In this document: in pieces, positions 1-55,308 of the stretch
How the letters are laid out: every line of letters starts with the position of its first letter
Numbering within the stretch: position 1 is the stretch's first letter
Source of the DNA: Acidobacteriota bacterium
Lineage (GTDB): Bacteria; Acidobacteriota; Thermoanaerobaculia; UBA2201
Direction of reading: 5' to 3'
Assembly (NCBI GenBank): GCA_037441225.1
Contig: JBBISU010000019.1
Location: forward strand, 1 to 55,308
DNA: 55,308 nucleotides
The notes under the pieces: model-generated
Told to the model about the DNA's origin: nothing
What the model saw: only the letters and a program-made list of their open reading frames with translations
Databases searched by the model: none
Program-made: the position numbers and the translations under genes

Positions 1-149
1 TTACTACCCAATTTTATTTTAAATTATTTTCCAACCCATTGTCAAGTGATATTTTCCTTAAAATCCTATGCAAAAGTAGGGGTGCTTGCAAAGCAGAGCA
101 ATAGAGCAACAGAGCAGCAGAGTATCAGTCCGTTGTCCGTGTCCTTTTT

Positions 150-201
150 CCGTTATCCGTTTAAAACGAGATGGCTTCGGCTGCGCCTCGCAAAGACAAT
201 G
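150..201. repeat. Repeat module A, copy 1 (ccgttatccgtttaaaacgagatggcttcggctgcgcctcgcaaagacaatg)
   Basis: Shares the ccgttatccgtt..aaa(a/g)cgagat(g/t)gc..GC-rich hairpin..ctcgcaa(a/t)gacaat skeleton with 598..656. Confidence 0.65.
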
Positions 202-597
202 CTGGGCATTTTGAATTTGTCACGCTTTCGGCTCACAATGACAAGAGGGAGAGTCCGCATATCGCATTCCGGGTTTAGACCTATTCCCTAAATGCTAAAT
301 GCTGTTTCTGATGCCCTGTATTGAAACGGGACGAGCAAGCTCGCCCCCTACAGACGATCGCATCTCGAATCCCCCATATAGGGATTCGGGAATATGTTTT
401 TTACCCTAAATGCTAAATGCGAAATGCTCCTTTTTTTTATCGCAGGCATAAAGCACTGCGCCTACATTTTACTTATAACAAATTGGGGGGGTGGAAACCT
501 AAAAGCGTTTAAGGATTGGGGCAGATACAAGGAAAATGAGCTGGCTACACCTTAAAGAGTATTGAATATGCGATGATTCGTTCCTCGCGTCCGAGAT

Positions 598-656
598 CCG
601 TTATCCGTTAAAAGCGAGATTGCCATGCACCCTTCGGGTGCTCGCAATGACAATTG
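598..656. repeat. Repeat module A, copy 2 (ccgttatccgttaaaagcgagattgccatgcacccttcgggtgctcgcaatgacaatt)
   Basis: Same skeleton as 150..201. The central stem-loop gcaccc-ttc-gggtgc replaces the ggcttcggctgcgcc segment of copy 1. Confidence 0.65.
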
Positions 657-1049
657 GGGAGTCATTCTGAGCGTCCTCCTTTTGTCATTCACTGCATCCC
701 CCTTCTGTCATTCCGAGCGAAGCGAAGAATCTCGTTAAGGAAGGATACTGTTAAAATTTTAGGTTCCACAAAGGGGGTCTGCCTGAAAAGATAATAGAAT
801 CAGTTGAAGCAGGACTTTATCTTTTTGTAGAAAACAGGATTCAGGAAGCATTATCAAAGATTAAAAAATCAAAAATCTTCAGGTTGGAGGAAGGACAAAA
901 ACAATAACTAGCTCTAAGCTTACAGATGCAATTGCCCTCCCTTTAAACTTCCCATTGAAAACCTTTATATTCATTTTATAACAAATTCCACATAATATAC
1001 CAACACAATTACTATAATATATCGCAAGGCAAAATAATTTTTACAATTA

Positions 1050-2405
1050 TTATTTATATTTAATGATTATTTCTCTAATTTTTTTAAAAGCTTTTAAAAT
1101 AGAATTTGTTAAGCTTTTCCTTCTTGGCTGAGCTTCTGGCTTTATTTTTTCTATTTCTTTACCAACTTCTACTTTTATAGATGCTGATTTTCTAATACCA
1201 AGTATTTGAGAAGGATATATACTTCTGTGTCCAGTTATAAGAAAACTAATAATACAAGACAAAGCAGCATAAGGAGCAACACTTGTTCCAAATAGTTCTA
1301 TTGCCATTATACTTGATGCAATAGGAGTATTTGTTGCACCTGATAGAACACTCACCAAACCAATTGCAGAAAATGTGGTTTTATCAAGCCCCAGCAAATT
1401 TGAAAATAATGAACCAGAAGTTGCTCCAATGAAAAATATAGGAGTCAATACTCCACCACTACCTCCAAAGTTTAAAGTAATTGTAGTAAAAATAATTTTC
1501 AGAATAAAGGCATACCAGATGACTTCTTCTCCCTCTAATGTTAACTGAATTGTTTCTAATCCAAGCCCAAGAAATTGATTAGAAAAGATGAAAGTCAAAA
1601 CAACAAGAATTAAGCCTCCAATTAAACCTTTTAAGGGTTTCCATAAATTTAGCTTAGAGGATTGTTTGTGAAAAAATCTCATTGTTTCAATTAAAAGAAA
1701 TGAAACAAGGCCAAAGAAAATTCCTCCAATAATCACTTTTATTAAGAGATATTCATTAAAAACAGGGACAAATTTTAGGGGATTATAAAAGTATGTTATT
1801 CCAAAGCCCGAAGAAATATGATAACTAATAATCCCTGAAATAAAGGAAGGCAAAAGAACTTCATATAAGATACTTCCTACAAAAAGAACTTCCACACCAA
1901 AAATAGCACCTGCTACTGGTGTGCCAAATACAGAAGAAAAACCTGCACTAATGCCACATATCACGAGTTTTTTTCTATCAATATCATCAAATTTGAATAG
2001 GTCAGAAAAAACAGATGAAACGCCACCACCTATTTGAGCACAGGGACCTTCCTTTCCAGCAGAACCACCAAAAGCAATAGTTATCACTGAGGCAAAAAGT
2101 TTTACAGGGATAACTGAAGCTCTTATTTTACCAGAATACCTATGGATTGCTTCAATAACCTTTTCTGTTCCATGACCTTCTGCATCAGGCGCTAAATATT
2201 GAATACATAAAGCACTTAAAAAAAATGCAAGGGGCAAGAAAAGATAATAGTATGAATTTTTGTGTGTCAAAAATGTAGCCCAATTTAGTGCTTTCAAAAA
2301 TACAGTTGTTGATAACCCAACTGATATACCTATGATTGCAGCTAGCACACTCCATTTAAGGGTACTCATAAAAATAACAAATGTTTCTTCTAATCTTTTT
2401 CTCAT
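1050..2405 (-). CDS. ClC-family chloride channel / H+-Cl- antiporter
   Basis: 451-aa polytopic membrane protein with ClC selectivity-filter-like strings GKEGPCAQIG and GGVLTPIFFIGA, plus GTPVAGAIFGVE. Confidence 0.85.
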   Translation of the reverse strand: MRKRLEETFVIFMSTLKWSVLAAIIGISVGLSTTVFLKALNWATFLTHKNSYYYLFLPLAFFLSALCIQYLAPDAEGHGTEKVIEAIHRYSGKIRASVIPVKLFASVITIAFGGSAGKEGPCAQIGGGVSSVFSDLFKFDDIDRKKLVICGISAGFSSVFGTPVAGAIFGVEVLFVGSILYEVLLPSFISGIISYHISSGFGITYFYNPLKFVPVFNEYLLIKVIIGGIFFGLVSFLLIETMRFFHKQSSKLNLWKPLKGLIGGLILVVLTFIFSNQFLGLGLETIQLTLEGEEVIWYAFILKIIFTTITLNFGGSGGVLTPIFFIGATSGSLFSNLLGLDKTTFSAIGLVSVLSGATNTPIASSIMAIELFGTSVAPYAALSCIISFLITGHRSIYPSQILGIRKSASIKVEVGKEIEKIKPEAQPRRKSLTNSILKAFKKIREIIIKYK

Positions 2406-2557
2406 TTTATTGCTCCTAATTTATAGCCCTTGTATAGTTTCATAGAAAGGTTTGCAGATATAGGGACTCCTTTCAAGTTTCTTGTCCATCAAAAGGAAAT
2501 TATTTAAATTATTATAAATTATAATGAATTTGGATTTTTTTTTCATTTTATACTTAA

Positions 2558-2769
2558 TCAATACTTATAACCAGTTCCCTCATCTGGTTCTAATTCCACT
2601 CCCAAAGAAAGTACAATGCGATTAGCAAAATGGGCTATAATGCTTTCAGGTGGCAAAATTTGAATTTTATGAACATTTGCAAGTTTTCCTTTTTTTTTAC
2701 AAGCTCCTCGTAAATCTCTTTAAGTTTTCCAGTTGCATCCTTTTGTTCTATGACTTTAATCCTTAGCAT
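2558..2769 (-). pseudogene. Truncated, frameshifted stub of a carboxymuconolactone-decarboxylase/AhpD-like (peroxidase-related) gene
   Basis: Minus strand reads MLRIKVIEQKDATGKLKEIYEELVKKK, then a 9-A run (2690..2698), then in the next frame GKLANVHKIQILPPESIIAHFANRIVLSLGVELEPDEGTGYKY*. This resembles the N-terminal ~70 aa of CMD-family proteins, which are normally ~180 aa. Confidence 0.4.
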
Positions 2770-3256
2770 ATCAAAACCCTTTTAATTTTTTTTCATTTCC
2801 ATTTTTCAAATTTTTTCATTGGAAAATGAACATATAAGATATGTTAAAGGAAATAATAATTTCTTAAAAATCTTTTTATGTCTTTTCATTATTTTTATTG
2901 TAATACTTTGAACTTTAAACTGTCAAGGGGGATTGCCTCAAATAAAATCCATTTGAAAATGATTTAGCCTTTAAAAACCAAATTTATTTTAACTAAGTTA
3001 GAATATAGTTACTGTGAGGAAATGATATGATTATTAAGATAAAAAATAACATGAGGCAACAGGGCTGCAAAAATTTTATTTTATGCTTATTTGCATTTTT
3101 AAAAATTGTTCTTTATATCTCTTTAGAAGGATAATCAGCTATAAAGAGTGAAAACTTTTCTTAAAAAAAGCTTATTTTACTTAATGTAGCATAGGACTTT
3201 TGCTCAAGGAAATTTACACAATAATAAATTTTTAAATTAATATTTTCTATTTTTAT

Positions 3257-4182
3257 CTACTTTTTCACAATTTCTACTCTTCTGTTTTTTGCTTTTCCTT
3301 CTTCTGTTTTATTGTCAGCAATTGGTTTGGTTTGCCCCCATCCCTTTGATGAAAGGCGGTTTTTATCTATTCCTTTTGATATAATTGCATCCATTACTGC
3401 CTTTGCACGATTTTCTGAAAGTGTTTGATTGGATTGTGGAGTTACGACATTGTTTGTATGCCCTTCAAAGCTTATCTTTAATGTTGGATTCTCTTTCATC
3501 ATTTTTACATTTGTTCAATAATAGGTTGTGACTCTGGTTTTATCTCTGCTTTACCACTTTCAAAATTTATATATAATGCAATAAATCCATCTTTATTTAA
3601 AGCATCAAACATCTCATTTGCTTTAATCTCTTGCACCATCATTTCTTTTTCTGCAATTACCATATCATAGCCATCATCACTTAATTGAACATATACCCAA
3701 ATCTCTTTATCATTTTTTGCAAATTTAATAGTCGTTCCCCAATTAGTGCATCTATTTCCAAAAGGAATAGTGCCTCCATTTATATCATTTCCAGTATATT
3801 CATATTGTCCAGCACACCAACTCTGATATTCTCCTAAGATAACCCCGCCATTTTGTTTGCCTGCATTTTGAAAATTTCGCATAATTTGCAAACCTGATGG
3901 AGGTGTTGAGCCTTCTTTTATTTGATAATTAAATACCATTATTTTTCCTTCCACTACTTCAGATTTTATATTATTATCTTTTTTTGGATCTGGTTGTCCC
4001 ACTGGAAATTTCATAGAACCAAAATCAAGTTTTGCGCAACTGCCTAAATAATAGTTAGGCATTCTGTTAAACAATGGATGATCTTTGCATCCTTCTGCAT
4101 CTTCTTCTTGTGCAAAGGAAATGTACTGAATTGCAAAGACCAAAACAGCAAAAATTAAAACCTTTAAAGATATTTTTTTCAT
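3257..4182 (-). pseudogene. OmpA-family peptidoglycan-associated outer-membrane protein, split by a 1-nt frameshift at about 3503-3512
   Basis: ORF 3505..4182 has a signal peptide and ends FESGKAEIKPESQPIIEQM*. ORF 3257..3502 continues with KMMKENPTLKISFEGHTNNV..SNQTLSENRAKAV..NRRVEIV, the OmpA C-terminal-like domain. The two ORFs are in different frames, and the second frame is open upstream (..TNVKMMKENP), so one indel separates them. This could be real or an assembly error. Confidence 0.7.
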
Positions 4183-4234
4183 CCTCCTCCTTTTGCGTTA
4201 ATCAAATTGACGCTGAAATTTTTATGCCTTATTT

Positions 4235-4261
4235 ATTGTAGCATATTTCAATAATTGTCAA
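4235..4261 (-). promoter_or_regulatory. Sigma-70-type promoter for the OmpA-like gene (TTGACA, 15-nt spacer, extended -10 TGCTACAAT)
   Basis: Minus strand reads ttgacaattattgaaatatgctacaat about 55 nt upstream of the ATG at 4182, followed by SD aaaggaggagg. Confidence 0.4.
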
Positions 4262-4352
4262 ATGGTTTTTCCTAAACAATATCTTAAAATATTCTAATTA
4301 AAAATTGAAATAATTATCGGTAAATGCAATAAATATTCTGGAGGTTTGAAGT

Positions 4353-4786
4353 ATGGAAAACTCAGATTTTTTTGAAGAAGAAAATATACTAAAAAATATA
4401 GAAGAAAAGAATTATAAATAGGAAAATTGGGGATAGAATAAGAGGAAGGTTTGAAATTTACGATATATTAGAAGGAAGCATAGGTTTTGTTTTTTAGATA
4501 AGGCAAAAAAATATTTAATAAAATAATTAAGTTAAATCAAAAGGATGCAAATGTGAATTTCTTGTTAGAAGAGGCTTTCTTGGCTAAAAAACTTAGCGAC
4601 GAAGCAATTGAGGCATATAAAAAAGCAGTTGAGCTTGATCCAAAAAATGCAAATGCATTATACAATCTTGGCTTTGTTTTATTTTATGGAGGTTATGAAG
4701 ACGAGGCATGGGAAATATTTAGAAAAGCACTTAAATTAGCTCCAAACCATCTAGATGCATATTACATCTATACAGGTCAGCTTTGA
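4353..4786 (+). pseudogene. Remnant of a Ser/Thr protein kinase + TPR gene (internal deletion and frameshifts)
   Basis: SD ggagg + ATG 4353 gives a 22-aa ORF. Shifted frame 4426..4497 reads IGDRIRGRFEIYDILEGSIGFVF*, resembling the start of a kinase domain around the glycine-rich loop. ORF 4553..4786 (open from about 4528) is pure TPR (AIEAYKKAVELDPKNANALYNLG..). Confidence 0.4.
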
Positions 4787-4842
4787 AAAGATGCAAAAAA
4801 TTTTAATAAGCAACATTCTTATAAAAATGCTATAATTTTTTT

Positions 4843-5752
4843 ATGAGTATAATAGATTGCATTGGTAATACACCGCTTATAAGAATGGATAACATTAATC
4901 CAAACCCTCATATATTTTGCTCTATGGTAAATTTGAAGGCGCAAATCCAGGTGGTTCAGTTAAAGACAGGACTGCCCTTTATCTTATAAAAGAAGCAGAA
5001 GAAAAAAAATTGCTGACAAAAGATAAAATTATATTAGAACCAACTTCTAGAAATACTGGAATTGGACTTGCAATAATTGCATCTTCTAAGGGCTATAGAA
5101 TAAAACTTGTTATGCCAAAATGTGTAAGTTATGAGAGAAGAAAAATTCTGGAAGCCCTTGGAGCAGAACTTATCTTATCACCTGCAGAAGAAGGAACAGA
5201 TGGTGCTATAAAACTTGCCCATCAAATTTATAAAGAAGCACCTGAAAATTATTTTATGCCAAATCAATTTGATAATTCATCAAATGTAAAAGCCCATTAT
5301 GAGACAACAGGAAAGGAAATCTTAGAACAAACAAAAGGAGAAATAACACATTTTGTTGCTGGAATGGGGACAACGGGCACATTGATGGGTGTTAGTCAAA
5401 GGTTGAAAGAATATAACAAAGGTATAAAAATTATTGGTGTTGAACCCTTCCAGGGCATAGAATACAGGGACTTAAAAATATGAAGGAATCAATTGTCCCC
5501 AAAATATATGATCCTTCAAGAATAGACGAGAAATACAATGTAAAAGATGAGGATGCTTTTGACACAACAAGAAAACTGGCAACAAAGGAAGGTGTTTTTG
5601 TTGGGATGTCTTCTTGTGCTGCTGTCCATTGCGCCATAGAAATTGCCAGTGAATTAAAAAAAGGCGTAATAGTAGTTTTGCTTCCTGACAGAGGAGACAG
5701 ATACCTTTCAACTTCCCTTTTTATGAGTGTTTGCAGCAAATTTCCTCCTTAA
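4843..5752 (+). pseudogene. Cysteine synthase (CysK/CysM family, PLP-dependent), at least 2 frameshifts plus substitutions at conserved glycines
   Basis: ATG 4843 gives MSIIDCIGNTPLIRMDNINPNPHIF. A frame change then gives ..KFEGANPGGSVKDRTALYLI.. (4917..5483). A second frame change near 5445-5460 gives GHRIQGLKNMKESIVPKIYD..LLPDRGDRYLSTSLF (5480..5752). The conserved TSGNTG reads TSRNTG and GSSG reads MSSC. Confidence 0.8.
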
Positions 5753-5782
5753 AAAATTTTAAATTTTAATGAAAAAATTTTA

Positions 5783-6319
5783 TTGTTGTTTCTTTTAAAT
5801 TTTTTTTCTTGCAAAGAAATCTTTTCACAAATTGAAGGATGGGTAAGCTATGAGCCAGAACCAAAGGGAAAAACTTCCTTTGCAGTTCAAGGATGGGCTA
5901 TTTCAATTTGCACGCCACCAGAAATTGAAGTTTTAGTTTATGGAAAAATTTATTGGAAAGGAAAAACTTTCTTTGCCTTTCCTTGTGTTAAAGAAAAATA
6001 TCCCCAAATTTCTTGGGCAGAAAAGGCAGGTTTCTGGGTTCAAATTAACCCAATAAATTTTTCAACTGGGAAACATAAAATAGAAGTAATTGCTATTGCA
6101 GGAGAATGTGGAAAGAAAAAAATTAGTGAAAAAGAATTTGAAACCTTAAAACCAACTAATTGGTTCAAAGTAGTTTTCTATTTATTTGTTATCTTATTTT
6201 TAATTCCCTTTTTATTAAGCAAATTATTCTTAAAAATTCCTGAGTCTTCTTTTAAAAAAATTAAATTAAAAAAAATAATAATATTTGAATTACTTTTTTT
6301 AATTATCTGGGTCCTTTGA
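5783..6319 (+). CDS. Hypothetical protein: beta-rich N-terminal domain followed by hydrophobic segments; possibly the detached 5' part of the downstream broken gene
   Basis: 178-aa ORF with a non-ATG start in the track and C-terminal hydrophobic segments (WFKVVFYLFVILFLIPFLL, IIIFELLFLIIWVL). No recognisable catalytic motif. Confidence 0.35.
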   Translation: MLFLLNFFSCKEIFSQIEGWVSYEPEPKGKTSFAVQGWAISICTPPEIEVLVYGKIYWKGKTFFAFPCVKEKYPQISWAEKAGFWVQINPINFSTGKHKIEVIAIAGECGKKKISEKEFETLKPTNWFKVVFYLFVILFLIPFLLSKLFLKIPESSFKKIKLKKIIIFELLFLIIWVL

Positions 6320-6351
6320 AATGGAAATTTATTTGATTATATAGTAGGTGA

Positions 6352-7286
6352 AAGGAAGGATTTTTTTCACCCCTTGCAAATTGGGATGGCCAGTATTATT
6401 TGTTAATTGTAAATGATTGGTATACTAAACTTTTAGATGAAGGCTCTTATGCTTTTTTCCCCCTTTATCCTTTTCTTCTGAGAATCTTTAGCTTCCTGCT
6501 AATTCCTCTCCCCCTCCTTGGAGCTCTCTTAAATTCTGCCTCCTCTTTTTTATCATTTTTTTTTCTTTTTAAAATATACGCAAATTGCACAAGAGGGCTT
6601 CTTTTTTATTTTTTTTCACCTTTTGCTTTCTTCTTTGCAGTGGCTTATTCTGAAGGGACTTTTTTGCTATGTACTTCAATTTTTCTTTGGTCTATTAGAA
6701 AAGAAAAATTTTTTTTAAACTTTCTTTTTGGTTTACTTTGTGGCTTAACAAGACCCAGTGGAGTAATTCTTTCACTTCTTTCACTTGAAACTTTTAAAGA
6801 AAAAAATAAATGGCTTAAAATTACAAGTTTAATTTCTCCTTTTTTTGGCCTTATATTCTAGTCTTTTTACCTTTGGGTTATAACTGGTGACCCATTGAAA
6901 TTTTTGCATAGCCAGAAGAGTTTTGGCAGAGTTATTTTTTTTCATCCAGGAATAGTTTTTGACAAATTTTGCAAGAGATGACAATTTTTTCAGGTATGGC
7001 ATTTTGGGAAATGCTTTTCTTATTCTTTGTTCTTTTTGGATCTTTTGCTTTAATTAGAAAAAAAAGATATAGTGAAGGATTTTATAGTTTAGCAATTATT
7101 TTGCAGCCCCTAACAATCTTAAGCTTTCCAAGCTTAAATAGATACGCTCTTGCTGCCTTTCCTGTCTTTATATATTTTGGAAACCTTATAAAAAACAAAT
7201 GGCTTTTTTATTTTATTCTTTTAGTTGAAATTTCTTTACTGCTTTATTTTTCACATCTCTTTAGCAGGCAGATATTTGTGGGATAA
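6352..7286 (+). pseudogene. PIG-V-like (Mannosyl_trans2) integral-membrane mannosyltransferase, broken into at least 3 frames
   Basis: The frame opening at 6352 reads ..ANWDGQYYLLIVNDWYTKLLDEGSYAFFPLYPFLLR..AYSEGTFLL..GLTRPSGVIL (to 6861). A second frame gives ITGDPLKFLHSQKSFGRVIFFHPG (about 6880-6980). A third gives 6969..7286. WD..Y / FFPLYP / YSE / LTR..G are hallmarks of this family. Confidence 0.65.
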
Positions 7287-7332
7287 TAAAATTATATGAA
7301 AATTTTAAAATTTCTTGATATAATAAAATATT

Positions 7333-8871
7333 ATGAAAAAAAATCTGGTTTTATTTGCTTTTAGTATTTTCTTATTTTTCTGTGGTTTTTCCCTCTGGCA
7401 AATTATAAATTTCCAGAGAATAGACCATTATAGTTATTCTCAATATATTGAACTTCTTGATAAAGTTCAGAGCATCTATCCAGAAAAACAAGAGCCATCG
7501 GAACTGATTTATTCTTCTATTGATGGAATGATTCAATTCCTCGATCCCCATTCAAACTTCCTCGATCCAAAAGATTATAAAGCAATGCTTCAAAGGCAGG
7601 AGGGAAAATTCTCTGGAATAGGTATCCTTATTGGGTTAAGAAATGGAAAAATAACAGTTATCTCTCCTGTGGAAGGAACGCCTGCCCATAGGTTGGGTGT
7701 AAGGGCAGGAGATATAATTTCAGAAATTGATGGTGAGTCAACCGAAAAAATGAATATAAATGAAGTTGTGGATAAATTAAGAGGACAAAAAGGGACAAAA
7801 GTTCAAATAACAATAATAAGAGTTGGGGTAAAAGAACCAATAGTTTTGGAAATCACAAGAGAAGTGATTTCTGAAACAGCTGTAAGATATCCTACAATGT
7901 TGGATGAAAAAACTGGTTATGTTAGAATAACTGATTTTAATAAAACCACATCAGAAGAATTAAGAGAAGCATTGAAAAAGTTAAAAGAACAAGGAATGGA
8001 AAAACTAATCCTTGATTTAAGGGACAACCCTGGAGGAATACTGGAACAAGCAATAGAAGTATCTTCATTTTTTTTAAAACCAAATTCCTTAATTGTTTAT
8101 ACAAGAGGGAGGGATGCTTCTTCTGTTATGGAATTTAAGACAAAGGCAAAAGCTAACCCTTATAAAATTCCTTTTATCATCCTTGTAAACTCTGGTTCTG
8201 CTTCTGCTTCTGAGATAGTTGCTGGTGCAATGCAAGACCATGACAGAGCTTTAATAGTTGGAGAAACAACCTTTGGAAAAGGACTTGTTCAGTCAGTTTA
8301 TGAGCTTTCTCAAGATTCAGCTCTTGCTCTTACAACAGCAAGATACTATATCCCTTCAGGCAGGTGCATACAGAGGGATTACACATTTTTAACTGATTAT
8401 TTAAAAGGTGTTAATGGAAAAACTTTAGGCAAAGAATTTCACACTGATAGTGGAAGGGTTGTATATGGTGGAGGGGGAGTAAGTCCTGATATAAAGCTTT
8501 CTTCCGAAAAATTTTCCTTAATCCAGATGAAATTACAAGGATTAGGGCTTTATTTTAACTTTGCAATAGAATATGTATCAAAAAATCAAGAAGTTGATGA
8601 GAGCTTTCAATTAAACCAACAAATATTAGATGAATTTTTTAAATATTTAATTGAAAATAAATGGTTTTCTCAAGAAGACAAGGAAAAAATTTATAAAGAT
8701 GAAGAAGAATTAAAAAGAATAAAATTTATGTTAAAGAGAGAAATATTATCTGCAAAATTTGGTATGACAAAGGGTTATCAATTGACATTAAAAGATGATG
8801 AACAGATACTGCAATCTATTCAAAACTTTGATAAAGCTGAAGAACTTGCAAAAAATTATTTTAAAGATTAG
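7333..8871 (+). CDS. Carboxy-terminal processing (tail-specific) protease, peptidase S41 with PDZ domain
   Basis: N-terminal anchor, PDZ-like GIGILIG..GTPAHRLGVRAGDII, and S41 catalytic strings NSGSASASEIVAGA and TFGKGLVQ. Confidence 0.9.
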   Translation: MKKNLVLFAFSIFLFFCGFSLWQIINFQRIDHYSYSQYIELLDKVQSIYPEKQEPSELIYSSIDGMIQFLDPHSNFLDPKDYKAMLQRQEGKFSGIGILIGLRNGKITVISPVEGTPAHRLGVRAGDIISEIDGESTEKMNINEVVDKLRGQKGTKVQITIIRVGVKEPIVLEITREVISETAVRYPTMLDEKTGYVRITDFNKTTSEELREALKKLKEQGMEKLILDLRDNPGGILEQAIEVSSFFLKPNSLIVYTRGRDASSVMEFKTKAKANPYKIPFIILVNSGSASASEIVAGAMQDHDRALIVGETTFGKGLVQSVYELSQDSALALTTARYYIPSGRCIQRDYTFLTDYLKGVNGKTLGKEFHTDSGRVVYGGGGVSPDIKLSSEKFSLIQMKLQGLGLYFNFAIEYVSKNQEVDESFQLNQQILDEFFKYLIENKWFSQEDKEKIYKDEEELKRIKFMLKREILSAKFGMTKGYQLTLKDDEQILQSIQNFDKAEELAKNYFKD

Positions 8872-10564
8872 TGTATTTGGTATATTTCTAATTTTTATAT
8901 ATGTTTTTTCCTTAAATTCTCAGGAAAAACAAGACCCTTTAAGTGATTTAAAACTTCAAACTCCAATAGAACCATTTCTTGGTTTAACTTCTTCTTTTTG
9001 TGAATTTAGAACCACCCACTTGCATAGTGGGGTTGATTTTTCAACAGGGCAAAAAAATGGACTTCCTGTCCTTGCAACATTGGATGGAGAAATAAGAGAA
9101 GTCAAAATTACTTATAGGGGCTATGGAAAGGCACTTTATCTTTACCATAATAACAATTTAACTTCTGTTTATGCCCATTTATCAAAATTTCATCCTTCAA
9201 TTGAAGAATATTTAAAATCCTATTATGATAAAGCATTATATCCAGGAACCATTACTATTGACCCACCATTGAAGGTTCTAAAAGGAGATATAATTGCCTA
9301 CAGTGGAGAGACAGGAGAGGGCTATCCTCATTTGCATTATGAACTAAGAAAAAACAATAATCCTATAAATCCACTTCCTTATTTTTCCTTTAAAAATGAA
9401 TCAAAAATTAAGATAAAAAAAATAGTAATAACACCTGAAAGCCCTACTTCAAGTATAAATAATAGATTTACAAAAGTATCTTTCCCTTTTCCATTAAAAA
9501 ATGAAATTAAGGTAAGAGGCCCTTTTTCAATTGGAGTTGAAGTTTATGATTTTTATAATGGAAATAAAAGGGGTATTCAAAAAATACTTTTATATCTCAA
9601 CAATGAACTTGTTTGTCGAGTTTCTCCTGATATTTATTCTTTTGATAATTATTATGGCGTAAGATTTCTTTATGATGGCTTATTTTCTAAGTTTTCCACA
9701 ATAAAATTAGTTTACAATTTAAATCCACAAAAAGGTAATCCTTATAGCTTTATTTCAGGGAAAAATTTTTTTGATTTAAAGGAAGGGAAATATCTTTTTA
9801 AAATTGTTGTTTATGGAATAGAAGATTCTATGGAAGAAAAACTTATTATGAATGTTTTGAAACCCTTAGATAAGCCACCTAAACTAAATCAAAACTTTTT
9901 TTTAAAAACCCATTTCTTCCTTAAAAATCAAGAGGGACAGTTTTATCCTGAATCAATAAGAGAATACGATATTGGTTTAAATAAATTTTATATCGGCTAC
10001 CTAAAACCCTATGAAAAATTTGTTTTGCCTCCTTATGAAATAATACATAAGGAAAATATTCCAATCCCCTTTTGCTTTTATTTAAAAAAAGAAAACAATG
10101 ATTCGAAATTAAGAGAAATAACCCCTTCTCTTTTTATAGAACCAAAAGATTTGGGGCTTTCAAAAAAAATTGAAATTTCAGTAGATTTAAAGGAAGAAAT
10201 GGAAAAAGAAAAAATTGGCATTTATAGGATAAGAGGAAATCTTTATTTAGGTGGAAATTGGGAAGGAGATAAGTTAAAGGCAGAGGTCTTTGCACCAGAA
10301 GATTATTATGTTTTAAAAGATGAAATACCACCACTAATTTTAAAAATCTGGAAAAAAAATAAAAAGATATATGTTTTGACAAAAGATATTGGCTCTGGAA
10401 TACCCTGGGATGGAGTAAAAGTTTCAATAAATAATAAAGTTAAAATTTTGGAATATGATCCTGACCATTTGATAGCAAAAGGAGAATTGGAAGAAAAAGG
10501 GAGATGCTTGATTATGGTAAGTGATTATGCAAAAAATAAAACTTCAAGAGCTTTTGAATTTTAA
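8795..10564 (+). CDS. M23-family metallopeptidase with a large C-terminal extension
   Basis: HLHSGVDF and GEGYPHLHYELR motifs (HxxxD / HxH). The start is uncertain, because the first in-frame ATG overlaps the S41 gene by 77 nt. Confidence 0.8.
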   Translation: MMNRYCNLFKTLIKLKNLQKIILKISVFGIFLIFIYVFSLNSQEKQDPLSDLKLQTPIEPFLGLTSSFCEFRTTHLHSGVDFSTGQKNGLPVLATLDGEIREVKITYRGYGKALYLYHNNNLTSVYAHLSKFHPSIEEYLKSYYDKALYPGTITIDPPLKVLKGDIIAYSGETGEGYPHLHYELRKNNNPINPLPYFSFKNESKIKIKKIVITPESPTSSINNRFTKVSFPFPLKNEIKVRGPFSIGVEVYDFYNGNKRGIQKILLYLNNELVCRVSPDIYSFDNYYGVRFLYDGLFSKFSTIKLVYNLNPQKGNPYSFISGKNFFDLKEGKYLFKIVVYGIEDSMEEKLIMNVLKPLDKPPKLNQNFFLKTHFFLKNQEGQFYPESIREYDIGLNKFYIGYLKPYEKFVLPPYEIIHKENIPIPFCFYLKKENNDSKLREITPSLFIEPKDLGLSKKIEISVDLKEEMEKEKIGIYRIRGNLYLGGNWEGDKLKAEVFAPEDYYVLKDEIPPLILKIWKKNKKIYVLTKDIGSGIPWDGVKVSINNKVKILEYDPDHLIAKGELEEKGRCLIMVSDYAKNKTSRAFEF

Positions 10565-10613
10565 TTATATAGAAAAATCTTGCTTTTACTCTATAGGCAA
10601 TAAGCCATTCCTC

Positions 10614-11570
10614 CTACAGATAGCCATTTTCTTTCATCCAATCATCATTATAAAATTTGCTTAAATATCTGTTTCCATGGTCTGGTAAGATTACAACTAT
10701 ATTTTTTCCCGGATTTTCTTTTGCAACTTTTAAGCCAGCAAAAAGGGCAGCACCTGAGGAGCCCCCTGCAAAGATTCCTTCTTCTTTTGCAAGTTTTCTT
10801 GCCATTAAAAAGCCATCCCTGTCTTCCACTTGAATGAAATCATCTAAAACAGAAAAATCCATACACTTTACAAGGTAATCCTCACCTATTCCTTCTAATT
10901 TATAAACCTTTGGTTCAATTAATTTTCCTGTTTTAAAGTAAGGTGTAAAAACAGAGCCAATTGCATCAACTCCTATAACTTTTATTTTGCTGTTTTTTTC
11001 TTTTAAAAATTTTCCAGTCCCTGAAATTGTTCCACCAGTTCCAGCACCTGCAACAAAGATATCTATTTTTCCATCCATTTCTTCCCAGATTTCAGGCCCT
11101 AATGTCTTATAATAAGCTTCTATATTCCAGGGGTTGTTATATTGATCTATATAATAAGCATTTAATTCTTTTGCTAATTTTTTTGCAACAGAATAATAAC
11201 TTTCTTCTGATTCAGGTTGAACTGCTGTTTTACATACAACAACTTCTGCCCCATAAGCTTTTAACTGATTTATCTTTTCCTGGCTCATTTTATCAGGAAT
11301 TGTAAAGATTGATTTATAACCCTTAAGTTTTGAAATTAAAGCAACTGCTGCACCAGTATTTCCTGATGTATTTTCTACAATAACCATTCCTGGCTTTAAG
11401 AAGCCTTCTTCTTCTGCTCTTTTTATAATGTGCAAAGCCATCCTGTCTTTAATTGAACCAGTAGGGTTTAGATATTCACACTTTAAAAAAATATTTGCTT
11501 CTGCCTTTATATTTTTTAAAGGAACTAAGGGGGTATTACCAATAGAAGAAACTAAACTTTCAAATTTCAT
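10614..11570 (-). CDS. Cysteine synthase / cystathionine-beta-synthase-family PLP enzyme (intact)
   Basis: IGNTPLVPL, NPTGSIKDR (PLP lysine), TSGNTGAAVA, GGSSGAA. Start placed at the internal Met (MKFESLVSSIGNTPL) rather than the 20-codon hydrophobic extension to 11630. Confidence 0.85.
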   Translation of the reverse strand: MKFESLVSSIGNTPLVPLKNIKAEANIFLKCEYLNPTGSIKDRMALHIIKRAEEEGFLKPGMVIVENTSGNTGAAVALISKLKGYKSIFTIPDKMSQEKINQLKAYGAEVVVCKTAVQPESEESYYSVAKKLAKELNAYYIDQYNNPWNIEAYYKTLGPEIWEEMDGKIDIFVAGAGTGGTISGTGKFLKEKNSKIKVIGVDAIGSVFTPYFKTGKLIEPKVYKLEGIGEDYLVKCMDFSVLDDFIQVEDRDGFLMARKLAKEEGIFAGGSSGAALFAGLKVAKENPGKNIVVILPDHGNRYLSKFYNDDWMKENGYL

Positions 11571-11674
11571 AAAAGAGATTTTACTATTTAAAAAAATTAA
11601 TGTCAAATTATAAAGAAAATATTTAAACAAAGATATTTTTGATTTTTTTTAGTTTTTATTTTATTATAGTTTAA

Positions 11675-12670
11675 ATGGAAAAAAACAATGTTTCTTTAAT
11701 TTTAATCAATTACAATAGTTTTCCATATATAAAATATTGTATTGATTCTGTCTTAAACCAGAAAGAGCCCTTTTTTGAAGTCTTAATCTTTGACAACGCC
11801 TCATCTGATGAATCCGTAAGTTTTCTGAAAGGGTTAAAAAATGCTAAGTTATATCTTAATGATAAAAATATTGGTTTTTGTGCTGCTTTTAATTTTTTAT
11901 TTAAGGAATCAAAAGGGGAATGGATTTTGCTCTTAAACCCTGATTTAAAACTTCCACTTGATTTTAATGAAAAATTAAATAACTTTTTAAAAGAAAATAC
12001 TTTAAAAGATATTGGATCATTTTCACCAAAGATTTTTAGGGCAGAAGGAGATGAATTAAAAGAAACAAAGATAATTGATTCAACAGGAATTTATTTAAAT
12101 CCCTTTTTCCGTGCCCTTGATAGGGGTTCAAATGAAGTTGATATTGGAAAATATGAAAGAAAGGAATATGTTTTTGGTTCAACTGGTGCTTGTGCTATAT
12201 ATAATAGAGGTGCCTTAAAGGAAGTTGAATTTAATGGAGAAGTGCTGGATGAAAGATTTTTTGTATATAGAGAAGATGTTGATTTGGCTTTTAGGTTACA
12301 ATGGAAGGGATATAAAACAATTTATCTTCCAGAGATTATTGCCTATCATAAAAGGTTTAATCTGCCTGAAAGAAGAAAAGAGATGCCAAAAGAAATCAAC
12401 TACCATTCTTTAAAAAACAGATATTTAATTAGAGGAAAAAATGAGACCTTTTTAATTTTTTTAATATTATCTCCTTTTACCTTTATTTATGAAATTTTAA
12501 TTTTTTTATATTGTATTTTTTTTGAAAGGTATTCATTGAAAAGTTATATTTATTTTTTTAAAAATTTAAAATCCACTTTAAAATGGAGAAGATTTACATT
12601 AAAATATAAGAAGGTCTCTTCACTTTATATTTTGAGTTATTTTTTATGGAAAAGAAAAAGGTATCAATAG
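11675..12670 (+). CDS. Glycosyltransferase family 2
   Basis: VSLILINYNS..CIDSVLNQ..FDNASSDES N-terminal GT-A signature, with C-terminal hydrophobic segments. Confidence 0.8.
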   Translation: MEKNNVSLILINYNSFPYIKYCIDSVLNQKEPFFEVLIFDNASSDESVSFLKGLKNAKLYLNDKNIGFCAAFNFLFKESKGEWILLLNPDLKLPLDFNEKLNNFLKENTLKDIGSFSPKIFRAEGDELKETKIIDSTGIYLNPFFRALDRGSNEVDIGKYERKEYVFGSTGACAIYNRGALKEVEFNGEVLDERFFVYREDVDLAFRLQWKGYKTIYLPEIIAYHKRFNLPERRKEMPKEINYHSLKNRYLIRGKNETFLIFLILSPFTFIYEILIFLYCIFFERYSLKSYIYFFKNLKSTLKWRRFTLKYKKVSSLYILSYFLWKRKRYQ

Positions 12671-13749
12671 TTGGGATAAGAGGAATACCAGCAAGATATG
12701 GGGGCTTTGAAACCCTTGTGGAGAATTTAGCACCTTTTTTAGCAAGAGAAGGATATAAAGTGATTGTATATGGAAGGAAAAAGTTTGTTCCAAAAAAATT
12801 AAAGTGGTATAAAGGGGTAAAAATTGTAATAACACCTTCCTTATCAACAAAGCACTTTGATACAATTAGCCACACTATTTTTTCAATTCCTCATATAATT
12901 TTCACAAGACCAAAGATTCTTTTTGTTTTAAATTTAATAAATATAATTTTTTGCTTACCTTTAAGGTTAATTGGGATTAAAATAATTGTAAATGTAGATG
13001 GGCTTGAGTGGGAAAGAAAAAAATGGGGATTTTTTGGAAAAAAGGCATATCAAATTTCTGCTTATCTTGCAACAAAGTTTGCAAATGAAATTGTAACGGA
13101 TGCAAAAGTAATAAAAAATTATTATGAAAGAAAATATAAAAAAAATTCAACCTTTATTCCCTATGGCTATGAGATTCAAAAACCAATTGGACTTGAAAGT
13201 GTGGAAAATTTGAATTTACAAGTTGGCGATTATTTTTTCTGGCTTGGACGCCTTGAACCAGAAAACAATCCTGAAATGGTAATTGAAGCTTTTAAAATGG
13301 CAAATACACAAAAAAAGTTATTATTATTAGGTGATAATCCTTATAAAAAAAAGTATGTAAAAAAATTAAAAAATTTAGCAAATGAAAAGATAATAATGCC
13401 TGGGGCTATTTATGGTGAAGGATATAGTCAGCTTTTACACAATTCCTATTGCTTTATACATTCATCAGAGGTAGGGGGAACACATCCTGCCTTAGTTGAA
13501 GCTATGGGTGCAGGAAAGCCAGTTCTTTTGCTTAAAAATCAACAAAACTATGAAGTAGCTGGTGATTTTGCAATTTATTTTAATGATAAATATGAGCTTA
13601 AAAATTTGGTTGAATGGAGTGATAAGAACCCTCAAAAGCTTTTAGAAATTGGAAAAAACTTAAAAAAGAGAGCAGAGGAAAATTATAGCTGGAAGAATGT
13701 TCTCTTAGAATATAAAAAATTATTTGAAAGGTTTTTAAAAAATGCTTAA
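12646..13749 (+). CDS. Glycosyltransferase family 4 (GT-B; DUF1972-type N-terminus)
   Basis: VSIVGIRGIPARYGGFETLVENL N-terminus and the EVGGTHPALVEAMGAGKPVL EX7E motif. Confidence 0.8.
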   Translation: MEKKKVSIVGIRGIPARYGGFETLVENLAPFLAREGYKVIVYGRKKFVPKKLKWYKGVKIVITPSLSTKHFDTISHTIFSIPHIIFTRPKILFVLNLINIIFCLPLRLIGIKIIVNVDGLEWERKKWGFFGKKAYQISAYLATKFANEIVTDAKVIKNYYERKYKKNSTFIPYGYEIQKPIGLESVENLNLQVGDYFFWLGRLEPENNPEMVIEAFKMANTQKKLLLLGDNPYKKKYVKKLKNLANEKIIMPGAIYGEGYSQLLHNSYCFIHSSEVGGTHPALVEAMGAGKPVLLLKNQQNYEVAGDFAIYFNDKYELKNLVEWSDKNPQKLLEIGKNLKKRAEENYSWKNVLLEYKKLFERFLKNA

Positions 13750-15157
13750 AGCAAGGGCTCGGCTTATTTCTTTTTTCATTTTTATAATAGATATTTTAAT
13801 TGTAATATTTTCTTTTCTTTTTTCTTATTATTTAAGAAATAACTTTTTGCCAAAATTATTCCCATCAAACTTTCAAAGAGGCCTTTACCCATTAAAAGAA
13901 TATACCCTCCTTCTTGCTTTAACAATTTTAATTTTTGCCTTTTTTTTAAGATATTTTAAGGTTTATAAAAGCCACAGGACATACCCTTTAATTTATGAAA
14001 TCTGGATAACATTAAAAGTTTCTTTTTTTTCATTCCTTTCCCTTTTTGCTTTCCTTTATTTGCTAAAATGGCATTTTGTATCAAGACCTTTCATTTTATT
14101 ATTTGTTTTGAATTTTTTTATATTCCTTTCAGTTGAAAAATTAATAATAAGATTAATTATTAGGTTTTTAAGAAAGAAGGGCTACAATTTTAGAAATCTT
14201 TTAATTGTAGGAAATGGAAGGCGAGCAATTGAAATTGCAAATATATTTAAAAAAAATCCTCACTGGGGAATTAATATTATTGGGTTTTTATCAGATGGCC
14301 ATAAGTCAGAGGTAAATACTTTAGGTGAAGTAAAGGAAATGGAAAAAGTTCTTGAAAATTATGTTGTTGATGATGTCATCTTTGCTGTTTCAAAGAGTAA
14401 ATTAGATGAATTAGAAGAAGTTGTTATGCTATGTCAAGAATTAGGGATAAATACAAGGATTGCTTTAAATATATTTCCAAAATTTAATTCAAAGATACAT
14501 ATAGAAGAAATTTCAGATATTCCACTTTTAACCTTTACAAGAATTCCAACAGATTATTTTGGATTATTTTTAAAAAGATTGATAGATATTGTTTTAGGTA
14601 TTTTTTTATTTATTTTATTTCTTCCTTTAATGATTATAATTTCCATTGCAATAAAAATTGATTCAAAAGGTCCTATTTTGTTTAAGCAAATTCGCCTTGG
14701 CTTAAATGGAAGGAAATTTTTAATTTATAAATTCAGGACTATGTTTGAAGGAGCTGAAAATTTCAGAAAAGATGTCTCCCATTTAAATGTAATGGATGGA
14801 CCTGTCTTTAAAGCCCCAAAAGACCCTCGCTTGACTAAGGTTGGGAAATTTTTAAGAAAATTTTCCTTAGATGAGCTTCCACAACTTTACAATGTCTTAA
14901 AAGGTGAGATGTCCCTTGTCGGTCCAAGGCCCTTGATTCCAGAAGAAATTGAAAAATTTGAAAGGTGGCAAAAGAGACGGCTCTCTATGAAACCTGGCCT
15001 GACTTGCCTATGGCAAATCTCAGGGAGGTCAAAACTTGATTTTGAGACCTGGATGAAACTTGATCTGGAATATATTGATAATTGGTCTTTAAAAAAGGAC
15101 TTAATTATTCTTCTTAAAACAATTCCAGCTGTTTTTACTGGAAAAGGAGCCCATTAA
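13742..15157 (+). CDS. Polyprenyl-phosphate sugar phosphotransferase (WcaJ/WbaP-like priming enzyme)
   Basis: Multi-TM N-terminus and the bacterial sugar-transferase C-domain: KRLIDIVL.., GPILFKQIRLG, LDELPQLYNVLKGEMSLVGPRP. Confidence 0.88.
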   Translation: MLKARARLISFFIFIIDILIVIFSFLFSYYLRNNFLPKLFPSNFQRGLYPLKEYTLLLALTILIFAFFLRYFKVYKSHRTYPLIYEIWITLKVSFFSFLSLFAFLYLLKWHFVSRPFILLFVLNFFIFLSVEKLIIRLIIRFLRKKGYNFRNLLIVGNGRRAIEIANIFKKNPHWGINIIGFLSDGHKSEVNTLGEVKEMEKVLENYVVDDVIFAVSKSKLDELEEVVMLCQELGINTRIALNIFPKFNSKIHIEEISDIPLLTFTRIPTDYFGLFLKRLIDIVLGIFLFILFLPLMIIISIAIKIDSKGPILFKQIRLGLNGRKFLIYKFRTMFEGAENFRKDVSHLNVMDGPVFKAPKDPRLTKVGKFLRKFSLDELPQLYNVLKGEMSLVGPRPLIPEEIEKFERWQKRRLSMKPGLTCLWQISGRSKLDFETWMKLDLEYIDNWSLKKDLIILLKTIPAVFTGKGAH

Positions 15158-15347
15158 TTTACAATCTTGCCTTTTGATTTGAAAATTTTTTCACTCCAAC
15201 TTTGAGAAAAAATTTTGTTTTTATTTCTGAAAATGTTATAATTTTTAAAGATGATATGTTCTGTATTTTTATCAATGATAGGGTTAAAAAGGCTTTTATC
15301 TTTGAAAAGGTTAATAAAATTTTCTATTTTTTTTATAATATTTTAAA

Positions 15348-16034
15348 ATGTTTTCGAAAATAATTTTTAAAATTTTTACTCAAAATTGTATCTTTTGTAA
15401 TGAAAAGACAAATAATTTTTATACTTCACCAGTTTGTAAAAAATGCTTTAATTCTCTGGAAATCTGGGGAAATAGCTGCATAAAATGTGGAAAAAGAGTA
15501 GAAAATGTAAAAATTTGTGGAGAATGTTTAGATAATAATGGCTTCTTTGATTATTTGTTTCACCTTTATTCTTATGAAGGAAAAGCAAAGGAAATTATAA
15601 ATTTATATAAATTTAAGGGCGCCTGGTACTTTGCAGAAGTTTTTTCAGAAAAAATATATGAAATTCTTAAAAGTATTGAAGAAGAATACAAATTTGCACC
15701 AATAACTTTTGTCCCTGCCCATCCTTACAGGATATTTACAAGAAATTACAACCCCGTTGAGTATTTAACAAAAAAATTTTGTAAAAAATACAATAAAATA
15801 TTTTTAGCTACTTTAAAGAAATTTAAATTTAAAAAACCACAAACTTCTTTAAATAAAAAAGAAAGAGAAAAAAATGTTAAAGGGACTTTTAAATTGATAG
15901 AAAAAGAACTGCCAGAAAAAATTATTATAATTGATGATATTTATACGACAGGAGCAACTCTTACTGAATGTGCAAAAGTTTTAAAAAAAGCTGGTGTTCA
16001 AAATGTTACAGGGATAACACTGGCAAGGGCATAA
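15348..16034 (+). CDS. ComF-family phosphoribosyltransferase-like protein
   Basis: N-terminal Cys4 (CxxC..CxxC..CxxC) and the PRT motif IIIIDDIYTTGATL. Confidence 0.8.
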   Translation: MFSKIIFKIFTQNCIFCNEKTNNFYTSPVCKKCFNSLEIWGNSCIKCGKRVENVKICGECLDNNGFFDYLFHLYSYEGKAKEIINLYKFKGAWYFAEVFSEKIYEILKSIEEEYKFAPITFVPAHPYRIFTRNYNPVEYLTKKFCKKYNKIFLATLKKFKFKKPQTSLNKKEREKNVKGTFKLIEKELPEKIIIIDDIYTTGATLTECAKVLKKAGVQNVTGITLARA

Positions 16035-16035
16035 A

Positions 16036-18648
16036 ATGAAAAAAAAGCAAGATTTGCTTTTAATCCTTTTTGCCTTTTTAACTTTTATAATGGGTTTTTT
16101 TTCCTTCCAGAGAAAAGTTGAAAGCTGGACCCCCTTAGGTTTTTATTTGGAAGACAAGGAAAAAGGACCAACAATTGTTCAAGTGGAAGCAGGTTCTTTT
16201 GCAGAAGAGATAGGTCTTAAGACAAAGGATATTTTAATTGAAGTAAATGGAATAAAAGGGAATTCTTCTTTATTAAAGAAGACCCTTTTATTAAATAAAA
16301 AAGGTTCAAAAATATTGATTTTAAGAGGAGAAAAAGTTCTTACCTTTGAATTCATTCCACCACAGGAAAAAATAGATACAGATTATTTGGTCTTTAGTTT
16401 TGTTGGCGCTGTTTTTTTTATTATTGGAATTATTAATTATTTCAATGAAAAAGATAAATTAAATTATATCTTTTCCTTTATTATGATCTTTTCCTTTGCT
16501 CTTTTTTCAATCCAGCCCTCTGGGAAGGTAAATGATTTGTGGAGAAGTATATATTCTTTTAAAACAATTATTTCCTTTTTAATCTTTCCCCTTTTAATAA
16601 ATTTTTTCATATATTTTCCAAGAATAATTTTCTTAAAAAAATTAAAATTCTTCTGGCTTATATATCTGCCAGGAATAGTCCTCTCTTTTTTGTTTATTGA
16701 TGCTTTTCCTTTAGGTGGGAAAATTTTAGTAAAAGAAGAAAATATTCCATTTATTTTACAGTTTAGATATTTTTATTTAATAATATACTCAATTTTATTA
16801 ATTTCACTATTTATTTTTCAATGGATTAGACCTAAAAAAAACTATCAATGGAATAAATGGATCTGGGCTATATCTGGAATTCTTGGTTTTATTCCATATA
16901 TATTTTTTGAAGTAATTTATAAAGAACTTGGTTTTGAACCAGAAATACCCTTATGGGCTCTGGTAATCTTTATGGTTCTGCTTCCCTTATCATTTTCTGT
17001 TGCCCTATCTTCTGGAAGGCAGGAAAATCTTTTAACCTATTTTTTAAATACCTTTTACTTCTTATTGGCTCTTTTTTTTGGCCTTTTTCTTTATATATTT
17101 TTCAATGCTTTTATTTTAAAATTATTCCATCAAAAAATTAAAGCAAGTCAAAACTTTATCCTTTTTCTATCGGGCTTTTTAATTTCCCTTTTATTATATT
17201 TAACAAGAAAAAAATTATTTCTTCTTTTAGATAAAATTTTAAGAACCAAAAGATTTGAAATACAAGAAAAAATTTCCCTGTTTACACAAGAGATGGCTTT
17301 TTATAAAAACCCGGAAAAGCTTTTAATGGATTTATTTTCAATTCTTAAATCCTTATTTTCTTTAAATTATGTGAATTTTTATTATTTCAAGGAAAAGGAA
17401 TGGGAAGCTTTTTTAAAAGATGATAAAATTCCAGAAAAGATTGGAGAAGAGGAAATTCAAGCTTTGATGAAAAAATTTAAAGTTTTTATCCTTTCAATAA
17501 AAAACAAGAAAATTGGTGCTCTGATTTTAGGAGACAAGGAAGGAAATTTGCCTTTATCTTTCTGGGAAATTTCAATAATAAAAAATATTATAACTCCTTT
17601 AAGTTTTTATTTTCAAAACTTAACCCTTTTACAGGAATTAGAAAAAAAATACGAGGAACTTTCCTATTCCCAGAATTTCTTGGAAACGATTTTTTCTTTT
17701 TCCCCTTTAGGACTTTTAATTTTAAATAATAATGGAGAAATAATAAAATTAAATTCTTCTGCAAAAGAAATACTCAGCATAAAGCAAGAGGAAAATTTTT
17801 TTAAAATCTTTCCAAAAATGAAAAACTCAATTTTTGAAGGACAAATAATAAATTATGGAGGAAAGACATTACTTATCACACAAGCACTTCTCCCTTCTAA
17901 AGTGGAAGAAAAAAACTATATAGTATTTTTAAATGATTTAACTGAAAAAGTAAGTTTACAAGAGGCATTAAAAGAAAAGGAAAAAATGGCTCTAATGGGA
18001 CAGTTTTCTTCCACTTTAGCCCATGAATTAAATACTCCTTTGACTGCAATTTGTTCCTATTCACAAATTTTGATGAAAAAATTTAAGGAGGGCTCTGAAG
18101 AATATAAAAAATTTTATTATATTTATAAAGAAAGCTTTCATATGTCCCGGCTTATAAATTCTTTACTTGACTTTTCAAAATCCCAGAGGATAAATTTTGT
18201 TCCTACTTCAATAAAAGAAATAATAAATGAAGCTCTTTTTATTTTAAAGCCCCTTTTGGAAGAAAAAAATTTTAGTGTTGAAATAAAAGAAAATAAGGAC
18301 ATATTTATAAAAACAGATCCCGTGCTTTTAAAACAAGCTCTTTTTAATATAATAAAAAATGGCTGTGAAGCTGTAAACTATAATGGAATTGTTTCTTTAT
18401 CTTATTGCTTAAAAAATGACAAGTTAAACATTTTAGTTGAAGATTCAGGTAAAGGCATTGATGAAGAAATTAAAGAAAAGGTTTTTGAACCTTTTTTCTC
18501 AACAAAAGTTGGAAGAGGGACTGGTTTGGGTCTTACAATAAGCTATGCTATCATAAAAAGTATGGGAGGAAATTTGTACTTTGAAAAAGGAAAAGAAAAA
18601 GGTACAATAGTTAAGTTAGAGATACCTTATGAAGATATTGATTATTGA
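16036..18648 (+). CDS. Sensor histidine kinase: TM + PDZ-like domain + ~10 TM segments + PAS-like + HisKA/HATPase
   Basis: PDZ-like GPTIVQVEAGSFAEEIGLKTKDILIEVNG after TM1. H-box FSSTLAHELNTPL, N-box NIIKNGCEA, G-boxes EDSGKGI and GRGTGLGL. Confidence 0.88.
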   Translation: MKKKQDLLLILFAFLTFIMGFFSFQRKVESWTPLGFYLEDKEKGPTIVQVEAGSFAEEIGLKTKDILIEVNGIKGNSSLLKKTLLLNKKGSKILILRGEKVLTFEFIPPQEKIDTDYLVFSFVGAVFFIIGIINYFNEKDKLNYIFSFIMIFSFALFSIQPSGKVNDLWRSIYSFKTIISFLIFPLLINFFIYFPRIIFLKKLKFFWLIYLPGIVLSFLFIDAFPLGGKILVKEENIPFILQFRYFYLIIYSILLISLFIFQWIRPKKNYQWNKWIWAISGILGFIPYIFFEVIYKELGFEPEIPLWALVIFMVLLPLSFSVALSSGRQENLLTYFLNTFYFLLALFFGLFLYIFFNAFILKLFHQKIKASQNFILFLSGFLISLLLYLTRKKLFLLLDKILRTKRFEIQEKISLFTQEMAFYKNPEKLLMDLFSILKSLFSLNYVNFYYFKEKEWEAFLKDDKIPEKIGEEEIQALMKKFKVFILSIKNKKIGALILGDKEGNLPLSFWEISIIKNIITPLSFYFQNLTLLQELEKKYEELSYSQNFLETIFSFSPLGLLILNNNGEIIKLNSSAKEILSIKQEENFFKIFPKMKNSIFEGQIINYGGKTLLITQALLPSKVEEKNYIVFLNDLTEKVSLQEALKEKEKMALMGQFSSTLAHELNTPLTAICSYSQILMKKFKEGSEEYKKFYYIYKESFHMSRLINSLLDFSKSQRINFVPTSIKEIINEALFILKPLLEEKNFSVEIKENKDIFIKTDPVLLKQALFNIIKNGCEAVNYNGIVSLSYCLKNDKLNILVEDSGKGIDEEIKEKVFEPFFSTKVGRGTGLGLTISYAIIKSMGGNLYFEKGKEKGTIVKLEIPYEDIDY

Positions 18649-19987
18649 AGATAATGCAACAATACAGGGGCTTTTAAGGGAAATATTAGAACCATTAAAC
18701 TGTGAGCTCTTTTCTGCTTATACAGGTGAAGAAGGATTAAAAATATTAAAAGAAGAAGAAATAGATGTTGTGCTGTTGGATTTAATGCTTCCAAAGATAA
18801 CAGGATTAGAGATTCTTGATGTTTTAAGAGAAAGTTTTAGTACAATCCCAGTTATAGTAATAACTGCCTATGCTTCAATTGATACTGCCATAGAAGCAAT
18901 GAAAAGAGGTGCCTTTCATTATATTCCAAAACCTTTTAAAAATGAAGAAATAATAGTTCAAGTAAAAAAAGCATTGGAACAAAGGCAACTCATTGAAGAA
19001 AATATAAGATTAAAAGAAACACTTCTTCAAAAATATAGTTTTGCAAATATAATTGGAAAAAACTTTAAGATGCAAAAGATTTTTGACTTGATTAAGATGG
19101 CTGCTCCTTCCAATTCAAACATATTGATAACAGGAGAAAGTGGGACAGGGAAAGAACTTGTTGCAAGAGCAATCCATTTAAGTTCTAAAAGAAAAGATAA
19201 GCCCTTTATTCCAATAGATTGTGGAACAATGGAACCACTTTTGCTTGAAAGCAATCTCTTTGGACATATTAAAGGCGCCTTTACAGGTGCTATATCAAAT
19301 AAAAAAGGACTCCTTGAAGTAGCAGATGGTGGCTCTCTTTTTATGGATGAAATTGGCTCAATCCCATGGGAGACACAGGCAAAAATTTTAAGAGTAATTC
19401 AAGAAAAGGAATTTTTGCCTTTAGGTGGTATAAATTTTAAAAAAGTTGATGTTAGATTGATATCTGCAACAAATGTTGATTTAAATAAACTTATAGAAGA
19501 AGGAAAATTCAGACAGGATTTGTATTATAGGTTAAATGTAATACATATCCATTTGCCACCTTTAAGGGAAAGAAAAGAAGATATACCTCTTTTAGTTGAT
19601 TTTTTCTTAAAAAAATATGGAAAAGAAAATGAAAAAGAAAATTTAAAAATATCTCCCCAAGCTTTAAAAATATTGATGGATTATGACTGGTATGGAAATG
19701 TAAGGGAGCTTGAAAATGCAATTGAAAGAGCTGTTGTTTTGTGCCCTGATTTAGAAATAACAACAGAACATCTTCCAAGAGAAATTTTAAGACCCTCAAG
19801 AGCTATTAAAATTTTTAGTATTGATGATCCCGAATTTTCTTATAAAAAAGCAATGGAAGAATATCAAAAAAAGATAATAAAAGAAGCACTTGATAAAGCA
19901 GAAGGAATACAAAGAAGAGCAGCAAAAATTTTGAAGATAAAACCTTCTACCTTGAATATTCTTGTAAAAAAATTAAAGATTTTATAA
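18629..19987 (+). CDS. Sigma-54-dependent response regulator (NtrC/AtoC family)
   Basis: Receiver domain (VVLLDLMLPK), AAA+ Walker A GESGTGKE, sigma-54 contact loop GAFTGA, and C-terminal Fis-type HTH. Overlaps the kinase gene by 20 nt. Confidence 0.92.
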   Translation: MKILIIEDNATIQGLLREILEPLNCELFSAYTGEEGLKILKEEEIDVVLLDLMLPKITGLEILDVLRESFSTIPVIVITAYASIDTAIEAMKRGAFHYIPKPFKNEEIIVQVKKALEQRQLIEENIRLKETLLQKYSFANIIGKNFKMQKIFDLIKMAAPSNSNILITGESGTGKELVARAIHLSSKRKDKPFIPIDCGTMEPLLLESNLFGHIKGAFTGAISNKKGLLEVADGGSLFMDEIGSIPWETQAKILRVIQEKEFLPLGGINFKKVDVRLISATNVDLNKLIEEGKFRQDLYYRLNVIHIHLPPLRERKEDIPLLVDFFLKKYGKENEKENLKISPQALKILMDYDWYGNVRELENAIERAVVLCPDLEITTEHLPREILRPSRAIKIFSIDDPEFSYKKAMEEYQKKIIKEALDKAEGIQRRAAKILKIKPSTLNILVKKLKIL

Positions 19988-20076
19988 TTCTAATTCGTAT
20001 AATTAAATAATAAAAATTTTTTTGAATTTTTTTTATTTTTAAGTTAAAATATAAAAATAAATATTAGGAGGAAAAA

Positions 20077-20580
20077 ATGAAACAAAGTTTCTCTTTAAAA
20101 GAACTAATTGAGTATGCCTTGAGAAGGGAAGTGTTTTCAAAGAGATTGTATGAAAAACTTTCAGAAATGATCGAGAAAACAGAAGCAAAGATGATGATTA
20201 TAGAGCTTGCAAATTTTGAAGCAAGCCATATACAAGATTTTTCACTTGCCTTAGATTTGGAAATAAGGAGGGAAAAAATAAATTTAAAAGAATTTTTAAA
20301 TAAATGCGAGGAAACCCCTCTTGATGTTCCAGGTTATTTTAAAGAGCAAGATATTGAAAAAGCAAATATAGGAAAAATTTTGCAAATTGCAAAAAAGATG
20401 GAAAAGGAACAGGCAATTTTTTATAAAGATTTGTCAAAACAAACAGATAATCCTCATATATCAGAAACAGCAGATAAACTTTCTGGACAAGAAATGGAAC
20501 ATTTAAAATATATTAAAAGAATAGAAGAAATTTTAAATTTAGACATTGAAACTATGGAAGGAGAATTTCACGCCCAATGA
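20077..20580 (+). CDS. Ferritin-like / rubrerythrin-family di-iron protein
   Basis: Two E...ExxH pairs (EASH, EMEH) in a ~165-aa helical protein, with a strong SD (taggagg). ATGA overlap with metG. Confidence 0.6.
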   Translation: MKQSFSLKELIEYALRREVFSKRLYEKLSEMIEKTEAKMMIIELANFEASHIQDFSLALDLEIRREKINLKEFLNKCEETPLDVPGYFKEQDIEKANIGKILQIAKKMEKEQAIFYKDLSKQTDNPHISETADKLSGQEMEHLKYIKRIEEILNLDIETMEGEFHAQ

Positions 20581-22646
20581 ATAAAAAGATTTTAATAACT
20601 TCTGCACTTCCTTATGCAAATGGTCCAATTCATTTAGGACATCTCGTTGAATATATACAGACAGATATATATGTAAGATATTTAAAAATGAAAGGAGAAA
20701 AGGTTTTATATGTTTGTGCCGATGATACCCATGGCGCTCCAATTGAGATAAATGCTCAAAAACAAGGCATTACACCAGAAGAATTGATAAAAAAAATGTT
20801 TGAAGAACATTTAAGAGATTTTAAAGATATGCAAATTGAATTTGATTCTTATCATTCTACAAATAGTCCTGAAAACAAATTCTTTTCTGACTTAATATTT
20901 AAAAGATTGAGAGATAAAGGGGATATATATACAAAGGAAATAGAGCAAACCTACTGTACTATTTGTAAAAGATTTCTTCCAGATAGATTCGTAAGGGGAA
21001 CTTGTCCAAAGTGTGGAGCCCAAGACCAATATGGTGATGTCTGTGAGGTCTGTAACTCTATTTATGAGCCAGTAGATTTAATAAAGCCAAGGTGTGCAAT
21101 TTGTGGAGGAATACCAATAAAAAAGAAATCTTCCCATTATTTTTTTAAATTAACTTCATACAGTGATTTTTTAAAAAGATGGATTGAAGATAATCCAAAT
21201 TTTCAGGAATCAATAAAGGGATACCTTCTTTTTTGGATAAATTCTGGTTTAAAGGACTGGGATATTTCAAGGGATGCCCCTTATTTTGGTTTTAAAATCC
21301 TTGATGAAGAAGATAAATATTATTATGTTTGGTTGGATGCACCAATTGGCTATATCTCTTCAACTAAATTTTGGTGTGATAAAAATGGCTTTGATTATAA
21401 AGATTTTTGGGAAAGACCTGAAACTGATATAATTCATTTTATAGGAAAGGACATAATTTATTTCCACTTTCTTTTCTGGCCTGCAATTTTAAAAGGAGCT
21501 GGCTTTAATTTGCCAAAAAATATTGTAGTCCATGGATTTTTAACAGTTCAAGGACAAAAAATGTCTAAGTCAAAAGGAACTTTTTATACTGCTGAAGATT
21601 TTTTAAAACAATTTCCACCTGAGTTTTTAAGATTTTATTATGCAGCTCATCTAAATTCAGAACCTTTTGACCTTGATTTAAATGGAAGCCATTTTAAAGA
21701 TACAATAAATGGTAAATTAATTGATAATTGGTGCAATTTAATAAACAGAGTATTTCAGTTTATTGAAAAAAATTTAGATGGAAAGATTGTGCCACAAGTT
21801 CCTCCACAAGAAGATAGAGTGTATGAACTCATAGATGAGATAATATTAAATTATTCAAAACTTCAATATCATTTTGTTGTAAGGGATTTATTGGAGCTTT
21901 CAGATATAGGAAATGGCTATATGCAGTTTACAGAGCCCTGGAAAATTTTAAAAGAATCAAAAGAGGAAGCGATTAATTTAACATCTCGCCTTTGTGAATT
22001 AATTAAAAATATTGGTATTTTATTTTATCCAATCCTTCCAGAATATTCAAAGAAGATTTTGAATTCCTTAAGACTTGAAAAATTTGATATTTCAAATTTA
22101 AAAAAACCAATTAAAGAAAATATTTTAAAAGCAGAAAAAATCACTTTAAACAAGATAGATTTTGAACCCTTTAAAGTGATAGTTCCAATTGATAAACTAA
22201 GGCTTCAAGTGGCAGAAGTAATAGAGGCAAGGGAACATCCGAAAGCTGAAAAACTTATAATTTTAAAAATAAATCTTGGAGACAGCACAAGACAAATTGT
22301 TGCTGGGATTAAAAATTATTATAAATTAGAAGAACTTATGGAGAAAAAAATAGTTGTTTTAACAAACTTAAAATGGGTAAAGCTTCGTGGAGAAGAAAGT
22401 CAAGGAATGCTTTTAGCTGCTTCTTCTGAAGATAAAGTTTCTGTATTGGTTTCAAAACAAAAGCCCGGTACTTTCTTAGAAGCAGGCGGAGTTTTGGCAG
22501 ATAATACAGAAGAAATAACCATTGAGGATTTTGCAAAATACAAAATAGAGGCAATTGGTGGTAAAGTTTATTTTGAAGGAGAAATACTAAAGGCAGGAGA
22601 AGAAGAAATTTTAACAGATTTTCCAATTTCTGGAAATGTAAAATAG
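20577..22646 (+). CDS. metG: Methionine--tRNA ligase with C-terminal tRNA-binding (EMAP-like) domain
   Basis: ALPYANGPIHLGHL (HIGH), KMSKSKG, zinc knuckles CPKCG../CEVCN../CAICG, and C-terminal VAEVIEAREHPKAEKLIILKINLG. Confidence 0.95.
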   Translation: MNKKILITSALPYANGPIHLGHLVEYIQTDIYVRYLKMKGEKVLYVCADDTHGAPIEINAQKQGITPEELIKKMFEEHLRDFKDMQIEFDSYHSTNSPENKFFSDLIFKRLRDKGDIYTKEIEQTYCTICKRFLPDRFVRGTCPKCGAQDQYGDVCEVCNSIYEPVDLIKPRCAICGGIPIKKKSSHYFFKLTSYSDFLKRWIEDNPNFQESIKGYLLFWINSGLKDWDISRDAPYFGFKILDEEDKYYYVWLDAPIGYISSTKFWCDKNGFDYKDFWERPETDIIHFIGKDIIYFHFLFWPAILKGAGFNLPKNIVVHGFLTVQGQKMSKSKGTFYTAEDFLKQFPPEFLRFYYAAHLNSEPFDLDLNGSHFKDTINGKLIDNWCNLINRVFQFIEKNLDGKIVPQVPPQEDRVYELIDEIILNYSKLQYHFVVRDLLELSDIGNGYMQFTEPWKILKESKEEAINLTSRLCELIKNIGILFYPILPEYSKKILNSLRLEKFDISNLKKPIKENILKAEKITLNKIDFEPFKVIVPIDKLRLQVAEVIEAREHPKAEKLIILKINLGDSTRQIVAGIKNYYKLEELMEKKIVVLTNLKWVKLRGEESQGMLLAASSEDKVSVLVSKQKPGTFLEAGGVLADNTEEITIEDFAKYKIEAIGGKVYFEGEILKAGEEEILTDFPISGNVK

Positions 22647-22655
22647 GAGACAATT

Positions 22656-23261
22656 ATGCTTATTTTAATTCTTTTTTCTCTTTTTCCAAAGTATCCTTCT
22701 GAGATAATTTTTAGTGTTTTGGAAAAAAATATTGAAATAAAAATAATTTCTGAAGGTGAAAAATTTAGGATTGAAGTTTTAGGAAAGAGTGGTGAAATTT
22801 ATTATAAAGAAAAAGATAAAATTATGGTTCTTCAAGATAATAATTGGAAAGAAATAAAAAGCCCCTTATACAATGAAAACAATTTTTTCCTTTGCCTTTT
22901 TCTTGAAAAAAATGAAAATTTTCAAAGTGAAATTGAAAAAGATGAAAATGGTTTAAAAGGGGCAGTTATTTCAAGTAAAGAATGGGGAAAAGTTAATTTG
23001 AAAAGAATTAAATTTAATAAGTTGGAAGAAATCCCAGAAGGTATTTTTCCAAAAAAATCAAAACTAAATCTTTCAAAATTTAAATCTCTCCTTATGGGGG
23101 AAGATGAAAAGGAGGTTTCAGCAACAGCTGGAGCAAGGGGTGTTGGAGAAGAAGAAAATTTAGAAGCAGAACCAAATTATAACGCTTTAAAAGAAGTAGA
23201 AAAAATAACTGTTTCAAAAGAAGAAGTTGAAGAATTTGCAAAAGAGGTGAAATCTAAATGA
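22656..23261 (+). CDS. Hypothetical protein
   Basis: 201-aa ORF, co-directional with the M48 gene and overlapping it by 4 nt. No motif I can name. Confidence 0.5.
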   Translation: MLILILFSLFPKYPSEIIFSVLEKNIEIKIISEGEKFRIEVLGKSGEIYYKEKDKIMVLQDNNWKEIKSPLYNENNFFLCLFLEKNENFQSEIEKDENGLKGAVISSKEWGKVNLKRIKFNKLEEIPEGIFPKKSKLNLSKFKSLLMGEDEKEVSATAGARGVGEEENLEAEPNYNALKEVEKITVSKEEVEEFAKEVKSK

Positions 23262-24052
23262 AAAAAATTATTATTACTATTTTAATTTTTTCTCTCTATT
23301 CTTTTGCTCAGGACTGGAAAAAGATTGGTTCAATTTTTGGTGGCTTTAACAGGGAATTTACAGAAGAGGAAGAAAAAGAAATAGGGAGAGAAATTGCAGC
23401 AAAACTTTTAGGAATATATAAATTGTATAAAAATGATGAAATGACAAAATATATAAATTTAGTTGGGAAATATGTTGCTTTATCTTCTCCTGAACCAAAA
23501 AGAGAATATATATTTGCAATCCTTGACACTGATACAATAAATGCTTATTCTTGTCCCGGAGGGTATATTTTTGTTACCTTAGGACTTTTAAAAATTTTAT
23601 CTTCTGAGGCAGAGCTTGCAACAATCTTATCACATGAAATTGCCCATATAACTGAAAAACACATACTTAAAGAAATTAAAAGAGCAAATATTTTAGGAGA
23701 AGGAACTGAAATTTTAGCAGAGAAATCAATTGGAGGAAAAGGGATAGGAAAAGACCTTGCAAAGAAATTATCAAAAAAAGCAATGGAAACCCTTTTGAAA
23801 AAAGGGCTTGCAAAAAAGGATGAATATAAGGCAGATGAAATTGGCTTTGAGATTTCTTGTAAAGCAGGTTATTCATCAAAGGAATATTTAGAATTTTTAA
23901 AAAAATTAGAAAAAATAACAAAGGAACCAGGTATGGCAGTTTTAATAAAAACTCATCCAACTCCAGAGAATCGCTTTAAGGAACTAATAAAGAAGGATTG
24001 TTCTTCTGATATAATATTAAAAGAAAGATTTAAGGAAAGAACAAATTTATGA
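23258..24052 (+). CDS. M48-family zinc metallopeptidase (secreted/periplasmic)
   Basis: Signal peptide, HEIAHITEKH (HExxH), and downstream E in ADEIGFE. Confidence 0.8.
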   Translation: MKKIIITILIFSLYSFAQDWKKIGSIFGGFNREFTEEEEKEIGREIAAKLLGIYKLYKNDEMTKYINLVGKYVALSSPEPKREYIFAILDTDTINAYSCPGGYIFVTLGLLKILSSEAELATILSHEIAHITEKHILKEIKRANILGEGTEILAEKSIGGKGIGKDLAKKLSKKAMETLLKKGLAKKDEYKADEIGFEISCKAGYSSKEYLEFLKKLEKITKEPGMAVLIKTHPTPENRFKELIKKDCSSDIILKERFKERTNL

Positions 24053-26040
24053 AAAATTTTTGTGTTTTTATTTTAATTTTAATTTCAAGTTTTTCTTTTA
24101 GTCAAAATGTAGTTTTAATTACCCTTGACACAACAAGGCAGGATTCTCTCTCTTGTTATGGACAAAAGGGAATAAAAACAGAAAATTTAGACAAATTTGC
24201 AGAAAAATCGTATATTTTCTTAAATGCTTTTTCTCCAGTTCCACAGACACTTCCAGCCCATTGTACAATCTTTACTGGAACCTATCCCTTTGAGCATAAA
24301 GTAAGGGATAATTTAATAAATTTCTTGCCAGATGAAGCATTGACAATAACAGAAATATTAAAAGAGAAAGGTTATTCAACTGGTGCAGTTATATCCTCAG
24401 CTGTATTAAATCACAGATTTGGTTTAAAACAAGGCTTTGATTTTTATGATGATAAAATAGAAAAGAAAACTGGTGAAATAAAAGCAGAAGAAACAACAAA
24501 AAAAGCTTTGGAAATTTTAAAAAAATTAAAAGAACCATATTTCTTATGGGTCCATTATTATGATCCCCACCATCCTTATATGCCTCCAAAAGAAATAAAA
24601 GCGCCATCAAATTATTTAGGTGAAGTTTTATTTATGGATCAAAATTTAGGTAAATTATTTGAAAGTTTGAATCTCAATAATACCTTAATTATTATTGCAG
24701 GAGACCATGGGGAGTCCTTAGGTGAGCATAAAGAAAAAGAACATGCTGCCTTGCTTTATAATCCAGCAATTTCAATCCCTCTTTTATTACATTATCCTGG
24801 TCAAACAAAAAAGGAAGAGAGCAAAGAAAATGTTTCTCTGGTTTCAATTTTCCCTACAATAACTGAATTTTTGAAAATTGATATAAAAACTAATTATCCA
24901 TCTCTTTTGAAATCAGTAAACCCATCAATTTATCTGGAAACATATTATCCCTTTTTTAGTTTTCACTGGTCTCCCTTGAGGGGTATTATAAAAGAAAATC
25001 ATAAGCTAATACTTTCTTCAAGTGATGAAGAATTATATGACATTTCAAAAGACAAAAAGGAAGAGAAAAATTTAATAAAAAGTAAAGAAAAAATTGCCAA
25101 AAAATTAAAGGAAGAATTTTTTAAATTAACTACAGAGAAGGACTTTATGCCACTTCAAAGCAAAGGACATTCAGTCCCTGATGAATTAAAAAAACAACTC
25201 CAATCCTTAGGGTATATTGATGGCTCTTTTTTAGATCCAAGTGAAGCTAAACAAAAACTCCCAAATCCAAGGGATTTAGTTGATATTATTGATTTTTTAG
25301 TTCATAAAGGAAGGGAATTAATAATATCAAAGGATGCTGATTCAGTTATAAAAAATGTAAAAGAGATTTTAAAAAGAGATCCCAAAAACTTTCTTGCAAT
25401 GAATTTGGCAGGCGAGGCATATTGGATTAAAGAGGACTATAAAAGAGCAAAAGAAATTTTTGAAGCTGCCTTGAAAATTGCAGAGCATTCTTATCAGCTG
25501 CATGGAAATTACGGCTATTCTTTATTTAAACTTGGAGATCTTGAAGGTGCTAAAAAGGAATATGAAAGAGCATTAGAATTAAATGAAGATTACCCAGAGG
25601 GCTATGCTTATTATTCTGAATATTATTTATCAAAAAAGGATGTAAGAAATGCTTCCGACTTGCTTGAAAAAGCATTAAAAAAAGAATTAATTCATCCAAG
25701 GATTTATTATAACTATGGCTTAATTAAATTAGAAAAAAAAGATTTAAAAGGAGCAATAAGTTATTTTGAAAAAGCTTATGAAATAGATAAAAATTTCTTT
25801 GAATGTATTGGAAATTTAGCTTTTTGTTATTTCCAGTTGGGTGATAAAGAAAAAGCCTGGCAACATCTACAAGAAGGATTAAAAATAAATCCTAAAGATT
25901 TTAATATTTTAAAGGCATCAATAACAGTTGCAATAGAATTAAACAAAATTAAGGAAGCAGAAGAACTAGCAAAAAAATTAATTGAACTTTACCCTAACTC
26001 ACCTGAGGCACAAAGTTTAAAACCATTTTTTAAAAAATAA
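24049..26040 (+). CDS. Sulfatase-like alkaline-phosphatase-superfamily enzyme fused to C-terminal TPR repeats (paralog 1)
   Basis: Signal peptide, VVLITLDTTRQDSL metal site, SPVPQTLPAHCTIFTG nucleophile motif, GDHGESLGEH, and about 250 aa of TPR at the C-terminus. Confidence 0.85.
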   Translation: MKNFCVFILILISSFSFSQNVVLITLDTTRQDSLSCYGQKGIKTENLDKFAEKSYIFLNAFSPVPQTLPAHCTIFTGTYPFEHKVRDNLINFLPDEALTITEILKEKGYSTGAVISSAVLNHRFGLKQGFDFYDDKIEKKTGEIKAEETTKKALEILKKLKEPYFLWVHYYDPHHPYMPPKEIKAPSNYLGEVLFMDQNLGKLFESLNLNNTLIIIAGDHGESLGEHKEKEHAALLYNPAISIPLLLHYPGQTKKEESKENVSLVSIFPTITEFLKIDIKTNYPSLLKSVNPSIYLETYYPFFSFHWSPLRGIIKENHKLILSSSDEELYDISKDKKEEKNLIKSKEKIAKKLKEEFFKLTTEKDFMPLQSKGHSVPDELKKQLQSLGYIDGSFLDPSEAKQKLPNPRDLVDIIDFLVHKGRELIISKDADSVIKNVKEILKRDPKNFLAMNLAGEAYWIKEDYKRAKEIFEAALKIAEHSYQLHGNYGYSLFKLGDLEGAKKEYERALELNEDYPEGYAYYSEYYLSKKDVRNASDLLEKALKKELIHPRIYYNYGLIKLEKKDLKGAISYFEKAYEIDKNFFECIGNLAFCYFQLGDKEKAWQHLQEGLKINPKDFNILKASITVAIELNKIKEAEELAKKLIELYPNSPEAQSLKPFFKK

Positions 26041-26070
26041 AAAAGGGCGGGGAACCCCCGCCCTTTTGGG
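26041..26070. terminator. Bidirectional Rho-independent terminator between convergent genes
   Basis: aaaaGGGCGGGGaaCCCCCGCCCtttt: GC-rich stem flanked by an A-run and a T-run. Confidence 0.85.
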
Positions 26071-26088
26071 TGAATCTTTAATTAAATA

Positions 26089-28932
26089 TTAAAATTCAAC
26101 ACGAAGTCCAATTTCATAAGATCTTGGAGTCATCCAGGCATAAGCATCACCAAAATCAATTGGATAGCCATCTGGATAAAGGTCAGTGAAAACAGTTCCA
26201 CCTGAACCATCGCCAGCGCCTTCTTCATTTGGATCTGTTGACCACCATCTGCCGTTACGAGCCAATACAAATTCATTATTTGTTAAATTATTTATTGACA
26301 AAATTGCCTTTGCTTTTACACCTTCTGTAATATTAAAGCCCTTTGAAACCTGAAAATCAATCCACCATATAGAATTGAGACGATAAGAACCCCTCTTTTC
26401 TAAGAAGTAATCTCCATAAGTTGGTGGCTCTGGATAGCCTTCGCCTTGTATTCCATATCTGTCTGTGTATTTTGTATAAGGCCTGCCAGTTCTAAAGAAA
26501 GCATTCATTCCAACTGAAAAATCATAGGGCAAGAAGAAATAACCATTTAATTTTAAATAGTGTCTGTTGTCAAGAGATGCGTAACCATATCTGTTTATAT
26601 AATGTATTGGCAAATCAAAATCAGTTCCAGCATTTTGTGTATAACCAACACTTTCATATGCCTTTGAATAAGTATAATCTAACTTTACATGGAACCAATC
26701 CTTATACCTTGATTCAAGTTTTAAAATATAACCATAGTAATACCTTAAAGCATAAGGATTATTTCTCATATAAAAGAACTGGCAGAGATCCCAATAATAG
26801 TCAGCCCAGGTATCTGGATCATCTATATAATCAATTGGATCAATGAAATTTCCATCTTCATCATAGCCACCACAGCTATCTTCTAAGATATCTTTTGTCC
26901 TCTTTTGAACATAAGTGAGTTCCAAACCTGTCCTTGGGAAAATTTCCCTTTCAATCCCAATTGAAAATTGATCTGCATAAGTAGGTCTTAAATTTGGATC
27001 TGCTTTATTACCAGTTAAAGTTATATCTTGATATAGTAAATACCCTTCTTCATCACAGGGACCAAATATTTCGCAAACCTCTTCAGGAGTCATACCAAAA
27101 TACCAGGCAAAAAATTCTGCTGAATACCATAAAGAATAAGAATAATCGCTTGCTCTCAAAAATTCTGGAAGGGTTAAGGCAGAAGGATGCATAAACCTTC
27201 CATAATAACCTCTTAAAACTGTCTTTGCATCATTAAAGATATCCCAAGCAAAACCAAGCCTTACTTGCCATTTCTTGAAGTCAGCCACTGGTCCTTTTCT
27301 GTAATCCATAATATCTGGATCAAAATATGTTCTTTGATCATTCCAGTATTTTGCAACATCATATCTTATACCAGGTTTTACTGTTAAATTTGGAAGAATT
27401 CTCCATTCATCTTGCAAATATAATGTCCATTGCTTTCCTTTATATTCCAGTTCTGGAACTCTTTCATAAACATATTTGAAATAAGGTTCTGAAGTTCCAT
27501 CGTCATCGTAATCCCAGTAATAATAAGAACGGTCGCCCGGAGTAAAGGAATACCAACCAAATAAAACATCATGATATTCACCACCAAATTTAAAGGTATG
27601 GTCTCCAACTAAATTGTTTTTAAAATAGGTTAAAGAAAACAAACCTTCTTTTCTATCTCTATCTGAGTATTGTGCATTTGGGTAATTTCCCCAGGAATAG
27701 CCAGTTGAAATATCATAATAACTTGGAGAGTCCAGATCCCCTGTCTCCGGATATGCATCTAAATATTGATTGTTAATACCAATTTTAAATGTAAAAAGCA
27801 AGTTGTTAGAAAAAATTCTTGAATAGTCCAATTGGTATATATCTCCACCTTGATCCTGCCTATATGTTGCTTCATAAGCATTTAATATATCTGCATTTAC
27901 ACTGTGAATTGCTGCAGGATCTGCTGAATATTTACCAATCAATGTATCATTTGGAGATATCTGCCAGGTAACTTTACCCATATAATTTTGACCATCCCAT
28001 TTGTAATTGTAGTCAACTCCAGCTGGAGTCACTTTTGCTTGTTCATCTTGAACAGAAAAGAAGAACCATACCTTATCTTTTATAATTGGTCCGCCAAGTG
28101 AAAAGGCAGGGTTGTAGAATGAAGTGTCATCTCTTTGCGGATCATAGGGTTCCCAAACAGGATATTTATCAGAACCTTCATAAAAAGATTCATTGGAGTA
28201 CCTGATATCAAAGGAACCATCAAAGGTATTTCCACCTGATTTTGTGATAACATTTACAATTCCACCAGTTGCTTGTCCATATTCTGCTTCAAATCCACCT
28301 GTTTGAAATGAAATCTCCTGGATTGCATCAAAATTAAAATTTGTACCAAAAGTTGCAGTTACTGGATCTGTTGTAGAAAGTCCATCAATTAAATAGTTGT
28401 TTTCTCCTAATGTAGAACCCAAAACAGAAGGATTTGCACCACCAGCAACTCCACCTGTTTGAGCAAGAACACTTTGATAAGACCTTCCACCAGAGCCAAT
28501 TGCTGTTTCTTGAAGGTAAGTTGAATCAAAAACATCACCAGTATTTGTCTGGGTTGGGTCAACAATCGGTGCTTGTCCTACAACTATAACTTCTTCTTTA
28601 AACTTTTCTGCTGGCTGCATCTTGATTATCAATTTGGTTGTTCTGTCCAAGCTAACTTTATTCTTTTCATATCTTGCAGGCTGCCAGCCTTCAATTTGAC
28701 AACTCACTGCATATTCACCGGGTTTCAACTGGATAAACAATGCTTCGCCTTTTTCATTTGTTAGCAATGTCTTTGTTCCCATCATAGCAGGAGATTCAAT
28801 TGTAATAGATACACCTGGAAGTGGTTGGTCATTTTCATCAACTACTGAAACTAATAGCTGCCCATACTCCACTACAGCAAAAGAAAAACTACTCAAAAAA
28901 ACTAAAAATAAACTTAAAAAAAACTTCTTCAT
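26089..28932 (-). CDS. TonB-dependent receptor with N-terminal carboxypeptidase-regulatory-like domain
   Basis: Signal peptide, CarboxypepD_reg-like beta-sandwich (VVDENDQPLPGVSITIES..KPGEYAV), plug region (NYLIDGLSTTDP), a long Y/G/D/N-rich barrel, and a terminal ..GLRVEF. Confidence 0.88.
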   Translation of the reverse strand: MKKFFLSLFLVFLSSFSFAVVEYGQLLVSVVDENDQPLPGVSITIESPAMMGTKTLLTNEKGEALFIQLKPGEYAVSCQIEGWQPARYEKNKVSLDRTTKLIIKMQPAEKFKEEVIVVGQAPIVDPTQTNTGDVFDSTYLQETAIGSGGRSYQSVLAQTGGVAGGANPSVLGSTLGENNYLIDGLSTTDPVTATFGTNFNFDAIQEISFQTGGFEAEYGQATGGIVNVITKSGGNTFDGSFDIRYSNESFYEGSDKYPVWEPYDPQRDDTSFYNPAFSLGGPIIKDKVWFFFSVQDEQAKVTPAGVDYNYKWDGQNYMGKVTWQISPNDTLIGKYSADPAAIHSVNADILNAYEATYRQDQGGDIYQLDYSRIFSNNLLFTFKIGINNQYLDAYPETGDLDSPSYYDISTGYSWGNYPNAQYSDRDRKEGLFSLTYFKNNLVGDHTFKFGGEYHDVLFGWYSFTPGDRSYYYWDYDDDGTSEPYFKYVYERVPELEYKGKQWTLYLQDEWRILPNLTVKPGIRYDVAKYWNDQRTYFDPDIMDYRKGPVADFKKWQVRLGFAWDIFNDAKTVLRGYYGRFMHPSALTLPEFLRASDYSYSLWYSAEFFAWYFGMTPEEVCEIFGPCDEEGYLLYQDITLTGNKADPNLRPTYADQFSIGIEREIFPRTGLELTYVQKRTKDILEDSCGGYDEDGNFIDPIDYIDDPDTWADYYWDLCQFFYMRNNPYALRYYYGYILKLESRYKDWFHVKLDYTYSKAYESVGYTQNAGTDFDLPIHYINRYGYASLDNRHYLKLNGYFFLPYDFSVGMNAFFRTGRPYTKYTDRYGIQGEGYPEPPTYGDYFLEKRGSYRLNSIWWIDFQVSKGFNITEGVKAKAILSINNLTNNEFVLARNGRWWSTDPNEEGAGDGSGGTVFTDLYPDGYPIDFGDAYAWMTPRSYEIGLRVEF

Positions 28933-29021
28933 AAAACCTCCTTATTTTAATTTAAAAACCTAAAAACCAAAAACAAAATTAAATCCAAATTTTTTTTAAG
29001 CACCTCCTCAGTTTATAATAA

Positions 29022-29037
29022 TGCAAAATTTATGCCA
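29022..29037 (-). promoter_or_regulatory. Sigma-54 (-24/-12) promoter upstream of the TonB-dependent receptor gene
   Basis: Minus strand reads TGGCATaaattTTGCA. GG and GC have the canonical spacing of TGGCAC-N5-TTGCA. Lies about 90 nt upstream of the ATG at 28932, with SD aaggagg in between. Confidence 0.6.
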
Positions 29038-29100
29038 ATTAAGTATTATATCAAAATTTAATATTGAATAAAAATTATTTAAAAAATTAAACATTTTGTT

Positions 29101-30879
29101 TTAAAAATTAAAACGAATCACAAACCAACATCTCACTCTTATCCCATCTTTTATTGCTGGCTGAAATTTCCATTTCTGTGCTGCTTCTATCGAAACTTTA
29201 TCAAAACCTACATTAGATGGAGGAACTATTGAAATAATTTCTACTTTTTCTACCTCTCCTTTGTGATTTACAAGAGCTTTTAAAGTAACTTTTGCAGAAA
29301 GTTTCTTAATTTTTGCAATTGGAGGGGTTTCTGGATTGTATTGTTCAATTGGAACTGGTGCAATGTCTATCTGTTCCATTGGTATGAGGTCTCCTTCTTT
29401 AACTGTTGTCTTCTTTACATCAGTTGGAGTTGATTCTTCTGGTTTCTTTAATTCTTCTTTTGCAACTTCTACTGGTTTTTCCCCTTCAACAATTTTTTCT
29501 TGCTCTTTTTTTATTTCTTCCACTGGTTTTTGTGGGGGAATCTCTTCCTTTTTTTGTGGAATTTCTTCCTTTTTTTGTGTAATTTCTTCAGGTGGCTTTT
29601 GTTGCTCTATTTCTTTTTTCTTTTGTTCCATTTCCTTTAATTTTTCTTCTGTTTTCTTTTGTTCTTCTTTCTTTTTTTCTAATTCTTTTTGGGCTTCAGG
29701 ATTTTTTAAAGCTTCCTTTTGTAACCTTTCTAATTCTTCTTTTTGTTTCTGCCTTTCTTTTTCCAACTCTTCTAATTTTTTCTTATACTCTTCTTCTAAC
29801 TTTTTTATCTCCTCACTTTGATTTTGAACTTCAGGCATAGGGATTTCTTCTTTTTTTTGACCCTTAAATAAAAATATTGAAAATACAATTAAAAAAATAG
29901 CAATTATTGAAATACCAATAAAAATAAATGGGCTTTTCTTTTTTTTGGTTTCAATAATTTCTGGGACCTCTTTTTTCTCTGATATTTTAATCTCTGGTTC
30001 TTTTTTTGGGGGCTTGAGTATCTCTGTCAAATCAAGGGAATCCTCTTCCTTTAAAATTTTTTCTTCCCTATCAATTTCTTCTTTAAATAGTGAGTGCATA
30101 AAGAAAGCAAGGTTAAAAGTTGTTGGGCTGTAAGCTCCAGAATAAATTAATTTTCCCAATTCTTCTCTTAAATCTTTTATATGTTGAAACCTTTCGGAAG
30201 ATTTAAAACTTAAACCTTTTAATAAAATTACCTGCAAATCCTTAGGTATAGGACCTTCTCCAATAATTGGTGTTTTTACGACAGCTTGAATCACTTCATC
30301 TTCATTTTTCCCAAAAGGAAGTTGCTTTCCAGTTAATAGTTCAAAAAACAATGCGGCAGTTGAATAAACCTGATCAGTTCTACCCCAGTCATCACCTTGT
30401 AATACTTGAGGAGACAAATGATTGGAAATTTCTTCTAACTTTATCTTTTGAAAAACCCTGGGAATTGGAATTGGAGAACACTTAACTTCACCATCAAAGG
30501 TAAGCCAAATAAAAAAGGGATGGGGAAAGCCATATTTATATAAATCAAAGGCAGAGGTAGTCCTTTCAACTATGAGTAAGCTTTGGTCAAGAGAAAGGGG
30601 AAAATTTTCTTTTTTGCATTTTTTTAAAACTTCGGAAAGGGGGAATCCAGATATGTAAGGATGCCCCACAAGGGTAAAATCCTTTCCTTGTTCTTTATAA
30701 ATAATGTCAAATATTGCTATATGTTGTGGATTCTCATCAGGAATTTTAAAAGAAAAAGGCAATTCATAAGAGATAATTCTTTCTTTTAAATCCTTCTCAA
30801 ATTTAAAAGCTCTATGGATTCTACCAAAAGGTGAAGAAGAAATTTCAAAAAGAGATACAATATTTCCGATTTTTTTCAT
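29101..30879 (-). CDS. Pseudokinase-like cytoplasmic domain + TM + K/E-rich spacer + TonB C-terminal domain
   Basis: The N-terminal ~300 aa carry kinase C-lobe-like strings (HLSPQVLQGDDWGRTDQVYSTAALFFELLTGKQLPFG; SERFQHIKDLREEL) but no GxGxxG, VAIK, HRD or DFG. TM segment is SPFIFIGISIIAIFLIVFSIFLF. A ~150-aa K/E-rich spacer contains KKEEIPQ repeats. The C-terminus (VTLKALVNHKGEVEKVEII..FDKVSIEAAQKWKFQPA..G) is TonB_C-like. Confidence 0.7.
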   Translation of the reverse strand: MKKIGNIVSLFEISSSPFGRIHRAFKFEKDLKERIISYELPFSFKIPDENPQHIAIFDIIYKEQGKDFTLVGHPYISGFPLSEVLKKCKKENFPLSLDQSLLIVERTTSAFDLYKYGFPHPFFIWLTFDGEVKCSPIPIPRVFQKIKLEEISNHLSPQVLQGDDWGRTDQVYSTAALFFELLTGKQLPFGKNEDEVIQAVVKTPIIGEGPIPKDLQVILLKGLSFKSSERFQHIKDLREELGKLIYSGAYSPTTFNLAFFMHSLFKEEIDREEKILKEEDSLDLTEILKPPKKEPEIKISEKKEVPEIIETKKKKSPFIFIGISIIAIFLIVFSIFLFKGQKKEEIPMPEVQNQSEEIKKLEEEYKKKLEELEKERQKQKEELERLQKEALKNPEAQKELEKKKEEQKKTEEKLKEMEQKKKEIEQQKPPEEITQKKEEIPQKKEEIPPQKPVEEIKKEQEKIVEGEKPVEVAKEELKKPEESTPTDVKKTTVKEGDLIPMEQIDIAPVPIEQYNPETPPIAKIKKLSAKVTLKALVNHKGEVEKVEIISIVPPSNVGFDKVSIEAAQKWKFQPAIKDGIRVRCWFVIRFNF

Positions 30880-31080
30880 ATTTTAATTTTAAAACCAAAA
30901 CAATTTTTTGTCAAGAAAATTCACTTAAGATTTTTGATTATGCAAAATTTTTTTTAGGAAAAAAAAGATAATCTTTAACAAAAGATATGAAAATATTATG
31001 GCAATCAAAAAACCAAAAAATATAAAAAGGACTAATTTAATTCCAGCTAAGATTTTCATTTTTTTATTATACCAAATTTT

Positions 31081-33180
31081 ATGATAAAATTTACCTTAAT
31101 GAAAGTTTGCCTTTTTTTACTAGTACTACTCCATATTTTCTATTTTTCCCCTTATTATTTTTCGGAAAAGCTTTTAATTCAAGAAGATCTCTTAGAATTA
31201 ATAATTCCATTAAAATTTGAAGCAGCTTTAATGTGGAAAAAAGGAATAGCTCCTTTTTGGGACGAAAAAATTTCAAATGGTTTTCCCCTTTTATCAAATC
31301 CTCACTCAACATCCCTTTATCCTTTTCTTTTACCTTTAATTTTGTTTCCAAGCTTTAAAACTTTTACCTTTTTGTGTCTTTTTCATCATTTATCATTTTT
31401 AATTGGGTGTTTTTTATTTGCAAATTCACTTTTAAAAAACCCTTACTTAAGTTTATTTCTTTCAAATTTTATTTCCTACAATGGAATTATCATTAGAAAT
31501 TTTTCCTTTTGCAATCCTATTTTGGGCATAATGCACCTCCCTTGGACACTTTTTTTCTTTTATAAATATCTTAAAAATAATAAAAAAATAAATTTGATTT
31601 TAGCTTCTATCTTTTTTTCATTTTCCATCCTTGCAGGTTTTGATTTAGCACCCTTCATTTTTTCTTTTTCCCTTTTAATTCTAACAGTTTTTTTAAATTA
31701 CAAAAGAATAATACCTTTATTAATTTGTATCCTTTTAGCTTTTCTTCTATCTGCACCCCAAACAATTCCCACTCTTTTATACCTACCTCATACAACAAGG
31801 GGAAGTGAACAAACTACCACTTTTGGTTTTTTTTCCTTACATCCCTTTAGATTAATTGATATTTTTATCCCAAATTTTAATTGTAATCACTCTTTTTTTT
31901 CTAAGGATTATTTATGGGCAACAATTTTATATGATAAAGAAATGGGCTTATACCATAAGATTTATTTTGGTATGGTTAACATCTTATTTCTATTTTCAAT
32001 AAGACCTTTGAAAAAAAGATGGCTGTTTTTTATTATTTCAATAATTTTTTTATTATTAGCTTTTGGCAGATATTTTCCTCTTCATTTTTTAATTTCAAAA
32101 TTGCCAATAATTTCATATATAAGATACCCAGAAAAGTTTCTTTTTTTTCTCCTCATTTTTCTTTTTCTTTTTTTCACCTTTGCTTTAAAAGACTACAAAA
32201 AAATCTCTCTTCTGCCAACTATTTTTTTATCATCACTAATTTTTCTTATAATATTCTTAAACAAATTAACAAATTCAAATTTAATAAAAAGCTATGTTTA
32301 TTTTAGTGCCTTTCACCCAAAAGATTCTCAAATTCCTTTAAGTGAATTTTTTATAAAAATTTCTTTTTTAATTTCCTTTTTTCTTTTTCTTTTCTTCATC
32401 TTTTTTAGAAAAAGTAAAATATTTCTCCCTCTTTTAGTGATAATTTCTTTTTTTGATTTGTACATTAATACGAATTATATTTTAACTCCTTTTTCAAAAA
32501 AAAATTTTTTTTCTCCAGTTTTAAAGATTTTAAAATCCTCTCAAAATGTTAGAGTAATGTGGCATTATGAAGATATTAAAAAATTTTATTTTATAAATGA
32601 ACAAATTTCTTATTTAAACATTAAATCTTTATATCCACATATTGGAATTTTATTTGGAATATCTTATTCTTTTTCTTCTTTAATTGATCAAATGGAAGTA
32701 AAAATGCCTTCGATAATTAAAAAAGAAGATTTAGATTTATGGGGTGTAAGCCATATAATTGCCTTAGGAAAAAAAACAATAAAGGGGAAAAAGCCAGTTT
32801 ATTTATCAAAGGAATTTTCAGTTACTTTATATAATGATAACCCAACTTATTTATGGTTCATAAATGAAAAAGACAAAACAAAAATACCATTGAAAATTCC
32901 AAAAATTAAAAATCCTTCTCATATTAAAATAGAAGTTGAAAATAAAGAAAAAGGAATTCTTTGGTTTGGTTTTAATAATATTCCTGGCTGGAAGGTCTAT
33001 GTAAATAATAAAAAAAGAGAAATAGCTAATAAGGATTTAAAGGCTTTAAATGTATTCCTTGATCCAGGAAAAAACAAAGTAGAATTCATTTATAGACCAG
33101 CTGGATTTTTCATTGCTATGACATTATTTTTCTTTGGACTTTTATTGATTCTAATAATTTTCACTTTTAATTTCCTTTAA
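31081..33180 (+). CDS. YfhO-like polytopic membrane protein (putative glycosyltransferase)
   Basis: 699 aa with many TM segments. N-terminal ..WKKGIAPFWDEKISNGFPLLSNPHSTSLYPF and C-terminal GWKVYVNNKKREI..FLDPGKNKVEFIYRPAGF resemble the YfhO family. Confidence 0.55.
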   Translation: MIKFTLMKVCLFLLVLLHIFYFSPYYFSEKLLIQEDLLELIIPLKFEAALMWKKGIAPFWDEKISNGFPLLSNPHSTSLYPFLLPLILFPSFKTFTFLCLFHHLSFLIGCFLFANSLLKNPYLSLFLSNFISYNGIIIRNFSFCNPILGIMHLPWTLFFFYKYLKNNKKINLILASIFFSFSILAGFDLAPFIFSFSLLILTVFLNYKRIIPLLICILLAFLLSAPQTIPTLLYLPHTTRGSEQTTTFGFFSLHPFRLIDIFIPNFNCNHSFFSKDYLWATILYDKEMGLYHKIYFGMVNILFLFSIRPLKKRWLFFIISIIFLLLAFGRYFPLHFLISKLPIISYIRYPEKFLFFLLIFLFLFFTFALKDYKKISLLPTIFLSSLIFLIIFLNKLTNSNLIKSYVYFSAFHPKDSQIPLSEFFIKISFLISFFLFLFFIFFRKSKIFLPLLVIISFFDLYINTNYILTPFSKKNFFSPVLKILKSSQNVRVMWHYEDIKKFYFINEQISYLNIKSLYPHIGILFGISYSFSSLIDQMEVKMPSIIKKEDLDLWGVSHIIALGKKTIKGKKPVYLSKEFSVTLYNDNPTYLWFINEKDKTKIPLKIPKIKNPSHIKIEVENKEKGILWFGFNNIPGWKVYVNNKKREIANKDLKALNVFLDPGKNKVEFIYRPAGFFIAMTLFFFGLLLILIIFTFNFL

Positions 33181-33348
33181 ATTCAATTATTTTTTTATTA
33201 TTATTTATACTAATTGATTTTTATTAAGAATTTATTTTATTATTTGCAAGAAATATAAACTCCAAATATAGTTTTCTTTTGGGTCTTTTAAAACATTTAG
33301 CAAGCCATCCATCTAATTATTTTATTACAATTTTTCCCTCTTAAAAAA

Positions 33349-34176
33349 TTAAATTTCTCTTAATAATTTAAAAGGGACTTTTCCTTTTAAAGCCCTAAAA
33401 AAAATACCAAAAAACATTATAATTTTATAAATCAAAACTCTTTTATTTCTTTTTTTAAAATATTTTAAAGCATTTTTCATATAAACCTTAAAAAATTCTT
33501 CCCTTCCCATTTTTTCTGCTGATAAGCCAATTTTATGTTTAATTTTTAAATCAGGCAAACAAATTATCTTATATCCCTTTTCTTTAATCCTAAAACACAA
33601 ATCCACATCTTCAAAATATAATGGATAAAAATCTTCATCAAACTTCCCAATTTCAAAAAATTTTTCTTTATCAATTAAAATTGCTGCACCTGCTGGCTGC
33701 TCCACTTCAAAAGGTTTGGTTGGCAGTGGCTCATAAAAATATTTTTTTGTGATAAAAAAATTTGGGAAAAAATGGGAAAAACCTAAAAAATCATAAGAAA
33801 AATAAAAAAAGTTTGGAAGTTTCCTTAGTTGAAAATTCTTATGGGGAACCATTAAAGGACAGGTAGCAATTGTTTTTTCATTAAAATAATTTAAAAGTTT
33901 ATCCAATGGTTCTATAAATTCAACATCAGGATTTAAGAAAAACAAATATTTTCCTTCTGCAAAATTAGAACCAAAATTTATCCCTCCTCCATAACCAAGA
34001 TTTTTGCCGGGATTTAAATATTTAATATTTTGATTTTCAAAAAATTCTTTTTCATTAGAGTTATCAACTACGATTATTTCAAAATCCTCAAAGACCTTTA
34101 CTGAATTTGCTGATTTTATCAGATTTAATGTTTCTTTTTTTGAAAAATAGTTTACAATAATTAAAGAGACCTTCAT
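33349..34176 (-). CDS. Glycosyltransferase family 2
   Basis: VSLIIVNYFS..VVDNSN.., GYGGGINFG and YFEDVDLCFR motifs. Confidence 0.8.
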   Translation of the reverse strand: MKVSLIIVNYFSKKETLNLIKSANSVKVFEDFEIIVVDNSNEKEFFENQNIKYLNPGKNLGYGGGINFGSNFAEGKYLFFLNPDVEFIEPLDKLLNYFNEKTIATCPLMVPHKNFQLRKLPNFFYFSYDFLGFSHFFPNFFITKKYFYEPLPTKPFEVEQPAGAAILIDKEKFFEIGKFDEDFYPLYFEDVDLCFRIKEKGYKIICLPDLKIKHKIGLSAEKMGREEFFKVYMKNALKYFKKRNKRVLIYKIIMFFGIFFRALKGKVPFKLLREI

Positions 34177-34946
34177 ATCAATCTTAAAAAAATAAAAGGA
34201 TAGAAAAACAAAAAATGGGGGTTTTTCTTTAAAATTTTTATATCACCTCTTAAAATTTTTAATAAGTTTTTTAAATAAAATTTTTTCCCAAAATTTTTAA
34301 TAATTGTAAAATGCTTATTTTTAAATAAATAAAATTCTTTTCTTAAAACCTTTGAAGAGGAACTTTCTTTATGGATTGCAAAAACACTTTCAATTGCCTT
34401 TAATTTAAAGCCATTTTTTATGAGGCGCAAAGAAAAGTCCACATCTTCATAATAAGAAAAAAAATCTTCATCTAATAGCCCTGTCTTATCTATTGCTTCT
34501 TTCAAGAGAATTATTGCTGTAAAATTTAACAAGTTACCTTCATTAAAATAAGGTACTTCAACTGCTTCAAAAAATTTATTAAACTCAATTGATCCAACTT
34601 GAATTGAACCATCTTCTCTTTTTATAAAAGAAGAACAAGCGCCAAGTTTTTCATCTCTTTCAAATTCTTCAATTATTCTTTCAGCCCAATTAGGAGGCAG
34701 GAGAACATCATCATTTATAAAAGCCAGATATTTTGTCCGTGAATTAATAATTCCTAAATTCATTGCTTTAGCATAACCAAAATTTTTCACTAAATAAATT
34801 GACCTTATATTTTCAAACTTTTCACATCTTACACCATTTTGAATTAATATAATTTCAAAGGGTTTTATGCTTTGATTTAAAATTGAACCAATTGTTTCCT
34901 TTAAATTTCCAAAGCCACAGGTTGGTATAATATATGTAATTTCCAT
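34173..34946 (-). CDS. Glycosyltransferase family 2
   Basis: ITYIIPTCG..ILNQS.., AFINDDV and YYEDVDFSLR. 4-nt overlap with the downstream GT2 gene. Confidence 0.75.
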   Translation of the reverse strand: MEITYIIPTCGFGNLKETIGSILNQSIKPFEIILIQNGVRCEKFENIRSIYLVKNFGYAKAMNLGIINSRTKYLAFINDDVLLPPNWAERIIEEFERDEKLGACSSFIKREDGSIQVGSIEFNKFFEAVEVPYFNEGNLLNFTAIILLKEAIDKTGLLDEDFFSYYEDVDFSLRLIKNGFKLKAIESVFAIHKESSSSKVLRKEFYLFKNKHFTIIKNFGKKFYLKNLLKILRGDIKILKKNPHFLFFYPFIFLRLI

Positions 34947-34968
34947 CTAAATATGTTAACATAATAAG

Positions 34969-37197
34969 ATGTTTTTGGCATTTTTCATTTTTTATTTTTT
35001 CCCAGCTCTTTGCCTTTTGAATAATAAGAAAAGCAAAAATTTAATCTTTTACCTTTTAATTATAAGCCCCCTTATTACATCAATTCTTTCATTGCTTTTA
35101 TTATTCTTTAATCTCTTTGAATTTTGGCTTATCTTCTTTCTTGATTTAATTTTATCAATTTATGGTATATTTAAAAATAAATTTTTTAAAATTTCCTTTA
35201 AAAATATCTTATTCCCAATTTTAATTTCTATCATTGTTTTGCCATTCTTTTTAATTCAAGGCGAGCCCTTTGAAGGTGCATCAGATGCAGGTGTTTATAC
35301 TTCATCAGCCATAAATTTACTTGAAAGAGGAAGATATTATTTAAATTTTGATGAACATCTTCCAAAAGAATTTGAAGAAATTTCAATTAAAGATACAAAT
35401 TATCAATATAATTGGAAAGAGACATACCCGGGTATTATTTTCTTAAAAAACAAATTTGTCCCCCAGTTTTTCCCCCTTTACTCAATCCATCTATCAATTT
35501 TTTATAAAATTTTTAATTTAAAGGGCTTTCTTTTTTGTAATTTTTGGTTTTTCTTCTTATCTCTTTTTGTTTTTTATAAACTATTAAATTTATTTCTGTT
35601 AGAATTTTACTCAAAAATTTCAGCAATTTTATTTTCTTTAAATCCTGGTTTAATTTATTTTATAAAATACCCAACAGCAGAAATTTTTTTATCTTTTTTA
35701 ACTTTGAGTTTCTTCTTATTTTTCTTTTTTGCATTAAAAACAAATAAAGATTTTTTCTTTATTTTATCTTCCCTTTCCCTTTCCCTTGCCCTTACAACAA
35801 AATTTTTATCTTACTTTTTGCTTGCTGGAATTTTTTTGTTTTATTCCTTTTATGAAGAAAGAAAAAAAATCCATAAATTTTTAATCTATTTTTTATTTTC
35901 ATCAGTAATACCTTTAATTTCAATCTTTCTTTATAATTATCCCTATTTTTTAAATCATCTCCTGCCAATTGTAAGAATTAAATATATATTACTAATTATT
36001 TTATTTTCAACCTTATCTTTGATTTTAAAAAATTTTTCTTTTTCAAAAAAGCTTTTAAAAATTTTTCCTTTTTTCCTTTTGGCAATTTCAATTTGGGCAA
36101 CTTTTATCAGGCCAAATAAAATTGAAATTTTTGAAGAAAATAACTTGCTTGAATTCTCCTGGTATTTTGGAATAATTGCATTAAACTTATCTTTCCTTGG
36201 TGCATTTTTTTCATTCTTTAAAAAGAAAAATCTATTTTTTAATATAAATTATTATTTGTTTTTAATTTTAATAATCTTTGGAACAGGAGACAATCCTTTA
36301 CACCCCTTTTCTTTTAGAAGATATATTCCTTTATTTTTACCCCTATCTTCCTTTTATTTTTCTTTCTTTTTAAAAGATTTAAGAATAAAGAATATTTTTT
36401 CAATTTTGATTTTAATTTTATGCCTATTATTTCCTTTATATAAGGGAAAAAATTTGATTTTATCAAAAGAAGGGAAAGGTTTTTTGGGTTTATATTTTAA
36501 AGCAAAGGAAAAGGATTTCTTAGAAAACACACTCTGCACTGCCGATACTTTTTATCTATCTTCTCAATTAAATTTAGTTGGAAGCAAAAAGATTTATCCT
36601 TTGAATTTGGAAGATGAAAAAATCCTTAATAATTTCCAAAAATTTTTAAAAGATAAAGAAAAAATTTATCTCTTTTCTTCCTTAAAATATAATTTTCCAA
36701 AGATCTTTGAAATAGATGGAAAAATAAAGCATATTCAAATGGAAAGAAACAAAATGCCAGAAGAACCTATATATTTATATCCAAAATTTTTTCTTTATGA
36801 AATCAATATAGAAACTTTGAGGAATTATGAGTATATAAGAATTGGTGAAAATGATTTTGGTAAAATTTCAAATTTTTGGGATTTAGAATTTGATGGTGAA
36901 AAATACTTTAAATGGACAAAAAGGGAATGCTTTTTTTATTTAAAATTAAAAAATGAATTATATTTATTGATAGATAAAGGTGGGAATCCAGAAAAGGAAG
37001 TTCCTTTTAGGATTTATTTTGGAGAAAAAATAATTTTTGAAGGGTTTGCAAAAGCTGGCTGGAACTACTACAATTTTTCAATTCCAGAAGATTTAAAGGA
37101 AAAGGAAGTACTTTTAAAGTTTATAACTCACTCTTTTCAGCCATTTCCAGATACAAGGGAACTGGGTTTAAAAATCTCTGAAATTTTTAGTAATTAA
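34969..37197 (+). CDS. Large polytopic membrane protein, putative GT-C-fold (ArnT/PMT-like) glycosyltransferase
   Basis: 742 aa: about 14 hydrophobic segments, then a soluble C-terminal domain. The first loop (GEPFEGASDAGVYTSSAINLLERGRY) resembles GT-C enzymes. The assignment is tentative. Confidence 0.4.
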   Translation: MFLAFFIFYFFPALCLLNNKKSKNLIFYLLIISPLITSILSLLLLFFNLFEFWLIFFLDLILSIYGIFKNKFFKISFKNILFPILISIIVLPFFLIQGEPFEGASDAGVYTSSAINLLERGRYYLNFDEHLPKEFEEISIKDTNYQYNWKETYPGIIFLKNKFVPQFFPLYSIHLSIFYKIFNLKGFLFCNFWFFFLSLFVFYKLLNLFLLEFYSKISAILFSLNPGLIYFIKYPTAEIFLSFLTLSFFLFFFFALKTNKDFFFILSSLSLSLALTTKFLSYFLLAGIFLFYSFYEERKKIHKFLIYFLFSSVIPLISIFLYNYPYFLNHLLPIVRIKYILLIILFSTLSLILKNFSFSKKLLKIFPFFLLAISIWATFIRPNKIEIFEENNLLEFSWYFGIIALNLSFLGAFFSFFKKKNLFFNINYYLFLILIIFGTGDNPLHPFSFRRYIPLFLPLSSFYFSFFLKDLRIKNIFSILILILCLLFPLYKGKNLILSKEGKGFLGLYFKAKEKDFLENTLCTADTFYLSSQLNLVGSKKIYPLNLEDEKILNNFQKFLKDKEKIYLFSSLKYNFPKIFEIDGKIKHIQMERNKMPEEPIYLYPKFFLYEINIETLRNYEYIRIGENDFGKISNFWDLEFDGEKYFKWTKRECFFYLKLKNELYLLIDKGGNPEKEVPFRIYFGEKIIFEGFAKAGWNYYNFSIPEDLKEKEVLLKFITHSFQPFPDTRELGLKISEIFSN

Positions 37198-37223
37198 TAT
37201 ATTTTTATGTTAAAATAAATTAG

Positions 37224-38396
37224 ATGGTTTTATTTAACTATGCAACCAGAGAAGTAACAGCAAAAATTGTCTATTATGGTCCCGGACTTTGTGGGAAAAC
37301 TACAAATTTAAAATTCATATACGATTCCCTCCCATCAAATTCAAAATCTAAGATGATCTCTCTTGCAACAAATCAAGATAGGACATTATTTTTTGATTTT
37401 TTACCTTTGGAACTTGGAACAATTAAAGGTATGAATGTGCGCCTCCAATTATACACAGTGCCAGGGCAGGTCTATTATAATTCTACAAGGCAACTTGTCT
37501 TAAAAGGGGCAGATGGAGTTATTTTTGTTGCTGATTCACAAGAATTTATGGAGGATGCAAATATTGAATCCTGGAATAATTTGAAAGAAAATTTATTAGC
37601 CCATGGGATAATTTTGAAAAATTTTCCCCACATAATTCAATACAATAAAAGAGATCTTGCAAATATTTTACCTGTTGAATATTTGGATACTAAATTAAAC
37701 GAATATAAAGTTCCTTACTTTGAATCAATTGCAACAACTGGCTATAATGTAGAAGCAACATTGAAAGAGATGACAAAAATAGTTCTTCAAGATTTATTAA
37801 AGAAATATAATATTTCGCCACAGGATGCAATTTTGTCAGAAGAAATTATTTTAATCCCCCAAGAGGTTCAAAAAAAAGCAACAATAACAGTAGGAGGTTC
37901 TATTATGGGTATAGAAGATGAAACATTAAATTCACTATGGGAAAAGGAAGAAGAAAAAGAGACCTTTTCTTTTGAAGGAGAAGAATATGAATTTAAGGAA
38001 ATAAAACAAGAAGAAATTTCTTTTGAAGAAAAAGAACCTTTCCAGGATATTTTTGAAAAAAAAGAAGAAAAGTTACCTTTAGAAAAGCCCCTTGAAGAAG
38101 AAAAAGTTTTATTTGAAAAGCCAATTGAAGAAAAAGAATTGATAATTGGAAAAGATTTAATTGAAAGAAAGGAAGTTAGCCAACAAATTAAAACTGAAGA
38201 AAGTGAGTTAATAATTGAAAGAAATTCTGTTGAAGAACCAATTCCTTTATCCTTTGAAAAAATTGAAAAACAATTGAATATTCCAAAAGAAATTAGGCAA
38301 AAGGACATCTATATTACAATTTCTTTATCAAAAGAAGAGATTGAAAATATTGAAAACTTAGAATTAAATATAAAATTAAAAATAAAAGTAGAATAA
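37224..38396 (+). CDS. mglA: MglA-like Ras-superfamily GTPase with a ~195-aa acidic C-terminal extension
   Basis: The first ~195 aa align by eye along the full length of Myxococcus MglA: KIVYYGPGLCGKTTNL, DRTLFFDFLPL, LYTVPGQVYY, IQYNKRDL. They are followed by an E/K-rich tail (..EKPLEEEKVLFEKPIEEKE..). Confidence 0.85.
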   Translation: MVLFNYATREVTAKIVYYGPGLCGKTTNLKFIYDSLPSNSKSKMISLATNQDRTLFFDFLPLELGTIKGMNVRLQLYTVPGQVYYNSTRQLVLKGADGVIFVADSQEFMEDANIESWNNLKENLLAHGIILKNFPHIIQYNKRDLANILPVEYLDTKLNEYKVPYFESIATTGYNVEATLKEMTKIVLQDLLKKYNISPQDAILSEEIILIPQEVQKKATITVGGSIMGIEDETLNSLWEKEEEKETFSFEGEEYEFKEIKQEEISFEEKEPFQDIFEKKEEKLPLEKPLEEEKVLFEKPIEEKELIIGKDLIERKEVSQQIKTEESELIIERNSVEEPIPLSFEKIEKQLNIPKEIRQKDIYITISLSKEEIENIENLELNIKLKIKVE

Positions 38397-38397
38397 T

Positions 38398-39447
38398 ATG
38401 GGAGCCAAAATCTCTGCTTGTGGCATTTATGTCCCTGAAAATACTATAGATAATAACAGCCTTTCTAAATATATGGACACCTCTGATGAATGGATAAGAG
38501 AAAGAACTGGAATCATAAAAAGACATTTTGCAAGCCCTGAGGAATCCACAATCGATTTAGCTTACAAAGCAGCATTAAACTTAATTGAAGAAAGCAAAAT
38601 AGCTCCTTCAACAATTGACTATATTATTTTTGCAACAATGACACCTGATTGTTATTTCCCTGGCTCTTCCCCCTTCTTTCAAAGAAAACTTAAATTAAAA
38701 TCTGTCCCCTGCCTTGATATAAGGGGAAAATGTGCTGGTTTTTTATTTGGAATGCAGCTGGCAAATTCTTTATTATTTTCTGAAAATTATAAAAAGATAC
38801 TTTTGATTGGTGCAGAAATCCATACCTGTCTTTTCCCTTTTGAACCATTAAAACCAATCCTTGAAAAAACCTTTGAAGAAATTAGCAAGGAAAATTTTGA
38901 ATTAAATTCAAAATACAGGGATAGAATGGTTTTATTTGGAGATAGCGCAGGATGCTTTTTACTTGAAAAAAACGAAAAAGGTGGAATAATTGATTCAATA
39001 ATTTATACAGATGGAAATTTAGCCGAAAAATTGATTATAAAAGCAGGTGGAAGCCTTAGAAGACCCTTCTTTAGTCCAAAAGATTATAATAATGAAGATA
39101 TAATTCCCGTCTTAGAAGGAAGAGAGGTCTTTAAATTAGCAGTTACATTGATGCCAAATGTAGTAATGGAAATTTTGGAAAAAAATGGTTATTCAATAGA
39201 TGATTTAAATCTTTTAATAATGCATCAAGCAAATTTAAGAATAAATGAAGCAGTTCAAATAAAATTAGGGCTGCCAGATAAAAAGATTTTCAACAATATA
39301 CAAAAATATGGAAATACAACTGCTGCGACAATTCCTTTGGTTTATTATGAAGCAAAAAAGGAAGGAAAAATAAAAGAAGGAGATTTAATTTGTTTTGTTG
39401 CCCTTGGAAGTGGCCTTCACTGGGGAGCATTGCTTTATAGAGCATAA
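38398..39447 (+). CDS. fabH: Beta-ketoacyl-ACP synthase III (FabH-like) with an internal insertion
   Basis: Cys-His-Asn triad contexts are present: GKCAGFLFG, MHQANLRI, YGNTTAATIPL. About 25 extra residues (LFPFEPLKPILEKTFEEISKENFELNSKY) lie before the LFGDSAG strand. Starts 1 nt after the mglA-like stop. Confidence 0.75.
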   Translation: MGAKISACGIYVPENTIDNNSLSKYMDTSDEWIRERTGIIKRHFASPEESTIDLAYKAALNLIEESKIAPSTIDYIIFATMTPDCYFPGSSPFFQRKLKLKSVPCLDIRGKCAGFLFGMQLANSLLFSENYKKILLIGAEIHTCLFPFEPLKPILEKTFEEISKENFELNSKYRDRMVLFGDSAGCFLLEKNEKGGIIDSIIYTDGNLAEKLIIKAGGSLRRPFFSPKDYNNEDIIPVLEGREVFKLAVTLMPNVVMEILEKNGYSIDDLNLLIMHQANLRINEAVQIKLGLPDKKIFNNIQKYGNTTAATIPLVYYEAKKEGKIKEGDLICFVALGSGLHWGALLYRA

Positions 39448-40048
39448 ACCTTATCTTTTAGGAATTTGTGGACCCACTTGCTCAGGCAAGACAATAATTT
39501 CAAAAAAATTATTAAAAATTTTTAAAGAAAAAAAACCTTATCTTTTTTCTATAGATATGTATTATAAAAGTTTATCAGAAGGTTTAAATCCTGAAGATTA
39601 CAATTTTGATTCACCAAAAGCCATTGATTTTCCTCTTCTTTTTAAAAATTTAAAACTTTTAATCATGGAAAAAACTTTTTTCGAACCTGTGTATGATTTC
39701 AAAACCCATAAAAGAATTTCTTATAAAAAAATAAAAAAAGAGCCAAAATTGATTATAATTGAAGGGATTTTTCTTTTTTGCTTTAAAAAATTAAGAGAAA
39801 TTTTGAATTATAAAGTTTATCTTGAAGCAACAGAAGAAGATATTTTAAAAAGGAGGATAAAAAGAGACCAAGCTTTAAGGGGCTCAAGCCCTGAATTTGT
39901 AAAAAAACAAATGGAAAAATTTGTTTTTGAAGGAAATAAAAAATATGTAGAAAAATATAAAACATATTCTGATCTGATTTTGCCTTCAAATCTTTCAATT
40001 AATGAAAAATTAAAATTAATATTAAATTTTGTTAAAATATCTAAATGA
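39395..40048 (+). CDS. udk: Uridine kinase-like P-loop kinase
   Basis: LLGICGPTCSGKT P-loop, NFDSPKAIDF and IIEGIF. The start is uncertain (TTG 39395/39401 or GTG 39407) and overlaps the fabH-like 3' end. Confidence 0.65.
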   Translation: MLPLEVAFTGEHCFIEHKPYLLGICGPTCSGKTIISKKLLKIFKEKKPYLFSIDMYYKSLSEGLNPEDYNFDSPKAIDFPLLFKNLKLLIMEKTFFEPVYDFKTHKRISYKKIKKEPKLIIIEGIFLFCFKKLREILNYKVYLEATEEDILKRRIKRDQALRGSSPEFVKKQMEKFVFEGNKKYVEKYKTYSDLILPSNLSINEKLKLILNFVKISK

Positions 40049-42447
40049 AATTAAAAGAAAATCTTCCCTTTATTTTTCCAATTCTTTTTTCAGCTGTTGT
40101 GATTTATTATCCAATAGTTTTTGGTTTCCTTATATCTCCAAATGATATTTTCTTCCATTATGACCCCTGGAGATATGGCTCTTTTGAATATGCTTCCTTA
40201 AACCCCACATTAAATGATCCTGCAACATCCTATTGGACAAAAGCATTTCTTTTTAAAAAAGAATCAAAAAGTTTATTTTTCAACCCTTACATTGCCTCTG
40301 GCTTTCCAGGTGCTTTGGATTTATTTTCAGGAATTTTAAACCCTTTTGTTTTGATTCCTATAATTTTTCCAATAGAATTTTTCTTCAGTATAATGGTCTT
40401 CCTTAAAATACTTATTTCTTATACTGGAATGTATTTGTTTTTAAAAACCTTTAATTTAAATCCCTGGAGCTGTGCTTTTGGTGGAATTTCTTATTCTTTC
40501 TTTGGCCAAAATTTAGTATGGCTTTTATGGCCCCAAACAAATATTTCATCTCTTTTTCCCTGGTTTTTTTATTCTTTAAGAATCAAAAATAAAGGATTAA
40601 GATTCTTTGTTTTATACCTCTTATTTCTTTTTTCTTTAACTGGTGGTTATCCACCCTATGTCTTAATATTTTTTTATTTTTTTCTTTCCTATTTAATCTT
40701 TTCAGAAATTAAAAATATTTTTTTTAAATTTAAAGTTTTAATATTTCCATTTATTTTTGCTTTTATAACTTTGTCTCCTTTTTTATATATAACATATTAT
40801 GATTTAAAGGAATCAAAACGCCTTGAGGCAAGAGAAAAATTAGGAGAATTAGAAGAACCTTTTCAATTAAAAAGTTTAATTTTATTTTTCTCTCCATATA
40901 AATTTGGAACTCCACAGGACTTTTCTTTAAAAGCAAAAGAAGGTTTTTATTCTCTTTGCTTTTATTTTGGAATTTTTGGTTTATTTTTCCTTCCTTTTGG
41001 CTTTTTATCAATAAAATATCCAGAAAAAAGATTTTTTATCCTCTCTATAATTTTTTTTATTTTAATCTTTTATTTTAATTCACCTTTAAGAAAACTAACT
41101 TTAAAACTTCCTTACCTTTCCTATTCTCAATTTTCAAGGATAACAATTTTATTTGGCTTTTCCTTATCAATTGTATCTTCTTTTGGTCTTGAATGGCTTA
41201 TTAAATCTTTAAAATTTAAAAGAATTTTACCCTTAATTTGCATAATTTCTTCAATTGAATTGGCATTTTTTGCTTCTAAATTTTTATCCTATCAAAAATT
41301 TGAAAAAATAAAGCCTGAGATTACACCATCTCTCTCTTTTCTTAAAGAAAAAATAAAAGATACGCCTTACAGAGTTTGTGGTTTTTACGATTCCCTCTGG
41401 CCCAACTCTTCTGAATATACAAGAATTCCTGATATAAGATCACATTTTTCATCTGAAAACTGGTACAGGGAATTTTTATCTTTAGCAGATCCAAATGTTT
41501 CAAAAAAAATGGGAACCTTTTTGCTCCTCTGGGATTTTAATGCCATAAATAGCCCTGTTTTTTCTTTCCTTTTTGTAAAATATATAACAGAACCACCTTT
41601 TATAAATACAATAAATCCAAAAATTGAAGAAAAGAAATATATTGAAATACCAGAAAAATTTATGGAGATCCCACGAAGTGGTATTAAAAGAAAAATTCAA
41701 TTTGAAGGAGTACCATACTTAATTGAATTTTATTTAAAAGATATAAAATCAAAGGTTCACTTAAATATCTATGAAGAATTTTCGCAAAGAATTTTAGAAA
41801 AATATTATTTAAAAGAAAAAGATGGTATATTTTATGTTTTAATTGAAAAACCCTGGGAATACAATTTTGCAAGGGCTATTTTTGAAATAGTAACAGAAGA
41901 ATCTGGAAAAATAGGGTTGAAGGGTGAAAATTTTTGCTTAAATATTTTCTATAGCCCTTATATAAAAGTTTATGAAAACAAGGATTTAAAAATTTTTGAA
42001 AATAGAAATGTTGATGAACCAGTTATTTTAACTTTTGATGTAAAGGAAGGTTTTCCAGTAAGGGAAGAAAATTTCCATTATTTTTCTTATTTTTCAAAAG
42101 AGGATTTCAAAGAAATAGATGGTTTTATTAAAAATACCAAAGGCAAGTCAAAAATAGGGAAGGTATCTATTCAAAATTTATCATTATATGGAGGAGATTT
42201 TAAAATTTCAACTAAAACAAATTCTGTTTTGGTTTTGCCTTTCAAGTATAATCCTTTTTGGGCTGAAGCAATTTTAGATGGTGAAAAGGTGAAAATTTAC
42301 AAGGCAAATGGTTGTATGTCTTCTGTCTTGATACCAGAAGGAGAACATTTTTTAAGTTTTGACTTTGGCAAAAAATTTATTCCTTATATTTTTATTTCTC
42401 TATTTATACTTTCAACTTCAATTGTGATATTTTTAATTTTATTATAA
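40045..42447 (+). CDS. YfhO-like polytopic membrane protein (second copy)
   Basis: 800 aa with many TM segments and a C-terminal beta-rich domain ending ..DGEKVKIYKANGCMSSVLIPEGEHFLSFDF + TM, as in the YfhO family. ATGA overlap with the udk-like gene. Confidence 0.5.
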   Translation: MKLKENLPFIFPILFSAVVIYYPIVFGFLISPNDIFFHYDPWRYGSFEYASLNPTLNDPATSYWTKAFLFKKESKSLFFNPYIASGFPGALDLFSGILNPFVLIPIIFPIEFFFSIMVFLKILISYTGMYLFLKTFNLNPWSCAFGGISYSFFGQNLVWLLWPQTNISSLFPWFFYSLRIKNKGLRFFVLYLLFLFSLTGGYPPYVLIFFYFFLSYLIFSEIKNIFFKFKVLIFPFIFAFITLSPFLYITYYDLKESKRLEAREKLGELEEPFQLKSLILFFSPYKFGTPQDFSLKAKEGFYSLCFYFGIFGLFFLPFGFLSIKYPEKRFFILSIIFFILIFYFNSPLRKLTLKLPYLSYSQFSRITILFGFSLSIVSSFGLEWLIKSLKFKRILPLICIISSIELAFFASKFLSYQKFEKIKPEITPSLSFLKEKIKDTPYRVCGFYDSLWPNSSEYTRIPDIRSHFSSENWYREFLSLADPNVSKKMGTFLLLWDFNAINSPVFSFLFVKYITEPPFINTINPKIEEKKYIEIPEKFMEIPRSGIKRKIQFEGVPYLIEFYLKDIKSKVHLNIYEEFSQRILEKYYLKEKDGIFYVLIEKPWEYNFARAIFEIVTEESGKIGLKGENFCLNIFYSPYIKVYENKDLKIFENRNVDEPVILTFDVKEGFPVREENFHYFSYFSKEDFKEIDGFIKNTKGKSKIGKVSIQNLSLYGGDFKISTKTNSVLVLPFKYNPFWAEAILDGEKVKIYKANGCMSSVLIPEGEHFLSFDFGKKFIPYIFISLFILSTSIVIFLILL

Positions 42448-42481
42448 AAAAAGGGGTGGCTTTTAAAGCCACCCCTTTTAT
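42445..42481. terminator. Bidirectional Rho-independent terminator between convergent genes
   Basis: aaaaaaGGGGTGGCttttaaaGCCACCCCtttta: perfect 8-bp GC stem with an A-run and a T-run. Confidence 0.85.
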
Positions 42482-42499
42482 ATCTTTTGGGATTTCCAA

Positions 42500-45400
42500 T
42501 TATTGACCAATTACATAAATTGCATCACCTGTGTAATTATCAACAACAGAACCATAAACAAGGACAGATCCATTTCCAGAAAGCACCTTCACCTTTGCAT
42601 ATCCATTATTTACATTGCCAATATTGAAGATTTCAAAAATCCTATTTATCTGCTTAAACTCATTTCCAGATAAATTAAACATACCACTTGCAAGTTCATT
42701 TCCATCAGAAGAATATAATTTTATTTCAACTGTTGCAGGGCTACCAGTGATTTCAGAAATGCCAATGTTTGTTCTGAAAGATTCATTTGATGCAAGGTGC
42801 AATATGTATTGTTCTTGATTAATTCCTATTGCTCCCTGGATAAGTGTAGATGGTACAAATTGTCCATAGGTCATATTTTCTTCCATTGATGTATAAATTC
42901 TTGATGTAGCAAGGACTCCTTCTGGGGCAATAATCTGGACTTCCCCTACATTATCAGTTAATCCAAAAAATTGTTCGATTAAATCATTTGTATAAATTAT
43001 ATTTTTCCCTTCTACTTCAACTGTCTTAGTATAAAGGTTTCCTTTTTCAACAAAATTAATGGTTACATCTTGTGCCTCTTCCTTTGGATTAAATATCCTT
43101 AAATCACTCTTCCAGAAAGTTCCTCTATCTCCTTCCTTATTAGCTGCAACGGCAATTGATTGGTTTTGCAAATTCCCTTCTTCTTTTAAAAGAGGAACAA
43201 AGATTGCATCATTTGAGTAATTATCCACAACAGAAGCATAAGCAAACAAGGCACCATCTCCATTAATTTTAATTTCAGCCCTTGCAGATGATTTAAAACC
43301 AGAGATACCTAAATTATTAAAGATATCATTTACTTGTAAAAATCCTTTTGGTTGTAAATTATAACTACCGCTTCCTAAGAGATTATTTTCATTATCATAA
43401 ATATTAATTAAAGCTTCCACAGGTTCTCCCTTCACTTCCATAAATCCAACATTTGTCCTAAAAGAAATAGAATTTATTAAGTGGAATATATGACCTACTT
43501 CATTCTGCCTTACAAAATAACTACTATCTTTTCCAATAGCACTGCTTACATCATAGCCCTTTACAAACTGCCCATAAGTTCCTAATTCAGTCCTATTATA
43601 AGTCCTTGCAGTAGAAATTGAGTTCCCATTGGATACAATTTGTATTCCACCTACTATATGGCTTAAGCCAAAGGTATTTTTTACTATGTCATTGAAAATT
43701 GCAAGTTTCTTTGGTTCAATTGTTCCTTTGAACTGATATGGTGTTTGAGTTCCATCTGTATCAGGTGGTATAAAGTACATTGTATAACTTATTGTTTTTT
43801 CTGTTGGATTAAAGATTTGAACATCTGTTTTCCAGAGTGAAGACCTGGCACCCTCTGCACTTGCAACAGCTGGAATTATTGTATTATATTCCTCAACAGG
43901 TGGAGCACCTGCTGTTGTAAAATGCCAAGCTTCACTGGAAGCATTTCCACAACTATTTACTGCATTTATAACCCAGTAATAAGTTGTACCTTCTTCTAAG
44001 TTTGAAACAACAAAAGATGTTCCAGTTGTTGTTCCTATAAGGTCTAAATAACCAACCATTTTGCCTAAATAAACCTCATAATAATCTGCACCAGAACCAG
44101 ACCAGACCAACTCAATTGGTGGAATTAAATCAGTTGAGCCATTTGGAGGAGATATGAGTTGTGGAGGATCTGGTGGAATGCAACCTGTCTCTGTTGTAAA
44201 AGACCATGTTGAAGAGGAAGTAGTTCCACAAGCATTAACTGCTTCTACCCTCCAGTAATAAGTTGTACTTTGAGAAAGGGATGGAATTGTAAACTGGCTT
44301 GATAATATATTTGATTGATAAAGAAGAGGTGTTGGGTTTGTACCAAAATATAAATTATAAGATGTAGCACCTGATGAATCCTGCCAATCAAGTAAAACAT
44401 TTGCTGTAGGTATACCAGTTGTTCCATTTGGAGGAGAAATTAGATTAAAAGCACCTGGTACTGGGCAAACCGTTGTAAAAGACCAAACTGCCGATGAGGT
44501 TGTTCCACAAATATTTACTGCATCCACATACCAATAATAAGTAGTATTCTGTGAAAGGGATGGTACTGTTATTTGACTTGTGGCAAGTCCGACTTGATAA
44601 AGAGGTGGGGGAATTGTTTGGCCTAAATAGAAATTATAAGATGTAGCGCCAGCTGAATCATCCCAGTCAAATAAGACATTTGTTAAAGGAACATTTGTTG
44701 AAAGATCTGGAGGTGTAATTAAATTAAAGGGATCTGGCAATGGACAGGAACAAACATTACATACAGGAGTTGTTACGGAAATATAAACATTGTCTATACG
44801 CCAGTACCAATCCCAAGCAGGTGTGAAAAAATGAAATTTTATTTGAATTGTTTGCCCAATGTAAGGTGTTAAATCAATTGTAACATGGTGCCCTGTTGAA
44901 GGATCATCTATTGTTTCATACCTTAAATTTGTCCAAGTTGCACCACCATCTATTGAAATATCTGTCCAAGCATCTCCATTTCCTAAATAGTCCTGGAAAT
45001 TGCAGTCATAATCAAGTATTGCACTTGCATAGCCAGAAAGATTAATTAGTGGAGTTATCATAGAAGTATCCATTCCACCACCACAGGCATCTGAATCTGC
45101 ATCTGCTGCTTCACCTGCACCACCTGTATCATTTGTAGCACCCCAGTATGCAGTTGACCGCCATACATCACAAGACCAACCAGGTTGTTCATCTACAATT
45201 GTCCAACCAAGAGGTGGCCAACTTTCAAATTCTTCAGAAAGAAGGTATATAACAGGACCAGAACCACCTACATTTATTTGAAATGTATCAACCCAGCTTC
45301 CTTCATTTGAAGTTATGTTTAAAGTAAAATCAATTGTTGTCCCACAGGGAATTGTTTCACTTAAGTAAACCTCAAAAGGAGTTGCAGGTGGTGCAAAAGA

Positions 45401-48325
45401 GCCAACAGGAATATCACCATAACTTGCATTTGAAACAATTATCGTAACAAGAGGATTTGTTGTGCTTAAAGATGCATTTATACCTGTTGAATGTGCAGTA
45501 CCTGTATTTTGTATAATTGGACTGATATCTAAGTATTCACCAGGGTCTGCATTTGAATCTCCATCACCTGGACCACCTGAAAGACAATCATCTACAAAAG
45601 AAGTTGACTGGATTGAAAGGTTTGGTGTACCAGGTGTACAAATATTGCATACTGGGGAGGATGTAACTGCAAAAATTGATATATCATCAATGTGGCAGTC
45701 ATTTCCATAAGCACTTACTCCAAGTATTCCAATCATAACATTTGCCTGCCCTGCATAAGCAGATAGATCAACGCTATGCTCTGTCCATTGTACCGTTCCA
45801 TCATACCTTGAAATTGGTGCTCCTACATCTGCCCAACTTGTTCCTCCATCTGTTGAAACTTGAACCTGAACATAATCATTTGAAGTATTATATTCAATGT
45901 CATGGTACATCCAAAAATAAATATTTATAGAACCATAAGTAGAAAAATCAAAAGGAACATTGTATTGGAGGCGTGCACTCTTTCCAGATATTACATGCCA
46001 GGAATTAAACCATACAAGATTTGGAGCAGAATGGGAAGCTGTACCTGAAGGATGATGCGTTCCTGCATTTGTTGCCCAGGCAGGTGTTGTCCCACCTGGA
46101 TTGTTTACCACAACAGAGGACCAGTTTGCAGGAAGCGCTGGTGGAGCAATGCCATCAAAATTCTCATAAAATATTCTTGTAAGGGTTGAACCAACAGACA
46201 ATTGGAACATATCTGCCCAGCCACCTTCATTTGAAGAAATACTTAAATTTAAATCAATTGTTGTACCACAGGGCATTGTGGAATCTAAATGTATAAGATA
46301 ACCAGTTATAGAAGTTCCAGTTCCAGAAGCAGGAATATCTGGATAATTTGAAGAATTATTTAAAACAGTCACACCTGGAGTTGTGCTTGATAGGATTGCA
46401 GAAACACCAGTTGCTCCATCTGTTCCACTGTTTCTCAAAGTAACAAAAATAGTTATATCTTCACCTGGGTCAATTACACTATCCCCATCTCCAATACCAC
46501 CTGTCAAGCAATCATCTGTGTATATTGAACTATCATATTCAAGATTTGGTATTGAAACAGCAGCTGTTGTAAAAGACCATTCTGCGCCAGTCATAGTACC
46601 TGAACTATTTTTTGCAATAACATACCAATAATAGGTAGTTCCATTTGCTAGTCCATTTGCAGTGTATTGCGAAGAAGTTAAATTGCTTTGAAATAAGGGC
46701 GGGGAGGGGGTTGTTCCAAAATATAAATCATAGTAAATTGCATAAGGCGCATCTTCCCAGTCAATTAAAAGACCATTTGTTGGCTGGTCAATAGAGCCAT
46801 CAGGTGGTGCAATGTTATTAAATGCCCCAGGGGGTGGTGGTCCTACACAAGAAACAATTGATATGCCATCAACTTCTGCATCCCCTTGAAAAGCACCAAC
46901 AAGTGTTGTTGAGCCATTTGTAAGGTTTACAGTCCTGAGTTCACCTCTGCTCAATGTAAGATTATAAGCAGCCATATACATAATTTGATTGTCTACATCA
47001 AAATCCATTCCTTGTGCATAATTTGCATTAAAACCAACAGGACCTAAAAGAGTTGGAACTGCTGTTGCTGCATCAATTTTATATAAATTATCATTTCCTA
47101 TGTCAAGTGTATATAAATTTCCTGAAGAATCTGCTGCCAAATTTATAGCACAACTAACACCTGACACTTGCCCAACTTCTGTTGTTGCTCCATTTGCTGG
47201 ATTTAATGTATAAAGATAAGTATTACTTCCACAGTCAGTTGAAATTGCATAGACAGTTCCATTTGCATGTTCTGCAAGACCTGTAAAATAAGGTGCTGCA
47301 GGGTTTGGAGTTGAACTTCCTAAAACTGTTTTAGAAGCATCTGTTGTGCTGTAAGCAACAAATTGATTTGTATTGTCATCTATTGCATATATTCTGCTGT
47401 AATCCCCACCTATAAAATCTGCTCCGAAAGGGTAATCTGAACCAAAACTTCCAACTACATTAAATGTCCCTGGATTTGAAAGGTCAAACCAGACAAGGTT
47501 TGAATTATCCAAATCAAATCCATAAGCAACAACAGAACAAGCAGAAGTAGTGGTTGTAAAAGACCAAACAGGTCCTGTGGCAGGAGGGCACGTATTTAAA
47601 GTGTTATCTGCTACCACATACCAGAAATACTGTGTATTTCCTGAAAGCCCTGTAACATCATACTGACTTACAGAAGTTGTTCCATAATAAGGGGGTGGGT
47701 TTGTTGTTCCAAAATATAAATCATAAGTATTTGCACCAGTTGAATCATCCCAGTTTAAAGTCAAAGTTGTTGGTTGGTTTATTGCCCCATCTGCAGGATT
47801 AGGATTTGAAGGAAATGAAATTTGTGGATTTGAAGGACAGGAAACTGTTAAGTTTAAATCAGAATCATTTCCTGGTTGATCACTTTCTGTTGTTGAAGAC
47901 CATAAAACATTTCGCAGTTGAAAAGAAATTGGAGTTCCATCACAAACATCTGTTAGAGTATCAAAAGTAAAAGATGCCAAAAGTTGCGAACCAGAACCAG
48001 AAGGAATTGGAAGACCTGCAGCAGCAAAATTTATCCAGTTTGGAAAAACTCCAACACTTTCCGTCCAACCATTAGTTGTAAGTATTGGTCCCATAGTGTA
48101 ACCTGAATATGAAAAAATAGTACTATCAAAATAAAGACCTCCACCTGCGCCATCATTACTCCATTGAACTGCTACCAAATCATCAGGATTATCAACCCAT
48201 ACTTCAACATTTATTTGGTTTCCACAGGTAGGGTTATTAGCCACAAGTGAAAAACTTCGCGCTGCAGAAAGCACTACCAGAGATGAGGATAAAAAAACAA
48301 GGAAAAAAAGAATTAATTTTTTCAT
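42500..48325 (-). CDS. Giant (1941 aa) secreted modular surface protein
   Basis: Signal peptide (aa 1-21) and a cohesin-like beta-sandwich (aa ~24-163). Five Fn3-like modules each end W(S/H)FTT (aa 172-258, 499-587, 1195-1285, 1288-1378, 1383-1471). A propeller-like segment spans aa 262-492. Two copies of a [DDCL.GG.GDGDS..DPGE...PCGTTID..L.I.SNEG.W] module plus a jelly-roll/MAM-like domain lie at aa 592-887 and 899-1186. Two ~230-aa C-terminal repeats lie at aa 1480-1712 and 1722-1941. Confidence 0.9.
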   Translation of the reverse strand: MKKLILFFLVFLSSSLVVLSAARSFSLVANNPTCGNQINVEVWVDNPDDLVAVQWSNDGAGGGLYFDSTIFSYSGYTMGPILTTNGWTESVGVFPNWINFAAAGLPIPSGSGSQLLASFTFDTLTDVCDGTPISFQLRNVLWSSTTESDQPGNDSDLNLTVSCPSNPQISFPSNPNPADGAINQPTTLTLNWDDSTGANTYDLYFGTTNPPPYYGTTSVSQYDVTGLSGNTQYFWYVVADNTLNTCPPATGPVWSFTTTTSACSVVAYGFDLDNSNLVWFDLSNPGTFNVVGSFGSDYPFGADFIGGDYSRIYAIDDNTNQFVAYSTTDASKTVLGSSTPNPAAPYFTGLAEHANGTVYAISTDCGSNTYLYTLNPANGATTEVGQVSGVSCAINLAADSSGNLYTLDIGNDNLYKIDAATAVPTLLGPVGFNANYAQGMDFDVDNQIMYMAAYNLTLSRGELRTVNLTNGSTTLVGAFQGDAEVDGISIVSCVGPPPPGAFNNIAPPDGSIDQPTNGLLIDWEDAPYAIYYDLYFGTTPSPPLFQSNLTSSQYTANGLANGTTYYWYVIAKNSSGTMTGAEWSFTTAAVSIPNLEYDSSIYTDDCLTGGIGDGDSVIDPGEDITIFVTLRNSGTDGATGVSAILSSTTPGVTVLNNSSNYPDIPASGTGTSITGYLIHLDSTMPCGTTIDLNLSISSNEGGWADMFQLSVGSTLTRIFYENFDGIAPPALPANWSSVVVNNPGGTTPAWATNAGTHHPSGTASHSAPNLVWFNSWHVISGKSARLQYNVPFDFSTYGSINIYFWMYHDIEYNTSNDYVQVQVSTDGGTSWADVGAPISRYDGTVQWTEHSVDLSAYAGQANVMIGILGVSAYGNDCHIDDISIFAVTSSPVCNICTPGTPNLSIQSTSFVDDCLSGGPGDGDSNADPGEYLDISPIIQNTGTAHSTGINASLSTTNPLVTIIVSNASYGDIPVGSFAPPATPFEVYLSETIPCGTTIDFTLNITSNEGSWVDTFQINVGGSGPVIYLLSEEFESWPPLGWTIVDEQPGWSCDVWRSTAYWGATNDTGGAGEAADADSDACGGGMDTSMITPLINLSGYASAILDYDCNFQDYLGNGDAWTDISIDGGATWTNLRYETIDDPSTGHHVTIDLTPYIGQTIQIKFHFFTPAWDWYWRIDNVYISVTTPVCNVCSCPLPDPFNLITPPDLSTNVPLTNVLFDWDDSAGATSYNFYLGQTIPPPLYQVGLATSQITVPSLSQNTTYYWYVDAVNICGTTSSAVWSFTTVCPVPGAFNLISPPNGTTGIPTANVLLDWQDSSGATSYNLYFGTNPTPLLYQSNILSSQFTIPSLSQSTTYYWRVEAVNACGTTSSSTWSFTTETGCIPPDPPQLISPPNGSTDLIPPIELVWSGSGADYYEVYLGKMVGYLDLIGTTTGTSFVVSNLEEGTTYYWVINAVNSCGNASSEAWHFTTAGAPPVEEYNTIIPAVASAEGARSSLWKTDVQIFNPTEKTISYTMYFIPPDTDGTQTPYQFKGTIEPKKLAIFNDIVKNTFGLSHIVGGIQIVSNGNSISTARTYNRTELGTYGQFVKGYDVSSAIGKDSSYFVRQNEVGHIFHLINSISFRTNVGFMEVKGEPVEALINIYDNENNLLGSGSYNLQPKGFLQVNDIFNNLGISGFKSSARAEIKINGDGALFAYASVVDNYSNDAIFVPLLKEEGNLQNQSIAVAANKEGDRGTFWKSDLRIFNPKEEAQDVTINFVEKGNLYTKTVEVEGKNIIYTNDLIEQFFGLTDNVGEVQIIAPEGVLATSRIYTSMEENMTYGQFVPSTLIQGAIGINQEQYILHLASNESFRTNIGISEITGSPATVEIKLYSSDGNELASGMFNLSGNEFKQINRIFEIFNIGNVNNGYAKVKVLSGNGSVLVYGSVVDNYTGDAIYVIGQ

Positions 48326-48353
48326 AATACCTCCTTGAGCTAAATTTCTAAAT

Positions 48354-48381
48354 ATTATATCAGATTTATTTTATTTGTCAA
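48354..48381 (-). promoter_or_regulatory. Consensus sigma-70 promoter of the giant surface-protein gene
   Basis: Minus strand reads TTGACA, a 16-nt spacer, then TATAAT (ttgacaaataaaataaatctgatataat). SD caaggaggt follows, 5 nt before the ATG at 48325. Confidence 0.75.
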
Positions 48382-48524
48382 GCAATTTTTTACAATTTTA
48401 AAATCTTTGATTTAAATTGTAATTTAAGATAAAATGATAAATTTAGCAAAGGTTTTGTTTCATCAATTAAAAAAAGGTATTAAAATTGAAAGAATAATAT
48501 AGCTAAATGAATTTTATTAAAGGT

Positions 48525-50138
48525 TTAAAAGGGCTTTTTATGGCCTAAACTGTTAAAAGTTGGAAAGACTAACCTTGAAGCATATTTTTTTGTAAAATAA
48601 ATTTTAACATTAGCAACTTCTTTTTTTGTTTCCTTATGAATTTCTTCCCCACTTTGTGGATTTATTTCAAACCTTGGATAATTTGAACCACTTAAAATTG
48701 CACCAATTTTATGGCTTTCTTTGAAATAATAAAAAGTATTTCCTATATTAACTTTTATTTTATAAACTTTTCCTTCTTCTAAAAGTTTTTCTTCCTCAAA
48801 ATTTTCTTTAAACCTTGCTCTTTGACATCCATCAGATATTAAAATCCATCTTCCATCGGGATAAATATCAACTAATCTTATACAAAGGTCTAAATCCTTT
48901 TTGTCAGAAGAGAAAAAAATTTCTGCATAAACATTTCCTAAAATTTTTAATGGTTCTTCAAGGATGTTTGTTTGAAAATAAATTATATCGTCTCTATTTA
49001 AAATTTCTCTTTGATCAAAGGGACCATTTTTTAAAAATAAATTTGCACCTCCAATTGTAGGAGAAGGATTCTCTGGATCAAACCTAACTTCTAAGAAATT
49101 TTCATCCTCTGGCTTCTCTTTTGTTAAGCTTTTTTCTTTTGAAAGATAAAACCTTTTTAAAGGATAATTTATTTGATTATACTCTTTTAAATTAAACCAT
49201 ATATTGTAATCATTTGATGAGACATTGACATCCCCCATTATGTAACCAAAGAAACTTTTATCTTTAAAAGGTTTTTCACCTTTTCCTTTCAAGTAATAGT
49301 CAAACCAATTTTCAATTATATTATCTAAATTTAGAATTGAATTTGAAGGATAATTTAATTCCCCTTGTTTTGTAGTAAGGTAACCGCTGTGTGTCCAGGG
49401 ACCAATTATTAAAACTTGATCATCTTTGTCTTTTGAAACTTTTTTAAAACCTTTATATGCTTCAATTGTTCCATCCTTAAACAAGTCATACCATCCACCA
49501 ATATTTAAAGTTGAAATATTTAAATTATCGTACTTTCCATCAAGAGACAAAGAATCCCACAAATAATTTTTTTTTGGATTTTCCAATAAAAGGGGAATAT
49601 TTTTTTCTTCATCGTTTTCTCTCATCCACTTTAAAATATCATATTCTCTAAAAACTCCCCCAGGATATACAGCATATTCATAAAGATCTGGCGTTGCAAC
49701 TAAAGATACTATTGTTTTTAAAGAAGAAGGATTTGTAGAAGCCATTAGATAATTGTTAATTCCTAAGGCAGAAGCACCAAAGGCACCAATATTTTTATTG
49801 CACCAGCTTTGTTCTTCAAGAAACTTTATAGTATCAAAGCCATCTTCTGCTTCCTTTAAAAAAGCAGAAGGGTCTCCCCCTGATTTATTATGTCCCCTTG
49901 TATCTTGAATTGCCACTATGTATTTCTTAGAAGAAAAATAAAAACCAACTGAACGCAAATTTTCTTTTCCATAAGGAGTCCTGATCAATACCACAGGCAA
50001 AGGGTCATCAAAAGAATAAGGGAAATAAATATCAGTTGAAAGAGGTACCCCATCCCTTGTAATTATATTATATGTTTCATAATATTGGGATAAAGATATA
50101 TTTGCTATAAAAAGAACTATTAAAAATTTAAATTTCAT
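48525..50138 (-). CDS. CocE/NonD-family (peptidase S15-like) alpha/beta hydrolase, secreted
   Basis: Signal peptide, VVLIRTPYGKE..AIQDTRGHNKSGGD, nucleophile elbow GASALG, and the C-terminal non-catalytic domain string SHKIGAILSGSNYPRFEINPQSG. Confidence 0.85.
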   Translation of the reverse strand: MKFKFLIVLFIANISLSQYYETYNIITRDGVPLSTDIYFPYSFDDPLPVVLIRTPYGKENLRSVGFYFSSKKYIVAIQDTRGHNKSGGDPSAFLKEAEDGFDTIKFLEEQSWCNKNIGAFGASALGINNYLMASTNPSSLKTIVSLVATPDLYEYAVYPGGVFREYDILKWMRENDEEKNIPLLLENPKKNYLWDSLSLDGKYDNLNISTLNIGGWYDLFKDGTIEAYKGFKKVSKDKDDQVLIIGPWTHSGYLTTKQGELNYPSNSILNLDNIIENWFDYYLKGKGEKPFKDKSFFGYIMGDVNVSSNDYNIWFNLKEYNQINYPLKRFYLSKEKSLTKEKPEDENFLEVRFDPENPSPTIGGANLFLKNGPFDQREILNRDDIIYFQTNILEEPLKILGNVYAEIFFSSDKKDLDLCIRLVDIYPDGRWILISDGCQRARFKENFEEEKLLEEGKVYKIKVNIGNTFYYFKESHKIGAILSGSNYPRFEINPQSGEEIHKETKKEVANVKIYFTKKYASRLVFPTFNSLGHKKPF

Positions 50139-50997
50139 AAATACCTTTTAAAAGCTTAATCTCCCTGTTATGAAGTTTAAAAATCTTTTGGAAAAAACCA
50201 CTTTCCGATGCCTCAATAAATTTTAATTTTTCTTTTTCCAAATATTTACAAATTGAATTAAAGAGCATTGGACTGCTTATAATTGAAGAAAGCAATGATT
50301 TTCCTTTTTCTTTATCTTCAATTAAAGAAATATCAATTGGGCTTAAAATTGGAATTTCTGGATTTTTCAAATTTTTCCATAAATCTTCATTCTTTTCTAA
50401 TTCTTTTGAAACTTCTCTTAAAATTGGTGTATGGATAGGCCAGGGAGAAGGTAACATTTTTAAAGAAAAAGCTTTATCTTTTAAAAAATTGTAAACTTCT
50501 TCAATATCTTCTTCTTTCCCTCCTATTGTATAAGACATTGGATGGTTTATAGAAGAAAAATAAATGTTTTTTAAATTTATTTTTGCTTCTTCTAAGGGAT
50601 AACCAGAGACATAAAGCAGTTTACCTTTTAAGTTTAATTTATTTGCTATATCATAATTAAATTTTAATATTTTTATTACATCTTCAAAAGGAAGGATTTC
50701 TGCCAAAGCAATTGAAGGGAAAACACCTAAACTGTAAGGAACTAAAATTTTTATCTTATATTTTTCTTTTAATGCAAGGCCTAAAGAATAAGCATACCAG
50801 CAAATTATTGGCTGGGAGTATTTGATATCATAAATTTCTTCAGAACTATTTATAATTATTTCTTTTAGATCAAACCCCCAGATTTTTTCAGTAATATTTA
50901 AGATTTCAAGAGAAAAGGGCAATTTATTAAGGAGTACTTTTCCAAACCCAATCTCTTCTGCCCCCTGCCCTGGAAGAAAAAATATTATTTCTTGCAC
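50128..50997 (-). CDS. Divergent FabD-like acyltransferase (malonyl-CoA:ACP transacylase fold)
   Basis: FFLPGQGAE (compare FPGQGSQ), YSQPII (compare QTQPAL), VPYSLGV in place of GHSLGE, and WPIHTPIL in place of VPSHCALM. Confidence 0.65.
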   Translation of the reverse strand: MQEIIFFLPGQGAEEIGFGKVLLNKLPFSLEILNITEKIWGFDLKEIIINSSEEIYDIKYSQPIICWYAYSLGLALKEKYKIKILVPYSLGVFPSIALAEILPFEDVIKILKFNYDIANKLNLKGKLLYVSGYPLEEAKINLKNIYFSSINHPMSYTIGGKEEDIEEVYNFLKDKAFSLKMLPSPWPIHTPILREVSKELEKNEDLWKNLKNPEIPILSPIDISLIEDKEKGKSLLSSIISSPMLFNSICKYLEKEKLKFIEASESGFFQKIFKLHNREIKLLKGIYEI

Positions 50998-51179
50998 TTT
51001 ATAAAAAATTCTATAGATCTATTATATGTTCTTTCATCCTTTGGTGAAAAAAAACAGCCAGGGATTTCTCCATTTCTTCTATGATAAAGGACACATTCAC
51101 AACACAAACCCTTCCTTGGACAGGGCTCATAAGTACAAGTGCAAATTTTTAAGTTTTTTTCTTTATTGCATTCTGCCAT
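50985..51179 (-). CDS. Small cysteine-rich cytoplasmic protein (DUF6485-like, from memory)
   Basis: 64 aa with 8 Cys: CNKEKNLKICTCTYEPCPRKGLCCECVLYHRRNGEIPGCFF. Overlaps both flanking genes (17 nt and 13 nt). Confidence 0.6.
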   Translation of the reverse strand: MAECNKEKNLKICTCTYEPCPRKGLCCECVLYHRRNGEIPGCFFSPKDERTYNRSIEFFIKCKK

Positions 51180-53127
51180 AAAGCTCCTCCAGATTTATTT
51201 TTTCTCCTCTTTCAATTTTATCTATTTTTTCCTTTATTTTATTACATATATTACTTTTTTGACAAAAATTATATGCTCTATATAAATAAATTAAACTTTC
51301 ATCTTTTTTCCCTTCTAATATATATAAAATAAGACCCAAATTGTAATTTGCTTCTGTGTTATTTGGATAAACTTTAAGAACTTGCTTATAATAATTTGCT
51401 GCTACCTTTAAATTTTCTTTTTTTATTGAAACCCTTCCAAGTGATAAAAGGAATTCAGGGTTTATTGGATCCATCTTGTAGCATTTATGATAAAGAAAAA
51501 AACTTTCATCATACTTTTTTTCTTCTTCTCTTATTTTTGCCACTTCAAAAAATAAAAAGGGATCCTCTATTTGGTTTTCTTCTGCTCTTTTTTGTAAATT
51601 TATAATTTCCTCTTTTTTTCCTTTTTTAGAATAAATTTTTGAAAGTTCCCCATATGCTTCCCTTAACCTTGGATTTTTTTCAATACAAAATTTTAATATT
51701 TCTTCTGCTTCATTAAATAAATTATTTGCAATCAATGCTTGTGCATATCTTAATTTTGTTACAACATCACTGGATCGCAAATAATAAAGCTTCTTAAAGG
51801 TTTCAAGCCCTTTCTTATTTTCACCAATTGACAAATACAATTTACCTAAGGCAGATAAAACTTCTCCATGCTGAGGAAACTCTTTTAAAATAGAATTTAA
51901 AATTTCAACTGCTTTTTTGTAATCTTTAAATTCAAGTTCCTCATAAGCTTCTTTTAATTTTTTTTCTGCTAAAACACCTTTTTCAGGGTCTTTTAAATTT
52001 TCTCCTTTTTTTGGCATCAAATAACCAAGGGATTTCAAAATTTTTTCACTTTCTTTTGGGAACTCATCCAAATTATCAGGGAAAACCTTTTCTTTTAAAA
52101 CTTTTAACATCTCTTTTACCTTATCTCTCTTTTCCTTAGATACATCTTTTTCTTCTTTTGGATCTTTTTTCAAATCAAAGAGTTTAAAATTTTTATCTCC
52201 ATATAAAATTAGTTTATAATCTTTAAAAATCACTGCCTTTGCATCTTGAAAACCAAAGACCTCTCTCCCATAAATTGAAGAAGAAATTACTGGTTTTTCT
52301 TCCAATTTGCTTAAAATTTCTTTTAAACTTCTTTCTTCAAAAAAATAACTATAAATTATTTTATAAATCTCTTCAAAAGAAATCCTTTTTGAAAATTTTG
52401 CCTTTTTTATTTCAGGATTTATTAAAAGGCAAGGGACTTTTATTGCCCCTTCATACAAAAGAACACCATGTTCTAATTCACCATGCTCACCTAACAATTC
52501 CCCATGGTCACCTATTATCAAAGTTATTGTATTTTCTGGCAAAGTTTTAAATAATTCACTAACACAAAAATCAGTGTAAGCAATTTCTCCATCATAAGGA
52601 TTTTCAAAATTTTTCCTGAAATTTTCGGGGGGTATATAAGGGCTATGGGGATCAAAAAAATGGATCCACAAAAAAAATGGTTCTTTCAATTCCTTATTTT
52701 TTTCTTTAAATAAATTTAATGTATCTTCACATCTCCTTTCATTATTCATATTATCTTCATAAAAATCAAAACCAGATGATATCCCAAAGACCCTATCCAA
52801 AATTGAAGAAGAAACAAAACCATAAGTATTATAATTTTTTTCCTTAAATATTAATGGAAGATAATTTTTATTTGCTTTAAAAAACTGACCATTTAAAAAT
52901 ATTTTATGTTGAAAGGGCTCAACACCAGTAAAAAGTGAAATATGTGCAGGGAGTGTTAATGGAACAGGTGAATAAACATTTTCAAAAACAATTCCTTCCT
53001 TTGAAATTTCCATCAAATTTGGCGTTGTCTTTAAATCTTGGTTTGTCAAAGTTGTATGGTCTGCTCTTGTTGTGTCAAGGGTAAGGATTAATAAATTTTT
53101 TATTGAAAATATTAAAAAGAAAAGAAT
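51163..53127 (-). CDS. Sulfatase-like alkaline-phosphatase-superfamily enzyme fused to C-terminal TPR repeats (paralog 2); probable non-canonical ATT start
   Basis: SPVPLTLPAHISLFTG, GDHGELLGEH and C-terminal TPRs. The track start (TTG 53049) cuts off the conserved in-frame NLLILTLDTTRADH metal site. The frame is open to 53142 and has no ATG/GTG/TTG there, but AGGAG (53135..53139) lies 7 nt before ATT 53127. Confidence 0.7.
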   Translation of the reverse strand: MLFFLIFSIKNLLILTLDTTRADHTTLTNQDLKTTPNLMEISKEGIVFENVYSPVPLTLPAHISLFTGVEPFQHKIFLNGQFFKANKNYLPLIFKEKNYNTYGFVSSSILDRVFGISSGFDFYEDNMNNERRCEDTLNLFKEKNKELKEPFFLWIHFFDPHSPYIPPENFRKNFENPYDGEIAYTDFCVSELFKTLPENTITLIIGDHGELLGEHGELEHGVLLYEGAIKVPCLLINPEIKKAKFSKRISFEEIYKIIYSYFFEERSLKEILSKLEEKPVISSSIYGREVFGFQDAKAVIFKDYKLILYGDKNFKLFDLKKDPKEEKDVSKEKRDKVKEMLKVLKEKVFPDNLDEFPKESEKILKSLGYLMPKKGENLKDPEKGVLAEKKLKEAYEELEFKDYKKAVEILNSILKEFPQHGEVLSALGKLYLSIGENKKGLETFKKLYYLRSSDVVTKLRYAQALIANNLFNEAEEILKFCIEKNPRLREAYGELSKIYSKKGKKEEIINLQKRAEENQIEDPFLFFEVAKIREEEKKYDESFFLYHKCYKMDPINPEFLLSLGRVSIKKENLKVAANYYKQVLKVYPNNTEANYNLGLILYILEGKKDESLIYLYRAYNFCQKSNICNKIKEKIDKIERGEKINLEELYGRMQ

Positions 53128-54299
53128 AATCCCACTCCTAAGTTATTCTTTTTATAATCAAAATCATCATTTTTTTCATAAATTGAAAAGGTGTAATAAC
53201 CCAAGAGATTTCCATCAAACTGCTTAAAATTTAAAGGGTAAGTGGCTCCCAATGTAAATTCAGCGCCATTCCCCATTTCAAAACCAACAAAAGAAGGATT
53301 TTTTACAATTTTTTCTTTTAAAAGGATTTCAAAATAACCTTTCAGTTTATTTGGAAATTCATAAGAAAGAAGTGCTTTTAATTTAAAAGAATCTTTAAAA
53401 TTTGCATCAATTTCTTGATCTTTTAAAACATCTTCGCCAGTTGAAGGGTCAACTGTTTCATTTTCATAATTAAAGCTTATTTTATTCCAGGAAGAGTATT
53501 TTGTATAAATCAAGGAAGCTGAAAGCTCAAAATCTTTTATTGGTTTTGTGCCTGAAATTATTATCTCTTGAGGTATGTAACTTTCAGTTTTCACTCCTCC
53601 TGATGGATAAAAGGTTTTCAATGTTTTATATACTTCTTCTGAAGTATCTTCTTCTGGTTCAAAATTTACTTCAAAATCATTAAACCCATAAGAAATTTTC
53701 AAATCAGGCCTGAAAATAAAAGCAAATTTGTAATCTTTAAATTTATATAAACTTGAAAGCTCAAAAGTTATTCCTTTTTTTGAACCCTTATAAGAGCCAT
53801 AAACTTCATAATTTCTTCCATCAATTTCAGGTGAAATTTCACTTTTGGAAAAAGCCAAATCCAAATCAATTTGTCTTAAAGAAAAGCCAACATTTAAATT
53901 ATTTAAAGTCCTTATCCCAAGGGATGCTCTAATCTCTTTTGCATTGTATTCAAACTTTCTTAAATTAAACCTAAAAGGGACATCTCCTTTAAAATTGCTA
54001 TTTTGAAAAAGGAAGGGAAAAATACCTGCTCCAATTGCTATATCTTCTGTAATATTATAAGAACCAGAAATTATTCCTTTAAAACCCTTTTCTTCCTTTG
54101 AGTTGAAATTTCTATAACTTGATTTTTCGTAAGAAAAATTTAAGCTTGAAAAAAATTGAAAGCCCTCAAATTCAACCATTGAAGAAGGGTTTAAAATAGC
54201 ACTTTCCCCTCCTCTTGTATTTGAAGGATAACTCCCAAAAAATCCTTCTTGTGAAAACAAATTAAAGGCAAAGAAAACTATTAAAAATATCCTTTTCAT
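53112..54299 (-). CDS. Outer-membrane beta-barrel protein, FadL/OmpP1-like (tentative)
   Basis: Signal peptide MKRIFLIVFFAFNLFSQ (start placed at the internal Met), N-terminal GGESAILNPSSMVEFEG resembling the FadL hatch region, alternating beta-strand pattern, and a terminal aromatic ..GVGLFFSF. Confidence 0.55.
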   Translation of the reverse strand: MKRIFLIVFFAFNLFSQEGFFGSYPSNTRGGESAILNPSSMVEFEGFQFFSSLNFSYEKSSYRNFNSKEEKGFKGIISGSYNITEDIAIGAGIFPFLFQNSNFKGDVPFRFNLRKFEYNAKEIRASLGIRTLNNLNVGFSLRQIDLDLAFSKSEISPEIDGRNYEVYGSYKGSKKGITFELSSLYKFKDYKFAFIFRPDLKISYGFNDFEVNFEPEEDTSEEVYKTLKTFYPSGGVKTESYIPQEIIISGTKPIKDFELSASLIYTKYSSWNKISFNYENETVDPSTGEDVLKDQEIDANFKDSFKLKALLSYEFPNKLKGYFEILLKEKIVKNPSFVGFEMGNGAEFTLGATYPLNFKQFDGNLLGYYTFSIYEKNDDFDYKKNNLGVGLFFSF

Positions 54300-54693
54300 A
54301 AGAAATATTTTAACATAAAACTTCAATAATTTATAAAGTTTGATCCCTTCTTTCTTTCTTTAACTTTTAAAAGTTGTGATTTTGAATTTTTTTTTAAATC
54401 CCATTGTTATTTTTTAAAAAATCTTTGTTCTTAAATTTTTTCTTAAACCAAAAATGTCATTAAAATTTAATTATTAATAGAACCCTCCTTTTTTTCTTAT
54501 AATAAAAAACACCAAAGATTCAGAAATAAAAGAAAAAAGAAGCCAAACCTTGTGGTAAATTACAACATGCTGGAAATACAATAAAAATTTTTTTCTGCAG
54601 GGGTTGAGATTGCTTAAGCCCGGTATTTTTCAAGTCGTGCAAGGTTTCCAATAATTATATTACAAATCCTGCTCTCATTAATCCCTTTTCCCT

Positions 54694-54951
54694 TCATTTC
54701 TTTATAATTATTGGAGAAATAACTATAAATATCAAAACTATTAAAAATAATATCAAATATGTTTTCCTAACTTTCAATAAAAAATCTGCTTTTATGATTT
54801 TTTTCCATCTCAAAAAATAAAGAAAAATAATCACAAAAAATATTGAAATCAAAATATAAATTGGCAATATATAATTCATACTAATTTTCAATAATAAAAA
54901 TAGAAAGATAAATAATAAAATAACTGTGATATTTGATGACAAATTCTTCAT
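54694..54951 (-). CDS. Small three-TM membrane protein; candidate immunity protein for the upstream Rhs tip
   Basis: 85 aa with three hydrophobic segments. SD aggagg lies 6 nt before the ATG, and the gene starts 21 nt after the Rhs stop codon. Confidence 0.5.
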   Translation of the reverse strand: MKNLSSNITVILLFIFLFLLLKISMNYILPIYILISIFFVIIFLYFLRWKKIIKADFLLKVRKTYLILFLIVLIFIVISPIIIKK

Positions 54952-54972
54952 AATATGCCTCCTTTCATTTTA

Positions 54973-55308
54973 TTAAAAAGGTCCAGATGGTATGCATAAC
55001 CATGCTAAACCTTCATAACATGCCTGAACAGCTAAACATTCCAGCCAATCCTGTCCTGAACAACAATCACAAGGAAATCCTGTGCCATCCCAACAACCTC
55101 CACAATCATCGCATAAACCTTCAAGACATTCATTAATATCATTTAAAGGCCCTCCATTAGATAACATCATTCCAATAATTGGCTTGCCATAAAGACCTAT
55201 TGGATCTGAATAAGTTAAAGGTAGATTATATGAATAAATATAAAAATTTTGCCAAAGAGAATAAAATAAAATATCTTTATTTATAAACCTTCCTAAGTGT
55301 GAATTATA
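54973..55308 (-). CDS. 3' end of an Rhs/YD-repeat polymorphic toxin gene (partial; continues beyond the window) with a cysteine-rich C-terminal tip
   Basis: The minus-strand frame is open from the window edge: YNSHLGRFINKDILFYSLWQNFYIYSYNLPLTYSDPIGL (the GRF..D...N.Y.Y..N.P....DP.GL end of the Rhs-associated core; DPIGL = 55192..55206). A 72-aa tip follows. The track's 65-aa ORF is only its tail. Confidence 0.75.
   Translation of the reverse strand, partial: YNSHLGRFINKDILFYSLWQNFYIYSYNLPLTYSDPIGLYGKPIIGMMLSNGGPLNDINECLEGLCDDCGGCWDGTGFPCDCCSGQDWLECLAVQACYEGLAWLCIPSGPF

Follow-up and report, generated by a model that had tools for sequence, protein, structure and literature searches.

A string of five overlapping genes in an Acidobacteriota bacterium as a possible composite of two separable gene pairs and a DUF6485 gene

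Why are a FadL-like outer-membrane barrel, an alkaline-phosphatase (AP)-superfamily enzyme with TPRs, a small cysteine-rich protein, a FabD-like enzyme and a secreted CocE/NonD hydrolase chained together by their overlapping ends on the minus strand of this acidobacterial DNA? The first-pass annotation of the window, by which we mean the whole 55,308-nt stretch analysed, read them as a single pathway. The answer that we favour, and hold with about even confidence, is a composite string of two separable modules plus a DUF6485 gene, probably co-transcribed here. Module A, the FadL-like barrel and the AP/TPR enzyme, would act in the envelope; module B, the AT-like enzyme and the CocE/NonD hydrolase, would combine a cytosolic with a secreted enzyme. 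The five-gene chain itself was borne out by the ORF list and by reading the junctions, with overlaps of 16, 17, 13 and 11 nt, the last three exact and the 16-nt overlap holding only if the AP/TPR gene starts at ATT 53127. The domain calls made on the five genes also agree with the profile matches and with the FadL fold model. A consensus sigma-70 promoter, TTGACA-16-TATAAT with TG (12/12 match; 48354..48381, minus strand), had been reported 3' of the string and is indeed present; it serves the next gene, encoding a 1941-aa surface protein whose ATG 48325 is preceded by the Shine-Dalgarno sequence AAGGAGG, and it gives the string its 3' boundary.

At the 5' end, the FadL-like gene almost certainly starts at ATG 54299 (53112..54299, minus strand; listed ORF 53112..54326), judging from the resulting length of 395 aa, which matches that of its relatives, and from homology to the closest relative, which stops at 54318. 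The 367-nt upstream gap given earlier is correct when counted from TTG 54326, but it is 394 nt from ATG 54299. No Shine-Dalgarno sequence precedes this ATG in the window. Instead, a candidate extended -10 element, TGTTAAAAT (54307..54315, minus strand), lies 7 nt 5' of it, and the arrangement TGTTA(A/G)AAT, 7 nt, ATG is common to the window, L024 and L001; in L011, L015 and L016 an AGGAG Shine-Dalgarno takes the place of the -10 element at the FadL-like start. A -10 element 7 nt from an ATG that has no Shine-Dalgarno suggests that the string has a leaderless transcript start, and co-transcription of the string would proceed from this promoter; the sequencing runs holding the string's sequence are DNA metagenomes only. 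In a blastn comparison with L024 there is 92% identity over 54318 to 48783 and no match upstream (54318..54693), and a search of the window for a remnant of up177, a 177-aa gene that lies upstream in the relatives, found none. By this comparison, a recent rearrangement has swapped rpmB and up177 for an Rhs-type cassette at the window end.

How secure are the assignments in module A? The FadL-like protein possesses a signal peptide (MKRIFLIVFFAFNLFSQ) and the residues FSF at its C-terminal end. Sequence support for its fold is weak: Pfam Toluene_X (PF03349) scores 18.6 bits, below the gathering cutoff of 29.7, and a sequence-level search of the PDB returned no match, while some relatives' FadL-like proteins carry a precomputed PF03349 match. 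The AF2 model (pLDDT 74, falling below 50 for residues 1-34 and 100-112, with the N-terminal hatch region of low confidence) supports a FadL fold, with the best Foldseek matches all being FadL/TbuX/TodX structures (3dwo, 1t16, 3bry, 3brz; TM 0.58-0.71), compared with a TM of 0.3 for porins. The homologs, 10 including the window's own, are each 395-396 aa. What passes in through the barrel is most likely a hydrophobic or amphipathic compound.

The AP/TPR enzyme (51163..53127, minus strand; listed ORF 51163..53049) has a Sulfatase PF00884 domain of 113 bits plus a C-terminal TPR region in Pfam, and the metal-binding motifs LDTTRAD and GDHGE can be read directly in its sequence; domain score and metal-binding Asp motifs together place it in the alkaline-phosphatase superfamily. 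The sulfatase motif CxPxR is TLPAH both here and in the enzyme's paralog, Thr replacing Cys/Ser, so that formylglycine cannot form; the C/S-x-P-x-R of the S1 formylglycine sulfatases is absent. Phosphoryl-transfer members of the superfamily, such as NPP, EptA and LtaS, typically have a Thr nucleophile, and with Thr at the formylglycine-precursor position the enzyme is most likely a phosphoester or phosphodiester hydrolase and not a sulfatase, the absence of a membrane domain arguing against an EptA/LtaS-type transferase. Its reading frame is open to 53142 and holds no ATG, GTG or TTG 5' of the LDTTRAD motif. Translation probably begins at ATT 53127 (or 53130), inside the FadL-like gene, where GGAG at 53138..53135 lies 7 nt before the ATT, and this junction of GGAG, 7 nt and ATH is kept in 10 lineages. 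In E. coli, AUC and AUA initiate translation very weakly, so it is conservation that argues for this start, and translation from the AUH codon 7 nt after the GGAG in the barrel gene would be low and coupled. The N-terminus, ILFFLIFS, resembles a signal-peptide core, and in the paralog (24049..26040) the aligned stretch is a full, normal signal peptide. The enzyme is probably exported by a minimal signal peptide, although the lack of a charged n-region makes export uncertain.

Between the two modules lies a gene (50985..51179, minus strand) for a 64-aa protein that belongs to DUF6485 (PF20095, 33.2 bits against a gathering cutoff of 24). The eight cysteines already pointed out in the first-pass annotation are invariant in 26 sequences, together with one histidine (C4, C13, C15, C20, C26, C27, C29, H33, C42). 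Co-occurrence with the AT-like gene, the check proposed there, did not hold generally. The 246 DUF6485 homologs are 60-91% identical and spread across phyla. Outside this lineage, in many phyla and at 60-78% identity, the gene lies next to unrelated ones (NikR/CbiMQO, LarA/HypCDE, radical SAM, DUF362/tricorn-like, ThiI/Fur) and never next to an AT, and in L011 it has been deleted down to a 14-codon ORF (MREYIIDFFIKCKK, then stop) that still has GGAGG and ATG and still overlaps the start of the AT gene. No published function of DUF6485 was found in the literature. The protein is predicted to be cytosolic and would be a general small metal-binding protein rather than a partner of the AT-like enzyme; its gene appears, on these comparisons, to be a dispensable, promiscuous and widespread "hitch-hiker". 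A strong Shine-Dalgarno sequence, GGAGGA, precedes the gene, and the AT gene that it overlaps by 13 nt has a GTG start with no Shine-Dalgarno. The main local role of the DUF6485 ORF here would be to deliver ribosomes to that start.

The AT-like enzyme (50128..50997, minus strand; 289 aa) belongs to the FabD-fold superfamily by fold, catalytic dyad and oxyanion GQG loop, with Ser89, His189 and Gln11 invariant, yet its scores against the standard profiles are low: Acyl_transf_1 gives 27 bits, below cutoff, and the FabD model TIGR00128 gives 73.4 bits against an equivalog cutoff of 260.9. Its AF2 model (pLDDT 75) matches MCATs in Foldseek with TM 0.75-0.83, and the solved structure with the best identity, 25%, is the acyl hydrolase PksD. 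The active-site Ser89 and His189 are retained, the FabD Arg is replaced by Asn114, which is invariant in the family and vindicates the earlier remark that the malonate-binding Arg is missing, and PYSLGV stands for the FabD GHSLGE, with Tyr88 for the His before Ser. FabD (malonyl-CoA:ACP transacylase) is rejected by the sub-cutoff TIGR00128 score and these replacements. Absence of the Arg has been described as diagnostic of acyl hydrolases, in which the His before Ser is not conserved (PMC11775670), and Asn114 and Tyr88 agree with both of these residue marks of the trans-AT PKS acyl hydrolases. No trans-AT PKS cluster surrounds the gene: neither a PKS nor an ACP turned up in the window or the relatives' loci. 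The AT-like enzymes constitute a rare clade of FabD-fold enzymes with acyl-hydrolase-like active-site marks. The enzyme is predicted to be cytosolic and unable to bind malonate, and its most likely reaction is the transfer or hydrolysis of a non-carboxylated acyl thioester on ACP or CoA. Its partner, the CocE/NonD protein (48525..50138, minus strand), is a member of TIGR00976 (272 bits, cutoff 66.3) that also matches PF02129 (S15, 148 bits), PF08530 (PepX_C, 80 bits) and cocaine esterase 1ju3 (219 bits). The motifs GASALG, GGWYD and GPWTH, identified by eye, match a Ser/Asp/His triad, and with its signal peptide (MKFKFLIVLFIANISLSQ) it would be a secreted serine esterase or peptidase.

Which of these genes stay together in other genomes? 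The string genes recur in about 10 uncultured relatives, and neither the FadL-like nor the AT-like family is found much beyond this lineage. Synteny beyond this genome does exist, as the five-gene order is colinear in seven close relatives (L001/L002, L003, L004+L013, L014, L024, L025; proteins 65-90% identical) whose far downstream flanks vary. On the upstream side, rpmB (ribosomal protein L28) followed by up177 is found in 8/8 relatives where that side is visible, and T2SSE, DUF8575, HATPase and DUF6600 are also kept in L003, L004, L024 and L025. The five are not adjacent wherever any one of them occurs, the exceptions being L011, L015/L016, L026 and DUF6485 alone. In L015/L016 there are two divergent halves, [rpmB-up177-FadL-AP/TPR] and [DUF6485-AT-CocE], which one inversion, broken between the AP/TPR and DUF6485 genes, is enough to explain. 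In L011, prfB lies upstream of the FadL-AP/TPR pair. The most divergent relative, L026 (FadL 54% and AP/TPR 62% identical), has rpmB-up177-FadL-AP/TPR followed by sdhCDA on the opposite strand, and its 10-kb contig contains no DUF6485, AT or CocE gene; module B may be elsewhere in that genome. Just two pairs persist throughout, FadL-like with AP/TPR and AT-like with CocE/NonD, the latter with its 11-nt overlap in 7/7 loci where the junction was read. The AT proteins are 65-90% identical in all relatives with module B, so that this conserved adjacency could be due to descent alone.

Any functional link within each pair is inferred, and the strongest rival to the composite reading is that the string is pure packing, with no functional links in a small, AT-rich, compact genome and with synteny reflecting recent common descent. 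Of the window's other pairs of same-strand neighbours, 10/23 overlap, which makes four in succession ordinary here, and a comparable overlapping chain runs through the plainly unrelated genes for rubrerythrin, MetRS, an M48 peptidase and the AP/TPR paralog; rpmB heads the string in relatives, and the upstream flank is also conserved in four of them. However, the FadL-AP/TPR pair persists across different contexts (the Rhs cassette in the window, prfB in L011, the inversion in L015/L016, and L026) and retains its unusual junction, with Shine-Dalgarno and ATH start within the barrel gene, the AT-CocE overlap recurs at every junction read, and the FadL-like and AT-like families scarcely occur outside the lineage. 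We regard packing as unlikely, though a serious contender. The AT-like enzyme might alternatively load or proofread the carrier of an ACP-dependent lipid pathway encoded elsewhere, its adjacency to CocE/NonD being incidental. In its favour, the window does contain a KAS III gene (38398..39447), the active site resembles that of an acyl hydrolase or a loading AT, and the enzyme's only distant relative, L017 (36% identical), has an ACP gene 44 nt after it (PP-binding, 46 bits); set against this are the lack of an ACP in the window or in the relatives' loci and the strict conservation of the AT-CocE overlap, which leave the proposal a slim chance.

The original idea, that all five genes constitute one pathway for uptake or remodelling of an acylated or phospho-linked envelope molecule in which the Cys-rich protein partners the acyltransferase, is correct in that the order is kept in relatives, in seven of them despite differing far flanks. 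Every junction is tightly overlapped, and a channel, a phospho-enzyme, an acyl enzyme and an esterase are plausibly complementary. It is nevertheless improbable: the halves are split in L015/L016, module A occurs without an adjoining module B in L026, DUF6485 is lost in L011 and elsewhere lies among unrelated genes, the block contains no inner-membrane transporter, ACP or lipid-synthesis gene, the AP/TPR enzyme has no membrane domain like that of the known lipid-modifying AP-family transferases, and the relatives' string includes rpmB. Two separable pairs and a widespread DUF6485 do not support a single new envelope pathway, and no result favours envelope-molecule remodelling over scavenging, or any link between the halves. 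The composite string of two modules and a DUF6485 gene is thus the reading that we retain.

Each component can be set beside its closest known counterpart. The barrel resembles the FadL/TodX/TbuX channels, including P. aeruginosa and E. coli FadL, in its predicted beta-barrel, signal peptide and C-terminal aromatic residue, but it is below threshold for PF03349 and has no fad or aromatic-degradation genes nearby. The AP/TPR enzyme shares PF00884 and the metal motifs with the S1 sulfatases and the alkaline-phosphatase superfamily; unlike them, it carries a fused TPR part of about 250 aa, lacks a membrane domain and uses a non-canonical start codon. The CocE/NonD hydrolase matches cocaine esterase CocE and the alpha-amino-acid ester hydrolases in TIGR00976, 1ju3 and the triad motifs, but differs in having a Sec-type signal peptide. 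With FabD the AT-like enzyme shares the fold, PGQG oxyanion loop, Ser and His; it has Asn for FabD Arg117 and PYSLG for GHSLG, and lies outside a fab operon. It is like the PksD/PedC acyl hydrolases in its FabD fold, Ser-His dyad, uncharged residue for Arg and non-His residue before the nucleophile, but has Asn where they usually have Gln/His, has no room in 289 aa for an extension like the C-terminal Ile287-Arg324 of PksD, and, in place of PKS/ACP neighbours, has a secreted CocE/NonD hydrolase as its partner. DUF6485, for its part, has an AP/TPR gene on one side and an AT-like gene on the other only in this lineage, unlike the rest of its family.

Do the five genes that run head to tail on the minus strand at 48525..54326 belong to one pathway, as the first-pass annotation proposed? 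The families named there agree with domain searches. The FadL-like barrel is followed by a protein of the alkaline-phosphatase superfamily (AP/TPR; Sulfatase PF00884, 113 bits, plus many TPR families), a 64-aa DUF6485 protein (PF20095, 33 bits), an AT-like enzyme with weak similarity to Acyl_transf_1 (27 bits) and a TIGR00128 FabD score of 73 bits against a cutoff of 261, and a CocE/NonD hydrolase that clearly matches TIGR00976 (272 bits). Three of the overlaps (17, 13 and 11 nt) were confirmed to the nucleotide, the one of 16 nt hinges on an unusual AP/TPR start, and the next downstream gene does have its own consensus promoter (12/12 with TG, 48381..48354). A promoter scan inside the block gave 54 matches of 9-10/12, compared with 38.5 +/- 7.1 expected. 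Chaining by overlaps is not special here: under the same ORF rules the window has 23 further pairs of same-strand neighbours, and 10 of these overlap. Another overlap chain, on the plus strand at 20077..26040, comprises rubrerythrin, methionyl-tRNA synthetase, an unknown 201-aa gene, an M48 peptidase and an AP/TPR paralog.

The earlier observation was accurate, and the evidence from relatives splits the set in two. The lineage is rare, to judge from 14 AT-like homologs (word search of 5.8 billion clusters) and 10 barrel homologs including the window's own; in public records its members are labelled inconsistently, as "Thermoanaerobaculia" and "Methylomirabilis" MAGs, and the window sequence was found only in four DNA runs of one subsurface-metagenome study and in no RNA run. 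The five-gene order is colinear in the related contigs L001/L002, L003, L004+L013, L024 and L025, and partially in L014, so the expectation of conserved synteny held to that extent; it failed in L015/L016, where the set is split, in L011, which has no DUF6485, and in L026, whose contig has the first two genes only. In L015 and L016 the segments rpmB (ribosomal protein L28)-up177-FadL-AP/TPR and DUF6485-AT-CocE are divergent, with the rpmB and DUF6485 starts about 47 nt apart. One inversion with its breakpoint exactly between AP/TPR and DUF6485 explains this arrangement, and the remaining adjacency of the halves therefore carries no weight. L026, the most divergent relative (barrel 54% and AP/TPR 62% identical), has rpmB-up177-FadL-AP/TPR and then, on the opposite strand, genes for succinate dehydrogenase; DUF6485, AT and CocE are nowhere on its 10-kb contig. 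These rearrangements in L011, L015/16 and L026 serve as a deletion series: FadL-AP/TPR, with its shared junction, and AT-CocE, with its 11-nt overlap, are never separated, and the links between DUF6485 and AT and between the two pairs are not kept. The string thus contains two separable modules, the channel with AP/TPR (module A) and the AT-like enzyme with the hydrolase (module B). Nothing in the window's 48 kb corresponds to the downstream flanks of L001 and L003; in both, a different giant M28/fn3/MAM protein follows CocE. Homologs (55-65% identical) of a 1941-aa surface protein of the window (42500-48325, minus) lie beside the block in L015 (3-3857) and L016 (47-2413), on its opposite flank, where they converge with the AP/TPR gene.

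The likeness of the barrel to FadL came from the fold search alone. By sequence it matches FadL/TodX weakly (18.6 bits), and its family profile found no meaningful match among PDB sequences; the best structural matches of an AlphaFold model built from ten family members (pLDDT 74) are FadL, TbuX and TodX, with TM up to 0.71, whereas general porins reach only about 0.3. Its start is almost certainly ATG 54299, since this gives the 395 aa found in every relative and TTG 54326 lies beyond position 54318, where homology to the closest relative, L024 (92% DNA identity), ends. Exactly 7 nt before this ATG, and with no Shine-Dalgarno sequence, is an extended -10 element, TGTTAAAAT (TGTTARAAT; 54315..54307, minus), which is also present in L024 and L001, three lineages with the window; L011 and L015/16 have ordinary Shine-Dalgarno sequences instead. 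The 7-nt spacing suggests a leaderless message and, together with a 10/12 promoter in L015 (7772-7808) that stops some 9 nt short of the rpmB ATG, hints at leaderless transcripts in the lineage. In all eight relatives whose upstream side is visible, the string is headed by rpmB and up177, a gene without a Pfam family. The window lost both in a recent rearrangement that brought in the Rhs-type toxin/immunity cassette at the window end (within 54318-55308), and tblastn found no up177 remnant in the 367-nt gap. The up177 homologs (L003 6168-6701 and others) are 177-179 aa long and by eye resemble a methyltransferase of Rossmann type whose SAM motif is degenerate; L004, an NCBI MAG, has the gene split into two frames.

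How is AP/TPR translated? In the window its frame is open only to 53142, and the essential LDTTRAD motif lies upstream of the first TTG. Ten lineages were compared (window, L001, L003, L004, L011, L015, L016, L024, L025 and L026): in none does an ATG, GTG or TTG precede this catalytic Asp motif, nor is any canonical start conserved across them; in all ten, an ATT, ATA or ATC within the barrel gene follows a GGAG at a spacing of exactly 7 nt (window 53125-53138, minus). This looks like a conserved near-cognate (AUH) start with translational coupling. A -1 frameshift at T_TTT_TAA fusing barrel to AP/TPR was rejected, as L003 reads C_TTC_TAA without a slippery run, the barrel has a terminal FSF of the usual kind, and in the window the AP frame opens only about 10 codons upstream. 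An assembly error as the reason for the missing start codon was likewise rejected, the feature being common to ten independent assemblies. Where sulfatases have CxPxR the enzyme reads TLPAH, a replacement that excludes formylglycine chemistry. A Thr nucleophile is typical of phosphoryl-transfer enzymes such as NPP, EptA and LtaS, and by this analogy AP/TPR would probably act in phosphoryl transfer. It has no membrane domain, and its N-terminus has only the hydrophobic core ILFFLIFS, where the paralog at 24049 (29% identical, also TLPAH) has a normal signal peptide.

A partnership of DUF6485 with the AT-like enzyme is not supported, given its loss in L011 and the absence of an AT-like gene beside it in six contexts sampled elsewhere. 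Its homologs in Elusimicrobia, Omnitrophica, Desulfobacterota, WOR-3, Spirochaetes and others share 60-78% identity with it, and eight Cys and one His are invariant across phyla. At two loci it follows a BNR/sortilin-like gene and precedes nikR, with cbiMQO next in one of them (L006); in two places (L008 and L022) it overlaps larA beside hypCDE; and it is found flanked by a tRNA methyltransferase and a radical-SAM gene, after DUF362 and overlapping a tricorn-like protease, and downstream of thiI and upstream of fur, close to hypC. Metal-related genes (nikR/cbiMQO, larA/hypCDE, fur/hypC, DUF362) often adjoin it at the loci L006-L010 and L019-L023. Its wide spread, invariant Cys/His and varied contexts point to a general small metal-binding protein, which may bind Ni, Fe or Zn; our literature search found no paper mentioning DUF6485. 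Why, then, does it lie before the AT gene? In the window the AT gene has no Shine-Dalgarno sequence and DUF6485 is its upstream ORF. A natural experiment in L011 (4094-4153), an in-frame deletion, cuts DUF6485 to a 14-codon ORF, MREYIIDFFIKCKK*, in which the GGAGG Shine-Dalgarno and the ATG are intact and which still overlaps the AT start. This remnant shows that coupling, not the DUF6485 protein, is what stays next to AT, and that the protein is dispensable.

The AT-like enzyme is not FabD. Its model (pLDDT 75) can be overlaid on MCATs with TM ~0.8, and alignment with true FabDs confirms the reported lack of the malonate-binding Arg, replaced by Asn114. The same alignment retains Ser89, His189 and the GQG loop but has Tyr88 where GHSLG has its His. 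The PksD paper describes a missing Arg as diagnostic of acyl hydrolases, in which the His before Ser is not conserved (PMC11775670). We conclude that the enzyme probably handles a non-carboxylated acyl thioester; either hydrolysis or carrier loading is possible. A HMMER scan of 1.84 billion representatives returned one cluster representative of the family and one relative at 36% identity, followed by polyketide AT domains and FabDs at 20-30%. In that relative's locus (L017), an ACP gene lies 44 nt downstream (PP-binding, 46 bits); the window and the loci of all close relatives have no ACP. The L017 relative is of high G+C; its contig starts with a 21-nt tandem repeat and carries at 211-2081 the AT-like relative, the ACP gene and a response-regulator/PilZ gene. 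In the window, a KAS III at 38398..39447 could be the true partner of the AT-like enzyme.

In the reading we prefer, to which we give an even chance, the string is a composite of two modules and DUF6485. Module A would give a hydrophobic phosphoester access to a periplasmic phosphodiesterase, perhaps kept at the channel by the TPR domain, and module B would pair an acyl-thioester enzyme of the cytosol with an esterase or peptidase that is secreted; transcription of all five genes in the window probably starts from the extended -10 at 54315..54307. That the genes are simply packed together is unlikely, yet deserves to be taken seriously: in this compact genome, neither overlapping boundaries nor synteny among relatives whose proteins are 65-90% identical defines a pathway, and on the other side stand the two pairs that no rearrangement separates. 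A single five-gene pathway draws on the colinear relatives and is broken apart by L011, L015/16 and L026; we regard it as improbable.

The composite reading has a bolder form, itself rather improbable, in which FadL-like/AP-TPR is a new two-part envelope machine and AT-like/CocE a second new module. The TPR domain would dock a FadL-type channel to a periplasmic Thr-nucleophile phosphodiesterase, phospho-head groups would be stripped from amphipathic lipids entering or leaving the outer membrane, enzyme dosage would be set by the conserved AUH start inside the channel gene, and an acyl-hydrolase-type FabD-fold enzyme would work outside any polyketide synthase. The literature search found no paper joining sulfatase, tetratricopeptide, FadL and outer membrane. 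The five-gene combination is not an established system, and its families are already known; its most unusual parts are the conserved AUH-start junction and the AT-like clade, with acyl-hydrolase marks and no PKS. Should the pairs prove to be true functional units, they would represent a channel coupled with an enzyme for hydrophobic phosphoesters, in a subsurface lineage that is poorly known, and the first acyl-hydrolase-type FabD-fold enzyme outside a polyketide synthase; the nearest solved structure to that enzyme by identity (25%) is PksD, the acyl hydrolase of the bacillaene synthase.

Follow-up and report, generated by a model that had tools for sequence, protein, structure and literature searches.

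A probable short Rhs-type cassette with a cysteine-rich tip and a candidate membrane immunity gene at the edge of a stretch of Acidobacteriota DNA

We analysed 55,308 nt of Acidobacteriota DNA (hereafter the window) and conclude that it probably ends in a short Rhs cassette of the orphan or 'mini' type, which would encode an envelope-acting, disulfide-rich toxin together with a membrane immunity protein. Toxin and immunity protein are roles that we infer for the variable tip and the 85-aa open reading frame (ORF), respectively. The parts of the locus are as follows:

55192..55308, minus strand: truncated end of the Rhs-associated core, last 39 codons, YNSHLGRFINKDILFYSLWQNFYIYSYNLPLTYSDPIGL
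54973..55191, minus strand: variable tip of 72 aa plus TAA stop (from translation and composition)
54952..54972, minus strand: 21-nt spacer with a Shine-Dalgarno sequence, AGGAGG, at 54958-54963, 6 nt before the ATG (from direct reading of the sequence)
54694..54951, minus strand: 85-aa ORF, candidate cognate partner (immunity protein) (from the ORF list and hydropathy)

Translation of minus-strand positions 54973-55308 gives 111 stop-free codons followed by TAA (54973-54975), and the product consists of YNSHLGRFINKDILFYSLWQNFYIYSYNLPLTYSDPIGL and YGKPIIG...CIPSGPF*. The 65-aa ORF listed at 54973..55170 is the part of this frame that begins at an internal ATG; as the first-pass annotation of this DNA had stated, 46 more codons stay open up to base 55308. 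The remaining layout that it described is also present, with the stop codon of the tip followed by 21 nt containing AGGAGG and then by the 85-aa ORF with its three hydrophobic segments. No Rfam or tRNA features were found within the window, and the sole terminator-like match in a window scan lies inside the coding sequence of the tip. We rejected a foreign origin of the cassette: GC3 of the tip (0.19) is at the level of its neighbours, and its raised overall GC (0.39) is due to Cys, Gly and Asp codons, that is, to amino acid composition. Exact look-ups in protein collections returned no copy of the 85-aa protein, the FadL-like neighbour or FabH, and a 40-nt sequence of the window has no exact match in genome or metagenome contigs. 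The MglA of the window is 58% identical to that of a related locus (L044, see below).

On its sequence, the segment at the window edge can be placed securely in the Rhs-associated core family. It matches TIGR03696 (Rhs_assc_core, NCBIfam) with E=8.3e-5 and 23 bits at model positions 38-76 of 76, and the alignment (window residues 1-39) terminates precisely at DPIGL. The score is below the cut-off of 32.5 bits because the first half of the domain falls outside the window. Relatives that carry the full module, to which the window core end is 50-60% identical, score 52-62 bits. A profile of the family finds its matches at the very end of solved proteins of the Rhs, Tc and related groups, namely 8qja (1.9e-12), 8h8a, 7q97 (RhsA), Tse15, Tse5, TccC3 and YenC2. 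The TIGR03696 match to the GRF...DPIGL segment, the scores of the relatives and the placement of the profile on solved Rhs C-termini all uphold the earlier reading of a core terminus that closes at DPxGL.

The locus stands above chance expectation in that the pattern DPxG[LMIV] occurs a single time across the six frames of the 55-kb window, as the DPIGL of the core end. The candidate catalytic residues are D12 (55273-55275, in KDILF) and D35 (55204-55206, in DPIGL), 23 residues apart; the family alignment shows no variation at K96 and D117 and almost none at D97. The Rhs autoprotease site has been described as DPXGL-(18)-DPXGL (PMC9637101), whereas the first motif is degenerate in the present family, KD(I/L)(L/I)(F/Y), and reads KDILF in the window. 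In Pseudomonas protegens RhsA, the catalytic residues D1324 and D1346 are spaced by 22 and cleavage occurs after W1350 (PMC8765631), and the two-Asp motif is backed by mutational evidence (PMC9637101, PMC8765631). The window spacing of 23 agrees with the DPXGL-(18)-DPXGL motif and comes close to the RhsA value. Given the Asp pair 23 residues apart and the DPIGL motif, self-cleavage is predicted after L39 (55192-55194). LGRF, both Asp residues and DPIGL are all kept, and the predicted boundary of the aspartyl autoprotease 'plug' is thus intact in the window copy.

Beyond this boundary, the 72-aa tip contains 10 Cys, 12 Gly and 10 Asp/Glu residues versus one Lys/Arg and is therefore acidic. It has neither a signal peptide nor a hydrophobic segment, and Pfam and NCBIfam hold no family for it. 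A word-index homology search with the 111-aa fragment gave no relatives; an exhaustive phmmer search of 1.84 billion representative proteins gave five matches (P0001-P0005), and only P0001 and P0004 are relatives of the tip. P0001 (164 aa) shares both core end and tip, with 58% identity over the fragment (E=3.3e-25) and 62% identity between the tips, and all six family-conserved Cys residues are retained in the window. P0004 shares the tip (E=1e-4), which is preceded by a different, high-GC N-terminal region; polymorphic-toxin domains are expected to occur in several contexts. P0002, P0003 and P0005 have the core end alone in common with the window, and P0002 and P0005 bear other Cys-rich tips. 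Across the three tips, the conserved motifs are ECLExxC(D/E)DxGxCW ... CxxCxGQ ... YE ... C, which include the six conserved Cys residues.

An AlphaFold2 model of the tip, built from the three-sequence alignment, is a helix-hairpin-helix with a pLDDT of 67.6 (70-84 in the core), and a Foldseek search of the PDB with this model gave no significant fold match. Phospholipase A2 was considered and rejected: secreted enzymes of this kind were the best Foldseek hits, at E=4 and a TM score of 0.29, but every hit had E>=4, a TM score near 0.3 and an rmsd of roughly 8 A, and the tip lacks the His that is catalytic in the CCxxHD motif. The acidic charge of the tip differs from that of known membrane-active peptides, and in the literature on Rhs toxins we found no precedent for Cys-rich tips.

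Searching 5.8 billion proteins with P0001 and then with a profile of its upstream region returned 42 homologues, all of 44-232 aa. They share a module of about 120 aa, GIDFPLIM...YFYFLNGHNDV...YEYNPWGvLLTSASKNNLLYTAREFDFDTGLQFNRMRYYxxxLGRF...DPxGL, to which more than 20 unrelated small tips are joined. With the 72-aa tip common to two proteins only and the same module bearing all these others, the tip is indeed variable, as the earlier reading had it. The Cys content of 24 tips (39-132 aa) is 4-18%, with a median of 12.9%, compared with 0.83% in the large ORFs of the window. When scanned for sequence patterns of the family, 185,579 species genomes yielded one locus (L003, in a metagenome-assembled genome (MAG) labelled Thermoanaerobaculia) and metagenomes yielded 35; viral contigs hold no relative, and we dismissed a phage-borne family. 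The relatives come mostly from two metagenome groups and one MAG, and within these searches the family is rare and restricted to one lineage.

At the DNA level, the modules of the metagenome cassettes (FWPU/FWPV) are 76-100% identical, most pairs exceeding 90%, with unrelated tips attached. Over 122 nt, the end of the window shares 78% identity with an orphan cassette (L002). Cassettes occur singly or as short tandem arrays between housekeeping genes. The 44-kb metagenomic contig that carries P0001 (L001), for instance, begins within another core end with a Cys-rich tip and continues with an IS4-type transposase, a degenerate core with a Cys-rich tip and a partner, and the P0001 cassette, which is followed 3 nt downstream by a 54-aa membrane ORF. 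Many copies begin at a start codon of their own, which recurs at the same position (MGPGIDFPLIM...); the 'mini' proteins mostly lack a recognisable signal peptide. In L043, a Sec-type signal peptide directly precedes the module (MELKRFFAVLILLFSFALFPCGNAHYT-MGPGIDFPMIM). In L041, a signal peptide and one RCC1-like blade are in frame with module and tip, a frame that is broken by a TAA and by a TGG to TGA change.

The first-pass annotation had further concluded that most of an Rhs gene has to lie past base 55308. Upstream DNA is available for 20 related cassettes, and in each of them a stop closes the frame 28-136 codons (median 84) ahead of GRF, giving whole open frames of 102-405 aa (median 188). 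These 20 are drawn from 28 cassettes with an intact YY..LGRF, the other eight of which reach the contig start within 67 residues. The closed frames are not an effect of an alternative genetic code, since the closing stops comprise both TAA (13) and TGA (7) and the long ORFs of the window are normal in table 11. No module-bearing protein longer than 232 aa exists among the 5.8 billion proteins searched. Several related loci are bounded by other genes:

L039/40: ftsA-ftsZ ... membrane protein on one side; 230-aa cassette, 230-aa partner, 177-aa cassette and 283-aa partner; RmuC on the other
L044: PBP1 ... on one side; two decayed cassettes with partners; ABC transporter on the other
L041/42: sulfatase and GT2 on one side; one cassette with a 73-aa TM partner; radical-SAM and FtsK on the other
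L047: LptD on one side; one degenerate cassette; FabD on the other
L043 and L045: bounded on the left side

A YD-repeat shell gene is absent from L039/40, L041/42, L044 and L047, all on long contigs, and also from L043 and L045. In every resolved array (L001, L010, L020, L022, L023 and L028), the cassette adjacent to the housekeeping genes is short and has another partner gene before it. Since the frames of the relatives are closed and no shell accompanies them, the proposed upstream bulk is not supported; an early stop without a YD-repeat protein upstream is the very pattern that the first-pass annotation had named as refuting it, seen here in the relatives. The earlier interpretation accordingly stands for the core end, the variable tip and the partner-type position of the 85-aa ORF, and lacks support for the bulk of the gene upstream.

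These observations bear directly on a rival explanation of the locus, that it is the 3' end of a full-length, multi-kilobase Rhs gene, cut off at the window or contig edge, which also encodes a YD-repeat cocoon and an N-terminal trafficking domain, and that tip and partner are its main expressed toxin-immunity pair. In its favour, the window has an intact core terminus of typical form, every solved protein hit by the family profile has a shell and a length of 650-3400 aa, and Rhs genes often break assemblies, with eight related cassettes running into contig starts. We nevertheless consider this explanation unlikely: not one of the 20 resolvable relatives is such a gene, the module was never seen in a protein above the 232-aa limit, the bounded loci have no shell gene, and the array cassettes beside housekeeping genes are short. 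Moreover, no T6SS or other secretion or delivery genes were noted among the large ORFs of the window, seven of which were scanned against Pfam. The window gene is thus more likely a short cassette than the end of a multi-kilobase rhs gene, a comparison in which the absence of a shell applies to relatives that are 50-60% identical to the window copy. The window stops where the DNA shared between cassettes starts (..RYYNxxLGRF), and the contig breaks of the relatives are scattered through the shared block. Together, the window end and these breaks suggest that the source genome holds several copies of the module; assembly breaks within the repeated module could hide full-length genes in the relatives. 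For a short cassette of the orphan or 'mini-Rhs' type, the window gene would comprise about 150-250 codons, and its frame would close about 30-140 codons beyond base 55308.

Downstream of the tip, the 85-aa protein has hydrophobic stretches at roughly residues 8-22, 26-46 and 64-83. Its three segments of about 19 residues have mean Kyte-Doolittle hydropathies of 2.3-3.2, and a strongly basic loop, RWKKIIKADFLLKVRK, lies between the last two stretches. Neither Pfam nor NCBIfam holds a family for this protein. Hits such as HgcAB_like and TgpA_N (E>1) were discarded as hydrophobic noise, and no homologue was detected. We also discarded homology with the 54-aa partner of L001: BLASTP gives E=0.002, yet unrelated TM segments of the window score equally well or better. 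A second, collinear match in another frame is suggestive of a frameshifted homologue and is not significant.

As had been proposed from its position, the 85-aa ORF occupies the place that partner genes have in the family; of 26 related cassettes, most leave 3-21 nt between the stop of the tip and the start of the partner. Nearly all partners have a signal-peptide-like or lipoprotein-like leader or a membrane anchor, or are small multi-TM proteins; the last kind includes those of L034 (74 aa), L041 (73 aa), L032 (137 aa) and L001 (54 aa) and the 85-aa protein of the window. When cassettes were compared in pairs, seven pairs were similar in both tip and partner, seven in the tip only, two in the partner only and 215 in neither (Fisher p=1.8e-8, an approximate value because the L006/L007 pair is a duplicate). 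The tip at the start of the L001 contig, for example, recurs together with its 237-aa partner as a pair in L003 and L023. Position, Shine-Dalgarno sequence, spacing and the tip-partner co-variation of the family make the 85-aa ORF a candidate immunity protein.

The same co-variation weighs on a reading in which the cassettes are not weapons. The Cys-rich tips would then serve in signalling, adhesion or kin recognition, as released peptides or as metal-binding modules, and the partners would be receptors or processing factors. The tip has no toxin-domain signature, it is acidic with many CxxC-like spacings, and teneurins are Rhs-type proteins with non-toxic roles (PMC8765631). A signalling system would not be expected to carry dozens of unrelated tip families, however, and hypervariable tips with co-varying, tightly linked partners in tandem arrays are the hallmark of diversifying toxin-immunity systems; a non-weapon role therefore appears very improbable.

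A different doubt is whether the locus has any present function, or is a decaying cassette whose 85-aa ORF is a chance frame in AT-rich DNA. Decayed relatives are common in the family and include split partners (L044), a MITE-like insertion in a module, and cores without GRF or DPxGL; from the many degenerate or interrupted relatives, the cassette family may be largely decaying. Many of them are clearly pseudogenes, L041 with its in-frame stops among them, and the 85-aa ORF has no homologue beyond matches at noise level. With a GC content of 17% and its richness in Ile, Leu and Phe, this ORF is typical coding output of AT-rich DNA. The window copy, by contrast, retains LGRF, both Asp residues and DPIGL, and its tip keeps all conserved Cys residues and its 62% identity to P0001 over a large phylogenetic distance, which argues for purifying selection on the tip. 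A consensus AGGAGG stands at ideal spacing, and when the 673-nt region was shuffled 2000 times, only 5 of the shuffled sequences contained an ORF of 85 aa or more. We thus think there is little chance that the window copy is a dead relic, and return to a functional toxin-immunity cassette as the preferred reading.

The core end is a true member of the Rhs-associated core family, and the cassette behaves like an orphan rhs-CT/rhsI module. The locus resembles Rhs/YD-repeat toxins (RhsA, 7q97; Acinetobacter baumannii Tse15; TcC) in its TIGR03696 end, Asp pair and DPxGL motif and in the variable C-terminal tip followed by a downstream partner gene. It differs from them in that the resolvable relatives lack a YD-repeat cocoon and an N-terminal trafficking domain, and in that the family tips are Cys-rich and only 39-132 aa long, whereas known tips are enzymatic or pore-forming. 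It also differs from Rhs systems with a T6SS in that no T6SS genes were noted among the large ORFs of the window. An orphan rhs-CT module is a truncated gene in which only the 3' portion of the core and a tip remain, with a partner gene next to it, and such modules may form tandem arrays; the classical ones sit directly downstream of a full-length rhs gene. The present family likewise combines a 3' core part, as a DNA-level homology block that could support recombination, with a tip and an adjacent partner. Unlike the orphan rhs-CT/rhsI modules of Enterobacteria, which are the subject of PMC3150448, PMC3967940 and PMC7043789, the arrays of the relatives are bounded by housekeeping genes and contain no main gene (L039/40, L041/42, L044 and L047); the relatives also have recurrent start codons of their own, and two are fused to Sec-type signal peptides (L043 and L041). 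Judged from the sequences, what is new relative to these modules is that no shell was found for the family, that its members have their own starts or Sec leaders, and that the cargo is uniformly tiny and Cys-rich.

Where an Rhs tip has a small membrane immunity protein beside it, the nearest precedent in function is Tse5/Tsi5 of Pseudomonas aeruginosa, a pore-forming Rhs tip with a small two-TM immunity protein (PMC9637101). Both loci have an Rhs core boundary, a tip that is non-enzymatic (or, in the window, seems so) and a small integral membrane protein as partner or candidate partner. The C-terminal domain of Tse5, about 150 aa long, is hydrophobic, inserts into membranes and is delivered by a full Rhs shell and a T6SS (PMC9637101), whereas the window tip is acidic, Cys-rich and devoid of a hydrophobic segment, and the two have no sequence similarity. 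Secreted disulfide-rich toxins and bacteriocins offer a functional analogy only: they too are small, high in Cys, released from a precursor and accompanied by a small membrane immunity protein, and there is no sequence or significant fold relationship. Instead of a Gly-Gly or Sec leader, the leader here would be the Rhs autoprotease module.

In the mechanism that we propose, the precursor would be exported from the producer, the core would then cleave behind L39 and release the tip, and the tip would fold with disulfide bonds and act in the cell envelope of competitors, while the 85-aa inner-membrane protein would shield the producer. We infer action in the envelope from the Cys content of the tips (median 13%, versus 0.8% in the other proteins of the window), from the lack of an enzyme signature in the tip and from the signal peptides, membrane anchors or several TM segments of nearly all family partners.

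A broader and more speculative possibility, to which we give less credence than to the short cassette itself, is that the Rhs C-terminal module of this lineage has become independent of the YD-repeat shell, the proteins of about 150-250 aa being functional units in their own right. Such a unit would be built only from one or two terminal YD-like strands, the self-cleaving aspartyl-protease plug and a Cys-rich tip that is hypervariable. The proteins may be precursors exported by Sec or by another route, with the Rhs plug serving as a self-removing leader of disulfide-rich toxins. Alternatively, they may be swappable 'plug + cargo' subunits, each completing in trans a cocoon that another gene encodes, in the manner of TcB and TcC, which share one cocoon.

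In the current picture, an Rhs toxin is a large cocoon in which an enzymatic or pore-forming tip is enclosed and delivered. If the window copy is the end of an ordinary rhs gene, it adds one more polymorphic-toxin locus with an unusual tip. If the shell-independent reading is true, the window cassette would be a complete, intact example of which only about 100 codons are missing, and the family would provide a catalogue of more than 20 unrelated pairs of Cys-rich peptide and partner. Should the module prove always cocoon-free, these peptides would represent a new class of cargo, disulfide-rich, envelope-acting mini-toxins without a known fold, and could reveal a new use of the Rhs self-cleaving module.

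The conserved C-terminal Rhs module is split in many of the related cassettes by an insertion of about 150 nt, which has a higher GC content than its flanks:

L017, about 1385–1530: insertion in the module; also present in L036, L025, L005, L008, L013, L021, L033 and other loci with related cassettes

The insertion point lies between GIDFPLIMNYSDTE and (I)CEYNPWG. The ends of the insertion are inverted (GGTGAA...TTCACC), and copies from separate loci share 89–98% identity. The insertion introduces stop codons into the module, and its in-frame reading is KVNMHKTCDCIPHTRTIRELPLRATPTENGHALPFTISTQDKSFCYIY. It is a putative MITE-like element.

Two copies of the module are preceded by signal peptides:

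L041, 9590–10348: pseudogene, whose intact product would be secreted and about 250 aa long
L043, 10001–10837: truncated module copy with a Sec-like signal peptide at its start

The L041 pseudogene opens with a signal peptide and a single RCC1-like blade; next comes the Rhs C-terminal module, and then a tip that is hydrophobic and Cys-rich. A 73-aa multi-TM ORF follows. The only lesions in the pseudogene are an in-frame TAA and a TGG-to-TGA change within YEYNPWG. The L043 copy ends after ..SANKNNL, and the remainder is replaced by an unrelated ORF that reaches the contig end.

Ten partners (the candidate immunity proteins encoded directly 3' of the tips) were scanned against Pfam, and one of these gave a match: the 188-aa partner of L028 (531–1097) carries a FecR_C domain (PF16344, E=2.9e-9).

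In the window itself, we identified the following features:

37224–38396, + strand: MglA/Ras-like small GTPase, Ras family match on residues 49–187
54327–54693: 367-nt stretch between the 85-aa ORF and a FadL-like outer-membrane gene

The GTPase has a C-terminal extension of about 200 aa that is rich in glutamate and lysine and matches no family. The 367-nt stretch contains no convincing ORF and no terminator-like site, and shows no similarity to the tips and partners of related loci. Neither tRNA genes nor Rfam families at the gathering threshold were found in the whole window (1–55308, 55 kb).

The window also encodes a large surface protein, whose C-terminal part is related to partner proteins:

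42500..48325, − strand: FN3-rich surface protein, ORF of 1941 aa
42512–43882, − strand: its two tandem C-terminal domains

The GC content is 0.38 at 44001–48000, versus about 0.29 elsewhere; this patch corresponds to the N-terminal two-thirds of the ORF, where G, S, T, P and A residues are abundant. The tandem C-terminal domains are homologous (28–31% identity, E about 1e-18) to 240-aa partners of a different Rhs-tip family:

L003, 1355–2077: 240-aa partner
L023, 4269–5012: 240-aa partner
L001, 1881–2594: 240-aa partner

The same domain is also found at the C-terminus of further large proteins, which are encoded on the related contigs L031 and L044. No Pfam family was found for the C-terminal domain of the 1941-aa protein, and the domain that it shares with the 240-aa partners seems to be specific to this lineage.

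Follow-up and report, generated by a model that had tools for sequence, protein, structure and literature searches.

Analysis of a 55,308-nt stretch of DNA from an Acidobacteriota bacterium (hereafter the window, meaning the whole stretch at its full length) revealed that its right edge encodes the tip that ends either a polymorphic toxin of the Rhs family or an orphan Rhs C-terminal cassette. The architecture is standard, comprising the end of an Rhs core, a tip and a putative immunity gene. The payload, unusual in type, belongs to an undescribed family; uncharacterised tips are frequent among polymorphic toxins. Sequence comparison showed this tip module to be a real and conserved family, very rare in public data and under purifying selection. 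Our best reading is that it constitutes a non-enzymatic, disulfide-stapled peptide toxin that would act on the envelope or membrane and be paired with a membrane immunity protein, and we give this reading roughly even chances of being right.

The features on which this account is built are listed below, each with the evidence from which it was drawn.

55192..55308, minus strand: Rhs core end, the last 39 residues of the RHS repeat-associated core (YNSHLGRFINKD...YSDPIGL); translation, TIGR03696.

55192..55206, minus strand: DPIGL, the Rhs C-terminal autoproteolysis motif; sequence reading.

55141..55191, minus strand: Gly/Pro-rich linker, tip residues 1-17 (YGKPIIGMMLSNGGPLN); low pLDDT, alignment with the linkers of the related proteins P0001 and P0003.

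54976..55140, minus strand: Cys-rich acidic mini-domain, tip residues 18-72, ending LAWLCIPSGPF; relatives, AlphaFold, pN/pS.

54973..54975, minus strand: TAA stop of the Rhs ORF; position kept in P0001.

54958..54964, minus strand: Shine-Dalgarno sequence AAGGAGG, 6 nt upstream of the ATG of the downstream ORF; sequence reading.

54694..54951, minus strand: 85-aa ORF (ORF85), candidate immunity protein; translation, hydropathy, Shine-Dalgarno sequence, similarity to the partner of a related tip.

On the minus strand, positions 54973-55308 encode the end of the Rhs ORF, which translates as YNSHLGRFINKDILFYSLWQNFYIYSYNLPLTYSDPIGL followed by the 72 tip residues and the TAA stop. The frame is open to the right edge of the window at 55308 and the visible upstream protein amounts to 39 residues; because the ORF runs to the window edge, a full-length Rhs protein and an orphan C-terminal cassette are indistinguishable here. 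The 39 residues matched positions 38-76 of the 76 positions of TIGR03696 (Rhs_assc_core; E 8.3e-5) with a score of 23 bits, which lies below the curated cut-off of 32.5 bits since the window cuts the domain and contains no more than its last half. Furthermore, GRFINKD...YSDPIGL was the sole match to GRF...D...DPxG in the six frames of the window. The Rhs label is therefore taken from this partial TIGR03696 match and the GRFxxKD...DPxGL motif, over 39 core residues. The motif GRFxxxD...DPxG also occurs in P0001 and in the ORF at 43-552 of the metagenomic contig L001, and the DPxGL column is kept in related cassettes as DPFGM and DPFGQ. Rhs and TcC proteins undergo autoproteolysis at the DPxGL motif, and cleavage after the leucine of DPIGL, between DPIGL and the following tyrosine, would free the tip. 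A search for T6SS genes in the 55-kb window found none.

A first-pass annotation, made from the letters of the window alone, had described a 72-residue tip after DPIGL with 10 cysteines in 45 residues. Translation confirmed this description, placing the cysteines at tip positions 22, 27, 30, 33, 41, 43, 44, 52, 58 and 66. No other stop-free 45-residue stretch in the six frames of the window is as dense in cysteine (the runner-up has 8), and the binomial P is ~3e-12 against the 0.8% cysteine frequency of 22 window ORFs. C27, C30 and C33 form CxxCxxC and C41 and C44 form CxxC, the two motifs flanking a predicted beta-hairpin. The tip is also acidic, as had been claimed (D+E = 10 versus K+R = 1; net charge about -9). 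Its supposed freedom from lysine holds for the Cys-rich module and fails for the tip as a whole, whose one lysine sits in the linker (YGKP). The 72 residues further include 12 glycines, with no arginine and no histidine, and hydropathy analysis (19-residue Kyte-Doolittle mean, KD19, at most 1.2) indicated no TM segment.

With the tip as query, phmmer was run exhaustively over 1.84 billion cluster representative proteins and gave three matches (P0001, P0003 and P0002), of which P0001 and P0003 alone are true relatives; P0002 was rejected as a low-complexity repeat artefact. P0001, a protein of 164 aa from a metagenome of hot-spring type (E 4e-14), shares 63% identity over tip residues 11-72 and has the same layout, namely an Rhs core end (...RYYNASLGRFMQKD...SDPFGM), a Gly/Pro-rich linker and the same module ending LAWLCIPSAPF-stop. 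P0003 (122 aa, E 7e-4) has an Ala-rich, non-Rhs N-terminus and is cut by a contig end, and its common pattern with the window tip reads CLE.C...CW...C..CPGQ.W.E...YE...C. The linkers of both relatives are as rich in Gly and Pro as that of the window tip, and the three-way alignment revealed 18 invariant columns, including six cysteines and the motifs CLE, CW, GQ and YE. A word-indexed homology search recovered nothing with the tip and P0003 only with the three-sequence profile. Meanwhile, scans with this profile (A1) found no match in genome contigs or viral contigs; in metagenome contigs they returned the P0001 sequence only, as L002 and L003, the second copy being identical. The DNA of the window had no exact match in genome contigs, and exact look-ups of window proteins, aimed at the remainder of the Rhs gene, likewise had no match. 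All clusters of the tip family are singletons.

Comparison of the window tip with P0001 gave a pS of 0.77, which is saturated, against a pN of 0.37, and the stop lies at the homologous position in both sequences (LCIPSGPF in the window, LCIPSAPF in P0001). Together these features mark the tip as a maintained protein-coding sequence. Identity between the two is 56% over the tip and 58% over the core end, and no breakpoint signal was detected at DPxGL between the window and P0001 lineages. The first-pass annotation had allowed that the tip might prove to be a known trailing or pre-toxin domain, or that a frameshift had created the cysteine pattern and the true toxin lay further on. No known pre-toxin domain was matched, and we rejected the frameshift, since P0001 keeps the stop and, in the window, the ORF beyond the tip encodes a TM protein behind a separate Shine-Dalgarno site.

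The base composition of the tip had been read as foreign, its DNA being richer in G+C than the flanks, as expected for a recombined cassette. The raw contrast is genuine: G+C is 0.398 in the tip versus 0.214 in the visible Rhs core end, 0.167 in the downstream ORF and 0.295 in the whole window. Foreign composition, however, is not what underlies it. By codon position, tip G+C is 0.49 (first), 0.51 (second) and 0.19 (third), and this GC3 falls within the 0.175-0.23 spanned by 15 long window genes. The value predicted from the amino acids of the tip and the codon usage of the window is 0.422±0.016, so that the observed 0.398 corresponds to z = -1.5. The tip is high in G+C through its use of codons for Gly, Cys, Pro, Ala and Asp, where its neighbours use those for Ile, Leu, Phe and Lys; amino-acid make-up and window codon usage thus account for the excess that had been taken as a sign of recombination. 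A cassette of foreign composition was rejected on the grounds of native GC3, expected G+C, and equal divergence of tip and core end from P0001.

Structure prediction with AlphaFold2 on an input alignment three sequences deep gave, at moderate confidence (mean pLDDT 68), a helix at residues 15-30, a hairpin at ~33-42 (bridge 33/42) and a helix at 49-63. In the model of the window tip, block-mean pLDDT is 70-84 over residues 21-70 and below 50 for residues 1-14; the model of the P0001 tip shows the same helix, beta-hairpin, helix topology (pLDDT 67). The earlier statement that the tip is of no recognised class was borne out by profile searches (Pfam, NCBIfam, PADLOC and PDB sequences) and by Foldseek. 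Pfam (including E<=10 on the tip alone), NCBIfam and PADLOC yielded nothing beyond the Rhs core end, and Foldseek comparison of the models with the PDB (both tips) and BFVD gave no match below E = 2. The profile search of PDB sequences returned nothing significant, its top matches being Notch cbEGF domains at E 0.03-0.9.

These cbEGF matches raise the alternative that the tip is an EGF-like, calcium-binding extracellular module for adhesion or signalling, and the DINEC...C...GxC.D...F.C.C arrangement in the window fits the cbEGF pattern. In the same vein, snake-venom enzymes recur among the Foldseek matches (E 3.9-9.9, TM ~0.25), which would accord with a degenerate core of a secreted phospholipase A2. 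None of these E-values is significant (0.03 by sequence; above 3 by Foldseek, with a TM of 0.25). The EGF-like domain was rejected, as Pfam EGF_CA was not matched at E<=10, DINEC reads NIGEC in P0001 and YYDC in P0003, the C6 position is missing in the relatives, and AlphaFold gives two long helices. The phospholipase (His-Asp dyad in CCxxHDxC, Ca2+ loop) was rejected likewise, there being no histidine for the dyad and, in the window tip, none at all. We regard either identity as very improbable.

The ORF downstream of the tip starts 21 nt past the Rhs stop. ORF85 is Cys-free, basic (11 K+R versus 1 D+E) and nearly all hydrophobic, with about three TM helices by reading (19-residue Kyte-Doolittle means up to 3.2). 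With next to no soluble domain, it could act only inside the membrane. Searches of Pfam, NCBIfam and PADLOC gave no match for ORF85. By our own estimate, the chance of an 85-codon ORF in DNA of 17% GC is ~1e-4. The proposal that a membrane-embedded protein adjoins the tip holds good in that the small TM ORF is tightly coupled to it and the same arrangement follows the P0001 tip, where a 54-aa two-TM ORF (ORF54) begins after 4 nt. The first two helices of ORF85 share 35% identity with ORF54 (pairwise E 0.002), a similarity that could be compositional. Judged from these sequence features, ORF85 is a credible gene and a credible candidate immunity protein.

The surroundings of P0001 revealed that such pairs are not confined to one tip family. 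Its locus, on the 44-kb metagenomic contig L001, is an array of Rhs C-terminal pieces. At the contig edge, an Rhs end has DPFGQ and then a tip of 104 residues with 14 cysteines; an IS4-type transposase follows. Next come a degenerate Rhs-like piece (3240-3884) with a Cys-rich CGNG...CDDG tail (weak DUF4215 match, E 0.015) and, after it, a signal-peptide protein at 3901-4545, beyond which lies P0001. A search with the core ends gave more orphan cassettes, including P0005 and one on contig L006. P0005 (contig L004, assembly ERZ4756919) carries a 51-residue tip with 10 cysteines and is followed by a 73-aa two-TM ORF; a preprint gives one contig of this assembly as coming from a Diamante hot spring metagenome. 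The contig-edge gene of L006 ends in a 10-Cys tail and precedes a signal-peptide protein (350-916), and a further orphan fragment, P0004, has a tip of a few residues only.

No homology was detected by hmmsearch --max between the family of the window tip and the tips of L001 ORF1, the L001 piece at 3240-3884, P0005 or the L006 tail, so that by sequence the window tip and the other Cys-rich tips appear to be separate families. Several unrelated families of short Cys-rich tips recur on these Rhs cassettes, and in each case a small membrane or exported protein follows. The partners of the window tip and of its siblings, being membrane or exported proteins, point to the envelope as the probable site of action. 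The occurrence of several unrelated Cys-rich tips on sibling cassettes from metagenomes of hot-spring type further suggests a lineage-wide strategy, possibly related to cystine thermostability or to activation by the Dsb system of the target.

Gene context also bears on the idea that the tip is a RiPP-like precursor whose cysteines a radical-SAM enzyme converts to thioethers, in the manner of SCIFF-type peptides. Dense cysteines in a short C-terminal peptide would suit such a precursor, and in L004 a radical-SAM gene follows the P0005 cassette at a distance of ~300 bp. That gene, however, is on the opposite strand in a housekeeping cluster that includes FtsK, neither the window tip nor P0001 (L001) has a radical-SAM or other maturase gene beside it, and no SCIFF-type NCBIfam match was obtained. 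The idea was rejected on this gene context, and the likelihood that we assign to it is minimal.

The sibling loci are equally relevant to the question of whether the tip is a non-functional remnant, namely a filler peptide, or a piece of an Rhs C-terminus that is orphaned or in decay, in either case non-toxic and with an unrelated ORF downstream. Its nearest relatives P0001, P0005 and P0004 are short orphan fragments, with arrays containing the IS4-type transposase, the P0004 tip is reduced to the few residues noted above, and the Rhs shell is not visible in the window. Evidence against decay comes from a protein identity of 56-63% maintained despite saturated synonymous sites and from a stop that has been kept. 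The module also occurs in the compositionally different, Ala-rich P0003, the downstream ORF has a strong Shine-Dalgarno sequence, and the pairing of a tip with a small TM ORF recurs. We consider a remnant improbable, although less so than the EGF-like, phospholipase or RiPP alternatives.

The chemistry of the cysteines would decide between a peptide toxin stapled by disulfides and a metal-binding domain. Cysteine counts are 10 in the window tip, 8 in P0001 and 8 in P0003; C43 and C52 are present only in the window tip, which thus has two extra to the eight family-conserved cysteines, and P0003 lacks both C30 and C58, with Ser in place of C30. Because cysteines are gained or lost in pairs and all counts are even, we infer disulfides rather than metal, the pattern being weak evidence in that it comes from three sequences only.

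A metal-binding tip, either an Fe-S domain or a small domain of the Zn(Cys)4 knuckle or ribbon type, would instead fold under the reducing conditions of the cytoplasm and bind to an intracellular target so as to poison it. Such a tip could use the CxxCxxC and CxxC motifs beside the predicted beta-hairpin, of which C30xxC33...C41xxC44 is common to the window and P0001. The CxxC-x7-9-CxxC spacing around that hairpin also fits a zinc knuckle pair, the eight conserved cysteines could make two Cys4 sites, and a PHD finger is among the weak PDB sequence matches (E 0.77). The serine at C30 in P0003 means, however, that CxxCxxC is not family-wide. There is no conserved histidine, the pairwise change of cysteines speaks against metal sites, and no zinc-finger Pfam match appeared even at E<=10. 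Moreover, the partner is purely membrane-embedded and lacks a soluble domain with which to neutralise a cytoplasmic binder, and the partners of sibling Cys-rich tips carry signal peptides. Metal binding appears unlikely to us, while being the strongest of the alternatives.

Under the preferred reading of a disulfide-stapled peptide toxin, the tip would be freed by Rhs autoproteolysis and delivered into a neighbouring cell. It would fold there as a cysteine-stapled mini-protein of helix, beta-hairpin and helix, with disulfides forming in the oxidising periplasm; incoming T6SS effectors have been found to need DsbA of the target cell (PMC5792426). Its action would be non-catalytic, as inferred from its ~55 residues without a conserved His, Ser, Lys or Arg. 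The folded tip may disturb a component of the inner membrane or envelope, through an ion leak or the blockage of a membrane protein, and the producer would be guarded by the small membrane protein, which may meet the toxin or its target in the membrane. The Rhs cage would then be, in effect, the carrier of a bacteriocin-like peptide. Counting against a membrane peptide, the tip is too little hydrophobic for a TM hairpin (KD19 1.2), its strong acidity is unlike that of most membrane-active peptides, the zinc-knuckle spacing offers another use for its cysteines, and its nearest relatives, as orphan fragments, are possibly unexpressed.

In its organisation the locus resembles the Rhs/YD-repeat C-terminal cassettes with immunity genes described by Zhang et al. 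2012 (PMC3482391), with which it has in common the core end (GRFxxKD...DPxGL), a variable tip and a linked small ORF; the relatives of the window tip are likewise orphan cassettes in arrays. The tip itself, with ~55 structured residues, 8-10 cysteines and no plausible catalytic residues, fits none of the toxin families described there (PMC3482391), and the shell and N-terminus of the window protein lie outside the window. The first-pass annotation had portrayed familiar Rhs tips as nucleases, other enzymes or pore formers of 100-300 aa, a view that is too narrow, since the small non-catalytic tips Tox-WTIP and Ntox38 have been described (PMC3482391).

Tox-WTIP is the closest described tip: a small, hydrophobic, two-helix tip of Rhs and PVC toxins, predicted to form pores, with RxxR in helix 1 and Wx[ST]IP in helix 2 (PMC3482391). 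It is non-enzymatic, as the window tip probably is, and like that tip it is very small, carried on Rhs and, by prediction, built of two helices; the second predicted helix of the window tip ends W-L-C-I-P, in partial likeness to Wx[ST]IP. The window tip differs in being Cys-rich and acidic, in having no arginine for RxxR and in its KD19 of 1.2; membership was rejected on the lack of TM helices, of RxxR and of a Pfam match at E<=10. Ntox38, a non-catalytic tip of 33-43 aa on actinobacterial T7SS toxins (PMC3482391), shows that a tip so tiny and non-enzymatic can have a dedicated immunity protein; it differs in its predicted three-stranded fold, its lack of a cysteine pattern and its WXG/T7SS context, and the two have no sequence relationship.

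Beyond Rhs proteins, the class IIb bacteriocin gallocin A offers a likeness in kind. In models, its peptides are helical hairpins stabilised by disulfide, and a similar hairpin has been modelled for its small immunity peptide, GIP (PMC10100652); a short two-helix, cystine-held peptide with a small immunity peptide is thus common to both, predicted and candidate, respectively, in the window. Gallocin A peptides are free, Sec/ABC-exported products of Gram-positive bacteria and possess one disulfide and few charges, whereas the window tip is fused to Rhs, with 4-5 putative disulfides, a net charge of about -9 and no homology to them. The DsbA-activated periplasmic T6SS effectors Ssp2 and Ssp4 of Serratia (PMC5792426) provide a precedent for disulfides gained in the periplasm of the victim. 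Effectors of this type are peptidoglycan hydrolases or larger proteins, and are neither Rhs tips nor dense in cysteine.

Collectively, the tip (72 aa) and ORF85 (85 aa) form a compact candidate pair of toxin and immunity protein. Catalogues of polymorphic toxins, Rhs proteins among them, list enzymes almost throughout, and a Cys-stapled tip would add to them a non-enzymatic, peptide-like class of payload. More tentatively, and with less confidence than we place in the reading of the tip itself, a low-GC, probably thermophilic lineage may use Rhs cages to deploy a diversifying arsenal of short, unrelated, disulfide-rich peptides (8-14 cysteines in 50-100 residues), each with a tiny membrane or exported immunity protein. 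The window tip would be one family of this arsenal, folding only in the oxidising periplasm of the victim and acting non-catalytically on the membrane. If this is true, bacteria would have in this arsenal an equivalent of venom-peptide or bacteriocin repertoires, unlike the usual enzymatic tips.

Short cysteine-rich tips recur on three metagenomic contigs: L001, whose array of orphan Rhs C-terminal pieces includes P0001, the closest relative of the window's Rhs tip, and L004 and L006, which bear related orphan Rhs cassettes. Four Rhs C-terminal pieces carry such a sibling tip:

L001 43-552, 14 cysteines
L001 3240-3884, 8 cysteines
L004 10001-10348, 10 cysteines
L006 2-331, 10 cysteines

None of these tips, neither of the two on L001 nor those on L004 and L006, showed homology to the Rhs tip of the window. 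The tail end of L001 3240-3884 (...WKICVPITGPY) resembles the ending of the window's tip (...WLCIPSGPF). A small transmembrane protein or a signal-peptide protein is encoded 3′ of the L001 3240-3884, L004 and L006 tips, whereas at L001 43-552 the gene after the tip encodes an IS4-type transposase.

The tip of P0001 has an identical copy on a second metagenomic contig, L003 (FWWM01088635.1), which departs from the P0001 contig within the small transmembrane ORF 3′ of the tip, into sequence of seemingly higher G+C. This divergence inside the ORF suggests that the contig was assembled as a chimera or has been rearranged.

In the window, the candidate immunity gene ORF85 is separated from a FadL/TodX-like outer-membrane gene by a spacer:

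54327-54693, 367-nt spacer

A local G+C peak of approximately 0.38 (54550-54700) lies within this spacer region. A terminator scan yielded nothing convincing, and no Rfam match reached the gathering threshold anywhere in the window.

The window encodes a second cysteine-rich protein, together with three further genes:

50985-51179 (-), 64-aa ORF, 8 cysteines in 45 residues (Pfam DUF6485, E 7.5e-8)
4917-5483 (+), 188-aa ORF, partial PALP (pyridoxal-phosphate enzyme), covering only model positions 24-192 of 295
10614-11630 (-), full-length PALP gene, 5 kb from the partial one
37224-38396 (+), 390 aa, containing a small GTPase domain of the Ras family (E 1.7e-8)

The DUF6485 ORF is unrelated to the Rhs tip; its neighbours are a sulfatase-TPR gene on one side and an acyltransferase gene on the other. 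The 188-aa PALP ORF may be a truncated copy, and the GTPase-domain gene adjoins a FabH-like ketoacyl synthase gene.

Two sulfatase and TPR-repeat fusion proteins in the window are paralogues:

24049-26040 (+)
51163-53049 (-)

Both show weak similarity to the product of a sulfatase gene adjoining the related Rhs cassettes of L006, and Pfam identifies a sulfatase gene on L004 as well.

The window further encodes a giant protein rich in FN3, Ig and DUF4394 domains:

42500-48325 (-), 1941 aa

Its G+C of 0.37 exceeds that of the window, and this excess, as in the Rhs tip, is confined to codon positions 1-2 (GC3 = 0.18). Over a 223-residue stretch, the giant protein shares 30% identity (E 1e-13) with a 237-aa ORF (L001 1881-2594), which itself lies within the orphan Rhs array of L001.
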